64,000 bases of DNA from Psammoneis japonica (Eukaryota), in the NCBI GenBank assembly GCA_008632985.1, contig QPGO01000053.1, positions 310,001-374,000 of the forward strand, written 5' to 3'. Below, piece by piece: positions 1 through 64,000 of the stretch. The notes beneath the pieces were generated by a model, which saw only the letters and a list, made by a program, of their open reading frames with translations, made no database searches and was not told the DNA's origin. Both the position numbers and the translations under genes were made by a program. The stretch's first letter is position 1. Each line of letters begins with the position of its first letter.

Positions 1-465
1 CTCTTTCTTCTCTGGTTGTTCTGAGTCTTGGCTTCACCAGGAGTGTCATAAGCTCCAACCATGTAGTCTGCTGGGGGATCTATTTTTGCTGGCCAATAGC
101 GAAATGCTCCATCCAAAGAATCATCAATCCTCACATTTCCGCTCATGATTCCCTTGTTGTTGACGCTGGCGGCGTATTCAACCTTGTGTTTGCCGTCGGT
201 CTGCGCAAATTGGCAAGCGACTCCATGGATATCTGTCATATACGTCCCCTTGAAGATAATGCAGTACCCATTCTTGAAACTTCTGCCGCTGATCTTGCCA
301 CTACGAAACTCCAAATGAGCTGAAATGTGACCGTAACTCGATGCCTTTGATGTCATTTTGCAATCTCCATTCCAATCACCGGAAGGCAACACAGGGTTCG
401 TGTCTTTTGGACCCACATGCTCGCAACAGCTTGCAACTGGAGTAAGTGGATTGTCCGCAGCCCAT
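1..465 (-). CDS. Partial hypothetical protein running off the window start; start uncertain (possible frameshift)
   Basis: Stop-free minus frame from ~460 to position 1 (…PVLPSGDWNGDCKMTSK…LEFRSGKISGRS…GAFRYWP…). An MGCGQST myristoylation-like start at 465 is one base out of frame with it. In-frame ATG at 356. Confidence 0.4.
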
Positions 466-615
466 GATGATTGTGTGGCTTGTGTTCTTTTGTGGCGAAG
501 TTTTGTGTGAGAGTTTTCTTCGGCGTGGTGGTGAAATTGGGTTTTTGATTCGCGGTTTTACAGTAGTCGCACTTGTGTTATTGGTTACGTGTTTTTGGAT
601 ATTTTCGATGACTTT

Positions 616-763
616 GAAACTGTGGAACACTTGGGGGTCGCGATTTGGAGTTTTTGACCCCCAGACCTATTTTAATGCACGCCCACATGTCTGTAGAATG
701 CATTAAAATACCAACGGTCCAAATCAGGTCGTGTTTAGCATGTCAAAAGTGTTCCACAATTTC
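616..763. repeat. Nested inverted-repeat element (~150 bp)
   Basis: Outer IR gaaactgtggaacactt (616-632) / aagtgttccacaatttc (747-763), one mismatch. Inner hairpins tgggggtc/gaccccca (632-664) and tattttaatgca/tgcattaaaata (668-710). Confidence 0.7.
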
Positions 764-1258
764 GGTTGCTCGCCAATCAAAGAAATGAGGCACAACATTA
801 ATTATTTTAATAATTATATATATTTCAATGATCACACCCAAAACTCATACCTCATCTTCCGAAAAAACCGCCAGAGCTTACCCCCCCATTCCCCCCCCAC
901 GGAATGAGCAGACTCAGCTTTCCATCGATGTATCGCATGTGGGGTAACTGTGCGTACAAAATTTCAACTCATCATAAATACTCAAGTGCACGGTAGGGAA
1001 ACTACCCACTTCATCCCTGGAAGCTGCGCCTGCCTGGGCAAAGGGCAAAGTGACCTGGTCAGTCGTGTATGGGTCGTGGCGGATATACTGAAATACCTAC
1101 GTACGTACTGATTTATTTGGATTCCGGATTCCTCTTCATTCATCATCATCGACACGCGGGGGCTGACGGACAAGTGAGGTAGGAGTGAGGAGTCGTCGTC
1201 GAAGTCCGCGATCCGCGAAAAGAAGCGTGAGGCGTGAGGAGTGAGGAGAGAGTCGACC

Positions 1259-1984
1259 ATGGCGAGAACGCACGCAGTTAGTTGTATGGCAAGAGCATTA
1301 TCTCCACATAGATCATGCCAGAATCTACTGCCTTTGTACAGGTCTTTTTTTGCATCGTCCACAGACCACACAACACTCGTTGCGAACGCCGTAGTGCACG
1401 TGCTTCCAAGCGGCGATGACAAGATTCGCCAGTACATGCTGGTGGCCGACAACATGCCGGTAGATGTAGTGGCAAAGGAACCAAAATTGGGTTTGGCTCG
1501 TTTGTTTGTTGAAGGGAATGCCATGTTTGGAGTCAAAGTGATCAATCGCGCCTTGGGAAAACCGGTAGATGTTTGTGGAAAATTGGTGGACGCCGCCATG
1601 TCTGACATTAGCACGGGACAACCGACTGCACTTGCATCGTTGGATGGCCTTTGCAGTTGGGTAGAAAAGGGGATTATTAAAAACGACAGTCCACTCTTGA
1701 AAGAATTGCAAACACACGACAAGGATGCATTTGAGGCTGTAGAAGCGATCGCGACGGGCAAGCCACGACCCGGTCACCAAGTGCTGGGACAAGGCACGTT
1801 TCGAGACGGCCAGGACGGATGGGAGGCTTTGGCAGCCGAATTTGTAGATCAGGGCTTATCGGACGAGTCTGAGCTATATCTGTCCAAGGGTGGCAAGTTG
1901 GCAGCGATTGAATCTCTCGCCGATACATCAAAAGACTACTTGTCAAGTGCAGGCGGTGCCATGGCACGTTTTTCTTTCTCATGA
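1259..1984 (+). CDS. Hypothetical protein, probable organellar transit peptide
   Basis: Intronless 241-aa ORF from ATG 1259. Basic, Ser/Arg-rich N-terminus followed by globular-looking sequence. No motif recognised. Confidence 0.7.
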   Translation: MARTHAVSCMARALSPHRSCQNLLPLYRSFFASSTDHTTLVANAVVHVLPSGDDKIRQYMLVADNMPVDVVAKEPKLGLARLFVEGNAMFGVKVINRALGKPVDVCGKLVDAAMSDISTGQPTALASLDGLCSWVEKGIIKNDSPLLKELQTHDKDAFEAVEAIATGKPRPGHQVLGQGTFRDGQDGWEALAAEFVDQGLSDESELYLSKGGKLAAIESLADTSKDYLSSAGGAMARFSFS

Positions 1985-2809
1985 GGAATAGTCGTAGTAT
2001 CTCCTCATACTCCGTATACAAGCTACTGTTTATGCTACTGTATAATGTATTGTGCTTTGTGGCGTTTTTGCCACCCTTTGATCGGGTGACTGCTGTGATT
2101 CTTCAAGGTAGCGACCGCTGAGTGAAGAACAGGATACAAGAAAGAAGAAGAAGAGAAGATCTCCTTGTTACGAAATTTTCCGAAATCCTCTCAGCTTGCT
2201 TCCTTGCTTCTAGAACGAATCTATTTCAACTAGAAGCATGTCTATCCGCTAATGATTCAGCTGAAACGATTCAACAAACTGCAGGACCAAGATGGATAGT
2301 GTTAGGTGATTGCAAAGTGATTGCCTTCATCCATGCGAGTTTTCACACGCCTATTCTTGCATTTTTATCCTGCCAGCTCTTCAATCTAGTACCTGGGAGG
2401 TCTCCTTATCCTCCGTGGCTGTTGTCGTCAAAGCCCGCCATTGTCGGGATGACTGCGGTCGAAGAATGCCAAGAAGCTGTTTCGAAATTTCGCTCGGGAT
2501 GTTTGTAATCAGACACGAACAACACTTAAAAAATTTTCAGTGACCTTTCTATAAAATTGAATATTATGCATCGACGTAGATAACGATTTAGGATAACCGG
2601 CAGAGATCGAATGTCCACTTCATACCGAACTTTTGCGTAGACAGCTACGTGGGGGCTCCCTACTTCACCGATAGAAAGGGCTGTTGTGTTGAAGCCGCGA
2701 TGGAAGTCGTGTGCTGTTGTGTTGTTGCTGCCTCGCCCTGTTGCTATTATTCTCCTTGCATTCACGTCTCGCAATTGCGATTGAGACGCAAGGTGTCTCT
2801 ACATTTATC

Positions 2810-5207
2810 ATGTTTGGGAGAAAAAAGAAGAAGAGCGGTCTCAAAGGCGGCTCTGCGAAAGCAAACGGTCCGGGTGCAACGTCGGTCCCCGGAGGGAATA
2901 CCGTGTTTCGCGTGACTGTGCCTGACAATGTGAAACCGGGCGAGGAATTCCAAGTCTATGCCGGCAATCGCATTGTTCGCGTCAAGTGCCCTCCAGACTC
3001 AAGTCCCGGTCAAGCGCTTCAGATTACAGTTCCGACTGATCCCAGCGGCAGTGACAGCGGAAGTCTCGGGAGCGGAAATTTCAAGCCTGCTCCTCCCCCT
3101 CCGCCGGTTGACGATCTCCCCCCGGACTCTCCCAATGTCCGTCAGCTGAACGATAGTAACGCTTACATGGTGACGATTCCTGATGGAGTACTGCCTGGAA
3201 CTCAGTTCCCCGTCACGATCCGTGGACAGCAGCTTATGGTTACATGTCCTCAGAACGCTCGTGCCGGTACTCAGGTGAGAATCGTCCCCCCACCTCCGCC
3301 TGCCTCGCTGGACCGGCCTCCAGAGAACCGTCCAGTGGCACCACAGCGTCCTCCCAAGGATGAGAGCACACAGTTGTTTGAAGTGGAGGTTCCTCCCGGA
3401 GTACAACCGGGATCGCCCTTTGCTCTGTTGGCTGGAGGCGTCCGGGTGTTGGTGACGTGCCCCACGAATGCGTCTCCCGGACAGCGAATCCGATTCAAGT
3501 TGCCCAAGGCCTTGACGGAGAAAACGCGTGAAGCGCCTGCGGATAACTCTGCAGCTGCTATTCGACTCTCGTACGATAAGGATGGATGGACGCGTACCGT
3601 GAGAATTTCAGATATGAAATTCCAATGGGTCCGTATGGATGACAAGGGAGACGTCGATACCAACAAGCGCTTTAGCATAAAGAATTCGGCCTATGTGCGC
3701 AAACTCGAATTGAGGCAAGGCGATGATCCGAGAATCAGAACAGGAATTATCAGTCTTGTGCCAGCCAATGAAGGTCTCGTGGACTCCAAGATTAAGAACG
3801 TTGAAGGCCGCGATTTGGTTTCCTATTCTGATATCGCTGGAGCGCAGATCAAACCCTTTGAAGAAAAGGCACAGTGGTTCCAGGATACTTGCGCTCAGCT
3901 TTGTGTCGAGTGGAACGAAGGTCACATGCGTATGAATGTCCGTCGCGCATTCTTGTTGGGAGATTCCGTCGATGCCGTCATGAGTCTGAGTCGCAAGGAT
4001 TTGCGCAAGTTGTGGAGATTTGAGTTTATCGGTGAGATGGGTATTGACGCCGGCGGACTGGCCAGAGAATGGTTTCAGCTCGTTACAGAAGAAATCTTTG
4101 ATCCTGACATGGGTCTTTGGCAATCCAGTGCGGTCAACCAAATGTCCATGCAAGTCAATCCTGCTTCAGGTGAGTTCAGAAAGAAAATATCGTTTAGCTA
4201 GCTACTTAGTCTTTTCTACACTCTGATGTACCCGTTTCTTCTTCTTTTCTTCCACAGAATTTTGTTGCGAGGACCACTTGGTGTACTATCGTTTCTTGGG
4301 TCGCGTTATGGGAAAGGCCCTCTTTGATCGCCAGTTGTGTTCGGGTCACATGGTGCAGTACATTTACAAGCACATGCTCGGCTGGCCTGTGGCCTTTGCT
4401 GATCTCGAAACCGTTGACGAGGAGTATTTCAACAATCTTAAACAACTAGAAACGCTGGTGGAAAACGGTGAAGACTTGTCCATGATGTGCCTGGACTTTA
4501 CGACCACGACTGAAGTCTTGGGTACAAAGGAAGAGATTGAGTTGATTCCGGGCGGCGCCGACGTTGAATTGGACAACGATAACTTTCCCGAATACCTTGA
4601 GGCCTGTCTCAAATATAAGCTACTCGAGGTCGTCAAGCCCCAGCTGAATGAATTGCTCTTGGGTTTCTTTGATGTCATTCCCGAGCCTCTCCTTACCGTG
4701 TTTGACTTTCAAGAATTAGAGTTGCTCATGTGCGGTCTACCCGAAATCGATATGGACGATTGGAAGACCCACACGGAGTATTCCGGCGAGTACGATGGAG
4801 ATCCAGACCATCCTGCCTGCCATTGGTTCTGGGAAGTTGTTACGGACTTTGATCACGAAATGAAGGCCCGTCTCCTTCAGTTTGTCACGGGAACTTCGGG
4901 TGTGCCGTCGCGAGGCTTTGGTGTGTTGCAGGGAAACGACGGAAATATCCGAAAATTCACAGTGCACGGCGTTCCAGTTGGCGTCTGCCTTTACCCTCGC
5001 GCACAGTAAGTACTGTAGAGGAAATGGGGAGACATTTCGTTCTCATGTTGATGCGACCTGTCACCTAACTTTGTGCTTGAACTTTCGTTTCGTCGTAGCA
5101 CTTGCTTCAATCGGATTGATCTTCCAATGTATGAATCCAAGGAGGAATTGGAGGAGAAGTTGAAGCTTGCAGTGACGATGGTTGCGACGGGCTTCGACAT
5201 TGAGTAG
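2810..5207 (+). CDS. HECT-domain E3 ubiquitin ligase with three N-terminal ~45-aa repeats
   Basis: Exons 2810-4169, 4258-5005 and 5099-5207 joined by GT-AG introns in frame. Motifs EFIGEMGIDAGGLAREWF, LLQFVTGTS and catalytic PRAHTCFNRIDLP (split by intron 2). Confidence 0.95.
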
Positions 5208-5938
5208 CAACCCCAGCCGTGATTTACTTTTATGTTTGTATGTGGAGCTTCTGCGATTAGAGAGATTGTTACCTATTTCTGGCCAATTGCTTCTTTACTG
5301 TAGCGTAAGAGTAACTCCGTCTAGGTAGCATTGAGGAGAAGCAATGAGTCGTTGTAAATAAGCAGTGTGCACCTTCTATCATTAGTAAAAGTTGAATAAA
5401 CATAGGGTCAGTTTCACCTCCGTGCTTCCAAGTTTTGCATTGCATTCCTGTCCCTGTGATTTTCAACGTGAAGTTTCGCTTTGTCGGAAATCAAAATCTA
5501 GTTTAGGGATGAGTTCCTTTGCAATCTAGGTCCACAGGTAACAAAACAAAAGGAAGCGTCCACCATATGACGTGTTCCACAAAGTATACTCCAAGAAGGA
5601 CACGTTTGAATATGTCTTTGTCGTTCATTTATGGGTACAGTATGCATGGATGCATGGACAACCACAGAGAGAAAGAAGAAAAGGGCCTAATAAATATCAT
5701 AATTGTTGGACGGCGGTTGCAATTTGAATTGTTGTATTACATTCATGTATCCATTTTACTGTATATTTTTTGTTCAAAATTTCAAAAAGATGCGTTGGGC
5801 GGAAAAAAAGACAGGAGAGATTTGCATCAATGTCAAAGTATCAAAGCTCGCCTCTTCACAACCTCTAGACCTAGGGCTCTACTACTTTGGGATCGTGACC
5901 CTTGCTACCGCTTGACCTTAACCATTTTTTTTTTCATT

Positions 5939-7516
5939 ATGGCAAGAGGCGTCGTTGTTGAGAGCAAACCCTCCTTCGAACAAACATCCAGAGCGTCAAG
6001 GCAAGGAATAGGTGAATCATCATGCGAGTTGGAATGTGTTGATGTCGACTTTGAGCCAGACACAAAGGTGGATAAAAGAATATCGAGACGACTGTGGTGT
6101 CGAGTTGCTTTCATCTCTATCTCATTGATAACTTTGGTTGCTATTTCAGTGATAACACTGACACTGATCACGGGGAACTTGGACCGCCAAGACGAGCATG
6201 ATGAACCTTCGGTTCTCAGCCCACAAAATTCAGATGATCGATCTCCTTTGCCATCCCATCAAGAGACTTTGATGCCGTCAACGTGGATTCCAGACGAAGA
6301 AAAAGAACTTTTGTCACCTTCTCTGTCTCCTATTGTCGACTTCCAGCCAGTGAAAGACAGTCTCCCAACGACCATTCCGACGAGTACTTTTTCTTCTTCC
6401 AAGTTCAGTGCAGAGTGGCTGCAAGTTGGTAAGGATATTGTAGGAACTCGACCTGATTCTCTATTTGGAACCACGATTGCTTTGTCAGAAGACGGAAGAA
6501 GAGTAGCTGTTGGGGCTAGGCACTATGACAGCGGAGAAAGGATAAAAAACAACGGTCTCTTACGCGTTTTCGAAGATAAAAACGGTGGTTGGACGCAGCT
6601 TGGTAATGATATTGAGGGACAAGGTCCTGAACAAATGTTAGGGAAGACAATTTCAATGTCCAGCAACGGGGAAATAGTCGCCGTGAGTGTTAATTCTTAT
6701 GATGAGCATTTTGACCCTCGTGTTCAGGTCAAAGTGTATCAGTACAGCGACGGTAACTGGCAAATTTTAGGTGCTCCGATTGACGGCAACACTGGAACTA
6801 TGTTGAGTGAGAGTTCTGTAGCAATGTCGAGGAGTGGAGATACAGTTGCAATTGTAAATGAAACGCTCGCAACTGTGTATAAAATACTTGGCGATGGGTG
6901 GTCGCAACTTGGAAACGACGTATTACTCGTTCAAGAAAGCAACAAGGCTAGCTCTATCCCGCAGGTGTCAGTTTCTGACCGGTATCTGATCATTGTCAAC
7001 AAGGGAATGCTTCAAATGTATCAGCGTTTACAAGGTGCTTGGTCGAGTGTGATGTGTGATGTGGACGTAGAATATATCGATGGGCACATCAAAGACGTCG
7101 TTGCAGTGTCACGTGACGGGACAATCATGGCCGCTAAATCAAGAACCACTAATCAGTATGAAGTGATGATGCGTCAAACTAACGCCATTGAAGACAATTT
7201 CTCTTGCTCTTGGGCTCAAATTGGAGGCAAAATTGAGTGGACGGCTAATGATGAGTATTCAAGGGTTGATATTTCCTTGTCAGGCAATGGAACAATGATC
7301 GCCTTCCATGGAGACAGAAGTACTACTACCACTGTATTCAGCTTTGATCAACTAAAAGGTTGGGCTCCAAATGCGCGCGACCTGGATACAGGCAAGTTTT
7401 CCTCAACCGCTGTCGTGCTGTCTGGCGATGGCCGTCGCGTCGCCCTTGGCGTAGGTGGTGACGACAGTCAGTTGGAAAGTGTCCGTGTTCTACATTTTTT
7501 GGAGACTCCTACGTAA
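5939..7516 (+). CDS. Single-pass membrane protein with extracellular beta-propeller (FG-GAP/WD-like repeats)
   Basis: TM segment VAFISISLITLVAISVITLTLI, a P/S/T linker, then repeated W.Q(L/V/I)G.DI.G and (A/S)LS.DG.RVA(V/L)G motifs. The track ORF upstream of ATG 5939 looks non-coding. Confidence 0.8.
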   Translation: MARGVVVESKPSFEQTSRASRQGIGESSCELECVDVDFEPDTKVDKRISRRLWCRVAFISISLITLVAISVITLTLITGNLDRQDEHDEPSVLSPQNSDDRSPLPSHQETLMPSTWIPDEEKELLSPSLSPIVDFQPVKDSLPTTIPTSTFSSSKFSAEWLQVGKDIVGTRPDSLFGTTIALSEDGRRVAVGARHYDSGERIKNNGLLRVFEDKNGGWTQLGNDIEGQGPEQMLGKTISMSSNGEIVAVSVNSYDEHFDPRVQVKVYQYSDGNWQILGAPIDGNTGTMLSESSVAMSRSGDTVAIVNETLATVYKILGDGWSQLGNDVLLVQESNKASSIPQVSVSDRYLIIVNKGMLQMYQRLQGAWSSVMCDVDVEYIDGHIKDVVAVSRDGTIMAAKSRTTNQYEVMMRQTNAIEDNFSCSWAQIGGKIEWTANDEYSRVDISLSGNGTMIAFHGDRSTTTTVFSFDQLKGWAPNARDLDTGKFSSTAVVLSGDGRRVALGVGGDDSQLESVRVLHFLETPT

Positions 7517-7527
7517 GTTCTATTCTT

Positions 7528-8247
7528 TTATTTCTGGGGTAAAAGAATATTCTCCTGCAACCTTAGCCGCGGCAGTATCGAAAGAAGCGACTTCAATGTA
7601 GCTGGTGAGACTATCACAACCTTTCCTATGACTGGATTGAGCAGAGCAATTTCCTGAAAAATGGCTTCAGAAGGAATAAACATGAATACCCAATCCGCCG
7701 TTTCGCCTTCGATAGTATACTTCTCTGGCAGTTTCTTGGCGCGGCTTGTTGTAGCTCTTCGCAACCCGTTAAGCGCTCTTTTGACCTTGTTGGGGTTATT
7801 GGTGGACTTTGCGTGCAAAACTTTTTCATAAGGACGTAATATAAACTTGGAATCAATGCAAATATTACCAAGAGTAGGGATGTGAAGGATTGCATCAGGC
7901 CTGTTTTCATTGGAAAGTGCGGTTTGTAAAGTGTATGAATGGGACCCGATGTTCGACTCTTTCAAAACACGTTTCAATATAATCTCTCCACCTCTACCAA
8001 TCTTGTTGGGACAAAAAGAAGCCTCTTTATTTTTCCGCTTGTTTGCAGCTGCTTCGTGCAAGATATCGGCTAGCTCCTTGTCCGTCTCCAGCGAAGGGGT
8101 CCACAAGATCTCTTTCTGCACTAAAGATGTAAATATTGTTTTGTGGTGCAATCGAAAGACTGACGAAGGTGAAATCCTTGTCTTTGCCCATGTTCCTTTG
8201 CTAGCAAGTGCAGTACCTCTTTGAATCATCATGGTAATTGGCAACAT
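7528..8247 (-). CDS. RmuC-family PD-(D/E)XK nuclease-like protein with putative mitochondrial transit peptide
   Basis: GRGGEIILKRVL, RPDAILHIP…ICIDSKF, KY.IEGETADWVFMFIPSEAIF and VVIVSPATL match RmuC motifs. Intronless. Stop lies 11 bp from the convergent gene's stop. Confidence 0.8.
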   Translation of the reverse strand: MLPITMMIQRGTALASKGTWAKTRISPSSVFRLHHKTIFTSLVQKEILWTPSLETDKELADILHEAAANKRKNKEASFCPNKIGRGGEIILKRVLKESNIGSHSYTLQTALSNENRPDAILHIPTLGNICIDSKFILRPYEKVLHAKSTNNPNKVKRALNGLRRATTSRAKKLPEKYTIEGETADWVFMFIPSEAIFQEIALLNPVIGKVVIVSPATLKSLLSILPRLRLQENILLPQK

Positions 8248-8819
8248 TTTTTCATTGAAGTTGTGAGTGGCCGGAAAAGCAAGGGTGAAAGGCCATTGGA
8301 TTCTCTCTTTTATTTGTAGACCCGCTTTCGCGTGGTTTGACAAACGCTATGCAAAATGGTACTATTCTAGACTGAAGACTAAAGGATTTAATAAACTTTT
8401 TTAAAGTTACATTTCGTAAACTAAAACCAAACGCCAATGTCGCACTTCGCAGTTTGAAGTTCGAAGTCGTCGGCGCGCAGTCGTCGTCGTGCGCGCTTTC
8501 GTCGCGCGAAGCCAATCATGTGAGTACTCTGTGGTACCGTACGTACGTGGAGTTGTACGTATCTTTTTCATATCACTATCACCTATCCAGAACATAAGAA
8601 GTACATAGTTCTGATAGTGACTAACCGTTAAAAAATTTGAAAGACCTAACTTACTCTCCTCTCGTTTTCGCGGCTCTGCATCGCCTCTCAACCAAGGGAG
8701 TGGAGCGTTGACTGAACCAACTGGTTTTTCTGTATGTGTACACAGAACGATCCTTTGAGTCACAATATTCCTTTGTTTTACGTGTGGCAGGTCCATTCCT
8801 AAAAGGCGTCAAACGAAAC

Positions 8820-10602
8820 ATGAAGCCTTCCAGACAGAGACGACAACGTGGTCTGCACAATGTAACAACACAAAGGCGCCTTTTAGTCGTGATTGTTCGG
8901 CTGAGCGGAATAGTGTCGCAGCAGCCAACGTCGTCCCCTACGACGTCGTTTGTACCTTCATTAACAGTGGTTCCTTCTACTTTGCCGTCCATCTCCATGC
9001 TACCCTCGGAGTCGATGTCACCGACAAGCATGCCTGTTCCGCAACCTTCGAGCTCTCCATCGGCTAACCCAACAATTGCTCCGTCAGGCCACCCATCGCT
9101 GTCCTTTGATCCTACGGTTTCAAGTGCGCCGTCATTGACACCAACCATAACGCCTATTCCAACCACATCCGCACAACCTTCGTCTGTACCGTCAGTATCT
9201 TCCGAACCTACTGAGTCTCCAGCACCGAGCCAGATCCCATCCATCTCATTTGTTCCCACGAAGTCAGCCATGCCTTCCGATGTGCCCACTAGAAGTCCTT
9301 CAGTATCGCCTTCAATGAGCCCTACCGTGTCTCTTGTGCCCACAAGTAGTCCTAACCCCAGTATGCAACCATCAGTTTCATTTGGGCCGACAATATCCTC
9401 GGTGCCATCATCTCTTCCAACTGAGAGTCCAGCTCCAACCGAATCATCCGCTCCATCAGCACGGCCATCCACCGGATTTCCGTCAGCTACGCCTTCTGCC
9501 TATCCTACCAAAATGCCTTCCGTCTCACCAACAGACTTTCCCTCTCTCACTCCTTCGGGGGAGCCTACCATGCTTCCGTCATCGGCTCCATCAAGAGAGA
9601 TGATTTCGGTTAAATTTAACAACAACTTCATGTCTATAAGGAATATGGACGATTTAACTGAAGGCAAGAAACTGATTTGGAATGATATTACAAGTGAGCA
9701 CATTGCAACGTATTGGAATGCTCGTCCTCTTATTGACATTGTGAGTTGGTGTTATCTTCGACACATTCTACATTTCTTCGTTGGCCTCTCACAACTCCTA
9801 TTTTTGTTCAATCCTGTAGGTTGTATCCAATGTCACAACAATTAGTCGCGATACAGAACAAGTTTCTGCGGACACCGTTAAAGTATTTTACGCCCAAGAC
9901 ATAACGTACTCTGTCGAGAATGATGCGACCGGAGGAGATGGGGAACAAGCCAAAATCCTTGCGATACGTCCGTTTGAGACTGATTTTCAGCGGTATGCAG
10001 ATGCCTTGCATGCTGCTGATCTTGCGCCAACAAGTTTTCTGACTCTTGTTGAGATCAGTATTGGTGATTCAGATTCCTCTAACAATACAGGGGCGATAGT
10101 CGGCGCCGTTCTTGGGAGTCTTTTAGGAGTGGGTTTGTTGCTTTTCGGATACTACTACTACAAGCGATACCGACGCCAGAAGAGATTGTCGACTGAAGAC
10201 TATCCAGAATACAATGCCGATCTTGCAACACAGGATAATGTCATTCTTCCGCAAGATGTATCCTCACAGTTGCAACCCGAGCCATCGAAACCTCCATCTT
10301 CTGCCGGAATGGCAGGGTCTGACATTGAACCATTTTCGATTGGATCGCAAGGTTACAATGTTGGTGGAAACGTAAGCGAGCTCAGTTTTCATTCAGATTT
10401 ACAACAAGGAGAAGGGTCGATTGGTGAGCAAAGCAGTCTAGAGAATGAGGGAGAAGGACAAGAAATAGAAAGCTCGGAAGAGGAGGAGGAAGAAGAGGTG
10501 GCTGGACCTTTTTCAACTGCTTTTGATATGCAAATTGATGAATTGGAAGACATGCAAATCGACGATTTGGAAGATATGACTTCACTGAAGAAAACTTTAT
10601 GA
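8820..10602 (+). CDS. Type I membrane protein with long P/S/T (PS..PT) mucin-like repeats
   Basis: Intron 9741-9819 (GTGAGT…CTGTAG) joins the two track ORFs in frame. TM GAIVGAVLGSLLGVGLLLFG followed by basic stop-transfer YYYYKRYRRQKR and an acidic tail. Start codon uncertain. Confidence 0.8.
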
Positions 10603-10721
10603 GGCGATTGTCTCGTTCCTTGTTGTGACTCTAGCTATGAATAAAATGGACCTGTATCAGCAGATTCGATTGTTAATTGGCAAAGAAAGCAGTGAAGGTG
10701 TAGACATCAAGTCTCAGTCTG

Positions 10722-11666
10722 CTACGCATTCTGTGATACATGAGATGCTAATTGTCCAAGCCATTTCAAGTCTTGACTTGTAAATGCTGCAAGTAATTGA
10801 TTCGATGACATGAGCCAACAATACTCTTCGTCTCCATCAATGCGTTGTAACACAACACACCTTCCGTTTTCATCGTCGACCAGACTTCTAACAGCAGGAT
10901 GCGTTGGTGGTAAGGATACGCGGCCGCTTGTTGACTTACGGAGCGTTTCTAGCGCTGCCTGTGTGCCATCTATAATATTTTCATCACTCTGGCTCTGTTC
11001 AATATTTCCCAACTGGTATAATACACGACCGGGAGCAAGCAACATCATATTCGTAGCTGGTGTCAAGGCGACAAACGATGCAGCAGACCATTGAACAGCT
11101 TCTTTGAAGTCGTTTTCTGTTGTTAGTTCCTGCGACCAACGTTGGACTAGACTTGCATCATCACGAGTTACACTCTGATAAGATCTGTCGTCCTTTTGGT
11201 CAAAGGAAATCCCCATGGCTTCCCTAGATTGCTTTTCAAATTCAATAGCAGCTTGCAGCAAAAGCAAACAACTGTAGACAACTGCCAATCCCTCAGATGA
11301 ATTGATACCACTGTCAACGTCTGAAGATAGCTTATGATTTACAGCTGTCAGAACCAACACCACCAAGCCAAACAGTAGTCGGACCCGAGGGCCCTCTAGA
11401 CCCGGGATAAAGAATCCAGATCCGCGCTCAATTGCGGCTGATGGTCGACTGTAGACACCCTTTTTTCGATCCTTAGAGGAAGCATACAACGCGGTTTTCT
11501 TTATCCTCGCAGGTGCAAGGGTCTTTGGCGATCTTTTTCGCAAATTTTGGCCCAATCTTGACGATCCGACGCAATTACAAAGTTGTAACGTTGGTGTTTG
11601 TTGAAGGACAAACGAAGAAGCACCGCATGCCGAGTTGCCGACAAGAAGCATCGCCAAGAATTTCAT
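10722..11666 (-). CDS. Cofactor assembly of complex C subunit B (CCB2/CCB4-like), plastid-targeted
   Basis: Signal peptide ending ASS-F plus transit peptide. YSRPSAAIERGSGFFIPGLEGPRVRLLFG, two TM helices and a GAF-like C-terminus (…AFTSQDLKWL). Confidence 0.7.
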   Translation of the reverse strand: MKFLAMLLVGNSACGASSFVLQQTPTLQLCNCVGSSRLGQNLRKRSPKTLAPARIKKTALYASSKDRKKGVYSRPSAAIERGSGFFIPGLEGPRVRLLFGLVVLVLTAVNHKLSSDVDSGINSSEGLAVVYSCLLLLQAAIEFEKQSREAMGISFDQKDDRSYQSVTRDDASLVQRWSQELTTENDFKEAVQWSAASFVALTPATNMMLLAPGRVLYQLGNIEQSQSDENIIDGTQAALETLRKSTSGRVSLPPTHPAVRSLVDDENGRCVVLQRIDGDEEYCWLMSSNQLLAAFTSQDLKWLGQLASHVSQNA

Positions 11667-11919
11667 GGCTTGTTCTTCCAACGTCAGACTTCAAGCTTAA
11701 GTAGCCGATAGAGAGATCTCTAACTATTTCGATTCTTACAGTCGCCGCGATTGTTACAGAGACGTTCTTTTTTTGACTGATGAGAGATGAGGGAAGCACG
11801 CGAGAGCTTTCAGTGACCCGTGCGCACTGCACTGTCGCACTGTGCGATGTGCTGTGTGCTGTGGCCGCAAGAAGACAGACACGCGGACAGAAAAGACATC
11901 AATCGCTTTTTACTCTAGT

Positions 11920-13080
11920 TTACTTCTTTTTAGTTGCTTCAACGATAAACATGGGATCATGAGGAGCGTTATTTGGAACAGTAGCAGCAATGTCAAATGC
12001 CTTTCGTGGTTCGAATCCGCCAGCGTACTGAAAGTAGGCATTGATCAATTCCAAGTGTTGTCTGTCGTTCATAGTTAGCCACATTGAGATTGCTTTGGAT
12101 GGAAAGCAACGATTCGATTGAGATACAATAACCTTTCCTCCGGGACGAAGGACACGGTGGCACTTTTAAGCAAGAAACAAGTTTTGTAAGGACGCAAGAA
12201 ACGTGCAAACAAATAATGGACAGTCCATTGAGAAATAAGAAAGGCTCACCTCTCGCAGAACTTCGATTGGGTGAATCATGTAATCAATCGATACCACGCA
12301 AGTCACCACGTCAAAGGAGTTGTCCTCGTAGGGTAGCGTGGGATCTGTGTTTAGATTCTTAGCCTCAAAGTCAGTAAGCTGGTCATTAAACTTGAGTTCC
12401 AAGGCATTCATTCCGGTTGCAGAGATGCGTCCCATGGTTTCAGGAAATTCTAACGGATAGTGGCTAACCCACGAGGAGCAAATGTCCAGGATATCTGACT
12501 TTTTCGGGATATTCTTTCGATAAAATTGTGTCAATGAAGCTACAGCGGGTTCATCAATATGGTAGACAAGGCGCGGAACAGCATAAAAGCTCTCATCGTC
12601 CAATTCGTCGGCTCGTCGGAAATCAGTTTCCTCAAACGGGCTCTCCTTTGGCCACTCTTTGACCAGGCGGACAGGAGTGACGGGAAACGAGTAGGGTGTC
12701 GAGTCACCGGTAATGCGCCGAACTAATAATCCACGAGTGCGGGGGTTGCCTTTGCCATCCTCGGCATACTTCATCTCCAATTCACGGTCAATGTAACGAG
12801 GATTCTTACTCCCGTCGTCCGCAGCACAGGATTCTTCAGGATCGGATGCCATGATTGCAGCTGACTAAATACAAACGAGAACTGATAGAAATGAGCAGAC
12901 CCTTGATTCACCGTGACTCACCAGCTCACCAAGTGCACTTACGGTTAGAAAGGTTGCTGCACTGGACGACAAAAACTTGGAACGCGACACGGATGATGAC
13001 GATGACAAGCTTCTACAGCGACGAACACACGAAATCAATGCCAAAAACACCACGGGCATCTGTCGCATGACTGAAAACAT
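11920..13080 (-). CDS. Class I SAM-dependent methyltransferase (type 11-like), probably plastid-targeted
   Basis: Three exons (introns ~12865-12921 and 12163-12249). Motifs FYAVPRLVYHID, ILDICSSWVSHYP, LPYEDNSFDVVTCVVSIDY and, after splicing, HRVLRPGGKVIVSQSNRCFPSKAI. Confidence 0.9.
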
Positions 13081-13347
13081 TGCGATTACGGTTTATCTCT
13101 TTTCGATTTGACACTTCTTCGGTTTTAATTGCTGCTGCTGTACTCCGGTTGTATAATAGTGCTGGTTATGTGTCGTGTGGTACTCTAGAGCGCTGACGCA
13201 GAAATTGGAAATTATGGCGGGAAAAAGGACAAGCCGAAAGATCCCCAAAGATATGAGTAGAATATTTCTTCATGTTTGAATAAATAATATTCTCGACCGC
13301 TCTGCCGACCCAAATCCAAAACCGGGCGAAGGGCGAAGGACGCGACG

Positions 13348-14274
13348 ATGACAGATCAGGACCCTGCAACGCCCGCTGAAATTGTGGAACTTCTTGGTTT
13401 GCCACCAGCAACCTTACAAAAGGCAAAGAAAGGGGAGATTGTCGTAATTGAGAACGATGCATGCTGCGATAAGGACTTGTCTCTCATTGTTGTAAACGTG
13501 CTTGACGCACCCGTTGACAAGCTTCGTGAATTCGTATTGGAGCTTGACAACGTTTCAGAACTTCAAGATGCGACACTTTCTCAGGGTTATATTGATCCGA
13601 ATAATCCATCGCTGGACGACATGGATCTTGACGAAGAAACCGTAAAGGAGTTATTGAGAAACCCGTTTTTGTCAAAAGACGAAGCGAGCAGGGTGAGTAA
13701 AGCAGCCAAGCTCGGCAAGGGAGCACAGGTATACAAGGAAGTCCTGTTGGAACGGATCAAAGCCTATTGGGAGAGGGGCCTTGATGGTATTGTTCCTTAT
13801 CAGGGAAAGGGCCGCGACCCTGGTGCAGACCTCAAGCATGCCAGAACGGCTGCTCTGAAAATGGTAGGGGACGCAAGAGTCCTACGAGAGGAACTTCAGG
13901 TCATTCCCTCCAAGAGCACCAATGAGTCAATGCACAAGCTCACCTGGGGTATACAGAAAGGAAACAATCAAGCTGCGCCGGTTCTTAACCATATCTTCAG
14001 AGAGTGGTACGATGAGAAGCACGAATTGGGATTCGTATCCTCGACGAATCGGTTCTACAGCGGAGCCGACTACGATGCGTCCCAGATTGTGGTTGGCCTT
14101 TTTCCGACGGTAGATAACAAAGATCGGTCTGTGCTTTTCTACATTAATCGCACCTTCACGTCGTCAGTCGCTGGATTTGGAGGATCTGCGAAACGTTGTA
14201 TTGGTCGCAAAATGATGAAGTCTTCATTGATCGAAACCATGACCAAAGCAAAGAAAGCTGCTGAATCGTTGTAA
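13348..14274 (+). CDS. Hypothetical protein (308 aa)
   Basis: Intronless ATG-started ORF with normal composition. C-terminal YINRTFTSSVAGFGGSAKRCIGRKMM looks conserved, but no family is assigned. Confidence 0.75.
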   Translation: MTDQDPATPAEIVELLGLPPATLQKAKKGEIVVIENDACCDKDLSLIVVNVLDAPVDKLREFVLELDNVSELQDATLSQGYIDPNNPSLDDMDLDEETVKELLRNPFLSKDEASRVSKAAKLGKGAQVYKEVLLERIKAYWERGLDGIVPYQGKGRDPGADLKHARTAALKMVGDARVLREELQVIPSKSTNESMHKLTWGIQKGNNQAAPVLNHIFREWYDEKHELGFVSSTNRFYSGADYDASQIVVGLFPTVDNKDRSVLFYINRTFTSSVAGFGGSAKRCIGRKMMKSSLIETMTKAKKAAESL

Positions 14275-14443
14275 AACATGTGACTAACTAGACTAGAGCC
14301 ATTAACAAAGCTTTAATTTAGCTGGTCACGCCTCAGCACACCGCACGAACCTCGACAAAATTGCTACCATCCAATCACAACTAGATGGGAAGGAGCTGGT
14401 AAGGTCCCATGAGAACGTACTTTCACTCTGCCGACGAAAGCTA

Positions 14444-15052
14444 TCACCCTTGGTGGCAATTATGATCGCGCCTCAAGGATTTCCGAGAGAGTCGTATGCC
14501 TCCAATTGGTGAAGCCATCGTTGGAGTCAGATATTGAGGGGACAGTCTAGGGAATAGCAAGAGCTCGCTTCTGGGAGCTAAAGATATTGAGCCCCCCCTT
14601 GAATGGGATGATTGAGTTCTCGATGGATGTGAGGGAAGGAATGGGAAGTCGATTGATTGCGGATCAACTAAAACGAAAGGTACGTCGTCCTCAGTCTCGG
14701 CCGGAGACTCATCAACAATCACAGATGGAGAAGGTGCCTTGGAAGCTTGCGATGCGTTTGACTTGTTTTGTGAAACATCATTGAGAGAAGTATTAGATGT
14801 CACGAGGAGGTCTTGAGGTGCGACAAGAACAAACGGAAGCTCGTCTTCAGGACCAAGTTTTTGAGAAGAAAGGTCACGAGCAACTTTGTCCTGCTGATGC
14901 GGTATTCTAAGATCGACATATCTTGGTCTCTTCCAGTTGAGATGCTGTTTGGTTTCACTAGAGGGAGGACGCGGGCGGATCTTTATCGATGGAAACGCCG
15001 CGGTAAGCTGCGTCGAACTAGTCTTCTTTCTTTGATGGTCGGTCGCTTTCAT
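14444..15052 (-). CDS. Disordered hypothetical protein, distant paralog of 16386-17165
   Basis: Shares PS(I/L)KIRPR, acidic-PFVL(V/I) and (L/I)LFP.LS motifs with the divergently transcribed neighbour. Confidence 0.65.
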   Translation of the reverse strand: MKATDHQRKKTSSTQLTAAFPSIKIRPRPPSSETKQHLNWKRPRYVDLRIPHQQDKVARDLSSQKLGPEDELPFVLVAPQDLLVTSNTSLNDVSQNKSNASQASKAPSPSVIVDESPAETEDDVPFVLVDPQSIDFPFLPSHPSRTQSSHSRGGSISLAPRSELLLFPRLSPQYLTPTMASPIGGIRLSRKSLRRDHNCHQG

Positions 15053-15419
15053 GGCGATAGATCTCCTTGCACTAGACAACTCACTAAAAAAATTTAATTG
15101 ATCGTAAGAAGAAGTCAGCCTCACACAGAAATGCCCGCAAATGAGAATGGAGTTGTGGCTATTTCGTCGAATTAATGTGTCAACAGTGATGACAGAGTAG
15201 AAAATCTGCCGGTCATCGCAATTTTTTGGATTTATGCCGGAGAAACTCCCGAATCATCCAATGACCGAAAGATGCAAATTTTCAAAAAGGAATCCACACC
15301 AAAAGTATCAATAAAAATATGAACGAAATTGGCGGGAAAACCACGCTCCCATAACGGCTTTTGAAGTTGCAGTCATATTGTCATCCAAAATGACCTTTGG
15401 CGTCTGAGAGATTTATGTC

Positions 15420-16050
15420 CGGCGCGGAACGCAAGGAATGTCTCCGTGCTCGGGTCGGGCATGACAGTTCAGCTCTCCATCTGACTGAAGAACACCACCA
15501 CCACCTGCTGACTGCCACTGCTGACCGTCGATGATAAAATGACACGCACATTTTTGATGGTGGCATGCAAGATGCACCACATGCACCACACAGCTCTCAG
15601 GCAGTGGAAGGATGCCAGCGCCAACTCCAGCCGTGCAAAGGAGGCTTGAGGGCAGGCTCTCTGCTTTTGAGCTCTTCCAGCTTCGCACCAAACTGCTGTC
15701 AATTTGTTCAAACTCTCTGTGGCACAATTGCCACCAGCTGGGCTGCTGGCCACAAATTGCTGTACAGCCTTGGCTGTTTTGTAAAAGCAGCTGGTGGGGG
15801 GGGGCGGGGCACAAGCTCCTTGGAGCTCCTCCCTGAGCCTGCCCTGGGTGGCAAAAGAAGCGTCACAGAGAGATTGCTGCAACTTCCCCCCTCTCACACC
15901 ACAACTTGGCTGGTGTTCGCATGCTGCACCAGCACCTACCTGGGGTTCTCGCATTTGGTTTTTCGCACATCATGGGGCCTGCAAAAAACTGGGGTCCGCG
16001 GCCCGCGCGTCAAAAAAGGGCAAATGGTTTTCGGAAAAAGAAAGCAGTGT
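15420..16050. other. Small TpA-depleted island (probable degenerate repeat fragment)
   Basis: About 4 TA dinucleotides by eye in ~600 bp, TG/CA-rich, with normal flanks. Confidence 0.6.
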
Positions 16051-16385
16051 GTCATACTCGAAACTTCGTATGTTTCAACGCGATACCGCTTTCTTTGAGT
16101 GGCTGGCGGGCGACCAACTATTTTTTAACAAAATGAGGTGCAGTTTGTTTAACAACTTCATCATTGATGTCAGTTTTACGATTAAAAAGGTCGAATCTAC
16201 AAGATTCATATGGTGCAGGTCATGTCTTGCTTTCTCACCAGCTTCTCTGTTGTTCTCGCAGAGGTCTACTATACTTACTTCTAATACAATACGACTAATT
16301 ACGGTGACGCCGCTTCGGTGGCAATTCTCGCGCGATTGCATGGAGAGGAGGCAGGTTCACTCTTCACTCTTCGTTGAAACACTTC

Positions 16386-17165
16386 ATGAAAAAAATGAGA
16401 AGGACAACGCCGTCGTTAAAGATCCGCCCACGCCGTTACAGTCCGAAAACGCAGAGAACTATTCCTGTTGATCGCATGACTGAGCATCAGTCAATCCCGT
16501 TTCGTGTGACCGGTGAAAACTGCCGTGAAGTTGAACAAGAAGTTCTCTCCTCATCGATTTTGACATCGAAGTGCTCGAATGTGACGCATTACCTCGAAAC
16601 CGATGCGAGGGCTTTTTTAATTGAATCTGAGGAGGAGGGCTCTACTTTTTTGAATACGGTCTCTGCGACATCAATGTCACCAAATGACCAAGATGACGAA
16701 GAGTTTCCTTTTGTTTTGATTGCACCACCGAAAGGCGAAAAAAGGAAGTCGAGAAGCTGCCCCACGGAGGACCTAAAGAGCTTGCGTAGGGAAACTCGAG
16801 TCGTGTCTTTTGATGGAAATGATGATGGTATTGACGTGATTTCGGAAGGATCTTTAGATTCTCTTCCCTTTGAGACTCCGAAAAGTTTGTCGCTTCAGAG
16901 GCGTGTGCAAACGGTACTGGAACCACCCAGGCAAGCAGCGAAAAACGACTTCACTACTTTCGCCAAAGACATCGCCCATGAAACAGATCAAGATATACTT
17001 TTTCCGCTTCTCTCTGATTCAATGGATGATGAACTGCCCCTTTGTGATTGCGATTCAAATAATGCGAGACCTGCTAGGATCAAAAGCAAAATCAGGTTGA
17101 AGCCGGCTGCTCGTCGGTACTCTCCATACGAAAGCCCCTTTGCAACTATTTTACAAACACCATAA
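16386..17165 (+). CDS. Disordered hypothetical protein, distant paralog of 14444-15052
   Basis: Open 259-aa frame with motifs TPSLKIRPRR, DDEEFPFVLIAPP, ILFPLLS and KIRLKP. Confidence 0.7.
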   Translation: MKKMRRTTPSLKIRPRRYSPKTQRTIPVDRMTEHQSIPFRVTGENCREVEQEVLSSSILTSKCSNVTHYLETDARAFLIESEEEGSTFLNTVSATSMSPNDQDDEEFPFVLIAPPKGEKRKSRSCPTEDLKSLRRETRVVSFDGNDDGIDVISEGSLDSLPFETPKSLSLQRRVQTVLEPPRQAAKNDFTTFAKDIAHETDQDILFPLLSDSMDDELPLCDCDSNNARPARIKSKIRLKPAARRYSPYESPFATILQTP

Positions 17166-17298
17166 TCACCAATATACTCCTTCATGCCTTTGAGTTTTCT
17201 ATAACAAGCTGTACTTACGACTAGAGACATTAAACATTGCGCTCACGAGCACTACAGGACAATCGTTTGTCTCTTTCCCAAATGCCGTCGTACCAACG

Positions 17299-18768
17299 CT
17301 AAGCTTCGTCTCCGTGCAATCGAAATCGATAGATACAAGTATAATCTTCGTTTCCCCAGTTGTCCAGAATCTGCACTAAGATACCACCGACGACATCGTC
17401 TTCGTAGCTGAAACTATCGGCGATATCGTCAGGCGGAGCACTGCAGGATGCCGCGGTGACCGAGCATTCAGCACCGCCTTCACTTTCGCCCGAGACTTGA
17501 AAGGTCTGAATACTACTAGACTCCTCATCGATCTTGTATTCAAACGAGACCACTTCAAAAGGATCTTCCATATCAAAACCCATGCCTTTACACCTGACTT
17601 CGTCGCAAGGCGGATATCCCACAACCTTGACATGTCGTGGTGCGCTACTGATAGCGTCGTCTTCCAGCAACAGCTGTGACACATGGTCCAAGGTCACAGC
17701 ATCAACTTTTATAGGACGTGGCAGGCGGAGCAACACTTGACCTTTTCGACCAGGAATGGGCCAACACGAGCCAACATTAGTGTTTGGATTCAAAATCTGT
17801 TCCGCCGAGGCTAAACCACCACCCTTGATTCCCTGAGCGATAGAGAGAGCCAAACAATAGTCACGGTTATCAGCTTGATCGTCGTCAATAATGGCAACAT
17901 TTAAGAGGTATACTTTCATACTCACCAATGACTGCGGAACAGACAACGATGGCACAGCCCAATCTTCCCATCCAGTCGGTAAGATACGTTCCCAATCTAG
18001 TGGAATATACCGCCTCCATGACGCGTTGCCAATCTTATGCTCGGGATTGACCGGTGGAATATACGTATCACTTGTATGCTCATAGACAATAGTCGCACCC
18101 CGAGCCAGATCCATGCGCCCAACTCCGTCCATTTGATGCTTTGTAAGCGACTCTTGAACCTTTTCAACAGCCTCCACAGGAGTTGCACACGATGCCTCTG
18201 GATTGTGGGATGCTTCCCGCCGTTGTCGGACTACTTCCTCCTTGATCAAACTCATGATCCAAGCTTCCAACTGTTTGTCGCTGTCCTCCAGAATACGCGA
18301 TGGACTCAGGGTTTCTTCCAATTCTCGAAGCGGCACTCCCTCTTGTTCATTTTCGTTGCTCGTCTGGCCGATTTCTTTCTGTTTCCCTTCAGCGCGTTGT
18401 CTAATCTCTCGTTCCACCGTCTGGTTCAATTGAGATACCAGCGAGTTGAGCTGAATCGTATTGACCTGCCGAATCAGGTCACGCAGAGCCTCCGTTCGTT
18501 CCAGCAAGTTCTGCTGAAGCGATTGGATCTCAGAGCTTTGTTCCATTAGACCTGCTAATCTCTGGTCGATTTGATCGATCCGTTCCTTTTCTTGATGCTC
18601 TTTCAATAATTCCTCCACGGTCTCTACCGTCAACTCGTCGTCCTTGCTATCTAACGCTTCGTCTTCGTCTTGATACTCATCATCATCATAGGCGCTCTCA
18701 TCGGCTATAGCCACCGAACAAAATGACAAAACCACCAATACAAAGAGCAAACGATATATTCGTTTCAT
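17299..18768 (-). CDS. SUN (Sad1/UNC-84) domain protein
   Basis: N-terminal hydrophobic segment, coiled coil, then HTSDTY, GSCWP, VDAVTLDH…SSAPRH and ILDNWGNEDYTCIYRFRLHG. Likely 93-bp in-frame intron 17833-17925. Confidence 0.92.
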   Translation of the reverse strand: MKRIYRLLFVLVVLSFCSVAIADESAYDDDEYQDEDEALDSKDDELTVETVEELLKEHQEKERIDQIDQRLAGLMEQSSEIQSLQQNLLERTEALRDLIRQVNTIQLNSLVSQLNQTVEREIRQRAEGKQKEIGQTSNENEQEGVPLRELEETLSPSRILEDSDKQLEAWIMSLIKEEVVRQRREASHNPEASCATPVEAVEKVQESLTKHQMDGVGRMDLARGATIVYEHTSDTYIPPVNPEHKIGNASWRRYIPLDWERILPTGWEDWAVPSLSVPQSLVSMKVYLLNVAIIDDDQADNRDYCLALSIAQGIKGGGLASAEQILNPNTNVGSCWPIPGRKGQVLLRLPRPIKVDAVTLDHVSQLLLEDDAISSAPRHVKVVGYPPCDEVRCKGMGFDMEDPFEVVSFEYKIDEESSSIQTFQVSGESEGGAECSVTAASCSAPPDDIADSFSYEDDVVGGILVQILDNWGNEDYTCIYRFRLHGDEA

Positions 18769-19359
18769 GTCTGAGTTCTTTAGTCGGGAAATTTAGCAAC
18801 AGACCGGCACACTGTCGACGGAGGTGACCGCCATTGCTTGATCGGAGACTGAAAAGACCGCCGCACGTCGCATTCCGCGTGCCGATGCCTGCAACCGGCG
18901 ACGGAAGGACCATGATGTGAGGATCGAATATCATCGATCATCATCAATCGAGTGATTTTTCGATAGCCGTTCTTTCGGAAGAGTTACCGACAAGGTCCAT
19001 TGTGGTGTTGGTAATGTAGCTAGGCCCTCGGTATACATTGCAGTTACCAGTTCATCTATATTCATATGGTTTGCGAACATCTGATACGCGGTACCGCACC
19101 CATTTTTGCTGTTGCCGACTCCTCATTCAACTAACTCGTGATCGACACATTCGAATTGAGAATTGCTAGCTGAAACAGAGAAATAAACCTACAATAACAG
19201 TAGATCATAACGTTTGAAAAAATAAAGCCTCTAGAAATGACGATTTAAAACTACATCCTTTCATCTTTTTTATTGCGTTTCCTTTTCTCAATGATAGATA
19301 CACACGTTCACACTGAGACGAATCGAAGACAGAGACAGAGCCTTGAAACCAATCTCTCT

Positions 19360-19776
19360 CTAACGATTCATGGCGTTGACCTTGATGTCCTTGATCCTTT
19401 TGCAGCAACCCACCGAGTGGAATGGGTACAGAGTCAAGCCTCCGACTGTGAGAACGGCAGGAACTTCCTCGTTGCAGGGAATCGCGGCGGACACCACCAA
19501 GCAGCAGCAGTGACCCTGGAAACGGAGGCAGGAGCAAGGTCCCTCGTACTCGCAATTGGGACCACAGCAAATCAATGGAAGCCAGGGAGCGTTTGGCTTG
19601 CAGCAAAACTCAAGGTTAACGCAGCAAGCACCTGCCTTGCCGGAGCAACCACAGCAGTCAGAGCTCGGATAGAGGGACGCATTGGCGCAACAACAGGAAA
19701 GGCACAATAGCAGCTCATCCTCGTCGATGGCGTCTCCTGACTTATTGGATAGATCGGCGCTCGTGTAGTGACTCAT
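19360..19776 (-). CDS. Small cysteine-rich protein (138 aa)
   Basis: ATG-started ORF with many CC/CxC clusters (CLSCCCAN, CCGCSGKAGACC, GHCCCLVVSAAIPC) in normal-composition DNA. Confidence 0.75.
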   Translation of the reverse strand: MSHYTSADLSNKSGDAIDEDELLLCLSCCCANASLYPSSDCCGCSGKAGACCVNLEFCCKPNAPWLPLICCGPNCEYEGPCSCLRFQGHCCCLVVSAAIPCNEEVPAVLTVGGLTLYPFHSVGCCKRIKDIKVNAMNR

Positions 19777-20224
19777 GGTTCTTTCGTTATTCTTGTTCGA
19801 CGTCTTTGCTATTGTGGCAAGTTCTGGTGTTTTTGTGTTCTTTGCGTTCCATCGAGACCCACCTTTCAGTTTGGCGACGCCATTCGATTATGGCGCGACA
19901 AATCGCTCAAAAGTTGGCAGAGCTAAAACCACGTATGAAAAGCTAAGTGCATGTATACTGATAAAAGATTTGAAATTATATTCTTGCTACATTCTCGCAT
20001 GTTTCATACAATGCTGTCTTTGGCGAGTAGTCTTCGGCACTGTAGATAGTATATTTAGCTGTGGGAAAGGCACGACGATTCACTTGACTAAACCCAGGGC
20101 GGTCTAATTTTGAAATTTTCAATTTTCGAGACCTTGGGGAAACCGCGGAAAACTAAAACTAGAGAGTACCGGTACATACAATCTTCAGTTTTCTCTCATA
20201 CTCTACTACCGTATAATGTTTAGG

Positions 20225-20518
20225 ATCGCATGGCAGCAGGGGTCAAACAGTAAGCATATCATTGCTGTCCATCCAGCATTTGAGACCATTGTGCTGTATT
20301 TGGCGAGAAGTCCTCGATGTTGTAGACAGCATATTTTTACAAGTCCGACTCACTTGAGTAAACCCAGGTGATGAGGCAGTTTTTGAGGAAACGCCAAACG
20401 CGGAAAGTGGCATTCCCCGCTGTTTTCTATTGCGCTAATATTTAAGAATGCCGCAATCGCATGGCAGCAGGGCTCAACCAGTAGTCCTAAGCATATCATT
20501 GCTGTCCAGCATCTGAGA
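20225..20518 (+). repeat. Two imperfect ~60-bp direct repeats in intergenic DNA
   Basis: atcgcatggcagcaggg…taagcatatcattgctgtcca…tgaga at ~20225-20285 and ~20456-20518. Confidence 0.8.
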
Positions 20519-20642
20519 TAAAACTAGTTAGCCGCGAGAGACGTAGACAAAGTTGTTGCGTGCTCAGCAAAGCCTGGCGCCAAGCGTCTTTGCTCTCCAA
20601 AACGAAAAGAATAGTTTCGATCATGATCACTTGAGCTACTCG

Positions 20643-21632
20643 TTAGAATGAACCATTCTGCAACAATTCACAATATCGGGTCATATCAACGTTGCCTCCT
20701 GATACAATCACGCCACAATTGCTGCCCTCCTTTACTTCACCGCAGGAAATCATCTTCTTTAATCCAGCCAAGCCGAGACATCCAGTAGGCTCAACGACGA
20801 TCTTCAACTGTTGTGCGAACAAGCCCATACAGCTTACAAGTTCATCGTCAGTGACGGTGACTATCTTCTGCAGGCGTTTGCTCATGATTGCATAATTCAA
20901 TTCTCCAATGTTTTTTGTTTGTGCACCGTCAGCTATCGTTTTGGGAGTCAGGATCTTAACGATTCTTCCTGCGAGCAATGATTGTTGCGCGTCATTTCCC
21001 GCTTCGGGTTCCACTCCAATAATCTTACAATGTGGCGCTAGTTCCTCAAAGGCAAGACAGCATCCGCTTATGAGGCCTCCACCCCCGACGCAGACAAACA
21101 AGTAATCCGGCGAAACACCGCGGTCTGACATTTCTTCCAACAGTTCCTTTCCGACTGTCCCCTGTCCTGAAATCACATACTTGTCATCAAATGGTGAAAT
21201 AAACACGGCACCGGACTCTTTCTCGATGTTTAGAGCGATTTCATCGCCATCCTCCTCGTAGCGATCGTATTTTACAATGTGGCCGCCGTATTCATTGGTT
21301 GCTTCGACTTTACTGACGGGGGCGTCGTGAGGCATGACGATGGTAGACTTGATGTTTAGAATGGACGCACTTAATGCGATTGCTTGGGCGTGATTTCCGC
21401 TCGAAGTTGTCACGACACCAGCCTGCCGTTGCTGCGGAGTGAGATGACTCAGTACGTTGAAGGCACCACGAAACTTGAAGGCTCCCATTCGTTGAAAGTT
21501 TTCACATTTAATGAAGCACGTTACTCCAAGCTGTTTATCAAGAGTCCGACTTGTGTGTACTGGAGTTACATTTGAGACCCCCTTTAGAATTTCAGATGCT
21601 TCCTCAACATCCTTGTAAGTCGGCACATCCAT
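20643..21632 (-). CDS. PLP-dependent threo-3-hydroxy-L-aspartate ammonia-lyase / serine racemase family, copy 1
   Basis: KCENFQRMGAFKFRGA (PLP lysine), SSGNHAQA, CVGGGGLISG, TIADGAQT, VEPTG and SGGNVD. Intronless. Confidence 0.93.
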   Translation of the reverse strand: MDVPTYKDVEEASEILKGVSNVTPVHTSRTLDKQLGVTCFIKCENFQRMGAFKFRGAFNVLSHLTPQQRQAGVVTTSSGNHAQAIALSASILNIKSTIVMPHDAPVSKVEATNEYGGHIVKYDRYEEDGDEIALNIEKESGAVFISPFDDKYVISGQGTVGKELLEEMSDRGVSPDYLFVCVGGGGLISGCCLAFEELAPHCKIIGVEPEAGNDAQQSLLAGRIVKILTPKTIADGAQTKNIGELNYAIMSKRLQKIVTVTDDELVSCMGLFAQQLKIVVEPTGCLGLAGLKKMISCGEVKEGSNCGVIVSGGNVDMTRYCELLQNGSF

Positions 21633-21970
21633 GTTATCAACAACACCAAAACACCTCGTTCACAGATGGATCGAGTCGATGCTACGAAGCATAACCTATC
21701 GCTCAATCTGCTGTTTTCTACCTCGGTGTTTTACCAGCGCACCAAATTAGACTAAAATTGAAGACGCTCCCATCTACAGTGTCGTCATGGTCGGAACTCA
21801 TCACTTTTTTTTTGCGCGGGAATTGTGACGTCATCAGAGTGGAGGGAATTTCGAATTTTCGATATCCAGCCGCAGGAATGGGGAAGTTGTCAGTCCCCAA
21901 AACCCGACCCTTTCCACGCTCGTATTATCCTTTCACATCCCTTCGTCCTCCTTGTGTGTGACATAGAAAA

Positions 21971-23125
21971 ATGCCTCTTGTCATGGAACTGGCTCACCCT
22001 GCTTGTGGCGGTTTGGACGTTAGTATCGCCGCTATCCTGTGAAGGCTTTTCGCCGCTGAATCGCCACGGCGTGTCGGTTAGGCTCTCGCAAGTCTCTTCT
22101 TTGGGTAAGAGCTGCAAGCAACATCCCACTTTTCCCCAAAAGTTCCAATCTCTGTCGGGGGAGACGTATGACTTGTCGGACCATTCGACTTTTCTGCGCT
22201 TGTCGGCAAGTGAAGGGGAAACGGCTGAAAACAAAGGTAGAATCAGTCGGTGGAGCTCTGATTTGAAACATGGAGCACTGAACGTCCATAACAACTATCT
22301 CAGCGTTTGGAAAGGCATTGTTAAGTTGTGGATTGCTTTCGTTATTCCAGTAAGCCTGTTTTTGTTTTTTGGCAGGTTTTGCTTTCCGCAGTTTGCTTCT
22401 TCCGTTCGCTCGGTGCTTTTGAGACTTTTGGTTGGATTTTCATATCTTGGACCTCCTCGGAGATTGCGGCCGAACCTTTCGCGCTGTCAGCCTGGCACAT
22501 CGTTACTTATCTGCTGGCTGCTTGGTCCTTTCATGGAAGAAATGGCATACCGATATGCTTTCAAGTTTGTATGGGACGCCTCTCGATCCGATGAGAAAGA
22601 ACAGACAAGGGAATCCAGAAAATGTTTCGGGTATGCACGGTGGATGATATGTAGCAGCCTCATGTTTGCAATCCTTCATTTAGGAAATTGGCTGCCTCCG
22701 CCAAGTGCTGCCGCGGTTGATTCTAAGCTCGCGCAAAAAGACAGTGCAATCTACGGTTTGGTTATTGAAAAGGTCAAGTCTTCAAAAGGAATCATTGGAC
22801 AGAAAGAAGCTGAGGAAACTGCACGACTCTGGACTGACAATATTCTGCTCTTTGTGCGATATCTTTGCGAAGATCTGCCAATTGTTATGTCTTTAAATCA
22901 AGCTGTCGTCACCTTCGTATTTCACTTCGTTTCTTCTGCCCACTCTTTGACCAAAGAGGGCTTCTCTCTTGTGTTGGAGCACATATGACATGGAACATAT
23001 TTACATTTTATGCGTTTCCAAACATTGTGTTTCGATTGATTGCTCGAGCGGTAAAGCGATTGGTCAGAGGCAAAGCGAACAAGCAGGGGAACGGCGATGA
23101 GGCTGAGATTCATGCCTCTGAATAG
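21971..23125 (+). pseudogene. CPBP/Abi (CAAX protease-like) intramembrane glutamic protease, frameshifted
   Basis: GPFMEEMAYR and FAILHLGN lie in one frame, while the closing GAHMTWN motif lies in another (shift near 22920). The ATG at 21971 is one base out of frame with the signal peptide (…LSCEG-FSP). Confidence 0.65.
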
Positions 23126-23256
23126 CGTCGGATCTTTGTATTTTTGAACCGACCGTCGCTGTTGGGACGCTGGGTTTCATAAACTCTATAGAGCGTAATC
23201 AACATAACATAGTACGGTATGCCTATCTCAACTATTCGGTAGGTTGGAAGCAGAGG

Positions 23257-24234
23257 TTAACCCACCAATTCGCAATATCGAGCCATGTCGACATTGCCAC
23301 CAGAAACAATCACTCCACAATTACTGCCCGGAGTAATTTCACCAGTCGCGACCATTTTCTTGAGGCCAGCGAGGCCCAAACAACCCGTAGGCTCTACAAT
23401 AAGCTTCATTCGCTCACCAAAGAACTTCATGCCTTCCACAAGCTCTTCATCGCTTACTGTAATGATTTTGTGCACCCGTTGGCGCATGATTTCAAAAGTC
23501 AATTGTCCGAGGTACTGTGTTTGTGCTCCATCGGCGATAGTCTTGGGGGTGGCAATTCGAATGATTTCTCCCTTTTCCATGGACTGTTGGGCATCGTTGC
23601 CGGCTTCGGGCTCCACTCCAACGACTTTGCAATCCGGCGCCAGCTCTCCCGCTGCAAGAGCACAGCCACTAATGAGCCCTCCTCCTCCGACACACACAAA
23701 AAGATAATCCAGCTTGACGCCTCTACTGATAACAGTTTCTAAAAGTTCTTTTCCGGCAGTTCCTTGGCCGGCAATCACATGTTTGTGATCATACGGTGGT
23801 ACAACGACGGCGCCCGTCTCTTGTTGAATTCGGGTCGCAATAGCATTCCGATCCTCTTTATAACGATCGTATGGTACAATATTTCCACCATAACCCTTTG
23901 TGGCTTGTACCTTCATTGCGGGTGCATCTGTTGGCATTATAATTGTTGATTTCATGTTGAGTAGTGATGCACTGAGCGCAATTGCTTGAGCGTGGTTTCC
24001 GCTTGAAAACGTAACAACACCAGCTTTCCTCTGTTCAGGAGTCAGATGGCTGAGAGCATTGAACCCACCACGAAATTTGAAGGCCCCCATTCTTTGAAAG
24101 TTTTCGCACTTGATGAAGACATTCACATTAAGCTGTTTGTTGAGTGTCCGACTTGTTTCAACAGGAGTCACGTTGGAAACTCCCTCCAAGATTTTCGCAG
24201 CCTCCTCGACGTCTTTGTAGGTAGGGAGTTCCAT
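23257..24234 (-). CDS. PLP-dependent threo-3-hydroxy-L-aspartate ammonia-lyase / serine racemase family, copy 2
   Basis: Same motifs as copy 1 (KCENFQRMGAFKFRGG, FSSGNHAQA, PPYDH, TIADGAQTQYLG). Intronless, start MELPTYKD. Confidence 0.93.
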   Translation of the reverse strand: MELPTYKDVEEAAKILEGVSNVTPVETSRTLNKQLNVNVFIKCENFQRMGAFKFRGGFNALSHLTPEQRKAGVVTFSSGNHAQAIALSASLLNMKSTIIMPTDAPAMKVQATKGYGGNIVPYDRYKEDRNAIATRIQQETGAVVVPPYDHKHVIAGQGTAGKELLETVISRGVKLDYLFVCVGGGGLISGCALAAGELAPDCKVVGVEPEAGNDAQQSMEKGEIIRIATPKTIADGAQTQYLGQLTFEIMRQRVHKIITVSDEELVEGMKFFGERMKLIVEPTGCLGLAGLKKMVATGEITPGSNCGVIVSGGNVDMARYCELVG

Positions 24235-24591
24235 TATAACATACCAGTTGCAGATTTTACTGTTTGGTGTCAGCAGCACCTATTTTGGCTTGGACGCGTA
24301 GGAGTAGGACTATGGAGCGACGGTCAACAACGCATTTTTCGATACGCTCATTGCTTCCAGCTTCAAACCACGCACTCGAGCCACGCCGACATTTCTGGCA
24401 TTCGCGCGCGAAATTCTAGTACATAATATATATTCAATTTGTATAAACTTATACCGAATCATTACTAAAGCTACTGTAGAAATGTACATACGGCTCTCCC
24501 AGTATATTTCCACTAAATTATCAAATTTCTCCCTCCGACAACGCTTGCCGATTCTTCCAGCCCCGGCCGCAAAGAAGCAACAGCCGTCGTT

Positions 24592-27500
24592 TCAACCATC
24601 AACACGACGACGCAGCAAAGCGTATTCTACCGTCACACCGGGTCCGAAGGCAAGCACACCGAGATCATCATGGTGTCGTAGCGCGTCTTTGTCCTTCAGA
24701 ATGTCGTGTAAAACAACAAGTGTGGCTGTGCTTCCAAGGTTACCTCGCTGGAAAAAGGTGTTCTCGCACGTACGCAACGCATCATCGGGCCATCCGCGTT
24801 CAACGATAGCCTTGTGGACAGCACCTAAAATCCTGGGTCCGCCGGGGTGGACAGCCATTGCCGGTCGCTTTTCGCCGCCCACGGCGTTTTTGAAGCGATC
24901 GATGATACGACGACCGTTCCCGTTAGAGAAATACTCATAGATGGCAGCCGGGACTTCTTTCGAAAGCTTCATCTTGTAGCCTGTCGCTCGGTCAGGATGA
25001 TCTGGAATTAAGCCCAAAAGGGTCTTGGACTCAGGAATGACGTGACAACCACTCTCACGAAAGCGCCATTCGCCCTCTGGAGCAATAATGGCCGCTCCCG
25101 AGCCATCGCAGAAGAGAGACATGGCAAGAATATCCTCTCGGTCCTGTATCGTTATGTCGTGGTGCGCAGAGGGCACTTCGACCCCAACTACCAGCACACA
25201 GCGCCGTCCCGTATTCCCTTGTCCGTCGTCGAGAACATTGCTTGTGCCTTCTCGAGCTGCGGAGTTATCGGAACCTGCGCGGACAATGTCTCGAGCGGCA
25301 CGCAAACAAGTAGCGGCCGCAAAGCAACCGTTCATGTGAAGCTCCTGCTTCTGAACGTCGTGACGAAGACCCAGCTCCTTGATAAGGTGACCTGCGATTC
25401 CAGGCTCACGCCAACCAGAGGCCGTTGTGGTAATCACGTGAGTAATGTCGGAAGCATTTCCGCGATGAGCTGGATGCGGTTTGGTTGCCCAATCTTCTAG
25501 TGCTGCGCGAGCTGACGCAAGCGATGCCTTTTGTGCCACATCCCACCAGATATCTGATCGCTCCGCACTTGATAGCTCATGAGGTTTCTTCCCCTTCAAA
25601 TGGCTCAGCAAATTCTCGCTGAGCCCAGTAGACGAAGATTCCTTTGTTCCGTGATAGGCGGGTAAAGCGAGATGACGAGTTTGGATCCCAGTGCTCTTCG
25701 CCATCTTATGAGAGAACGAAATTGCGTCGTCGTCTTGACCGAAATCCTCTCTCGCAAATTGAATTGCTTTCATCATTTCATCTGTTGAAACTTGATCACC
25801 AACAAAGCCAACACCTGTTGCAGCAATGTACGCTTCTGGTCTTGACGGCGTAGGGGGCTTGAGCATCGATGCAGCAAGAAATCCGCCAGCCGCAAGGGCT
25901 GCAATGGTCTCCAGACTCCTCGTATCTATCGGTAAACCGTTTTGATGGATCAGTTTTGCCATGACTGCGCCTATAGCTGTACCGGATAGAGCAAGAACTT
26001 GGTGGTTGGTAGGAGAAAGGAGTTGCCCAGCGGGGACAATTTGCTTGACACGATTCCACCCATTTGCCAAAGCTGAAGAAGATGGCGTTTTCAACTCTTT
26101 GGGCTCGAGGCGTCCTATAATATCCGACACCGTGATATGTTCATCCATCAACCACGTCACCGGGAAAGCCTCGGGTTCAAGCGAAAGATTTTCGCACAAC
26201 GCGGTGTGAAGTTCGACTGCTTTCATTGAAGATAGGCCCAACTTTGTCAGCTTATCAGCAGGATCGACTGAGAAGCCAAGCGTGTCTTGGAATGTTTTAT
26301 AAACGACAGCGACATCGAATGCTGCAGCAGAAGTCTTTTTTAATGGCTGATCACGACTCCAGACCAAGATGGTATCCTTCGTTGACCACTGGTTTGAGCG
26401 TGATTTCCTTTGCGTTTCGACGCGCTTGAGCTTGCCGGACGTGGTTTTCGGAATTGTGTGGCTCTGCAGAATGCAAACGTAGCCAAGAGCAACGTCACAG
26501 TTGCTTGAGACCATGCTGCAAAGCTCTTTGGCTGTCGGAGCATCGTAAGAAGTTTTTCCTTTTCGAATCTCAAGCACGAGGCCGACATTGTCTTCCTCGT
26601 TCTGAAAGGCGACAATACATCCAGGGCGTACGGTCTCTGGATATGCCTTTTCGACGGCCCGCTCGATATCAACAGGGAAAACATTGCGTCCATTCAGGAT
26701 AATGACCTCTTTCGAGCGTCCCGTAACGTAGATGTTGTCGTCGACCACCTTTCCTAGGTCGCCAGTCGAAAGCCAATCCCCATCTTCGTCTTGTAACTTG
26801 TTTCGAAACGTTTCGTTGGTAAGCTCTGGCTTGTTCCAGTATCCGTCTGCTACAAGGTATGGGGCGCGGATCCATATCTCACCAATTGTTCCGTCTGCAA
26901 CAGCCTTCGGATTCCCGCTTGTTGAATCTACAACTCGGAGTGCTGCTGGACTGTGAATGGAGGTCGTGCCGTCCACAGGGACACTAGCAACAAGGTTGTC
27001 GTTCACGGTATATTTAGCCCATCCAGCGGCAACACCGAGCTCTGCCATTCCGTAACCAACCCTTGAGATGAAAGAGAAAGCGCCAAGAAAAATGAGATTT
27101 TTGATCGGAAGGAAGAGCGCAAAAAAAAAAGGTTTGAACGTACCGTAGGTATTCTGGTTTGACGCCGAGGACTTCTTTCGCTTGCTCCATCACGGTGGGA
27201 TCGACTGGCTCTGCTGCGTTGATGAGTGTTCTGATCGAAGTCCACTTTTCGTAGTGCTTTCCGCTTTGCTGTAGACGCTTGACCAAGAGACCGTAGGAGA
27301 AATTCGGCGCCAGAGTAGAATGGGCCTTGTACTTGACAACAGCTTCATGCCACAAAAGAGGATTTTGGATGAAATCGATTGGGGAAAAGCTAATGCCGTG
27401 GAACCCAGAGTAGATGGCAGTCATGAAGTATCCCAATAGTCCCATGTCGTGATACTGAGGCAACCATGACACACCGACCTTGGGTTCATCTGGTGAATGA

Positions 27501-28435
27501 AGATCCCCGACGACCATGCAGTTGTGAACGTTGTGAATCAGAGAGCGATGAGAGATGATAACTCCCTTCGGCGATCCTGTAGAGCCCGATGTGTACTGAA
27601 TAAAGGCCGTGCTTTCTTGAGTTGGTAGGCTCTCCTCGTCCACATTGGCGGTCCCGGAGCTCCTGTCGGTCGCGATCCATTTTACCTGAACAAAGCGAAA
27701 ACAAAAGAATGAGTTTCAAATGCGGCTCACAAAAAATGCGTTGTACGATTTTTGCAATGCACCTACACCAAGTCCAGCGCTACCGAATAGTCGAAATCCT
27801 AGATAGAGCTTGAACTTTGTCGTCGTTAAGGCAAAATTTGCTCCGGCATCGTTCACTTGATTTTGGAAGGCTTCCAAATCAGACGCCTTGGCGGGATTGG
27901 GAGGATAAACGCTGCAGGCAATGACCCCTGCCCGCATGCACCCTACAATGCCTGCCAAGAACTCGAGTCCAAATGGGTACGCAATCATGACACGATCGCC
28001 TTGCTGGACTCCATTGGATCGAAGCAAGCTAACGACACCTGTCGACTGCTGCCATAGATCGATGTAGGTCAAATGCTGAGATTCGTTTCCTTTCTCGTCG
28101 AGCCACGTCAAGATGAGACGATTTGGCTGTTTTTCAACGTGAGTCTTGAGGACAGAGACCAACGTGTCGTTCTCCCCCGGAGCGGTCGGTCTTGAATTCG
28201 AAGTCCTCGAGTGACTTTCCTTATCGCTGCTCAGCTCTGGTACTAACATGATAACGTCTCTCGTTGTGACGTTTTCAAAACCGCCACTCTTGTTTGCACT
28301 GTTGTCGGCGGCCGTGAGAGCGTCGGTTGGTGGAGCGCCGTCGCGTGGAGGAGTCGGTGGCGTCGCATTGGATGTTGCGGAAGAAGCTGGAGATAGCGGC
28401 GGCGATAGCCCCGCGTCAATAATGTCGTTGATCAT
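24592..28435 (-). CDS. Fatty acyl-AMP ligase - acyl carrier protein - type III polyketide synthase fusion (~1226 aa)
   Basis: Exons 28435-27767, 27685-27144 and 27061-24592 (81- and 82-bp GT-AG introns, total 3681 nt). FAAL motifs FIQYTSGSTGSPKGV, SWLPQYHDMGL, GYGMAE, TGDLG, GRSKE and PKTTSGK. ACP LGLSSMKAVEL. Type III KS triad MNGC, HPGG and GNLGS, plus LFCDG and AFGPG. Confidence 0.92.
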
Positions 28436-29297
28436 TTTTCAAAATCCAACCGTCAAATCAAAATGACAGCGCGGAGAAACGGCTTTAGAGTCGTCGGAAG
28501 AATGAAAGGCTTGCAGAGGAAATGAGAATGCACGGTGTCTCAACAACACGAACGTTGTCTTGGAACAAGCTGTAAGATGTCTTTATCAAGTGAAAGTCGT
28601 AACAAGTTGTTCTTGTGTCGCTTGACAGTTCTGAAAATTATGTTGTGTTTGGCGGTTTGCTTTGTGCGGCATCCCAAGTTTGGTTTTGGTCGCGGAAGAA
28701 GAAGTGACAGAAAGACGGATGGACGCTCGTGACTGAATACGAATCATTCGAATGCCTCCATTCCCGAAACCTGTTTATCCAACTCGCCACGAAAGATTTT
28801 ACGGGGGCTCATATGACTATATTAACTATATGACATTTAAAATATATGTATTGTTGCGTTCGGTCATTCTCTAAGATATCTTTACTGATTTTATATTAAG
28901 ATATGTAGGTGTTTATATTGATCGAAACCCATACAAATCCGCCGTTCAACGGACGAATCTAACTGTCGCCAACCTGTCGCCACTCCGCGAGGCCACGCAC
29001 AGCAAATTCAACCTTGGACCTTGAGATCGCCGCGTTGGCACTGTTGGCAAGATCGGTTCATTCCCGGCGGTGCTTGTTGTGGTACGACTGTACATCTCGT
29101 GTCGACTTTGCTGCAACGTTAGACCTTAGAATCACTGACAAGAGACCTAGTGAGCTATAGAGAAAACTGAGCTGTTGAGTTGTTCCTACTTGACGAGGAA
29201 ACTACAACTTACGCAGCCACACAAAAACTATACACAACCCAGGTTCAGTTTTGAGAGAAAGCCCCTCCTATTCATTATGCATACTTTCAACCTTATC

Positions 29298-31189
29298 ATG
29301 ACGAGGCTTCTGCTTGCCGCGGTACTTTTTGTATCTGCCATGGCGCAGACGCCAAGTGTGTCTCCATCAATGATGTCGGAGATACCTACCGCTTCACCGA
29401 CTGTTGCTGAATCGGAGAGTCCCACTGATGCGCCTGATACCGATCAACCTACAGTGACTCCCGAGGAACCGAGTAAGTCTCCTACTGATGCCCCTACGAT
29501 CGCGCCTTCGAGTACCCCTACGGTCGCCGCTACTCAAGCTACCACCGCTCCCTCTAGTTCTCCGACCGATGCTCCGACCGGTACTCCAACCGTAGCTCCC
29601 TCTGGTTCGCCAACCGAAACACAAGAGACCGATTCCCCGACAGCCGATATCCCATTGACAGAAGTGCCTAGCGTTTCTCCAACAATCGCCCCATCTGCGG
29701 AGGACACCACCCCTTCAGCAAGTCCGACGGAGACTGCAACAGTGTCCTCGGCACCAACAGCGGAGGTTCCGGAGCCAACTGTCTCACCAACTGGAGTGCC
29801 TACGAGCATGCCGTCGGTTGCTTCTCAAGTCCCATCCATGATGCCCAGCAGCAATGGTACTAGTAGTGGGCCTCCAACCACCACTAGTCCACCAGTCACT
29901 AGTCCTCCAACCACTGCACCACCAACGCCCCCGGTCATAACAGACAGTATTTCTGGATTGAGAATGGGTTTGGTGGGTCTCGTTGAACAGTTCTCCACTT
30001 CAGACTCGGAGCTATGGCAGAATGCAACCAAGGAGTACTTTGAGGGGTTTTACAATGATCGTCGTCGTCGTTTGCTACGCACGTTGCAAGCTGTATCTGT
30101 GGAAAACGTTGAAACCACACTCAAGGTGACTGACACCCAAGTCTTGAACGACCCTGATACTTTGGAAGTTACATATGATCAGGAAGTCTCGTATGTTTCG
30201 GATAGCGGTCCAAATAGTGATTTGACAAACAAGCTGGTATCAGAACCATTTGAGGGTGCAACGAATCAACAGGTTTATGCAAGTGACCTTCGAGCAGCGG
30301 GACGGGCTGCGGGCAATGATGTCTTTGACAATTTGGTTACAACCACGGGTGTTGCACTGCCTGAGGAGTCTAGTGGAGACAGCGGATTGTCTACTGGTGC
30401 CATTATTGGAATTGCATGTGGTGGAGCCGCCGGATTGTTGTTGCTTGGTGGTGGCGCTATGTATTGGAGAAGCAGGAGGAATGCTGGAGGAGCGGCAGCA
30501 GGCTCTGGGTATCTGAAGTCGGATTCGGAAGATGCTCCTCCTCAGTCGTTGTCAGGGTGAGTTTCTGCATTGCAGCGTGGATGTGTCTGTTCGAAGGCGT
30601 TATCTCAAAGTTTCTGCTTTTTTTTCCTTTTAGCGCGCGGAGCGATGAAGTTAGCACTCTTGGAGACCCAAAAACGAAATCTGGAGTGGCATCCGGCGAT
30701 GAGTTTACGGGGTATGGCGATCAAAGTGTGGCCACGGTTGATTATGACTATTCCAAGGCCTATGGAGGAGCTGGAGAATCGGTTTCTTCAGCTGGGGGTA
30801 CCTTTGGTTCCAACACACAGGGACAAGCATCCATGGCTGCAGGCATTGGTGCCGGTGCTGCGCTAGCCGGTGCGGCGGCGTATAGCGACGATGAATCCTT
30901 TGATGCACAATATCGTGGGAATCAGAGAGAAGAAGTAATTGACGTTTACGCTCCATCAGGAAAGCTAGGAGTCGTGATTGATACACCAGACGACGGCCCT
31001 CCCGTGGTCCACGCAATTAAGGATTCTTCTGTGATTGCCGATAAGTTGCAAGTGGGAGATCAGCTTGTTTCTGTGGATGATGAAGACGTTCGATCCATGA
31101 CAGCCATCAAGGTATCGAAGCTCATTTCTCGCAAGAGTGGTAACGCAACCCGGAAGCTAACTGTTATCCGCAGAGTTGCGGCTGAGTAA
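29298..31189 (+). CDS. Type I membrane protein: signal peptide, P/S/T repeats, TM helix, C-terminal PDZ domain
   Basis: Intron 30557-30633. RRRLLRTLQ RxL motif, TM GAIIGIACGGAAGLLLLGG, PDZ APSGKLGVVIDTP…LQVGDQLVSVDDEDV. Alternative ATG at 29277. Confidence 0.9.
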
Positions 31190-31499
31190 AGCTGGATTCG
31201 ATTGTGTTTCGTTCGCTCGCATTTGTGTTGTTTGTTGTGAAGCCATGGTTAAAAAGTTTCTAGATCTCGTGTTAAACTATCAGCCTATCTTGACGTAAAT
31301 GGATTTTACTCTACACAGTAGGGTCCTCTTGCTTTTAAAACGTTGGAGCTCGCTCCTTATCCGTGTAATGACGACCATTTGAGAGGGGAGAGAACTTCTT
31401 TTTTGGCGACAGCGTTGCGAATTTCGTCGAGTGGAGATTACGACGACGCCTCAAGAAGTAGTCTAACGTGCCTTTTCCCAGTCGAAAAGAGGGCAGAAA

Positions 31500-33200
31500 T
31501 CAACTTGGGTGTGCATCTTTGGTTCGTTCTACGTGCAAACCTGACTGCTGTCTCTTAGCAAGCACAACACATTCACTTCCGTCGCCAAAGAAAAGACCAC
31601 CGGTGCCATCCACTCCTTCACATGCCGACTTGAAGGTCACAAGGCATTGAAAGAACTTGTCACAACATGTTCCAATGGGTTCCTTGATGGGGCTTGGGTT
31701 TGGAGATGGCATGGGAGAAAGCATTGGGTAAACGGGCAAATCATTGTTGTCAGCACATTCGCCACCGCGTCCCTGAAAGACTCCACTTGCATCCTCACAG
31801 TTTCCAGGCATCTTGCGCTCACATGTTCCACCAGCAAGAAGGCAGCAGGCACCTTTCCGAGGACAACCTGCACTTTCACAAGTCATGTCATTGCCTTTGC
31901 ACATTCCAGGCTGCAAGGTGCAATCTTCTTCTGAGAGAAGTTTGCATGATTTGTTTGTCTCTGAGTGGCACACCACAAGCTCCTTTCTTCTCTCAATGTT
32001 TTTGAGGGGTGTCAGAGAGGGCATGGCATTGTTGCATGTTGAGTGCTCACCAAGGAAGTGAGCTCCAGCCACACCATTGCAGCTTGACTCTGTGACTTTG
32101 TCAATGCACTCTCCTTCAGGATTGCAGCATGCTCCCGGGACCAGTGGGGTGCCTGTTGGGCTGGGGGGTTGTGGGATGGTGTGGGAAAAAGTGTCGGGCA
32201 AATGCAGGTGGGCAAATCATTCTGTTCTGCAGAAGACTGCACTCTCAATGGGGGAGGCACATGCCAAGGAGGAGATGGCAAGATGTTCAGTGATGATGTG
32301 TTTTGCCCCCAGGGACTGGAGCTTGCTGCTTTGCCAATGCAGCTTGTGAAAGGAAAACTTTGTTCATTTGGGAAACCAGCCCCCTCTTTTACAACTGCAG
32401 GAGGCATTGGAGAGGGAGCAGGAAAAGGGGCAGGAGACAGCATCAGGCAGATTGATGCCCTGTTGTCACCATTGCATCCACTGCTGTGGCCCTCAAAGAC
32501 TCCATTCATGGAGCTGCACATCTCAAAAGTCTTGTGCAGCCACAAACCCCATTGGCAATGCAACAGGCTCCTTTTCTTTGACAACCTGCAAGCTGGCACA
32601 ATGTGCCATCTCCTTGGCATGCTCCCCACCCAAAGTGCAATCTGCCTTGGAATGAAGCTTGCATCTGTTGCTTCTGAAGGGCAAGCAACAAGCTCCTTCT
32701 CTGGGATGCAGCACAGGAGAGGGCACAGGAGACTCATCTGGGAGGGTGTCCGGCAAATTTGTGACAACTCATTGTCATCCACATGTTCCCTGCTCCTGTG
32801 ACCCTGAAAAACTCCACTCCTCTGGTGCATTGCCCCAATGCAGTCTTCTCAAAAGTTCTGTCAGCAAGAAGACAGCCCACAATTTTCCTGGGGCAATGTG
32901 CAGTGTCATCTCCCTTGCATCCTTCACTTTGGCTTGAGAAGTGCAGTCTTTCTCTGAGAGAATGCCACACTTGTCAGCTCCAAATGGCAAACAGCATGTG
33001 CCCTCCATGTCCAAGGGAGGTCCCACCTTGGCAATTGTGATCACACTGTGGCAGCTCACAACTTCCTGGGCAACACCTCTGCACACCTTCATGCGTTGGG
33101 AGTGTTGCTGGTGCCAGGGACTGAACAGCATGTCCCATGTCACCACCAAACTTGATCTGATGCATCTCACTCTCCTTTTCTGCAGCTTTGCACAAAAACT
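31500..33200 (-). pseudogene. Degenerate paralog of the GACC-repeat protein
   Basis: GACC/GTCC repeats with Pro-rich linkers are scattered over several frames (e.g. GACCLPFRSNRC vs intact GACCLKFGDNRC). Lies inside the TpA-depleted domain. Confidence 0.8.
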
Positions 33201-36200
33201 CCCTTGTCAGGGGCTCAAACAGCTAAAACTGGGCAAAGGAACAGTGCCATGAAGTCAACATCCCAGCAGCTGTTTGTCCATGCACTCCAGCTTTCCTTTT
33301 CACCTCCTGGCAAGTGTGTGTCTTGCCCGTGGCATTTTTTGGACAGTTTGTGAGGCAGAAGAGAGTTGCAAAAAACAATGCATGGAAGTGGGGGTCATTG
33401 CACCACAGTTTTTTGTTGCCATCAACCCACAGGGCCCACTCTCCATGGCATGTGAGGTGCTGCAAAAGAGATGTTGACAATGACAGATGAAACTCTCATG
33501 AATTTTGCACACCACACACACCATGTGCAAAATGCTGCAAGAAGGAGGGAAAGAAACAAGGGGGGGGGGGGGGGGGGAGCACAAAGGTGCTGTGCAGCTG
33601 TGAACCCCACGGCAGTGAAACAAGGTTCATTGAGCATGATTTTTGGTGCAATTTTCAGCACCAGGCATTCTTTTGTCATCCTTGCCTGCCAGCCAGAGCT
33701 TGCATTTTTTTTGGCTTGTGTTGGCAACAAGCATTCATTGTGACAAATTGACAAAAATGTTCACTTTGTGCATGTCCCTGCACACACAAAGGTTTTCATT
33801 CAATTAGAGCAGGAAATGTGGCAGGCCAAATTGGTGCTCATGGGAGACTCACCACAGGCTGTGCAGACTGTGCACCTGGAGATGTTCCACTGCATGATGG
33901 CATGCAGCACAGATGCATTGGCACAGCACCTGAGGCTGCTCAAAAACACCTGGCTGCAGGCTTGAATTTTGTGTGCAGCAGATCTGTCACACTTGGTGTT
34001 TCACACTTGAGGGGAGGAGGAGCTCCCATCAGAGAGTGCTGCTGCTCACCCTGTGACAACACTCAGCTGACTTGGACACATCTCTTTCTCCCACTGGAGC
34101 ACAGTTGCAAGTGCAATGCAAGTGTGCAACAAACACAATTGACACGCCTTTTGGGAATGCACCACATTGAGGAATGAGTGGAAACTCTCATTGACTGCAA
34201 CTGAAATTGCCAGAGAATGTGCTGCCAATCAACCAACACCAAAAATGGCTCACTGACATGGCCTGCTCTCTGGACTGTCATTGTTGTGCAATGCAAGTTT
34301 GCAAGAAATGCAGGTGGTTGGCCCTTTGAAGGCACTGCATTGGGCAAAAAGTGGAAGCTGTTTTGTTGGCTGCGTCAAAGTGTGAAATTCTTTGTTTGCT
34401 GGAGCTGCCAAAAGCCCTGGTTTTTTAAGTGCAGAACTTGTCACTTTTGTTGACATGAAAGTTGGCAAGAAAGATTTCTTGGATGATCTGCTTCTGTCCC
34501 TTCCTGGTGCTGTCATTGAAAGACAGCCTTTGCATGATGCAAAGCTTTCAACTCAAGAAAACAAAAAAGTTAAAGCTCAAGCTGTGAGTGGCTGCAATCT
34601 CACACAGAAAAACTCTGATCTAAAAAATCACATGGCTTGACTTTGGCAGAGCATTGTGCATGACAGCCAAAGGAACAGTGAGTTTGAGATCATTGCAGCT
34701 CAAGGTTTGATTGTCAAGTTTGCCAGTTGAAATGAGCCCAGGGCCACTTTCATGGCAAAGAACTGGTGGGAGAAGAGCAGCAGTTGTGGCTTTGCTCAAT
34801 TGAAGTTTCAACTCAAGGTGTGTGACTTTTGTCACACTCAATCCACAGTGCGTGCATTGAGTGAGAAGTTTTGATGCAAACCATGATTTTTTCTTTGCCC
34901 AATGTGTTGTGCTCTCTTGTTTCTTGCAGCAAAGACACACAAGTGACATGCAAAGGAGGGGAGGGGGAACAAGCAAGCCAACTGGCAGGCAAGGAAAGTG
35001 TGTGTTGTGAGCTCATTGTTTTCACACTCAGAAGGTGAACTCCTCCAAGAGTTTTCTGTGCTTTTTGCTGGACCCGGCTTCTGTGTGGACATGACAAACC
35101 ACCTTGTTGGGCTCAACAAAGCTCAGCAGCAGACTCACCTTCAACACCACCAACTCCAAGAGCTTGAGAGTTTGCACAGCTTTCAGGCTTTGCTTTTGGA
35201 GGGTTCAAAGACTCCGAGAACAAATGTCCTCTGTCACAAGGCCACAGCAACAAGTCATGCTGTGCAGGTCAAGGAAAGCTTTTAGGGCCAGCCTGGCATC
35301 AATGCCTTTTGAGCACCACCTCTTGGTTGGTGTTTTGTTGTGGCCCCTGGCTCAACAAAGCTTGTCAATGGGGGCAACATGCTTCAGGAGCAGCAGCATC
35401 AATGAAGTGCAGCTGGTGGGTTGTTTGCAAGGTGTGCTTGAAGGGGCCAAAGCTTCTGGCACACATGTGCTCCAAGTTTGATGTGTGCCCTTGCTGCGGC
35501 ACATGGTGTTGGAGCAACTGAAGCTGATGGCAGAAGCAAGAATGACAGCTTTGTTGCTTGCCAACCCTGCAGCCTTTCCAAGTGGTCAAAAAGGTGTGCA
35601 CTGCCTGTCTTCAATGATGGCCCATTGTCACAGCTCTCTCTCAAATGTCAGCACAGCTTGCACACAGATGCAAGAAGCACAAGTGGCAGTTAGAGCAATG
35701 TCAGGCAGCAACAGTGCACAAAGCAGCAGTGCATCAGCTTGCTGCTCTGGAGCAGTGCCGGCACAACACAAGATGGAGGCTCTTGTTTTGGGTGCAGCAA
35801 GGCACTTTGCTTGTCAAGGACCATCAAAGCACTTTGCAAAAGCCCAAGGATTGAGGCTTTGTGCTGCAATTTTTGCAAAGGTTGCTGTGCCAGAAGGAGC
35901 AATGTCACCTTCTTGAGCAATGGAAGGGCTGTTGGCAGCTTGGTCAGAGGTGCTGCTGGAGGGAGCTGCAGCTGTTGCAGTTTCAGCCAGCATGAGTTGG
36001 GGGGCAAAGTGGCACCCTTGGAGAAGACTCTTTTTGGCAAAGTCAAAGTGCAGTTTTTTATGACTTGTGTTGGTGGGAAACTTCAAATTTTGGTCTTGTG
36101 ACACATCAAATCTCATTGCCATTTTTGCCTGCAGATTTTTTTTTATTTTGGGAAGCTGAGATTTCATGTTTGCTCACATTTTCAATTTGTGTGTGATGGT

Positions 36201-39200
36201 CTTTTTAATTTTAATTTCAAAAGAGACAATGTTTGTTTTGGAACAAACAAACTTCTCACCCAACATCTCTGGGCAAAGCTTGAGTGGCAACAGCATTTTG
36301 CAATCTTGTGCTCACTGCTGTGTGCTTTAATTGACCAGACACAACACCATTTTGTGACATGAACTTGTTCTTGCTGCTCAATTTCCATTGGCCAGCAGCA
36401 CAACTCCATGCAACAAATGCTTGCATTGCCATGAACAACTTGTGTCATCAACTGTCTCAAAGCTCCACAGCCAGATCAAGCTGTCCAGCGGCCCAAGTGC
36501 TGAGCTGGATGATGGCCACTTTGTAAAGACCACCCAAGACCTCCAGAGTCTCATGATGGACAAAAAACCTTCTGCAATGCCAAGAATGCTGGCTGCAAAG
36601 TCATGCTCCTGTTCAACTTTGTGCAGCCCAGGATCTTGAGACTGAGTGCAAAAATTGCCTTTTGAGGCCACTGGCAAATGAAGCTTGTGACAACTTCAAG
36701 ATGGGTGACATTGTGTGTTCCATCTGAGCTCCTAACAAAGCCACAAAATCACAGAGAATTGTGTCTCAAAATGACTGAAGTCAAGCTCAGACAAACATGG
36801 ACAACAACAGCAAATGTTCCAGTGGATGTTGCAGCAGCTTTCAAAAAAAACTTGTGGTTCTGCCATCAGATTCCTGCCCTCCTGGCAAGGACTGCACCAA
36901 GCTTGTGGCCAAAGCCCTGCATCTTGTCAAGATCATGATGCAGATGGGCTGTGGCTGCCCTGGCTGTAAAATGGGCTCTGCCATTGTGTGCAAAGTGCCC
37001 AGTGGAGTTGCCTTCTCTGAGCTCTTCAATCAACAAGCTTCGTCATTTGGGGGCCATGCAAGCAGCCGAAGGGAAAGTGTCATCTCTGCAACCCTGCCAA
37101 ATCTCCCAAGAGCTCTGCTCATGCTGACTGCTGTCCTGCCAAGACAAGTGGTGGGCCAGCTGCAGACAAAAAACTGGCCTGCCTTGTCCCCCCAAGCTCC
37201 CTTGAGAGCAGCCATGCTCCCAATGGTTGCAACTTGACCACCAAGCATGTGCTGTTGTGGGCATTGCCAGGAACACTGACATCCAATGCTGAACATTTTG
37301 AGTTTGCTTGCCCTGCATGCAAGAACCAAGCTGGCACAAAAATGGTCAAAAGAAGAAAGACCAAGACACTGGCAACTCCAACAAGGACACTCGCCCTCCA
37401 AGAAAGAGAAACCTTCCAAGCCTGTCTGGCATTTTGCCAACATTTTTTGTGACATGCTGACAAGAACAAATGCATGGTCTAGAAATGACTTGACAAGTGT
37501 GCCAACAGACAAAGAAAGTGGCAAAACTGGGACAAGCCAAAAGGGCCTTCAGCTGCTGAGTGGGCTGGTGCAAGCACCCTGCCAAGTCCAGCACAGGTGC
37601 TTTGACCAATTTTTCCATTGCGGGCCCTTTTTCAGGTGCTCCATTTGGGCTGCAGCAGTGCATGATCCTGGCCACTGCTTCAGCAAGCAAACTCCTGCAG
37701 ATCTGAGGCACTGAGCCCAAGCCCATCCCTTTCACAATGTCAGCTCCTTCTTTGACACACAGGGCTGCAAAAAGATGCCCTTGGACAATTGCTCAAGAAG
37801 CCAGCTTGCTGTTTTGACTCAGCCAAAAAGTTTCTGCCCCCAGAGCTTTTTTTTCTTTGACAAAAGTTGTTCCCCATGCTTCTTGGCTCTGTTGACACTG
37901 CTCCCTGGCAGGATCCTGGCCAGGCTGCACCTTCAAAATCTGCAGACAGAGTTGCTGCCCCCACCCAAGCCCCTCCCCTTGAGGCAGCACCCCTTGCCAC
38001 TGCTCCCCAAGCTCTGCTGAGTCTTGTGCATGGCCAGCACATGATGGGGAAGCACAAAATGAAGCTCCCACTTCTGTGCTTCCTGCACATCTGTTTGCCC
38101 CAATTCAGGTGGCTTGCCCTCCTTCCGTGAACCCTGCAACCATCATTGTTCTGCAATGTTGACACATCTTGCGCACAACAATCATCTGGATGTTGCCTGT
38201 GCTGCTGCCCATCAAGTCATCAGCAGGCTCTCATTTGCTCCCAAGGTCTCTCTCTCTCTCTTGCAATTGCCACTTGGAATGTTTTTTGTCATTTGAACCC
38301 ATGGACCAACATCTCAGCTGTCATGAAAGTGTGCATTTTGAGTTGCTGCTCCCCAGCATTGAAGACTGTGATGCACAACCCAACTTCTCTGTCAAGTCAC
38401 CAAGGGCACACCACTTCTTGTGCAGGACATCTGGCCATTGCATGGCCATCCAAGCTGTGGCCTCTTTTTGCACTTTCTGTGATGGAAGCCAAGCGTGTTG
38501 CTCTCTCTGAAGCAGCACACAGTCTCATTTCACTGTGCATGATTTTCAGCAAAGTTGGCGCACGCACTTCTTGTTCCTGCAGCTCAGCCATCAGAAAACA
38601 AGATCATTTCCCACACACCAACAGGCCCCCTTTCCCCCATGACAATGATGATGGGGCCAAATCTCAGCCCATTGTCTGTGCCAACTCACCTTCATCTGTT
38701 GTGCACGAGCGCGATGCTGCTTGTCTTCAACTTGCTTGTGAGCAAAAAACAAATGCCAGAGCCAAGCACACAGGCACTCCACACTGCTGGCTCTGTGCTG
38801 AAGCAGAGGCTTTGGCCCAACTGTCTCTGCTGCAAAGCCAGCAGACCAGCTCAATGAGGGACATGGGTTGGCAACTGCGCACCCCATTTTGGTTGAGAGG
38901 AAGAGTCGTGAGTCTGGCTTGCAGATGGGCAACTGCACTTGAAGTGTCGCACCAGCCAAATTGTCATGCACAATGCAAAGAGGAATCTCCTCACACTTTG
39001 AGTCATTGCAGTGCCTTGTTGTCTTCTGCTGCATCTGTCATCTGCTGTGCCACACTGCACAACCTCAAGAGGCACCTTGTCTTCCACATGAGTGCTGCAC
39101 AACCCGAGTGTCAAGAGATTCTCTCCCCCTGGGTTTCACATGGAGGTTTTTTCTTCTCCACAAAAGCACCAGCATGTGGCAAAGTGGAGGCCATAAGATG

Positions 39201-39290
39201 ATTCAGCTTTTCTCTTGCTGCACTGGCTGGAGTGTGCGACTGTGTTTCGGTTGAACACGAAGCGACAAGAAAATCCCACGAGCGGGCGGC
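31540..39290. other. TpA- and CpG-depleted hypermutated domain 1
   Basis: About 20 TA by eye in ~7.7 kb: one in 31741-33180 and none seen in ~37490-39190. Track ORFs are nearly Tyr-free and rich in Cys/His/Gln. Confidence 0.9.
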
Positions 39291-39594
39291 GGTAGCGTTC
39301 TTTGTCACGTCTGTGCGTTGGGAAGGATGCAGATAGAACGACGTCTTCATACACAAGACGAAGATCGAAAGCTGCTACGCAACAGTTACGACAGACTATG
39401 TCAATGCTGTTGGACATATTGTGCACAATACATGAACGCTTTAGTTACTGCTATATCCAAACTCCATAGACGGCATCTTCTTCAAAGCCAGCTCGGACAG
39501 CAGCGGGAGACTGAACACAGATGCACTTGCAGCAATAGAATATCGACTTCAACGCTTCGCCGTCTTCTCTTGCGGCAGGTTATTCGCTACTCTC

Positions 39595-41695
39595 CTAACA
39601 GGAAATGCCTTTGTCACTGCAAGTTGTGCCGCGACCCTTGAAGTTTCCTTTTATTCTGTCGCATGCCGACTTTTGGATCTTAAGACAATTTCCATTCTTG
39701 CAGCAGGCTCCATTCCTTGGACAAATTTCATTCTCACACGTCGTGGCATCTCCTCGATAATCCCCAGCACATTTCGACGCTGTACGGAGTTCGCATCTGT
39801 TATCTCCGAACTTCAAACAGCAAGCTCCCTTATTGGGGTCCACTGGCTGTGGAGGAGGAGGGGGAGTGGGAGGTGCCGTTTGACGCTTGTCACTCCCAGG
39901 GCATTCAATACTCTCACAACTCGTTCCAAAGCCCTGAAATTTGCCACTGAGCCGATCAATGCACCTGTTTCTTTTCTGATTAGGGACACAAATTCCTGAC
40001 TCTCGGCAGCATCCGCCCCTCTCACTGCAGCGGGCTGATACGCAGGTCTGAAACAGCAAAACGCAGGAGCGAGTGGCGTTTAGGATCAGAATCATTCAAA
40101 CAATATCATATTCGACAATTCTTACCTTTCCAGCCTGGAATATTCCATCCAACTTTTCACACGAGCCCTCCGTGACATCTTTGCATTCTCTCCTGTTAAC
40201 AACAAGCGATCATTACAAGACGTTCCGCTTAAGAAGCACTTAAAGGAATAAACAAAATGATGTATGCAGATAATCGATACGTACTTGTACTTCAAGCAGC
40301 ATGCTCCAGGTGGGTCGCAAATTCCAGCGCTGCACTCGGTGCCAAAACCCTTGAAGTCACCTGAAGATCATTCAATAAACGAGAAACAAAGTTTGAGAAC
40401 ATAAGTAGTGACACAGAGCCGCATCCTTCTGTGGTTATGAAAGCACTCACCTCCGCACCACTTCTTCTTGATTTTATTGCACACTTTCTTTCCTTTCACA
40501 GTCGTGCAGCAAGCACCTTTCAGTGGGCATGTCTTTTCATCACAGGTTGTGCCCTACAGACAATATTAGAAAGATACACGACACAGAGGTAAATTGAGAT
40601 GAAAGACTTCCAAATGAAGCCAGACTCACTGCCGGTAAAACAACGACGGCAACTTACAGGTCCTAGGTAGACGCCCGTCTTACAGAATTTTGGCTTGATA
40701 ACGTCACAGTTTCCGCCCTCTAAGTCACAGCAGGCACCGCGAGGATTGCATTTCTTATTGGCAGGCTGGGGAACAAGAGCACGACGAACATCAGTTCACA
40801 GACGGTTTCAAAAACGAAGAATGAAATCATATTGTGGGAGGGACTAACTTACACATTCGGTTTTGGAACCCGTGAAAAAACCTCCCTTGTCATCGCAGAC
40901 CTTCCTTCTTAGCACAGCGCAAGATGCATCAAGCAAGCAGCAGGCGCCTTCTTGGCAATCGCCACACGTCGTACCCTCGCCCGCGAAATCGCCTAAATAT
41001 TTGAAATGGACACGAGTGTTATCAGAGGGATGCAAACGAGACGTAGTCACTAAAACATTACTCATTACTGACGTACCTTTCTTTTTGTCACACTCAAACT
41101 TCCTCGCTAGGAAGCATTGTCCGTCTGGATCGGGATCGCAACATCCCCCATAAGCTTCTGGGCATCTGTCGGCACGACAGGTGATTCCATCTCCAAGATA
41201 TGCGCCGCCTATAGAATCGCAACTGCTTTCGTCGAGCCACGTGCAAACCGGTGGATTTGCAGATGGTTGACAACACCCTCCCTTAGGAGGGTCAGTATTC
41301 TGAAACATGTAAAGATAAACAGAAGCAATGAGAATGCAAAAACAGTGAACGAAAACAGTTGAAGCGTTTGGATTCGCATACCGTCAGGATCCGCTGAGAC
41401 CCAGCCTTTGATAGAAGAAGTGAAATTACAGAGTAGAAAATGTGAGAACAGGAAATAAAATCATGCTATCATCGTGATAGTTGCTAATTCACTCTTACGT
41501 ACGTTGGAAGAGGCACCGTCCTTTGGTCCGTACTCCGCCGACACGTCTGAGGAAGAACACAGCGTAGGAAAGCAAATTCGTGAGCCATTCCTGTCTACTC
41601 GAAACAAGTGGCGCCAACATTAAACGTTTCATACCTGTCGCCTCGCAAAGAGCAAACGCAACCAAGAGCAAAAGACCGTTGTAATTGAATTTCAT
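39595..41695 (-). CDS. Secreted cysteine-rich protein with tandem G(A/G)CC repeats, 10 exons
   Basis: Signal peptide MKFNYNGLLLLVAFALCEA. Nine GT-AG introns splice into one frame (…ASSN|AGSQRILT|NTDPPKGGCC…). Repeats GACC-x5-8-C-x7-C-…G.(Y/F).G.GTTC. Stop TAG at 39595. Confidence 0.85.
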
Positions 41696-43026
41696 CTTTG
41701 TCTTCGACTCGATACTTGTTACTAATCTTACGAAATTCTTTTTTGTGAGATGGATTCCGGGGCGCCACGATCAACACAAGATTGTGACGCGAATTGTCGT
41801 AGTGCGGTTGTGCCGAGAGAGAGTCTTTTGGTGGTCACGAACCACCTCATATATTAAATGATATTAGTCCCTATGCACTTGCGTAGCTTTTCTTCTTTTT
41901 GATTAATGACTGTTCTTTTAAAAATGATTTGTCGCTATCAGAAGTCATAGTCATATGATCAATTATAGACATCCATTACATAAGTCATAGATTTTATCGG
42001 ATTTCAAAGCAGTATGGTGTAGTCATACTATAAATGTTGCTCCACATTTATACTCTAGCAGGTCATCATCCGGCTTACTTAGTTGCTAGCTTGCAGAGTT
42101 TTCTTCGAGACTTTTCGTTATTGGTCAGATCACTCATCCATGTCCTTTCGGCGCAGAATCCTGTGGTTTTTGTACTGGAAATAAAAACAATTATTGCTAG
42201 TGACCGAATGACCATGGCATCTGATGCGACGACTCATTCGACGAGCTCGTGTGCACGCTCGGGAAACGCACACGCCCACACAAGTGGAATCATGGATTCC
42301 TCCTCCTTGATTTGTTTCCATGCAAGGCTTCCTCAATGCACTCCGCTTCAAACAGTGTGCTCTCCAGGATTTGGGTGCAACAGGAAGGTGTCTCTTGATT
42401 GGGAGCTGAAGTGCTGAGCTGCTGTGGTCTGTGGTGTGACAGCGAGGTGGATGACCGGATGGCGTGTCCATCGACGACAACTTTGGGCCCATCAAAGGGG
42501 CGAAAAAGGTGGCATGAATCACAGATCATTGCCCCCCGCACTGAGCCATTGTGTGCACATCTTCATTCATTGGGTGGACCCCTTGCTGATTAAATGACAC
42601 GGCCACTTGTTGGAATCTCACCTTTTTTGTTTGTTTGCACGGTGCCCGCGTTTGTCCTTCATCTGATTGTTGCCCACAGACACTGTGGTGTTTTTTTTGT
42701 GTCCCCACTTCAACCAAACAATTGACGCACCTGACTGGCACATGTTTGTGGATGTTCCAGCATTTTCATTGTGTGCTCTCTTTCTTCATTTGCACTCAGC
42801 GACATTTCCAATTTCCAGTCGCAAGCTGGGCATTTGATGTGTTCGTGTTGTTTGATGACACAACACATTTTGGTGGCAGCATGAATGGCAGTGTGATCAT
42901 GAACACATGCTGTGCATTGAGTGAACTGAATCACGTTGAAAACACTTTGTCTTTCTTGTGATCATTTCACGGCAATTTTGCCATGTCAATTTTTGCTCAC
43001 TTCATTTTTTTCCGAAATCGACACAG

Positions 43027-43286
43027 GGCCTGTTCCAGCTCCAGGTGCTCCTCGCGGGTTCGATTCCCATCATTTGGAAATTTGTGCATTTGGCACAATT
43101 GACTTTTTCCAAATCCGTTTTTTGCCAAATCAAAGGGCAAGTGCACACTTTACATGTGTTTTCGGGTGTGCACTCACCTTTCGATTTTCGAAACGATCAA
43201 AATTGAAGGAGTTGATTGCGCTAAACTGCGCAGAAAATCGGCCTCTCGAGTGATGAAAAGCAGAGCACCTGGAGCTGGAGCAGGCC
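43027..43286. mobile_element. MITE-like element, 260 bp with 24-bp terminal inverted repeats
   Basis: ggcctgttccagctccaggtgctc (43027-43050) vs gagcacctggagctggagcaggcc (43263-43286), 23/24 match. No clear TSD. Confidence 0.75.
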
Positions 43287-43479
43287 ATTGGGGAATTCAC
43301 GCAGCCTCACTCAGCCTCCATGGCCCTTTTTCCTTGTGACCATGTGTCTGATTGCATCACCTCCACCATCCCACATTGCATGAGACAAGTCCGTTGATGC
43401 CGTTGTCTCCGCTGATGATTGTTCCAAAGACTGCAATAGCAGCGTTTGTCTTGACACTTCTTCACGTGATGACACACAT

Positions 43480-44100
43480 CAATGTCAGCCTTTGTTGTGC
43501 ATCAGTGTTTTTCTGTTGACTTGTTTCCACAACTCACTCCAAAACAAAGCAACAAATGATGCCAGGAGCAAGCAATCTTCGTGAGCTTTCCTCTTCACAA
43601 TGAGGGTGCAAAACAGCCAGAGTTCAAGCGGACATCGTTGGCACATGTCAGCTCCTGTCTGGTCTGCATGCAAATCAGTTGGAAGAAGGAGGTCCTTCTC
43701 TGGATTGAAATCTTCAGGGAGATTGTTGCATGTGTTGAAGCACCATTTGATGCAAACTGTTTCTCCCAGGTCACAGTCATCCACGGGGACAAACTTTCGG
43801 CGCTGTTCTGCATCGATTGGTTGACATTTAGACTGTGATGGTCATCAAAAAGGGAGTGGGCAAGCAAGTCCTTTGACATGTCCTGCATTTGAAAACAGGT
43901 GGCTTGGCACCCAGAAATGATGCGTGTGTCTGGTTTTGGCATGCACACCTTCATGCAGATGCTTTTCAGCAACTGTTTGCACTGAAGAGCCTTGCATGCA
44001 TTGAACTTCTTTTCTTGTGGAGATGTCATGGCAGAGTGAGCAGCGAATCATAAAATCCTTGAGTGGCACAGGAATTGTCACACAGTGTGATCAGCTCAAG
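43480..44100 (-). mobile_element. Plavaka-like transposase relic
   Basis: KDLLAHSLF…KWCFNTCNN…LLLPTDLHADQTGADMCQRCPLELWLF reads as WY..TY…LLP..LYAD.TG.D.YQRYPLE after restoring Tyr. Resemblance to Plavaka-type transposases is from memory only. Confidence 0.5.
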
Positions 44101-45086
44101 AGAAGCTCCCTCAGCCAACGTGAAGCTGCAACCAAGCAGAAGGGATGACTGTTCCTTGCCAACACAATCAGGGGGTCAGCCGGCGAAACTTGCTCTTCTT
44201 CATCAATGCCGCAATTGTCGGCAGAGTTGGTGCTGGGAAGCATCTCAAAAGGACACAGCTCATCCTCATCGTCTCCATCTGAGTGAGATCCATCACAGTG
44301 CTTGTGGAGTCATTGTCTTCTTCAATGGAGGTGCTGTTCTCAAAATCCAAAACAGCACCGCTGAACTCTGCATCGCATCCCGCCGTGGCACCACATGACA
44401 AAAGGGAGGAAACAGAGGAAGCACCTGTTGGGGAGCCGATGTCGGATCTGTCGGTGGGGTTTCTGGAGGTGCCCTCAGAAGTTGGGCAATGTTGGCAGGA
44501 GGACATCAACAAGGACTCCTCATCGTGGCCTTGACGAATGAGCAACACAGTGGCTTGGGACAGCATGCCCAAATCACTGGTGGCAACGTTGACACAACCA
44601 ACTCAGCAAGGCTGGTGCCAGCAATGGCAGAAACAAACCATGTGCAAGGATCTGTTTGCAGGGTGGGGATTGCCAAGACAGACAAAAACAAAGGGAGAGT
44701 CATTGGAAGTGAGTGTGAACTGATTGATTTTAAAATCAGATTGTTGTGCGGGTGTGAGAGCTGATTGAGAGTGCACGTGCCTTGCAGCCAGACAGACATG
44801 AATGTTGGAATGATGGGAAATGGAATTTGAAAAAACAGGGATCCAAACATTCGGTCATGGCCAAATGCAATGTTTTTGAAACTCAGGCAAGCAAACTCAA
44901 GTGTTGCATTGGCGAACATGTGATGACAAACAAAATCAATGGCCACACAATGTTTGGGTCACAACATTTGCAAATGCAGGGAAATCCAGGTTGCAGCGGC
45001 AAATGGCTGGGTGCCAATGTTCACATGACTGGCGCTGGGAGGAGCACTGACAAAACAAACCACTCAGAAAACAACAACACAAAGTC

Positions 45087-46500
45087 ATGGCAACCACGGT
45101 GCAGAGACTTGTCAATCCAGCCAAGTTGATGGACGATGACAAGAAGGTGGGCAGAGACACAGTCAAGGTGAGAAACCATGTCAAAGAAAAGGTGTTTCTC
45201 AGCATCATGTTTGTCTTTGATGCAAGGCAGCTGGAGGAAACCGGCATGCTGCACCAAGACTGCACCCAGAATTGCAGACTGACACTGATGGATGGAATGC
45301 TGGCAGACCTGCCAGAAGTGGAGCAAAAAAAAAAACACCTGCATTTCCTGTGGATGAAAATGAAACAAAACAGGTTGTGCCAGGCTTGGCCAGCAACAAA
45401 GCAATCCAATGCATGTCAGGCCAAGCAAGACAAATTTCACAGCAAGCGCTGTTGCCAAGGCTTGTCGTGGATGAGGGGATGACAAACTGATGTCAGGAAC
45501 ATGTTGTTGCTGACACAACACAGTGCTTTGTGCATGCTGTGATGAACACAATTGCATCTTGCCTTCACCAGAATGACTCCAGGAGCAATTGTTGAATCCA
45601 ACATCATTGCAGACAGTGACTGTTTGTTGCAGCCGGTCATGGGAAATGCTTGTTGGAAGAAGAGCCTCTCCAACAACACAAGGTTGGGCATGTTGCATGC
45701 TGAGGCATTCACCCACATGCTCCTGAAGAACAATTTTGTAGCGTGGCACATGGAGCACACAAGAGCAACAACAAGGACAGTCGTTTGTGATGTCAGACCA
45801 TGGTGCGGAGCTTGATGACCAAGGAAACCCCACCAGAAGGCAAGACTTGTGTGGGACGACAATGCCAGATGTCAGCGTTGCTGAGCCAAAGGATGCAAAC
45901 GGATCAAGCTCATTTGCCATTTTGGAAGGAGACCCCAAAGAGCCAACAGAGCAATGTGCAGCAGAGGAAATGTTGAACAAATTCAAAGAGGCACAGGAGA
46001 AGTCCCTCGAGAGCTGCAACGAATGCATCAAGAAGGTGAGAATGGAGCAAACAACACAGGAGCAATTGGTCATTTTGATGGAGGTCACGAACAAGCTGGA
46101 GAGCAACAAGAACCTGCCTGACAGGGAACGTGGCACTGAGAAAAGAAAGTGCTTAAGATGCCTGGAGCACTTCACAGCAGGGAACTCCAGGAATGGAGTG
46201 GAAGAAGGTGCACCGAGGACATGATGAAAGACACCCAGGAAGTGCAAAGGATGGTCCCTGAGGGCAAACAAGTTCTTTGAGAAACTGGTGAGCGAAATCA
46301 AACAAGATGTTGTGAGCAAACAACTGGGACAATGGGAGGATTTGCACAGGAAGTTTGTGGCAGGGTGCAATGAGAGAAAGTGGAGGATGACAATGATGAG
46401 TCAGGGGACAAGGGCAGCCACATGGTGAACTGCACCAAGATGTGCAAGCTGCAGTTGATGCCAGTTTGGTGGATGACACACATAAGCAGCATTGACGTCA
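45087..46500 (+). mobile_element. Degenerate transposon accessory ORF
   Basis: Broken frames with VRNHVKEKVF, EAFTHMLLKNNFVAW and GWSLRANKFFEKL fragments, divergent from the Plavaka-like relic. Assignment is by recollection only. Confidence 0.35.
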
Positions 46501-47149
46501 TTGCAAATGACATTGCAGAGCAAATCTAAATTGAAAAACTGGGTTCCAGGGTGCTGATTGGCAAGTGAATTTGGAAGGATGCATCACAAAATGGGCAGTT
46601 GGAATGCCAGTCACCCAATCCATTGTCAGTCAGTTGACAGAAATCATCAAATGGAAAGTCGTGCAAGAGTCGACTTGTTGTGTTGCAACAAACTCATTGG
46701 TTTGCGCGTCCTTGGTTTGAAACCACAGACATTCATTGGAGGAGCCGGACATTCATTTGTTTCTGGATCACACTTGTTTGTCACAAACAGCTGTGATTTG
46801 TGTCAAATCAGACTCATTCTTCAGTTGTGCACACATTGACGTGCTTGTGCTCACACATGTTTTGGCAGACTGAAGCCTGGCCATCTGTGAACATGAGGAT
46901 TCATTGATTCGGGCCCCTGATGTTCTGCCCACACAACACACCACAGATGGAGTCAAGGGCAGCTGTGATGAGCCATCTGATTGTGGCTTTAAAGCAAGCT
47001 CAATGAGCTGACTCTGAGCCCGTTTTTGGATGGCTCATCTCTCCAATCTGTTTTGCACTCTTTGTTTGCCATGTTCTTCATGATGTCATCAAGGAGCTCA
47101 CTCACCAAAAACACTGCAGCACCAGGGCACACAAAAGAAAAAAGAACAA

Positions 47150-47410
47150 GGTGCAACAAGTGCAAGTCACCAGGGTGCAGCTGCCCAAGCCACCCAAAGT
47201 CACCAGGATGCACAAAAAATCTCAACTCGCCAAAAGTGCTTCTGCTCTAAATCCAACCACCCGCCCAGCCGCCCAGCCACACAGCGGAGGGCAATTTTTG
47301 GCAAACATGTCTCTGCTCACATGCATGGGACATTTGTCCATTTGCCAAGCCAGCTGTTTTTTTTTTGAAACATTGAAAAACAAGCAAAGAAACAACACCC
47401 AGCCACAGTT
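47150..47410 (+). repeat. Dispersed repeat copy A (partner at 62780-63005)
   Basis: Shared ccaggatgca…aatctcaactc…gcaatttt(t)ggcaaa..tgtctctg…ttgtccatttgccaagcca. Confidence 0.8.
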
Positions 47411-48919
47411 GATGTGCACGCCAAAAAAGCAGTCATGCTTCTTGGTGCGTGCACATGCTGGAGTTTTGCGGCTCACCCACTTGCACATGTTTGGTCTCAC
47501 CAACCCCAAACTCACCACGCAGCTTGCAAACACCTTCTCCATGCTGTTGACAGTTGTTGCCATGTGAGCAAATGCAAAAGCCAAAAACAAGTGAGCACAA
47601 GACCCGCAACTCAACCCAAGCTGCAAATGCAATTTTGCTGTGTTGTCCATGAATCTGTGCAGATGTTTTGTCTCCATTTTCTTTGTGGTGAACTTTGAGC
47701 AGCTCCTCTCTTTTTTGTCTTTTGTGTGCTGGAAACAAGTCCACAACATGCAGTGTGCACAAGCAGGGACTGAGTTGTCCTGATGCCACCAGCACAGTTT
47801 TCGCTGCCTTTTGCTGCACAGAACAGCAAGTGGCTGCTCTGGCTGGAGCTGCCGGTCACAACTCTCCCAGAACTCGGTGTTCTGGTGGCGGGTGGTTGAA
47901 GAGCATCTCACTTGGCAGGCAGGAGTGGAGCTTGTCCTTTCTTGTGCACAAACAAATGAGCTGAGTGACAATGATCCCAGAAACATCAACACAAGAAATC
48001 ATGCATGTCCCAACCTTGTCCCAACATTTAAATTGGTTTTTGCTGCATGGCAAGGTTCAAGCAGCTGCTTTCCAATCAACCAATCACCTGCTTCAACTTG
48101 TTGCAGTCTCCTCAAAACACAGGATCCAAACCACAGGGAACACACATGAAATTGCCTGCCAAAACATGCATCACACCAACAAATCATTGCCATCTTCAGC
48201 AGGGTGGACAAGGGCAATGATGAGTTGAAAGGGAGTTGTCATGGTGCTCAGGAGATTTCTCCATCTGCCGTTGTTGTTGCATTTTGGTCCACACAAATCC
48301 CTGCACCAATCTTCCCCTGATCAAATTTCAACAAAACGCGGTGAGCAGAAGTTGACAGGGTGAAATTCTCACAGAAGTCTCATGGAAAGGACAAAAATGT
48401 TGCAACGGAGGTCGCTTCATGCAACGGACACAGTGGGTTTGTGGGAGCTCACCCTCTGTCAACATTCACTTGGACTTCGCCAAAGCCAGAACAAGTTGAC
48501 AGCCAGAAAATTCATGCAGAAGTGTCACAGAGAGGACAAACAAATGCAATGTAAGTTGCTTCACTCAACGGACCAAGTGAGTTCATGGTCGCCTCACTCT
48601 TTGCACTGCCCTGACAGCTGAGCATGTGAACATCACATCCAACGTGAAAACATCAAATGCAAAAAATTTGTTGACATTTTTGAAAAATTGCTGAACGGAA
48701 ACATTTGGGGCAACAATCAAATGCAACTGCAAAGATTTGAGTGAGATGGTGCCGGGCTGGCTCGGCTGTTGTTGCATTTAAGTCGGAATGTGAAAAATGA
48801 ACAATTTTTGTCATGGGGCAATGATCGTGTGAAGGCTAAATAAAAACATGGTGTGAAAATAAAAAAGGTCAACTGCCAACAAGTGAGTGTGCATTTTAAT
48901 CAGCAATGTGCCGACGCAA

Positions 48920-50420
48920 TGGGCAAGCCATGTGCAGGGGTTATGAGTCCCAAAAAACAGGGTTTGGGCCAATTTCTGGCACAAGTTCCATGTGGCAAAT
49001 TCACGCAGAACATCTTGTTCATCGTGCTTTTCTCCCATGCTTTGCAAAAAATGGGCCACAACATCAAAGAATTGACTTCAGTCAGAACAGCTGACACTTT
49101 GCGTGCTTGCTTTTTGACAACAAACACGATGATTTCCATCATTCTGTGAAGCTCCACAATTGGAAAATGTTCGCCGTGGTGGGCCCGCAATGAAGTGTTG
49201 ATCACCAAAATTCTGAAAACAGAATTTTGAAGTGTTTGTGCACAGAGGCGTGTCACTCATGCAAAAGTCATCAGGCAAAGTGTCAATGGTTTCAGGGGAA
49301 AAGGATTCCTTGAGGTGCTGGCCGTTCACGGCAGAAGCACGAGAAAAAAAATCAGCTCAAACCCTGACTTTCATGTTTTTTTTTTGCACAAAATTTCTGC
49401 ATGATTTTTGCACCACAGTGCACATGGCTCATCCAAGAGTGCACTCACTGGGTCAAAGCCCCAAACAATGACCTGCAACCAATGCACTCTTTTTTGCCTC
49501 TCTGACATCATGCACCAATCGTGGATGCGGACGAAGGTCAGAATGACCACCACACAGAGTTGACTGGAAGCCAAAAATTGCAAATTGATCCCATGATGTG
49601 ATGTTGACACACAAGGTGTCAATGTCAATCACATCCAGACAATCTGTTGTCACAGTCTTGTTTGCTGATGGGCCTTTTGTCCTGTGGGACTGGTGCAATT
49701 GCTTTGGGCCATTGAGAGCTCATTCGGAGAAACCCAGAACGATTGACTGGAATTTGTTCTCATGATTTTCGCTTTTCGTGTTTTGTTCCACTTTCGTTTG
49801 CACTCAATCTTCAAGCACAGTGCAGTCTTGCCACTGTCCAAGGCAGTGAACATGGATGTCAACAACAACTGATGTCAATGTTTTGCTGTTTCTGTCACAG
49901 GTGCAGCGCTGACAAGCCATGTGCAGGGGTTGTGAGTCCCGAAAAACAGGGTTGGGCTGATTTCTGGTGCAAAACTCACATAGAAAATTCGCGCAGAATG
50001 TCTTGTTCATCGTGCTTTTCCTGTGCTTTACGAAAAATGGGCCATGACCTCAAGGAATTGATTTCAGTCACAATGGCTGACACTTTGCGCACTTGCTTTT
50101 TGATGACAAACACGACGATGTCCACCACTCAGCAAAATTCCATCATTGGAAAATGTTTGCCGTGGTGGGACCGCAGTGAAGTGTTGATCGAATTTCTGAA
50201 AATGGAGCTTTGAAGTGTTCACGCACAGAATCGTGTTGCTCATGTTAAAATCATCATGCAAAGTGTCAATGGTTTCAGGGGAAAACGATTCCTTGAGGCG
50301 TCAGTGGAGCAGAGAAGCACGGCAGAAGCATGAGAAAAAATCGGCCCAAACCCCAATTTTCACAATTTTTTCTGCACAGAATTTCCACGTGATTTTTGCA
50401 CCAGTGCACATGGCTTGTTC
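48920..50420 (+). repeat. Diverged ~500-bp direct duplication (48920-49430 and 49910-50420)
   Basis: Collinear from caagccatgtgcaggggt to gatttttgcacca…gtgcacatggct. Differences are dominated by TG/CA swaps. Confidence 0.9.
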
Positions 50421-50448
50421 TGCGGGCGCATGCACGTGCAGAAAATCT

Positions 50449-50571
50449 GGGGTGACACCCAAAAACAGGGGGTCTGGTGCCCGTTCTGCATCAGCTGCCA
50501 TTGGATGCGGGGTGACGCCCAAAAACAGGGGATCTGGTGCCCGTTCTGCATCAATTGCCATTGGGTGCGGG
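50449..50571 (+). repeat. Tandem repeat, 2 x 60 bp
   Basis: ggggtgac(a/g)cccaaaaacagggg(g/a)tctggtgcccgttctgcatca… repeated with period 60. Confidence 0.9.
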
Positions 50572-51125
50572 ACGTTAAACCCCTTCCAATCACAGATTCG
50601 CAACCAACCAGTCATGATGAGATGCAAAAGGATGTCTGCTTCTAAATGAACCTGTTGAGTTTTGCCACTCGAACGGCTGTCGCTAAAGTGAAAATCCGGG
50701 TGCTGCACCCGGGCGCGGCCGAACTGAACAATGTGCAGCGGCAAAATTGTGCTCTCACCACAAAAGAAATTTGTGCTCTCACCACAATGTAGAAATGTGC
50801 CAGGCACCACATAGAAGAAAAAGCACTGTCAATGGATGAGGAATCTCGACCGAGCCCTCCGACGACACAACACTCTCGAGGTCATTGCTTGCCGTCTCCG
50901 CAAAGATTTTGTGCTTTTGGGAGAGACTCTCAATGCACTGCATGCATTGCTCTAAGCCATGTGATTCTTGGAGTTGCAACGTGGAGTTGCTTTGTGCATG
51001 GATTGAAGCCCAGAGTTGTCCACAGGCAGAGCATTTCCTGACATGAGCTTGTTCCATTTGTCATTCTTGTCACATTTCTGCGGCAACTGTTCCATCAAAA
51101 AAGAAGGCAACTGTGGAATCTGACT

Positions 51126-54100
51126 GTGTCTCATGACATTTCTCTGCAGGGAAGAGACAGCGACGGCGATGGTGATGATTTGTTCAACACCATGCTTCGC
51201 GATCTCGATGATGCTGATGGCAGACACGAGGCAGCTCACAGCAACAACGAAACTGCTGTTGACCTCACCGCATCAGAAAGTGACGATGACGTCGCCTCGG
51301 CAGCTGTGGGGCGAGTGAAGGACCCTCGTGACCATGTGCACGACTCTGGCATGGCTGTCGACCTCACCACAACCAGCTCATCAGAAAGTGACGGAGACAA
51401 TGGATGGTCCATGAATGATGGCATCGCCTCAGCAGATGCGGGTCAAGTCAAGGACCCTCGTGACCGTGCGCACGACTCTGGCATGGCATCCGCAGCACGC
51501 AAGCATGGTTGCATGTCCAAGGAATCAGAAATGTTGGTTGCTCATGGTTGTTTCTGTTTCTCTTGTTTCATTTTATTTTCAGCAGCTGTGGTTTCATTGC
51601 CAGTGGGCAACATTGCATCCAGCACACCGGCTCCTTTGTCAATGCAACCTGCTCCTGTGTCTCAATCGCCACCTGAACGCCGCAAGAAGAAAGCTCCAGA
51701 ATCCCGTTCCAATGGCAGGGATGGCAGTGGAGACTGGTTCCCATTGTGGTCTGCTCCGTCATCAGACTCGGCGATGCAGCATTCAAAAATGCCTTCCGCG
51801 TCTGAAAAGCATGTCATCGAATTGTGGAATGCTCCAGATGGATTTAAGTTCCTTGTCAACTCGTCAGTGTCAAATGTGGTCATAAAATGCTGGGACTGCG
51901 CCGACCATGGATGCTCGGTGCAGGTGAAGATTGAGCGTTCCGGCTCAACACTTGTCAAAGAGCAACGAGGAGCACACAACCACCCCCCGCCCGCAGGAGG
52001 AATGCCTGCAAATGCAACAAACCCGCCATTGCCACGGCCTGCCCCAGCACGCAAGTGGCCAGCAAATGTGGAGCTCTCGGACTGCCTTTTGCAGCATGCG
52101 GCAAACATGGAACAAAACACACTCGAACAGCATGGCTTGGAGGATGAAGCCATGCTGGATCAAAAGATGCGTCCTGTGAAAGCCTTGCGCGCCGCCGCTC
52201 CCAATGTTGGGAATGCAAGTGTGCCGCCAACTTTCAATTTGCCGCATGCTCCAAAAATGATCTGACGATTTTTTCCTTTCTTTTTGCAATGGGCAAATTG
52301 TCAAATTTGAGGAGTCATGCTCCATTCTCTGAAAATGTTTGCTGCTGTACACAATGAAGGCCAGCGAGGGAGAATGCGAGTGCAGCATCAGCCGTGCTTC
52401 TAGGCCGTGTGGCATTGGACGCCACAACATTGAAGGTGTCGGTAAATGGACTGCCAAGCTCATGGTGGAGTGCAAGCATTTTCAATCTCTCTGTTGTACG
52501 ATGTGGCTTTCTCAGTCATGCTGCAGTTGCAAGGAATGACGTGCTTCAATTGTCACTGCTGGAGAGTGTTGGAACAGCCACACAATCAACCTCAACATTG
52601 TCACTGGCATGGTGATTGTTTGCATTGGCGTCACCAGCACAATGGTGGATCACTGGCATTGTGGGTGCATGCACCTGTCATTCGCATCGGCGCTGCCTGC
52701 ACATCGCCTCCAGCAGAGCACAATCTAGAAACTGATGTGTGCTTGTTAGTCAGATCATGGCATGTGACAACAGCATCGAGCGCAACTGCAACATGTTGAA
52801 AAAACCATCGTTGCCGATGTCGATCATGCTCCGTGTGTGGAGACGAGTGCGATTGTGGTGTGGATCACCAACCGTGATGTTTCACTCCATGGCGTTTGTC
52901 ACGATCCGTGGCATGATCACGATCCGTGTGCATGCCGCCCTGCATGGCAGTGACTGCTGCAGTCTGCAAATGAAACAGCAAGTTACTTCTTTCCTCTGGT
53001 TCTTAGAACATTTGCATCTATGATGATTCAAGACAATGATGACGCAGACTCGCCGCCACCCAATCTGGAGGGTTGGCGTTTAGCGCGTTTTCTTCCTTCA
53101 CCCACTTCTGGTTCATGTGGCACCACAACAGATGATGAGAAACACATTGTTGAGACACTGCAGCGGATTGAGAATGACGGACTGCATGGCATCCATCAGG
53201 GTCAACAGAACAACAGGCTGTGCTCGTTGATTTGCCAATCTCCAAATTGTCATGTTGGTGCCAGGATCCAGCGCTTTCCAGGGAAGCTCGGCATGCATTT
53301 GCCGGAGGGACAGCATCACAAGCAACATGATGAAACACTGGCCAAGGGCCTCAAGAAACCAGCATTGCGACAGGTGCAAGAAAAACCGCACATGAGTCGG
53401 GCGCAGCTGTGTGATCACCTGAAAGGGTTGGGGTCGCACAACAAGTCGAAGTCAAAAGAAAAGCAACCTCAAATCCATTGCAAATGCAATGAGAGCAAAG
53501 GGAGCAACAAAGCAATTTGTTGATGGTGGCACATTTGACAACCTGGAGGAGCTAAAACTGTCCCTCGATTCACGTCGCCAATCCATTGACGAGTTTCTAG
53601 CCGGAAGGAATGAAGCGGAGCCTTCTGTTGCAAGACTGCCTGCAATGAAGGCGGAAGACCCACTGCGAAACATTGCAGTTCTTGATCATGACGTTGATGA
53701 TGGCACTGACGGGCTGCATCAAGATTGGTCTCACATCATTTTTGCATTTCCAAGTGCTCGAATGGTGCTTGAGAATGTGCAACAGCTTTGGAAGACCGGG
53801 AAGGTGCAACTTGAGATGGACCATGCAAAAGGTTTTTGGGACAATGATCTTCGTCAACTTGGCATGGTGGGAATCAGTGACGCCAACAGAATGTTTTTTC
53901 CGCTCGTCGTTGGCATTCAAAAGGCAGAAGACAGTGATGGCAGTGCTGCCATTCTGCTTCGTTCAACAGAAATGACATTGAAGAGTTGAGGAATGCCGTG
54001 CACATGCCTGAAAGATGGTTCCCTGGCACTGGCCAATGGCGCCAATCAGGTGCAGTTGACTGACATGGATTGCTGGGCTCACTTTGTCCGGGTGCCATTT

Positions 54101-56334
54101 GCACGGGGCGGAGGTTGTCGCGGCTCCAAAGGATCCTTCTCCTGGCACATGCTTGAGCAGAAGTTCCCAATGGAGTTCGTGTTTGGTGTTCTTTCTTGCT
54201 TTTTTGCTTTCTCGCACCTCACCACAGCACACAACTGGGTGATGGCAAGAAGACTGTACAAGGATGAAAACCCTGAGCTTCCGGACCACTTCTGCGCACA
54301 GCACCCACCACTTTTCCCTGGATTTGGGTCAGCATGTCATGAGCCAGGGGAGGCACAATCGGGCCAGGGACTTGAAAGAACTTGGGGGCACCTAAAAGAC
54401 CAAAAGAGAGACTGTGACAAAACAAATAAAACGGCCGACATTGAGTCAATCTTTGAAGCCACATCAAGGTGGGAGGAAACGCATGCCGAAGATGCCTTTG
54501 CTGCCGAGCCAACAACACCAAAATCCGGGTGGGATGTCATTGCGAATTGCCACAGAAAGGATGCCGGCATCGATTTCAAGAGCTGCGCACACTGCTCGTT
54601 AGAGACCTGCCAGCCATTGACGCGCCAGGAAGCAATCAGAAAATCAGCGATCGTTGGTGGATGCGTGGTGCACATGCCAACCTTCCACTTCTGTTCAGCG
54701 TGGAAGGAACAAGCCATTGACCGGATGGTTGGTGTGGATGATTCGACAGGGGGATTGACAATTGAGCAAATCACCATACAACAAGAAGCCAAGAAGAAAA
54801 TGAATCAAGCATGCACATCCGCTAGACCCACTCCAGTCAAGTCTGCGTTCATGGAGATTGTTGGCACCCACCTTCTAAACAACACGCTGTCACCTCTTGA
54901 AGGGGAAGACTGCCGTTCATTCCTGTTGCGACGGTCTCAGCACTTCATTTCAGTGAATCAAATGGGGTTACATGGAAAGAAGAACCAAGGCAAGAAAAGA
55001 GGAAGAAAGGTGAGACGAGTGATCACGAATTAGATTTGGAAAACAAAAAGTGGGAAGCTGACGCTGGGGCAGAATTTGAGAGCAACTTGCAAAGAGAACT
55101 GCCAAAGGATGCAAACAAGGATGCTGAAGAGGAATCAAGAGCTCGTGCATTGTTGTCTGAATTAAAAGAGTCGGCGCAACAGATGCCGATGGTTCAACCG
55201 TCTCGTGACGCCAACCGTGACTCGGTTTCGACAAAGCCAAGGCACCACAGGCTGTGCAGCCGGGCTTGCGGACACTTCAAGGAAACAACCGTTCGAGCAG
55301 GAGTGCACGCTTTGTGCAATTGTGAAGTGTTCATGAGAAATGGTTGGTGTTGCGACACCCTCATCCACAACTCAGTGGAGCTCGGGGAAACACCACCAGC
55401 AAAATGCCGCGATGCCGACGGCGTCGGTTGGGACAACATCAGAATTGGATGGACAAGACAGTTGATGAGCACCGTGTTTGGTGGAGAAGGGGAAAAGAAC
55501 AATGCAGCAAACATGCACAAGACTCACTTTCCAGCAGTTGATCTGCTCTTTCACTTCCAATCTGTTGTTGAAGCTGTGCCGGTTCCATGGATGGCAGACA
55601 TTGACACCAAGGAGCCAAAAACCCTGGGCATCACAACAGCTCGCAATGCTCACACAAACCAAGCATGCGTTGCATCAGTTCAGCCAAATTCAAAGGGAAG
55701 AGCAATTGTGGACGATGTCACAGTGGGGGTGAACGGAGTTGCTGTTGTGTTGCAGGACGATGGATCCCTTCTGGCGGGGCACAAGCTGGATTGCATTGTT
55801 GACATGATCAATCGCTGCAAGGAAGAGAGTCGCATTGTTAGATTCGATGTGCTGCGCAAGCACAGGAAGGGGCAAGAAGGGCAAACGCATGGCTTGCCGC
55901 ACAGTTGGAAGTTTTCAAAAAGTTGTTTGCAAAAGAGATGGGGCTGAAAATGGCCACGCGATTCACGTTGAGCGAAGGCAACAAGGGCATGGGAACAGGT
56001 CTTTTTTGCGACAGCAAAGGGGGGTGAGCTTGCACCCAGGCCTGGGTTCATTTCGGAATCTCCATCCGGCATGGTCAGGTTCCTGGGACTGCAAAAAGGA
56101 AGAACCCCCGATGGAGATGTTGGCGGCAAGTTCCATGACGCTGTGATGCAACTGAGGAAACGTTTCAACTTTCAGCCCCTCGATTGCTCTCATGGTCGAA
56201 ACTGCACCCTCGTTGACGGAGAGGACAATGAGGAAAAGCCACTCATTGTTGATCTTGAGCACTGGAAAGATCTTTCCAAGAGGAAACAGTTTGGAAAGAC
56301 TAAACTTCCGTGGTGTCCATTAGGATTTCTATGA
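51126..56334 (+). mobile_element. Mutator/MULE transposon relic (WRKY-like Zn finger, DDE transposase, SWIM)
   Basis: CADHGC…GAHNH zinc finger. LEMDHAKGF, CLKDGSLAL, DCWAHF (CxxH) and GLERTWGHLK give the MULE D-D-E layout. LCNCEVFMRNGWCC is SWIM-like. Interrupted by stops and frameshifts. Confidence 0.72.
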
Positions 56335-56499
56335 CAATGGCACCAGAGTCTAAATGGAGCTGCTGAATTTGAAGTCAGCATTGGCAAAGTGTCTCACAGA
56401 GGTTGCGTGCGCAAAAGAAGTGCGACGGCGTGATTTTGAATTCTTCGTTGTTGTTTTTTTCTCACTCCCAACATGTTGTCAAAATGCAACAGCACAGCT

Positions 56500-57560
56500 C
56501 TGTATGTCTTGTCATGTTTCACCACAATCCGTCGTCGTTTTGGCAAGAACAAGAACACAGCAGCCAGGTGACAAGGCAGCAGTGATGGATTCAATGACAA
56601 AACCCGCCTCTTGCGCAAGCTCGCTCCATTCACGCTTGGTCCGTGCTCGCTCACAACCCAGCAACAGGTGCAAAACATCCACGCACAGTTGTAGATTGTT
56701 GCTTCCAGAGGCATTGCTGGGCAACACGGCTTCACCTGTTGCAATCTTGCCATCTTGTGGCAAGGCAGCATGACAAGATTTGAGAATGTCAATGGATTTT
56801 TGTTCGCTCCACATGCACTCATCAAGAACATGTTTCATGAAAATGGCATTGCACCCTGGAATGGTGGATGAATCAAACACACGTCACCAGCAATCAGCTC
56901 GACCATGTCATTTGCAGAAGCGGGTGCCGACTCCACCACCTCAGCAAGATCAAGGCATTTGCACTTGACTTTGGGAATTTGCAAGCACTGTGGCATCCAC
57001 CGACATTGACAACCATCTTGCCCGAGAGTTGATTCCAAACAAATCCTTTCAACACAGCCTCAACCTTGCCGTTGTGACATGAATCACCACCAATCCAAGG
57101 GTGTGCGCTGTTTGTCTGCAAAGACTTTGAGCAACAGCATCAATGGCTGAACTGTTTCGCCAAACTCAGAGGAAACCACCAATTTAAAGATGATCCAGTG
57201 TGCTGGGGTGAGATTCTTTCATGCTTTTGAACAACTCAAGGGTTGGCTGGAGATGATGTGAAGGAGGTCAACAAGCACATGATTGCCTCTGGTTGGGCCA
57301 AATGAAAGTGAGGACATTCCAAGCAATGCAGCCCATGCTGTTGTCGCCAAACTTGACAGGACGAATGACGTCAGCAAATGACAGCATTTTCAAGAAAGAG
57401 CTGGAAGGAGCACACTCAACACCACTTGCACAGCCACCTTTCCAGCAACCCACACTGCTGTCCTCCAAGCAAGCAACCTCAAGCAGAAAAAGCAGAACAC
57501 CAGGCACAAGCATGTCAGCCTTCAAGATGAGAGCTGTCCAAGGACATTTTGTTTGCAGCC
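56500..57560 (-). pseudogene. COMT-type O-methyltransferase pseudogene
   Basis: Fragments across frames: KMVVNVGG, CLDLAEVVESAP…ELIAGD, FDSSTIPGCNAIFMKHVL…WSEQKSIDILKSCHAALPQDGKI…EAVLP and RARTKREWSELAQEAGF. Confidence 0.8.
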
Positions 57561-58149
57561 TGTCCAGATGTGCATGTCAAGCAAGCTGGAAATGTGAGTC
57601 AAGGCATGTGGGCCCACTTCTCAAGCTTTTCCATGGTCGCTCTCTGATGATGTGATGAACCTCAAGAGCTGGGGTGGCGTTGAGCCCATTGTCTTGAGGC
57701 GCGAGAGGAAAAGGCAGGGGTGTGTGTGTTTCATGTGGCTCCAAGGATGAGAGCAACATTTGTTGTCAACTTTTCTGTCCCTGTCATGTGTTTTGTTGAC
57801 AAGAGAACTCCAAAAATCAGCCAGAGGATGCAAAATGACCCAGCTCCCAGTTTTGTGCAACAGCGCAGCAGATGCATGCGCAAGCTCTGGGGGGAGGGCA
57901 ATTGAGAGCCTCTGGTTGTCAACAGCTTTGACTGCAGAGACAACTGGGTTTGTGTGTGTGTGTGCGGTTCTGTCCAAAGCAACACAACAAGAAAGGGGCT
58001 TCTTCTCAGGAAGAAGCTTGATGGCAGGAAAACAAAGGGCACGTCATTGGCATCAAGCAAGCTCCTTGGTTGCTTCAGGAACACAAATGAGAGAGGGCTC
58101 CTCCAAGAAGGCTGTCAGGCTCCTGCTGCAAATGACCATGCAAGCAGCG

Positions 58150-58610
58150 TCATAAAATCGCCAACTCGATTGCAGTCCTGTTTGCAGCTCGATTGCGGAC
58201 TGCGATCGAAACGACTGCAATCTGCTGATTGTTTGTCTGGCGCTGGTCACAAAGATCGCAGTCGTGTTCGCGATCGATCGCGATCGATTCGTGTCTAAAA
58301 TTCAGTCGTGAATCGGGATTTTCATCGCACACGGGACTAAAAATTGACCGAAAGGTGGCACACATTCACGAAAAATGCGTCCTTGCGCAGAGGGCGCCCC
58401 TGCGTGGGGCGCGCGAATTCCGCGCGGTGGCCCAATCACGATCGCGATTGCAGTCGATTGTCACACGTGGCAAGCGCGCGCGCATTGCGATCTTTTGATT
58501 GCTGCGAAGCCGCGTGCAATCGATGGTTGCAATCCGTGATTGTTGGGAGAAAGTTGACGATTTTGTGACACTGCATGCAAGGCATTGCAGCTGAAGATTG
58601 CAGTCATCAG
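58150..58610. repeat. CpG-rich array of cgatcg/cgattgca-type motifs around a GC hairpin
   Basis: Many cgatcg, cgattgcag and cgactgcaatc units in both orientations. Hairpin gcgcccc-tgcgt-ggggcgc at ~58394-58412. Confidence 0.65.
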
Positions 58611-59449
58611 ACAATGATTTTTAATGATGCAGCAACAACCTGGGCTTGCATCATGTGACTGTCCTTGTCAGGCACAGAAACAAGGGGGTTGAGTTGTTTG
58701 CACAGACAACCCCCGGTTTGAGCATGTGGTGCGGCGCATGTCGTGACATGCATGCATGTGCAGTGTGTGTGGGGGCCCTGAAGAGCACAAAATCCAAAAA
58801 TCCATCATCTCAACAGAAAAAATGCTGCATCACATGCGTGGATGAAGGTCAACAAATAAAAGACAAAAGCAACTGGTGCTCAAATGGTCAAAATCAATGA
58901 CCTCAAAACAGAAAAACAGCCAATCGATTGGCCAGGAGTCAATGGCATCCCAACCCAAAAATGACTGAGGCAACACAAAATTCAGAATGTTTTGCGTGTG
59001 CAAGCATCACAATTTTTATAAAACCCCAAACCATGCAAAAGTCATTGCATTCTGTTTTGTGTGCAAAGACTGCTTGTGAGCAAAATTGGTCATTTTGAAA
59101 GTGGTCAGCCCCCAAACCCGTGACCCCGACTTTGTCTCACCCATCTATCTCCAGTCGGTTTGGGGTCAGGACAGGGGGGAGACACAGACAAATTTGATGA
59201 CTCAGCTGAACCCCAAATGTCACAGTGACAGACAAGCATGCGCAATCATTCTCAAGTGCCATGAGTCACTGTAAAAACTTCAACTCATGACCTGGTTGAC
59301 CCCCAAAACAAATTTTTGGTAAAACCGGCATTGATGTGTGTGCTGTGTCACATCGTTGGAGATCTTGGATCTTGTTGAAGGCCAATGACAACAACGTTGA
59401 GACACTCAAAGAACCAGGATTGTCTCTGCATCTTGTCGCTGTTTTGCTT

Positions 59450-59558
59450 TCACCATGGCTGAAGAAGGAGAGGAAGTGGTGGCGTCCTGGTCCAGGATTT
59501 GCTTTCTCACCATGGCTGAAGAAGGGGAAAAAGTGGCGGCATCCTGGTCTGGGATTTG
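59450..59558 (+). repeat. Tandem repeat, ~2 x 57 bp
   Basis: tcaccatggctgaagaagg…aagtgg.ggc.tcctggtc..ggatttg at 59450 and 59507. Confidence 0.85.
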
Positions 59559-61049
59559 GGAGATGCTGCTCATTTCCTTTGTTCAGGGCATCATCTTTTG
59601 TTGGTTTTTTCTCAGACAGCACTGCAAGGAAAAGGAAAAGCAGTGTTGTGACTTGCGCGAACCATGCCAAAACACTCATCAACACTGTTCCCCACCTTCA
59701 TTTGAGGACAACTGGATCAAGGCAGCCCACAATGTGTCTGACGAGGAAATGCTGTGGTGCATCAGATTGGATTTGCACATCACCCCAATTGCCTTTCAGC
59801 GGTGGTGGTGGTCATGAATGCAGCAGCAACAACAGTTGCCAACCCAAGTCCTGGGGATTCACACAGCTGTGAACAGCAGCGCAGCTGGCCAAAAAAAGAG
59901 CAACAACCTCTTTGGGGCTCTCATTTCTGCACAGTTTCCACACCTTGCTTGTTCATGCATTTTTGTGAGAGCATTGTTGTGCCTTGCCATGTGCCGCCAA
60001 TGCTGCTTCATTTGCTTCTGCAAAGACAACTCCCTCTCCATGTTGCAATGCTGTGGTCTGCTCCTCTCACTCTGCACACAAATTGAACTGTCCACCTCTT
60101 TCTGCTGTCTGATCTTGTTGCTTCCAACAAGGAATGTCTCCCACTTGTTTCTTTCCACAGACTTGGATCCATTCCTTTTCCATGGACAGCTTTGCTGTTT
60201 GCAATTGTTTCACTGCAGAGGCGTGTCTCTGCCAGGTGATGGCTTCCTGGATTGCACAAGTCCTTTCTCTGCACAGCCACAACACCTTTTCTCTTTGAGA
60301 TCCCCCTGCTTTCACCATTCAAGACAAGTCATGGGACATCATGGATCTTGCTGCGTGCTCCTCTTGATTGCAATGAATGATCATGGGACAGATGTGGTGT
60401 GGCTCAGCCCTGCCAGATGGCAATGAATGTTTGTTGCATTGGATGTGAAGTTGCTCCCATCATGCCTGCCACTGCTTCCATCCCATGGATTCAAAGATTT
60501 AAGCTGTCATGTTGGTGGCCATGAAAGTTTTCCTGAGCACTGAATGAGGACCAATGTGCAGCTGTTGGCTGGAAAATGCTCAATGAGTTTGCAACTGATG
60601 GCCTTTTTCTGTGGGTTGATTGAGAAAAAGAATGCTGTCTGACAAGTCTTGTTTGCATGGCAGCTCTCAAACACAAGGTTCACGTGAATCATGACAAGGT
60701 CCATGGTCCATGGATGATCACATGTCAAATGGTGACAGACACAGCTCATGCACTGCCCAACAGTGATGTGAGGCTGCAAGAGTGAGTGCTGCCAAGACAA
60801 AAGGAATGACAGAGATGGTGTCTTCTGTGGCTGCTGACCAACAATGCCTTGCATTGCGGTCATCACATGGGCTGCAATTTCTTTGAAATGGCGCTGCTTT
60901 CTGACAGCAGCACTGGTTGTTTGCAAGAGATTTGCAAGCAACAAGAGAGCCTGGAAACAAAAAATGACAATGCCACGTGAATCATCATCTCTCTTGCAAC
61001 ATCCTTGGGTGCTTTCTGACTCTGGCTCCTTGATGGTCACCAGTTCAAA

Positions 61050-62130
61050 AATGTCTCAGATTTGAAACTTAAAAAAATGTTCAACCTGGCTGCAACAGTG
61101 TGTGGTGGATGGGTTTTTGAACTTCCCCATGCTGCTTTGTCTCCTCCACCCCAAGTTGATCTTCTAGAGACATTTGTTGACCAACTGCATGCCTCGCCAG
61201 CTTGGGATGGGCTGTGTGGTTTGCAGAGGAGGAACTGTGCACATCTCCAGACACTTCGGTGCAGTGCACTTCATGCCATTGACCCTTGCAGCTGGCAGCA
61301 ATGGACCAGCAAATGAAGGTGCTGCCCTTGGTTGGACAATTGCACACAACAGAGTCCCATCGGTGGATTGTGCAGGACCAGTTTTTAGAAAACAACCATC
61401 ATCCTGTCAAGCAGAAAAGCTGATCTTTCTTTTCATTTGTCATTTTGTGGAATGCTGCAGAATTGAACTGATTTACAGAGTGGATGTTTTTTGTGACAAC
61501 AAAGCTCTGGTGACTTGCTTGGATTGTTTGTCTCTCACTTGTCCTGCTCCAATTTCTCCCAGAAGAATCCAACAATGACCAAGACTTCTGCTTGAGACAC
61601 CATGGGCAGAGCCAAGAATGCTCTTGCTTCCAATTGGGACATTGTCAATGAAATGCTCCATGCAGGGATTCAACCAGAAGATCAACGCCAGGGTGCAACT
61701 TCTTCATCCAGCCTCACAGTTCAATGGGTCAAGGGCCATCAAGACAGACACATGCCCCTCTCCACGCTCTTCCCTTGCCAGCCAGAGTGAATGCAAGAGT
61801 GGACAAGTCAGCCAGTGCTTGCCAAGGTCATTGTCCAAGAGATGCAATGCAAGCAAAGCTGGTTCCCCATTGCTGCTCACATTTGGCAGTGGATGAACAA
61901 GGCACATTGACTTCAAATTGTGCAAGAAACAGATCCGGCATGCAGCCACTGCACCCCAGTCATTGGAACACATCTCCGAGTGCAATCAGTGGCATCCTGA
62001 TGTTGCAGCATTGACAGATTGGGAATCTCATGCAGTGCTCATTAAATGACACTCCAAGAAACATGTCAATGCGGCCAAGCTCTTCCACAACCTTCTTCCA
62101 ATGAACAAGATTGCTCATTGGCAGTGAAAT
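61050..62130 (+). mobile_element. Non-LTR retrotransposon relic, RNase H region
   Basis: SNG…LGWTIA…CAGPVF…PSSCQAE (SSYRAE-like), VFCDNKALV, NWDIV, QWVKGHQD and ARVNARVDK occur in the RNase H motif order, across frameshifts. Confidence 0.65.
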
Positions 62131-62779
62131 CCAGTCTGCACCGCAAGATGAGAGCTCAGTTTTTCGATGAGCAATTTATGACTGCATTCATGTGCATTTA
62201 AACAACATTGATTTTGCTGTTGAATGCGACACAAACAATGTTTTGTCAAATCATTTGAACACAAGTGCTGCTCTCAATGGTTTTTAAATGGAACATTCAT
62301 CGATCAACAAGTTTCAGATGATGTGAGAAGAAGCGAAGCTCAGCGCACACAATGGCATCAACTTTGGACCCCTTTTCACTGATCTGTTGGCACAAATGAC
62401 TGACACACTTGCGTGAGTCAACCCTGTGGAGGAATCACACATGGAAATGAAATGGTCCCCAGAGGCAAATCGGCGGCAAATTAAGGCTCAATTGTTGGCT
62501 GCAACAAGCATTTTCATTGTTGTGATGGATGACACAGACCACATTAAATGCTGCGGTCCTTGTCATGACATTCAATTTTCCACAAGGTTGAAAAAAGCAT
62601 GCCATCATGGCAACTGAAATCCATGGCCATTTTGGCTGTTTGTTGGCTCGAATGTGCTCTGTTTGTTTTGCTTAAAAGCCATCAACATGATCAACGCAAC
62701 AAAACACATTTGATGTTGAACAAAGCATTGAGCACACATTTTTTGTGCAAAAACGGGCATGAGCATGCCACCTCAAGTC

Positions 62780-63005
62780 TGGAACAAGTCCCAAGCCACC
62801 TGAGGAAGTTGCCAGGATGCAAGGAATCTCAACTCACACCAAAATCAGGTGCTGGTGCTAAATCAAGCCACCCACCAGAGAGCAATTTTGGCAAATGTGT
62901 CTCTGTCCATGTTTGGGGCACTTGTCCATTTGCCAAGCCAATTGTTTTCTGGAGATGTCAAAGAAAACAAGCCAAGAGCCAAGACCCAGGCATGGACACG
63001 CAATT
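62780..63005 (+). repeat. Dispersed repeat copy B (partner at 47150-47410)
   Basis: Same shared sequence as copy A. aagtcacc/aagttgcc and aaacatgt/aaatgtgt differ by CA vs TG. Confidence 0.8.
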
Positions 63006-64000
63006 GAACAACAGGGCAGGCAGGGCCACGCAGGCTCTGCCGCAGGCTTCAACAATTCGTCCTCGTTCAATCAGCGCAGGACCAGTTGCTGGCCGGCCTC
63101 CCATTTCCAGTGTGATTGTACATCGACTGCGGGGACTTCGAGTTTTTGTGTGCTAAATTTCACGGGGCGGAGCTTTTTCAACGCATCGATCCAAATCTGC
63201 ACCACGCACCGTGTTGCATCTTTTCAAAAATCAACATCCATTGGTGCACGTTCTAAGGTGTGTCACAATGGCACATGTCCACTTTGTCTTGCTCCTCTTG
63301 TTCTTGCCAATGTTGTCTTGATCTGCTGTTCTCTTCTTTGATGCATGCTCTTTTGTCACTTGTTCAGATTTGACCATGAGCTCCGTTCTGAACGCTGCTT
63401 TTGCACTCCCCTTCGCTCTGTGATCTGTGGTTTGCTTTCTGTGTTTTTGGCACTCGACTTTGGCTCAGGCATGGACAACCTTTTTCACAAGATTCTTCCA
63501 CGTGCACTTCAGCGATGCAATGGTCAATCGTTTGCTGCTGTTCTCTTGGGCTGTTTTCAAGAAGGAGCGTCGCAAAGCCTCGTCTCCCATTGCCTTCTCC
63601 ATGCAGAAGTCAAGAAAATCATTGCCACGACGTTCAAAAGCTTTTGCGACACAGCACCCCCGCATCTGATGCAACAGTGTCTTTGCAACTGTAAAATGAG
63701 GCTTGGAAACCAAGGCAAGCCAACCCATGTTTCGACTTTGTTCTCCTCGTGAATGACAGTTGCTCATGTGATCGTCGTCCAATGTCGCTTTGTTGTGAAA
63801 GATTCTCATGCTGTCTAAGAATTCTGTCATGTCTTCAAGGGCTTCAATGGATCTCCATTTTCTGCCACCGTGAAAGCTTCTTCCGAAGAGAAAATGTCGC
63901 CCAACCAAAGAATCGAATGACCTTGCCGTTTGCGTCATCCTTCTTTGGCCATGCATTGGCAAAGTCTTTCTTCTGCATGCTTCGTTTGGGTGCCGAGAAA

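Follow-up and report, generated by a model that had tools for sequence, protein, structure and literature searches.

Within the 64-kb window, meaning the whole stretch of 64,000 nucleotides analyzed here, two copies of an approximately 500-bp repeat differ again and again by the exchange of CA for TG, which raises the question of what process makes such two-base swaps and when it acted. Copy 1 lies at 48924..49429 (1 TA, 11 CG, 48 TG, and 59 CA) and copy 2 at 49913..50415 (3 TA, 18 CG, 49 TG, and 50 CA), in direct orientation and with 79.96% identity over 514 columns (BLAST). The 483-bp spacer that separates them (49430..49912) has no TA and 9 CG and is TA-free to the same degree as the copies that flank it. 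Only these two copies were found by BLAST in the window, with no third. Copy 2 also contains an inverted repeat (arms of 35 nt at 49964-49998 and 50370-50404, 80% complementary), and a search for terminal inverted repeats bounding a whole element at about 48.5 to 56 kb gave none that was convincing.

Global alignment of the copies gives 19 gap columns and 495 ungapped ones; the mismatches in the latter, 84 in all, comprise 64 transitions and 20 transversions. Identity is 80% in bases versus 93% when the letters are recoded as purine or pyrimidine, and pyrimidine-purine (YR) steps hold 44 of the 64 transitions, while transitions and transversions elsewhere number 20 each. CA/TG swaps account for 15 of the 19 adjacent double transitions (9 CA>TG and 6 TG>CA). 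When the count of each substitution type was kept and the positions were randomized, 1.85 ± 1.27 swaps were obtained, with a maximum of 8, and 15 was reached in none of 20,000 runs. As a negative control, the two PALP paralogues from the unbiased half of the window were compared over 966 columns; they differ by 142 transitions and 154 transversions, with 1 swap versus 3.24 expected. The earlier note, which described a duplicated segment with strand-wise TG and CA differences, is borne out in its particulars: the five swaps that it quoted are present (48980/49968, 49011/49999, 49059/50045, 49104/50090, and 49254/50237), as are a residual TA at 48942 facing TG in copy 2 and a residual TACG at 50029 facing TGCA in copy 1.

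Steps in intermediate states are also found in the pair, comprising 11 sites with CG in one copy and TG or CA in the other and 3 with TA facing TG, in addition to 8 with CG in both copies and none with TA in both. From these step counts, the pair would have had about 29 ancestral TAs, about 94% of which are gone from each copy. A two-base inversion was considered as the origin of the swaps and was rejected on account of the TA/TG and CG/CA intermediates; TA or CG states in other copies of the repeat contradict it as well. Such copies are evident in sequencing run X1, in which summed word depth across 48.5 to 50.5 kb is 566 to 2402 versus 59 to 74 nearby; these sums are not copy numbers and show only that many similar sequences are present. 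The family to which the two copies belong is multi-copy in the genome. A degenerate 25-mer from the best-conserved stretch found no viral locus and one metagenome locus (L001) in public collections, and the latter was rejected as a further copy, its alignment being an unrelated AT-rich chance match.

Used as outgroups, the other copies give the direction of change. The X1 contigs have CG at swap site 49088/50074 and TA at swap site 49104/50090. At further positions that are TG or CA in the window, they have either TA (50095, 50159, and 50241) or CG (50127, 50303, 50376, and 50378), and their variant letters comprise 46 transitions versus 7 transversions. Of the 15 swap sites, just 2 are polarized directly, and they are split evenly, 1 TA to 1 CG, which supports the occurrence of both types of ancestor at swap sites. 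The earlier proposal that an ancestral palindrome, TA or CG, was struck on opposite strands in each copy is supported both by the intermediates in the pair and by the other copies; the contrary case, in which every swap site was once CG and none TA, is contradicted at 49104/50090. The discordance of TG and CA between the copies means that these differences arose only after the copies had separated. The further proposal that the bias was acquired in situ after the duplication is parsimonious rather than proven, as the family is multi-copy.

Taken on the sequence evidence, we consider it likely that the pair represents old repeat copies which, after separation, underwent TpA-directed A:T→G:C change together with CpG decay on both strands. 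The pair would sit in a gene-poor domain derived from transposons, in a nuclear genome of diatom-like character, where two transition processes would each destroy self-complementary pyrimidine-purine steps on both strands. In process (a), TpA-directed A:T→G:C change, a strike on the top-strand A would give TG and one on the bottom-strand A would give CA. This process would be near completion, with 4 to 6% of the expected TA left, and would act on the strands independently, with 5'-T-A-Y-3' as its preferred target. Process (b) would be ordinary CpG decay, patchy and ongoing, with CG becoming TG or CA as from 5-methylcytosine deamination in silenced repeats. Each ancestral TA or CG would be resolved randomly to TG or CA in each copy, so that CA comes to face TG at homologous sites. 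Of this account, the data show the pattern of substitution, its direction as given by outgroups, the limits of the domains, the dependence on context strand by strand, and the presence of the pattern in the reads.

The pair lies within a much larger region of altered composition. Domain B1 (31501..39200) has 21 TA (o/e 0.043) and 42 CG (o/e 0.09), with an o/e of 1.8 for TG and CA. Domain B2 (42201..64000), which contains the pair and continues beyond the window, has 91 TA (o/e 0.063) and 601 CG (o/e 0.47). Across the biased domains the o/e of TG and CA is 1.7 to 1.8, and the gene half of the window (31.5 kb) is normal (TA o/e 0.58, CG 0.99, and TG/CA 1.13). The TA borders at 31.5, 39.2, and 42.2 kb are sharp to about 100 bp, those of B1 falling at about 31470-31560 on the left and about 39200-39290 on the right. 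Between the two domains is an unbiased island on the minus strand (39201..42200; TA o/e 0.62 and CG 0.96) with a multi-exon gene-like set of minus-strand open reading frames (ORFs) encoding Cys-rich repeats, and the mutational process spared it. The sum of the four YR steps is constant, at 3.3 to 4.8 in every 500-bp window, indicating a redistribution by transitions, and the GC level is unaltered (0.48 to 0.49 in biased DNA versus 0.48 in the gene half). AA/TT is not depleted (o/e 1.25 to 1.31 in biased DNA versus 1.14), which identifies TpA, and not A in general, as the target. Polymerase-eta-type mutagenesis, known from antibody hypermutation, mutates A in both TA and AA contexts, and such WA-motif mutagenesis was rejected because AA/TT is not depleted.

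The biased sequence is present in the reads. Two X1 contigs, assembled from 31-mers, of 10,656 and 9,075 letters with a word depth of 59 to 65, match 30600-33575 and 33560-42631 without a single difference, and 12 kb of this is the most biased DNA, its border included; the 10.7-kb contig bridges the left border of B1 from normal to biased DNA. Run X1 is probably the window's own sample; the comparison excludes assembler or polishing error and strand-specific miscalls but does not represent independent biology. X2 and X3, two more runs from that sample, yielded 7 and 0 contigs and carry no weight in this comparison. The match bears directly on a possible miscalling, strand by strand, of modified bases at CG and TA, the consensus taking TG or CA at random. 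Strand-specific miscalls of a palindromic modified base would in principle yield TG/CA differences, but they would give two half-depth paths per site. The copies also differ by transversions and gaps, as given above, and Tyr>His/Cys replacement in a nearby relic accompanies two frame changes and an in-frame stop, as in the decay of a genuine dead gene. With the exact match in k-mer contigs, the biased DNA is not a base-calling artifact, and an explanation of the swaps by miscalling is exceedingly improbable.

Loss of TA affects what can be recognized in these domains. As TAA and TAG vanish, long spurious open frames arise; four ORFs of at least 300 amino acids (aa) occur in the biased DNA versus 0.1 to 0.2 expected. 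ORFs in the biased half have 0.1% Tyr, 5.3% Cys, and 5.3% His, versus 2.1, 1.6, and 1.6% in the gene half. Pfam searches with the 67 longer of the 125 listed stop-to-stop ORFs of at least 100 aa in the biased half matched no family at E ≤ 0.01, relaxing the threshold to E ≤ 10 for eight ORFs gave a single chance-level hit, and tRNA and Rfam scans had no matches. Most of the 29 kb of biased DNA has no identifiable origin. That no family was recognized in the 67 scanned ORFs leaves room for an exotic source of the unique parts, in which case the DNA (from a virus or by transfer) would have been poor in TA and CG on arrival, with nothing happening in place. However, the TG/CA discordance between the copies requires changes after copying, less-decayed copies with TA and CG occur in run X1, and the intact relatives of the transposase-like gene described below have normal Tyr content. 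Inherited composition is thus highly unlikely.

The sole recognizable element is the relic of a transposase-like gene of about 1000 aa on the plus strand (53056..55866), matched in tblastn by the intact homologue P0134 (residues 63-995). P0134 matches it in three frame pieces with 40 to 47% identity; the frame of the relic changes twice, near 53464 and near 54960, and a stop lies in frame at 53987-53989. The relic is probably the gene of a MULE/SWIM type DNA transposon; this lead comes from ESM Atlas feature matches of high score, the second slightly below the first, and in part from motifs of that type. Pfam searches with P0134 and a second intact homologue, P0136, found no family save a weak PDZ match, and neither has a sequence match in the PDB. 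The AlphaFold model of P0134, from an 11-row alignment, is poor, with low mean pLDDT and low pTM. Upstream of the relic, a plus-strand open frame of 407 aa (51042..52262) has acidic 132-bp repeats (51285-51355 / 51417-51487) and a stretch like a zinc finger (C..C..H.H); searches with this frame matched no family.

The relic, about 3 kb from the pair, provides a record of ancestral states at the level of codons. Where both intact homologues have Tyr (13 codons), it has His (8), Cys (2), Phe (2), or Asn (1) and never Tyr, so that 10 of the 13 conserved TAY codons are now CAY or TGY. Conserved Cys (10 of 10), Trp (10 of 11), and His (10 of 13) are largely retained in the same comparison. Among 22 conserved Arg residues, 16 remain Arg, with a CGN codon at 10, and 4 have changed to TGG, CAG, or CAC, for a decay of 4 of at least 14 inferred CGN codons.

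These data bear on whether CpG decay alone could account for the swaps, with every swap site once a methylated CG that changed by C>T on either strand and TA uninvolved. CpG is depleted in the same domains, 11 sites in the pair have CG facing TG or CA, the other copies have CG at swap site 50074, and young tandem repeats in the window differ chiefly at CG steps. However, CpG decay leaves the removal of TA unexplained (0.04 to 0.06 of expectation versus 0.58 in the adjoining DNA), as well as the TA in other copies at swap site 50090 and the conversion of conserved Tyr codons. Furthermore, TA was lost uniformly but CG only in patches, with a CG o/e in B2 of 0.07 to 1.29 per 500 bp. Homogeneous CpG decay fitted to the pair predicts 11^2/(8 × 8) = 1.9 swaps versus the 15 observed. 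A context model assigns TA ancestors to 10.6 of the 15 swaps, an estimate which presumes equal decay of all CpGs and in which a fast-decaying subclass would raise the share of CG; the near absence of CpG from B1 bears on this caveat. Host-like densities of TA and CG predict 6.5 + 2.3 = 8.8 swaps versus 15, so that either the model is incomplete or the ancestral element exceeded host coding DNA in its content of TA and CG. An origin by CpG decay alone has about the same very small probability as inherited composition, and CpG decay is a separate, slower partner of TpA loss.

The remaining TAs indicate how the two strands were affected. TA retention is 66 of 225 in YTAR versus 6 of 378 in RTAY, although some residual TAs may be new steady-state mutations. 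By tetranucleotide, residual TA fits an additive two-strand model, which is favored over a single rate (chi2 123.7, P = 1e-26; residual deviance of 10.5 with 6 df). The hazards by 3' neighbor are 0.31 for A, 0.98 for G, 1.97 for C, and 2.24 for T; they take the gene half as a proxy for ancestral tetranucleotide use, and the ordering is robust while the values are not. In the relic, a purine precedes 7 of 9 Tyr-derived His codons and a pyrimidine precedes 4 of 5 Tyr-derived Cys codons, a pattern for which the Fisher test is weak (P = 0.09, 14 sites). TG and CA are about equal in number in the two domains (838/857 and 2240/2338) and randomly interleaved along them (runs-test z of 0.76 and -0.53), and the runs test detected no strand-coherent editing tracts in the biased domains.

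Animal APOBEC3 (C>U on cDNA) and ADAR (A>I on double-stranded RNA) enzymes restrict mobile elements, and ADARs favor U 5' of the edited A and G on its 3' side. The likeness to the present case lies in editing as a defense and, for ADAR, in the U before A. However, these enzymes edit a replication intermediate on one strand and leave strand-coherent changes, whereas here both resident DNA strands were affected independently, and the 3' preference here is for a pyrimidine and not for G. ADAR-like A-to-I editing of transposon RNA, fixed by reverse transcription and reinsertion, is favored by the TpA context, a resemblance to the 5' preference of ADAR that is noted in a preprint on Bigelowiella natans (10.64898/2026.01.13.699255). 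Editing of one strand would nevertheless give TG-only or CA-only copies, and both are found within each copy; the spacer and flanking unique DNA are affected equally, the borders are domain-like with a 3-kb gene island intact, and the sole recognizable element resembles a DNA transposon (MULE/SWIM leads). We therefore regard the RNA route as most improbable.

Chemistry on thymine is harder to set aside. Thymine hypermodification reportedly favors TpA in some protists, and T in RTA could be modified (for example, to TET/JBP-type 5-hydroxymethyluracil) and then mispaired or misrepaired to C. As TA>CA on one strand is TA>TG on the other, A>G and T>C are inseparable, and the context rule may be read equally well as 5'-R-T-A. 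The only published model, as presented in the preprint, invokes an ADAT2-like adenine deaminase, itself a proposal. We consider a thymine route unlikely, with perhaps one chance in several of being correct.

The closest known system is the TpA hypermutation of integrated viral DNA in B. natans (Mettrop et al., bioRxiv 10.64898/2026.01.13.699255, a preprint). Two integrated viral regions acquired 231 mutations in mutation-accumulation lines, all but one of them (230) being A>G or T>C; the authors place all such GC-biased mutations on TpA, and DDE and reverse-transcriptase domains are enriched among TpA-poor genes (10.64898/2026.01.13.699255). According to the preprint, the changes are solely TpA>TpG and TpA>CpA on either strand, occur in discrete regions adjoining normal DNA, are matched by clustered long-term TpA loss with CpA and TpG gain, and are directed at foreign or mobile DNA, which here would correspond to the transposase-like relic (MULE/SWIM lead) and the repeats. 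TpA-specific change, confinement to regions, and action on both strands are all present in the window. The two cases differ in that de novo mutations were recorded in B. natans, at approximately 6e-7 per site per generation, whereas we have fixed differences in one assembly, and in extent, the main target in B. natans having a TpA rho of 0.45 (3.3% of dinucleotides) as opposed to an o/e of 0.04 to 0.06 over at least 29 of the 64 kb. In addition, the main text of the preprint describes neither CpG nor flanking-base context, whereas CpG decay and a 3' rule are found here. The target there is a giant virus or virophage and here a DNA-transposon-like element and a multi-copy repeat. B. natans is a chlorarachniophyte (Rhizaria), while the genes in the window look diatom-like (Stramenopila).

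In methylated repeats, deamination of 5-methylcytosine converts CG to TG or CA. The CpG component here resembles such decay in acting on either strand and in repeat-rich domains only, showing a gradient with apparent age and being evident even between tandem copies that are young, and the CpG deficit and matching TpG/CpA excess are confined to the repeat domains; it accounts, however, for none of the TA loss. In the diatom P. tricornutum, loss of DNMT5a removes DNA methylation and derepresses young transposable elements (PMC9998398, in the portion consulted). By comparison with these systems, we infer that process (a) may be an enzyme-driven hypermutation of the B. natans kind, targeted to chromatin or foreign DNA and most simply explained by DNA adenine deamination, and that process (b) may be methylation-driven CpG decay. 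A general model, in which diatoms and B. natans share a domain-targeted mutator of silenced mobile DNA, deaminating adenine in 5'-T-A-Y-3' on either of its strands, and in which CpG-methylation decay is added so that both YR steps are erased, is tentative, and we put its likelihood at slightly under even.

Repeat-induced point mutation (RIP) of fungi changes CpA to TpA, with TpA enriched and GC lowered. It resembles the present process as a transition-only mutator that inactivates repeated or mobile DNA, acting on both strands, with a dinucleotide signature and compositional domains as its traces. Here, in contrast, TpA is lost and CpA gained, with GC unaltered. By the same logic, duplication might mark DNA for a TpA/CpG mutator restricted to repeats, and nearly all TA loss in the pair is later than the duplication, many sequences similar to 48.5 to 50.5 kb are present in run X1, and diatom DNMT4 enzymes are related to fungal RID, according to the part of PMC9998398 consulted. 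However, 33560-42631, most of which is the most biased DNA in the window, forms one contig at single-copy depth, although this stretch may have diverged unrecognizably; the main target in B. natans is single copy (10.64898/2026.01.13.699255, preprint); and young tandem repeats lack TA-type differences. The direction is also opposite to that of RIP, which creates TpA (PMC2621366, in the portion consulted). A repeat-induced trigger is thus doubtful, at roughly one chance in eight or less.

A TpA-rewriting mutational defense was first reported in 2026, in a preprint on one alga, and our literature search found no report beyond B. natans and none for diatoms. The window shows the end state of this signature in an apparent diatom, from a separate major lineage of considerable ecological importance, which suggests that the system is widespread. 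The details added here are the independence of the strands, the 3' preference (T, C > G >> A), and sharp borders that spare an embedded gene. If the general model of a shared mutator is true, TpA hypermutation would be an old genome-defense system common to SAR eukaryotes, which removes Tyr codons and TAA/TAG stops and dissolves transposons beyond recognition, and a natural adenine editor of double-stranded DNA would exist, yet to be found. Biased domains of this kind conceal transposons from homology searches, and Tyr>His/Cys replacement is a usable marker for de-mutating relics.

Three further duplications in the window were compared. The copies of a young tandem duplication of 60 bp (50449..50571, 92% identical) differ by 10 transitions and 1 transversion, with no swap among them; steps with CG facing TG or CA are present in it, and TA-derived steps are absent. 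A 57-bp tandem duplication (59443..59558) has 9 transitions and no transversions in 55 aligned bases, with one CA/TG swap among them. A second dispersed repeat, at 47275..47408 with its partner at 62866-62995, has 2 CA/TG swaps versus 0.37 expected.

The window splits into four compositional blocks, the TA borders of which are sharp to ~100 bp; at the left edge, the CG border trails the TA border by 300 to 400 bp. The gene half (1-31500) has a TA observed/expected ratio (o/e) of 0.58, with CG at 0.99 and TG and CA at 1.13, and is dense in intronless open reading frames (ORFs), including those for a SUN-domain protein, CCB2/CCB4, two PALP enzymes, a type III polyketide synthase fusion, and a PDZ protein. 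Two domains are biased: 31501-39200, the content of which is unidentifiable (TA o/e 0.043, 21 TA; CG 0.09, 42 CG; TG and CA 1.8), and 42201-64000, which includes a 500-bp repeat pair (TA o/e 0.063; CG 0.47; TG and CA 1.7). Between them, 39201-42200 carries minus-strand exons that encode a Cys-rich repeat protein (TA o/e 0.62; CG 0.96; TG and CA 1.05 and 1.26). The four pyrimidine-purine (YR) steps sum to 3.3 to 4.8 in each 500-bp interval, mostly 3.6 to 4.3, and this constancy indicates that transitions have shifted TA and CG to TG and CA. AA/TT shows no depletion in the biased DNA; thus, the loss is specific to TpA, and Pol-eta mutagenesis at WA, which would be expected to deplete AA as well, was rejected. 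GpC is increased and ApT decreased in the biased DNA, as expected from TAC to TGC and GTA to GCA changes plus hits on ATA and TAT.

The two copies of the repeat (48924-49429 and 49913-50415) lie in direct orientation 483 bp apart and are 79.96% identical over 514 columns by BLAST, which found no third copy within the 64-kb window. In a global alignment, they differ at 84 of 495 ungapped columns (64 transitions and 20 transversions), and CA in either copy is matched by TG in its partner at 15 sites. These swaps make up 15 of the 19 adjacent double transitions, and recoding to purines and pyrimidines makes the copies 93% identical. Random placement of the same substitutions yielded 1.85 ± 1.27 swaps, with a maximum of 8 and none of 20,000 trials reaching 15. 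As a control, the two tandem PALP paralogues of the unbiased half (20643-21632 and 23257-24279, minus strand, 68.5% DNA identity) had 1 swap versus 3.24 expected over 966 columns and a transition:transversion ratio of 142:154. All five swaps quoted in the earlier note (48980, 49011, 49059, 49104, and 49254) were found in the pair alignment, as were its residual states, TA at 48942 versus TG and TACG at 50029 versus TGCA.

Four lines of evidence agree that both TA and CG served as ancestral states, with 2 of the 15 swap sites polarised directly. The YR steps of the pair comprise 8 CG/CG, 11 CG versus TG or CA, 0 TA/TA, 3 TA versus TG, 15 TG/CA, 35 TG/TG, and 38 CA/CA. Given equal decay of all CpGs, het^2/(8 x hom) predicts 1.9 CG-derived swaps; by arithmetic on the same counts, the other ~13 fit ~29 ancestral TAs with a loss probability of ~0.945 per copy, an estimate that predicts 0.09 TA/TA (0 seen). 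When host-like priors were used in a context model, 10.6 of the 15 swaps were assigned to TA, and the TA share among swap ancestors should be read as a model-dependent estimate. In the public sequencing run X1, contigs from other copies differ from copy 2 by 46 transitions and 7 transversions among the variants listed. They read C at 50074, giving CG (other depth 1,050/2,008), and T at 50090 with no change listed at 50091, giving TA (1,085/2,600); thus, the swap sites were not all CG. At further positions that are TG or CA in the window, the variants listed give TA (50095, 50159, and 50241) or CG (50127, 50303, 50376, and 50378).

A relic of an ~1000-aa gene 3 kb downstream of the pair (53056-55866) was found by tblastn of P0134, an intact homologue, residues 63-995 of which match in three frame pieces at 40 to 47% identity. 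P0134 shares Tyr with a second intact homologue, P0136, at 13 codons; of these, the window encodes His at 8, Cys at 2, Phe at 2, Asn at 1, and Tyr at none. Conserved Cys (10/10), Trp (10/11), and His (10/13) residues are kept, and 16 of 22 conserved Arg residues are still Arg (10 as CGN), 4 having become TGG, CAG, or CAC. These outcomes indicate that TA loss was complete and CG loss partial, matching the local composition. Tyr, Cys, and His make up 0.1, 5.3, and 5.3% of residues in ORFs of the biased half versus 2.1, 1.6, and 1.6% in the gene half.

TG and CA counts are nearly equal in the two biased domains (838/857 and 2240/2338), and their order along the domains is random (runs-test z, 0.76 and -0.53), which indicates that hits fell on either strand site by site rather than in strand-coherent tracts. 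Strand-coherent hits would be expected if replication intermediates were edited by ADAR- or APOBEC-type enzymes, a route rejected on the same grounds. The 111 surviving TAs are a nonrandom sample by context: relative to the 31.5-kb gene half, of similar length, retention is 66/225 for YTAR and 6/378 for RTAY. A model in which each strand adds a hazard that depends on the 3' neighbour of the A it carries improves on a single rate (chi2 = 123.7, 3 df; residual deviance, 10.5 on 6 df). The hazards are 0.31 (A), 0.98 (G), 1.97 (C), and 2.24 (T), values that hinge on the gene half standing in for the ancestral state and on the origin of the residual TAs, as survivors or as steady-state new mutations; the order T, C > G >> A is robust. 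A>G is indistinguishable from T>C in these data. In line with the per-strand model, the base preceding Tyr-derived codons of the relic is a purine in 7 of 9 His (CAY) and a pyrimidine in 4 of 5 Cys (TGY) cases (Fisher P = 0.09, only 14 sites). In the same retention test, CG showed mild context dependence only.

The background divergence of the pair (20 transversions and 20 non-YR transitions) indicates that it is old, and its swaps place almost all TA loss after duplication. The observation in the earlier note is confirmed, and its interpretation, that palindromic TA or CG ancestors were mutated on opposite strands in each copy after duplication, is supported. An excess of swaps was also seen in two further old repeats of the biased DNA (2 versus 0.37 expected and 4 versus 1.22 expected). 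Two young tandems, with units of 60 bp (50449-50571, 92% identical) and 71 bp (51285/51417, 86% identical), lack both swaps and TA-type differences but show several differences of CG versus TG or CA, indicating that TA was already gone at their origin and that CpG decay is ongoing. A CCC(A/G)AAAAACAGGG core is common to the 60-bp units (50443-50574), which follow copy 2, and to the initial 45 bp of both 500-bp copies (48930-48970 and 49919-49958), and the units may be reiterated sub-terminal motifs of the same element.

TA loss is uniform and CG loss patchy, which argues for two separate processes. Within 42201-64000, CG o/e ranges from 0.07 to 1.29 per 500 bp. At 58001-58500, inside the TA-free domain, CG o/e is 1.29 (45 CpG) and TA o/e 0.11; here CpG escaped decay and TpA did not. 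This patch contains a TCGCGATCGA tandem at 58268-58288.

Run X1 contains 88% of sampled words from 46-54 kb. Two of its 31-mer contigs, of 10,656 and 9,075 letters, span 30600-33575 and 33560-42631 with no differences from the window and a word depth of 59 to 65, and the former bridges the normal/biased border. Strand-specific miscalls at modified bases would give two half-depth paths per site and never such contigs. Assembler and base-calling error are therefore excluded, although X1, which may be the window's own source, is not independent biology.

The affected DNA appears transposon-like and repeated. ORF 54901-55944 of the relic matches 28 proteins, the best being P0134 (E = 7e-63); no Pfam model for its family was matched. 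In the ESM Atlas, the P0134 core is nearest MULE transposase and SWIM clusters (first hit 0.95, 171 shared features), and the best hit of the window's own relic ORF is 0.89; the predicted structure of P0134 is of low confidence (pLDDT 44). With apparent CxxH and SWIM-like motifs as well, a MULE/SWIM transposase identity is a lead. Over 48.5-50.5 kb, X1 has many similar contigs and a summed word depth of 566 to 2,402, versus 59 to 74 in flanking unique DNA, and thus further members of the 500-bp family exist, some of them in a less decayed state. Far more abundant in X1 is a 260-bp element (43027-43286) with 24-nt terminal inverted repeats (96% complementary): summed word depth is ~3,400 to 10,200 over two bins around it (42552-43879), and 15 loose contig ends begin precisely at 43027. 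It includes a GGTTCGATTCC stretch resembling a tRNA B-box and has the look of a highly abundant MITE or SINE-like element that has decayed less than the DNA around it.

The gene island at 39201-42200 is untouched, including introns and flanks, which indicates that it was exempt from the process rather than rescued by selection. Cys-rich modules (GACC...C...C patterns) recur in its several minus-strand ORFs, which are apparently exons of one gene; the two longest ORFs matched no Pfam family. A 459-aa open frame in TA-free DNA (45024-46400, minus strand), for which no family was found, could be a further gene in decay or could result from TAA and TAG stop loss; four ORFs of at least 300 aa were seen per 21.5 kb versus 0.1 to 0.2 in Markov simulations.

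Our literature search found a single report of a TpA-loss signature, a 2026 preprint on Bigelowiella natans, and none in work on RIP in diatom genomes; fungal RIP runs in the opposite direction, creating TpA. In the mutation-accumulation lines of that preprint (bioRxiv 10.64898/2026.01.13.699255), an integrated giant-virus region and a virophage region carried 231 mutations, 230 of them A>G or T>C, and its authors state that every GC-biased mutation there was on TpA. The rate, confined to some lines, was ~6e-7 per site per generation, and an ADAT2-like adenine deaminase is the authors' candidate. The main text of the preprint makes no mention of CpG or flanking context. Compared with what it describes, the window has the same TpA signature at saturation, with CpG decay and a neighbour rule. 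Given DNMT5a-dependent methylation of transposable elements (PMC9998398), methylated diatom repeats are expected to undergo CpG decay. The target also differs, the window signature being on transposon-like and repeated DNA, as does the host. The B. natans genome is intron-rich, whereas the window has intronless ORFs. The finding is best classed as TpA-directed hypermutation of mobile DNA in a second, independent lineage, here atop ordinary CpG decay.

For two host proteins, the best named homologues come from diatoms (PALP, 57 to 66% identity; CCB2/CCB4, 42 to 57%), with bacteria close behind for PALP, the relatives of which are named threo-3-hydroxy-L-aspartate ammonia-lyase or serine/threonine dehydratase. 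An 818-aa ORF in the gene half (24592-27048, minus strand) combines AMP-binding C-terminal-like, phosphopantetheine-binding, and type III polyketide synthase regions, the last being chalcone/stilbene synthase-like.
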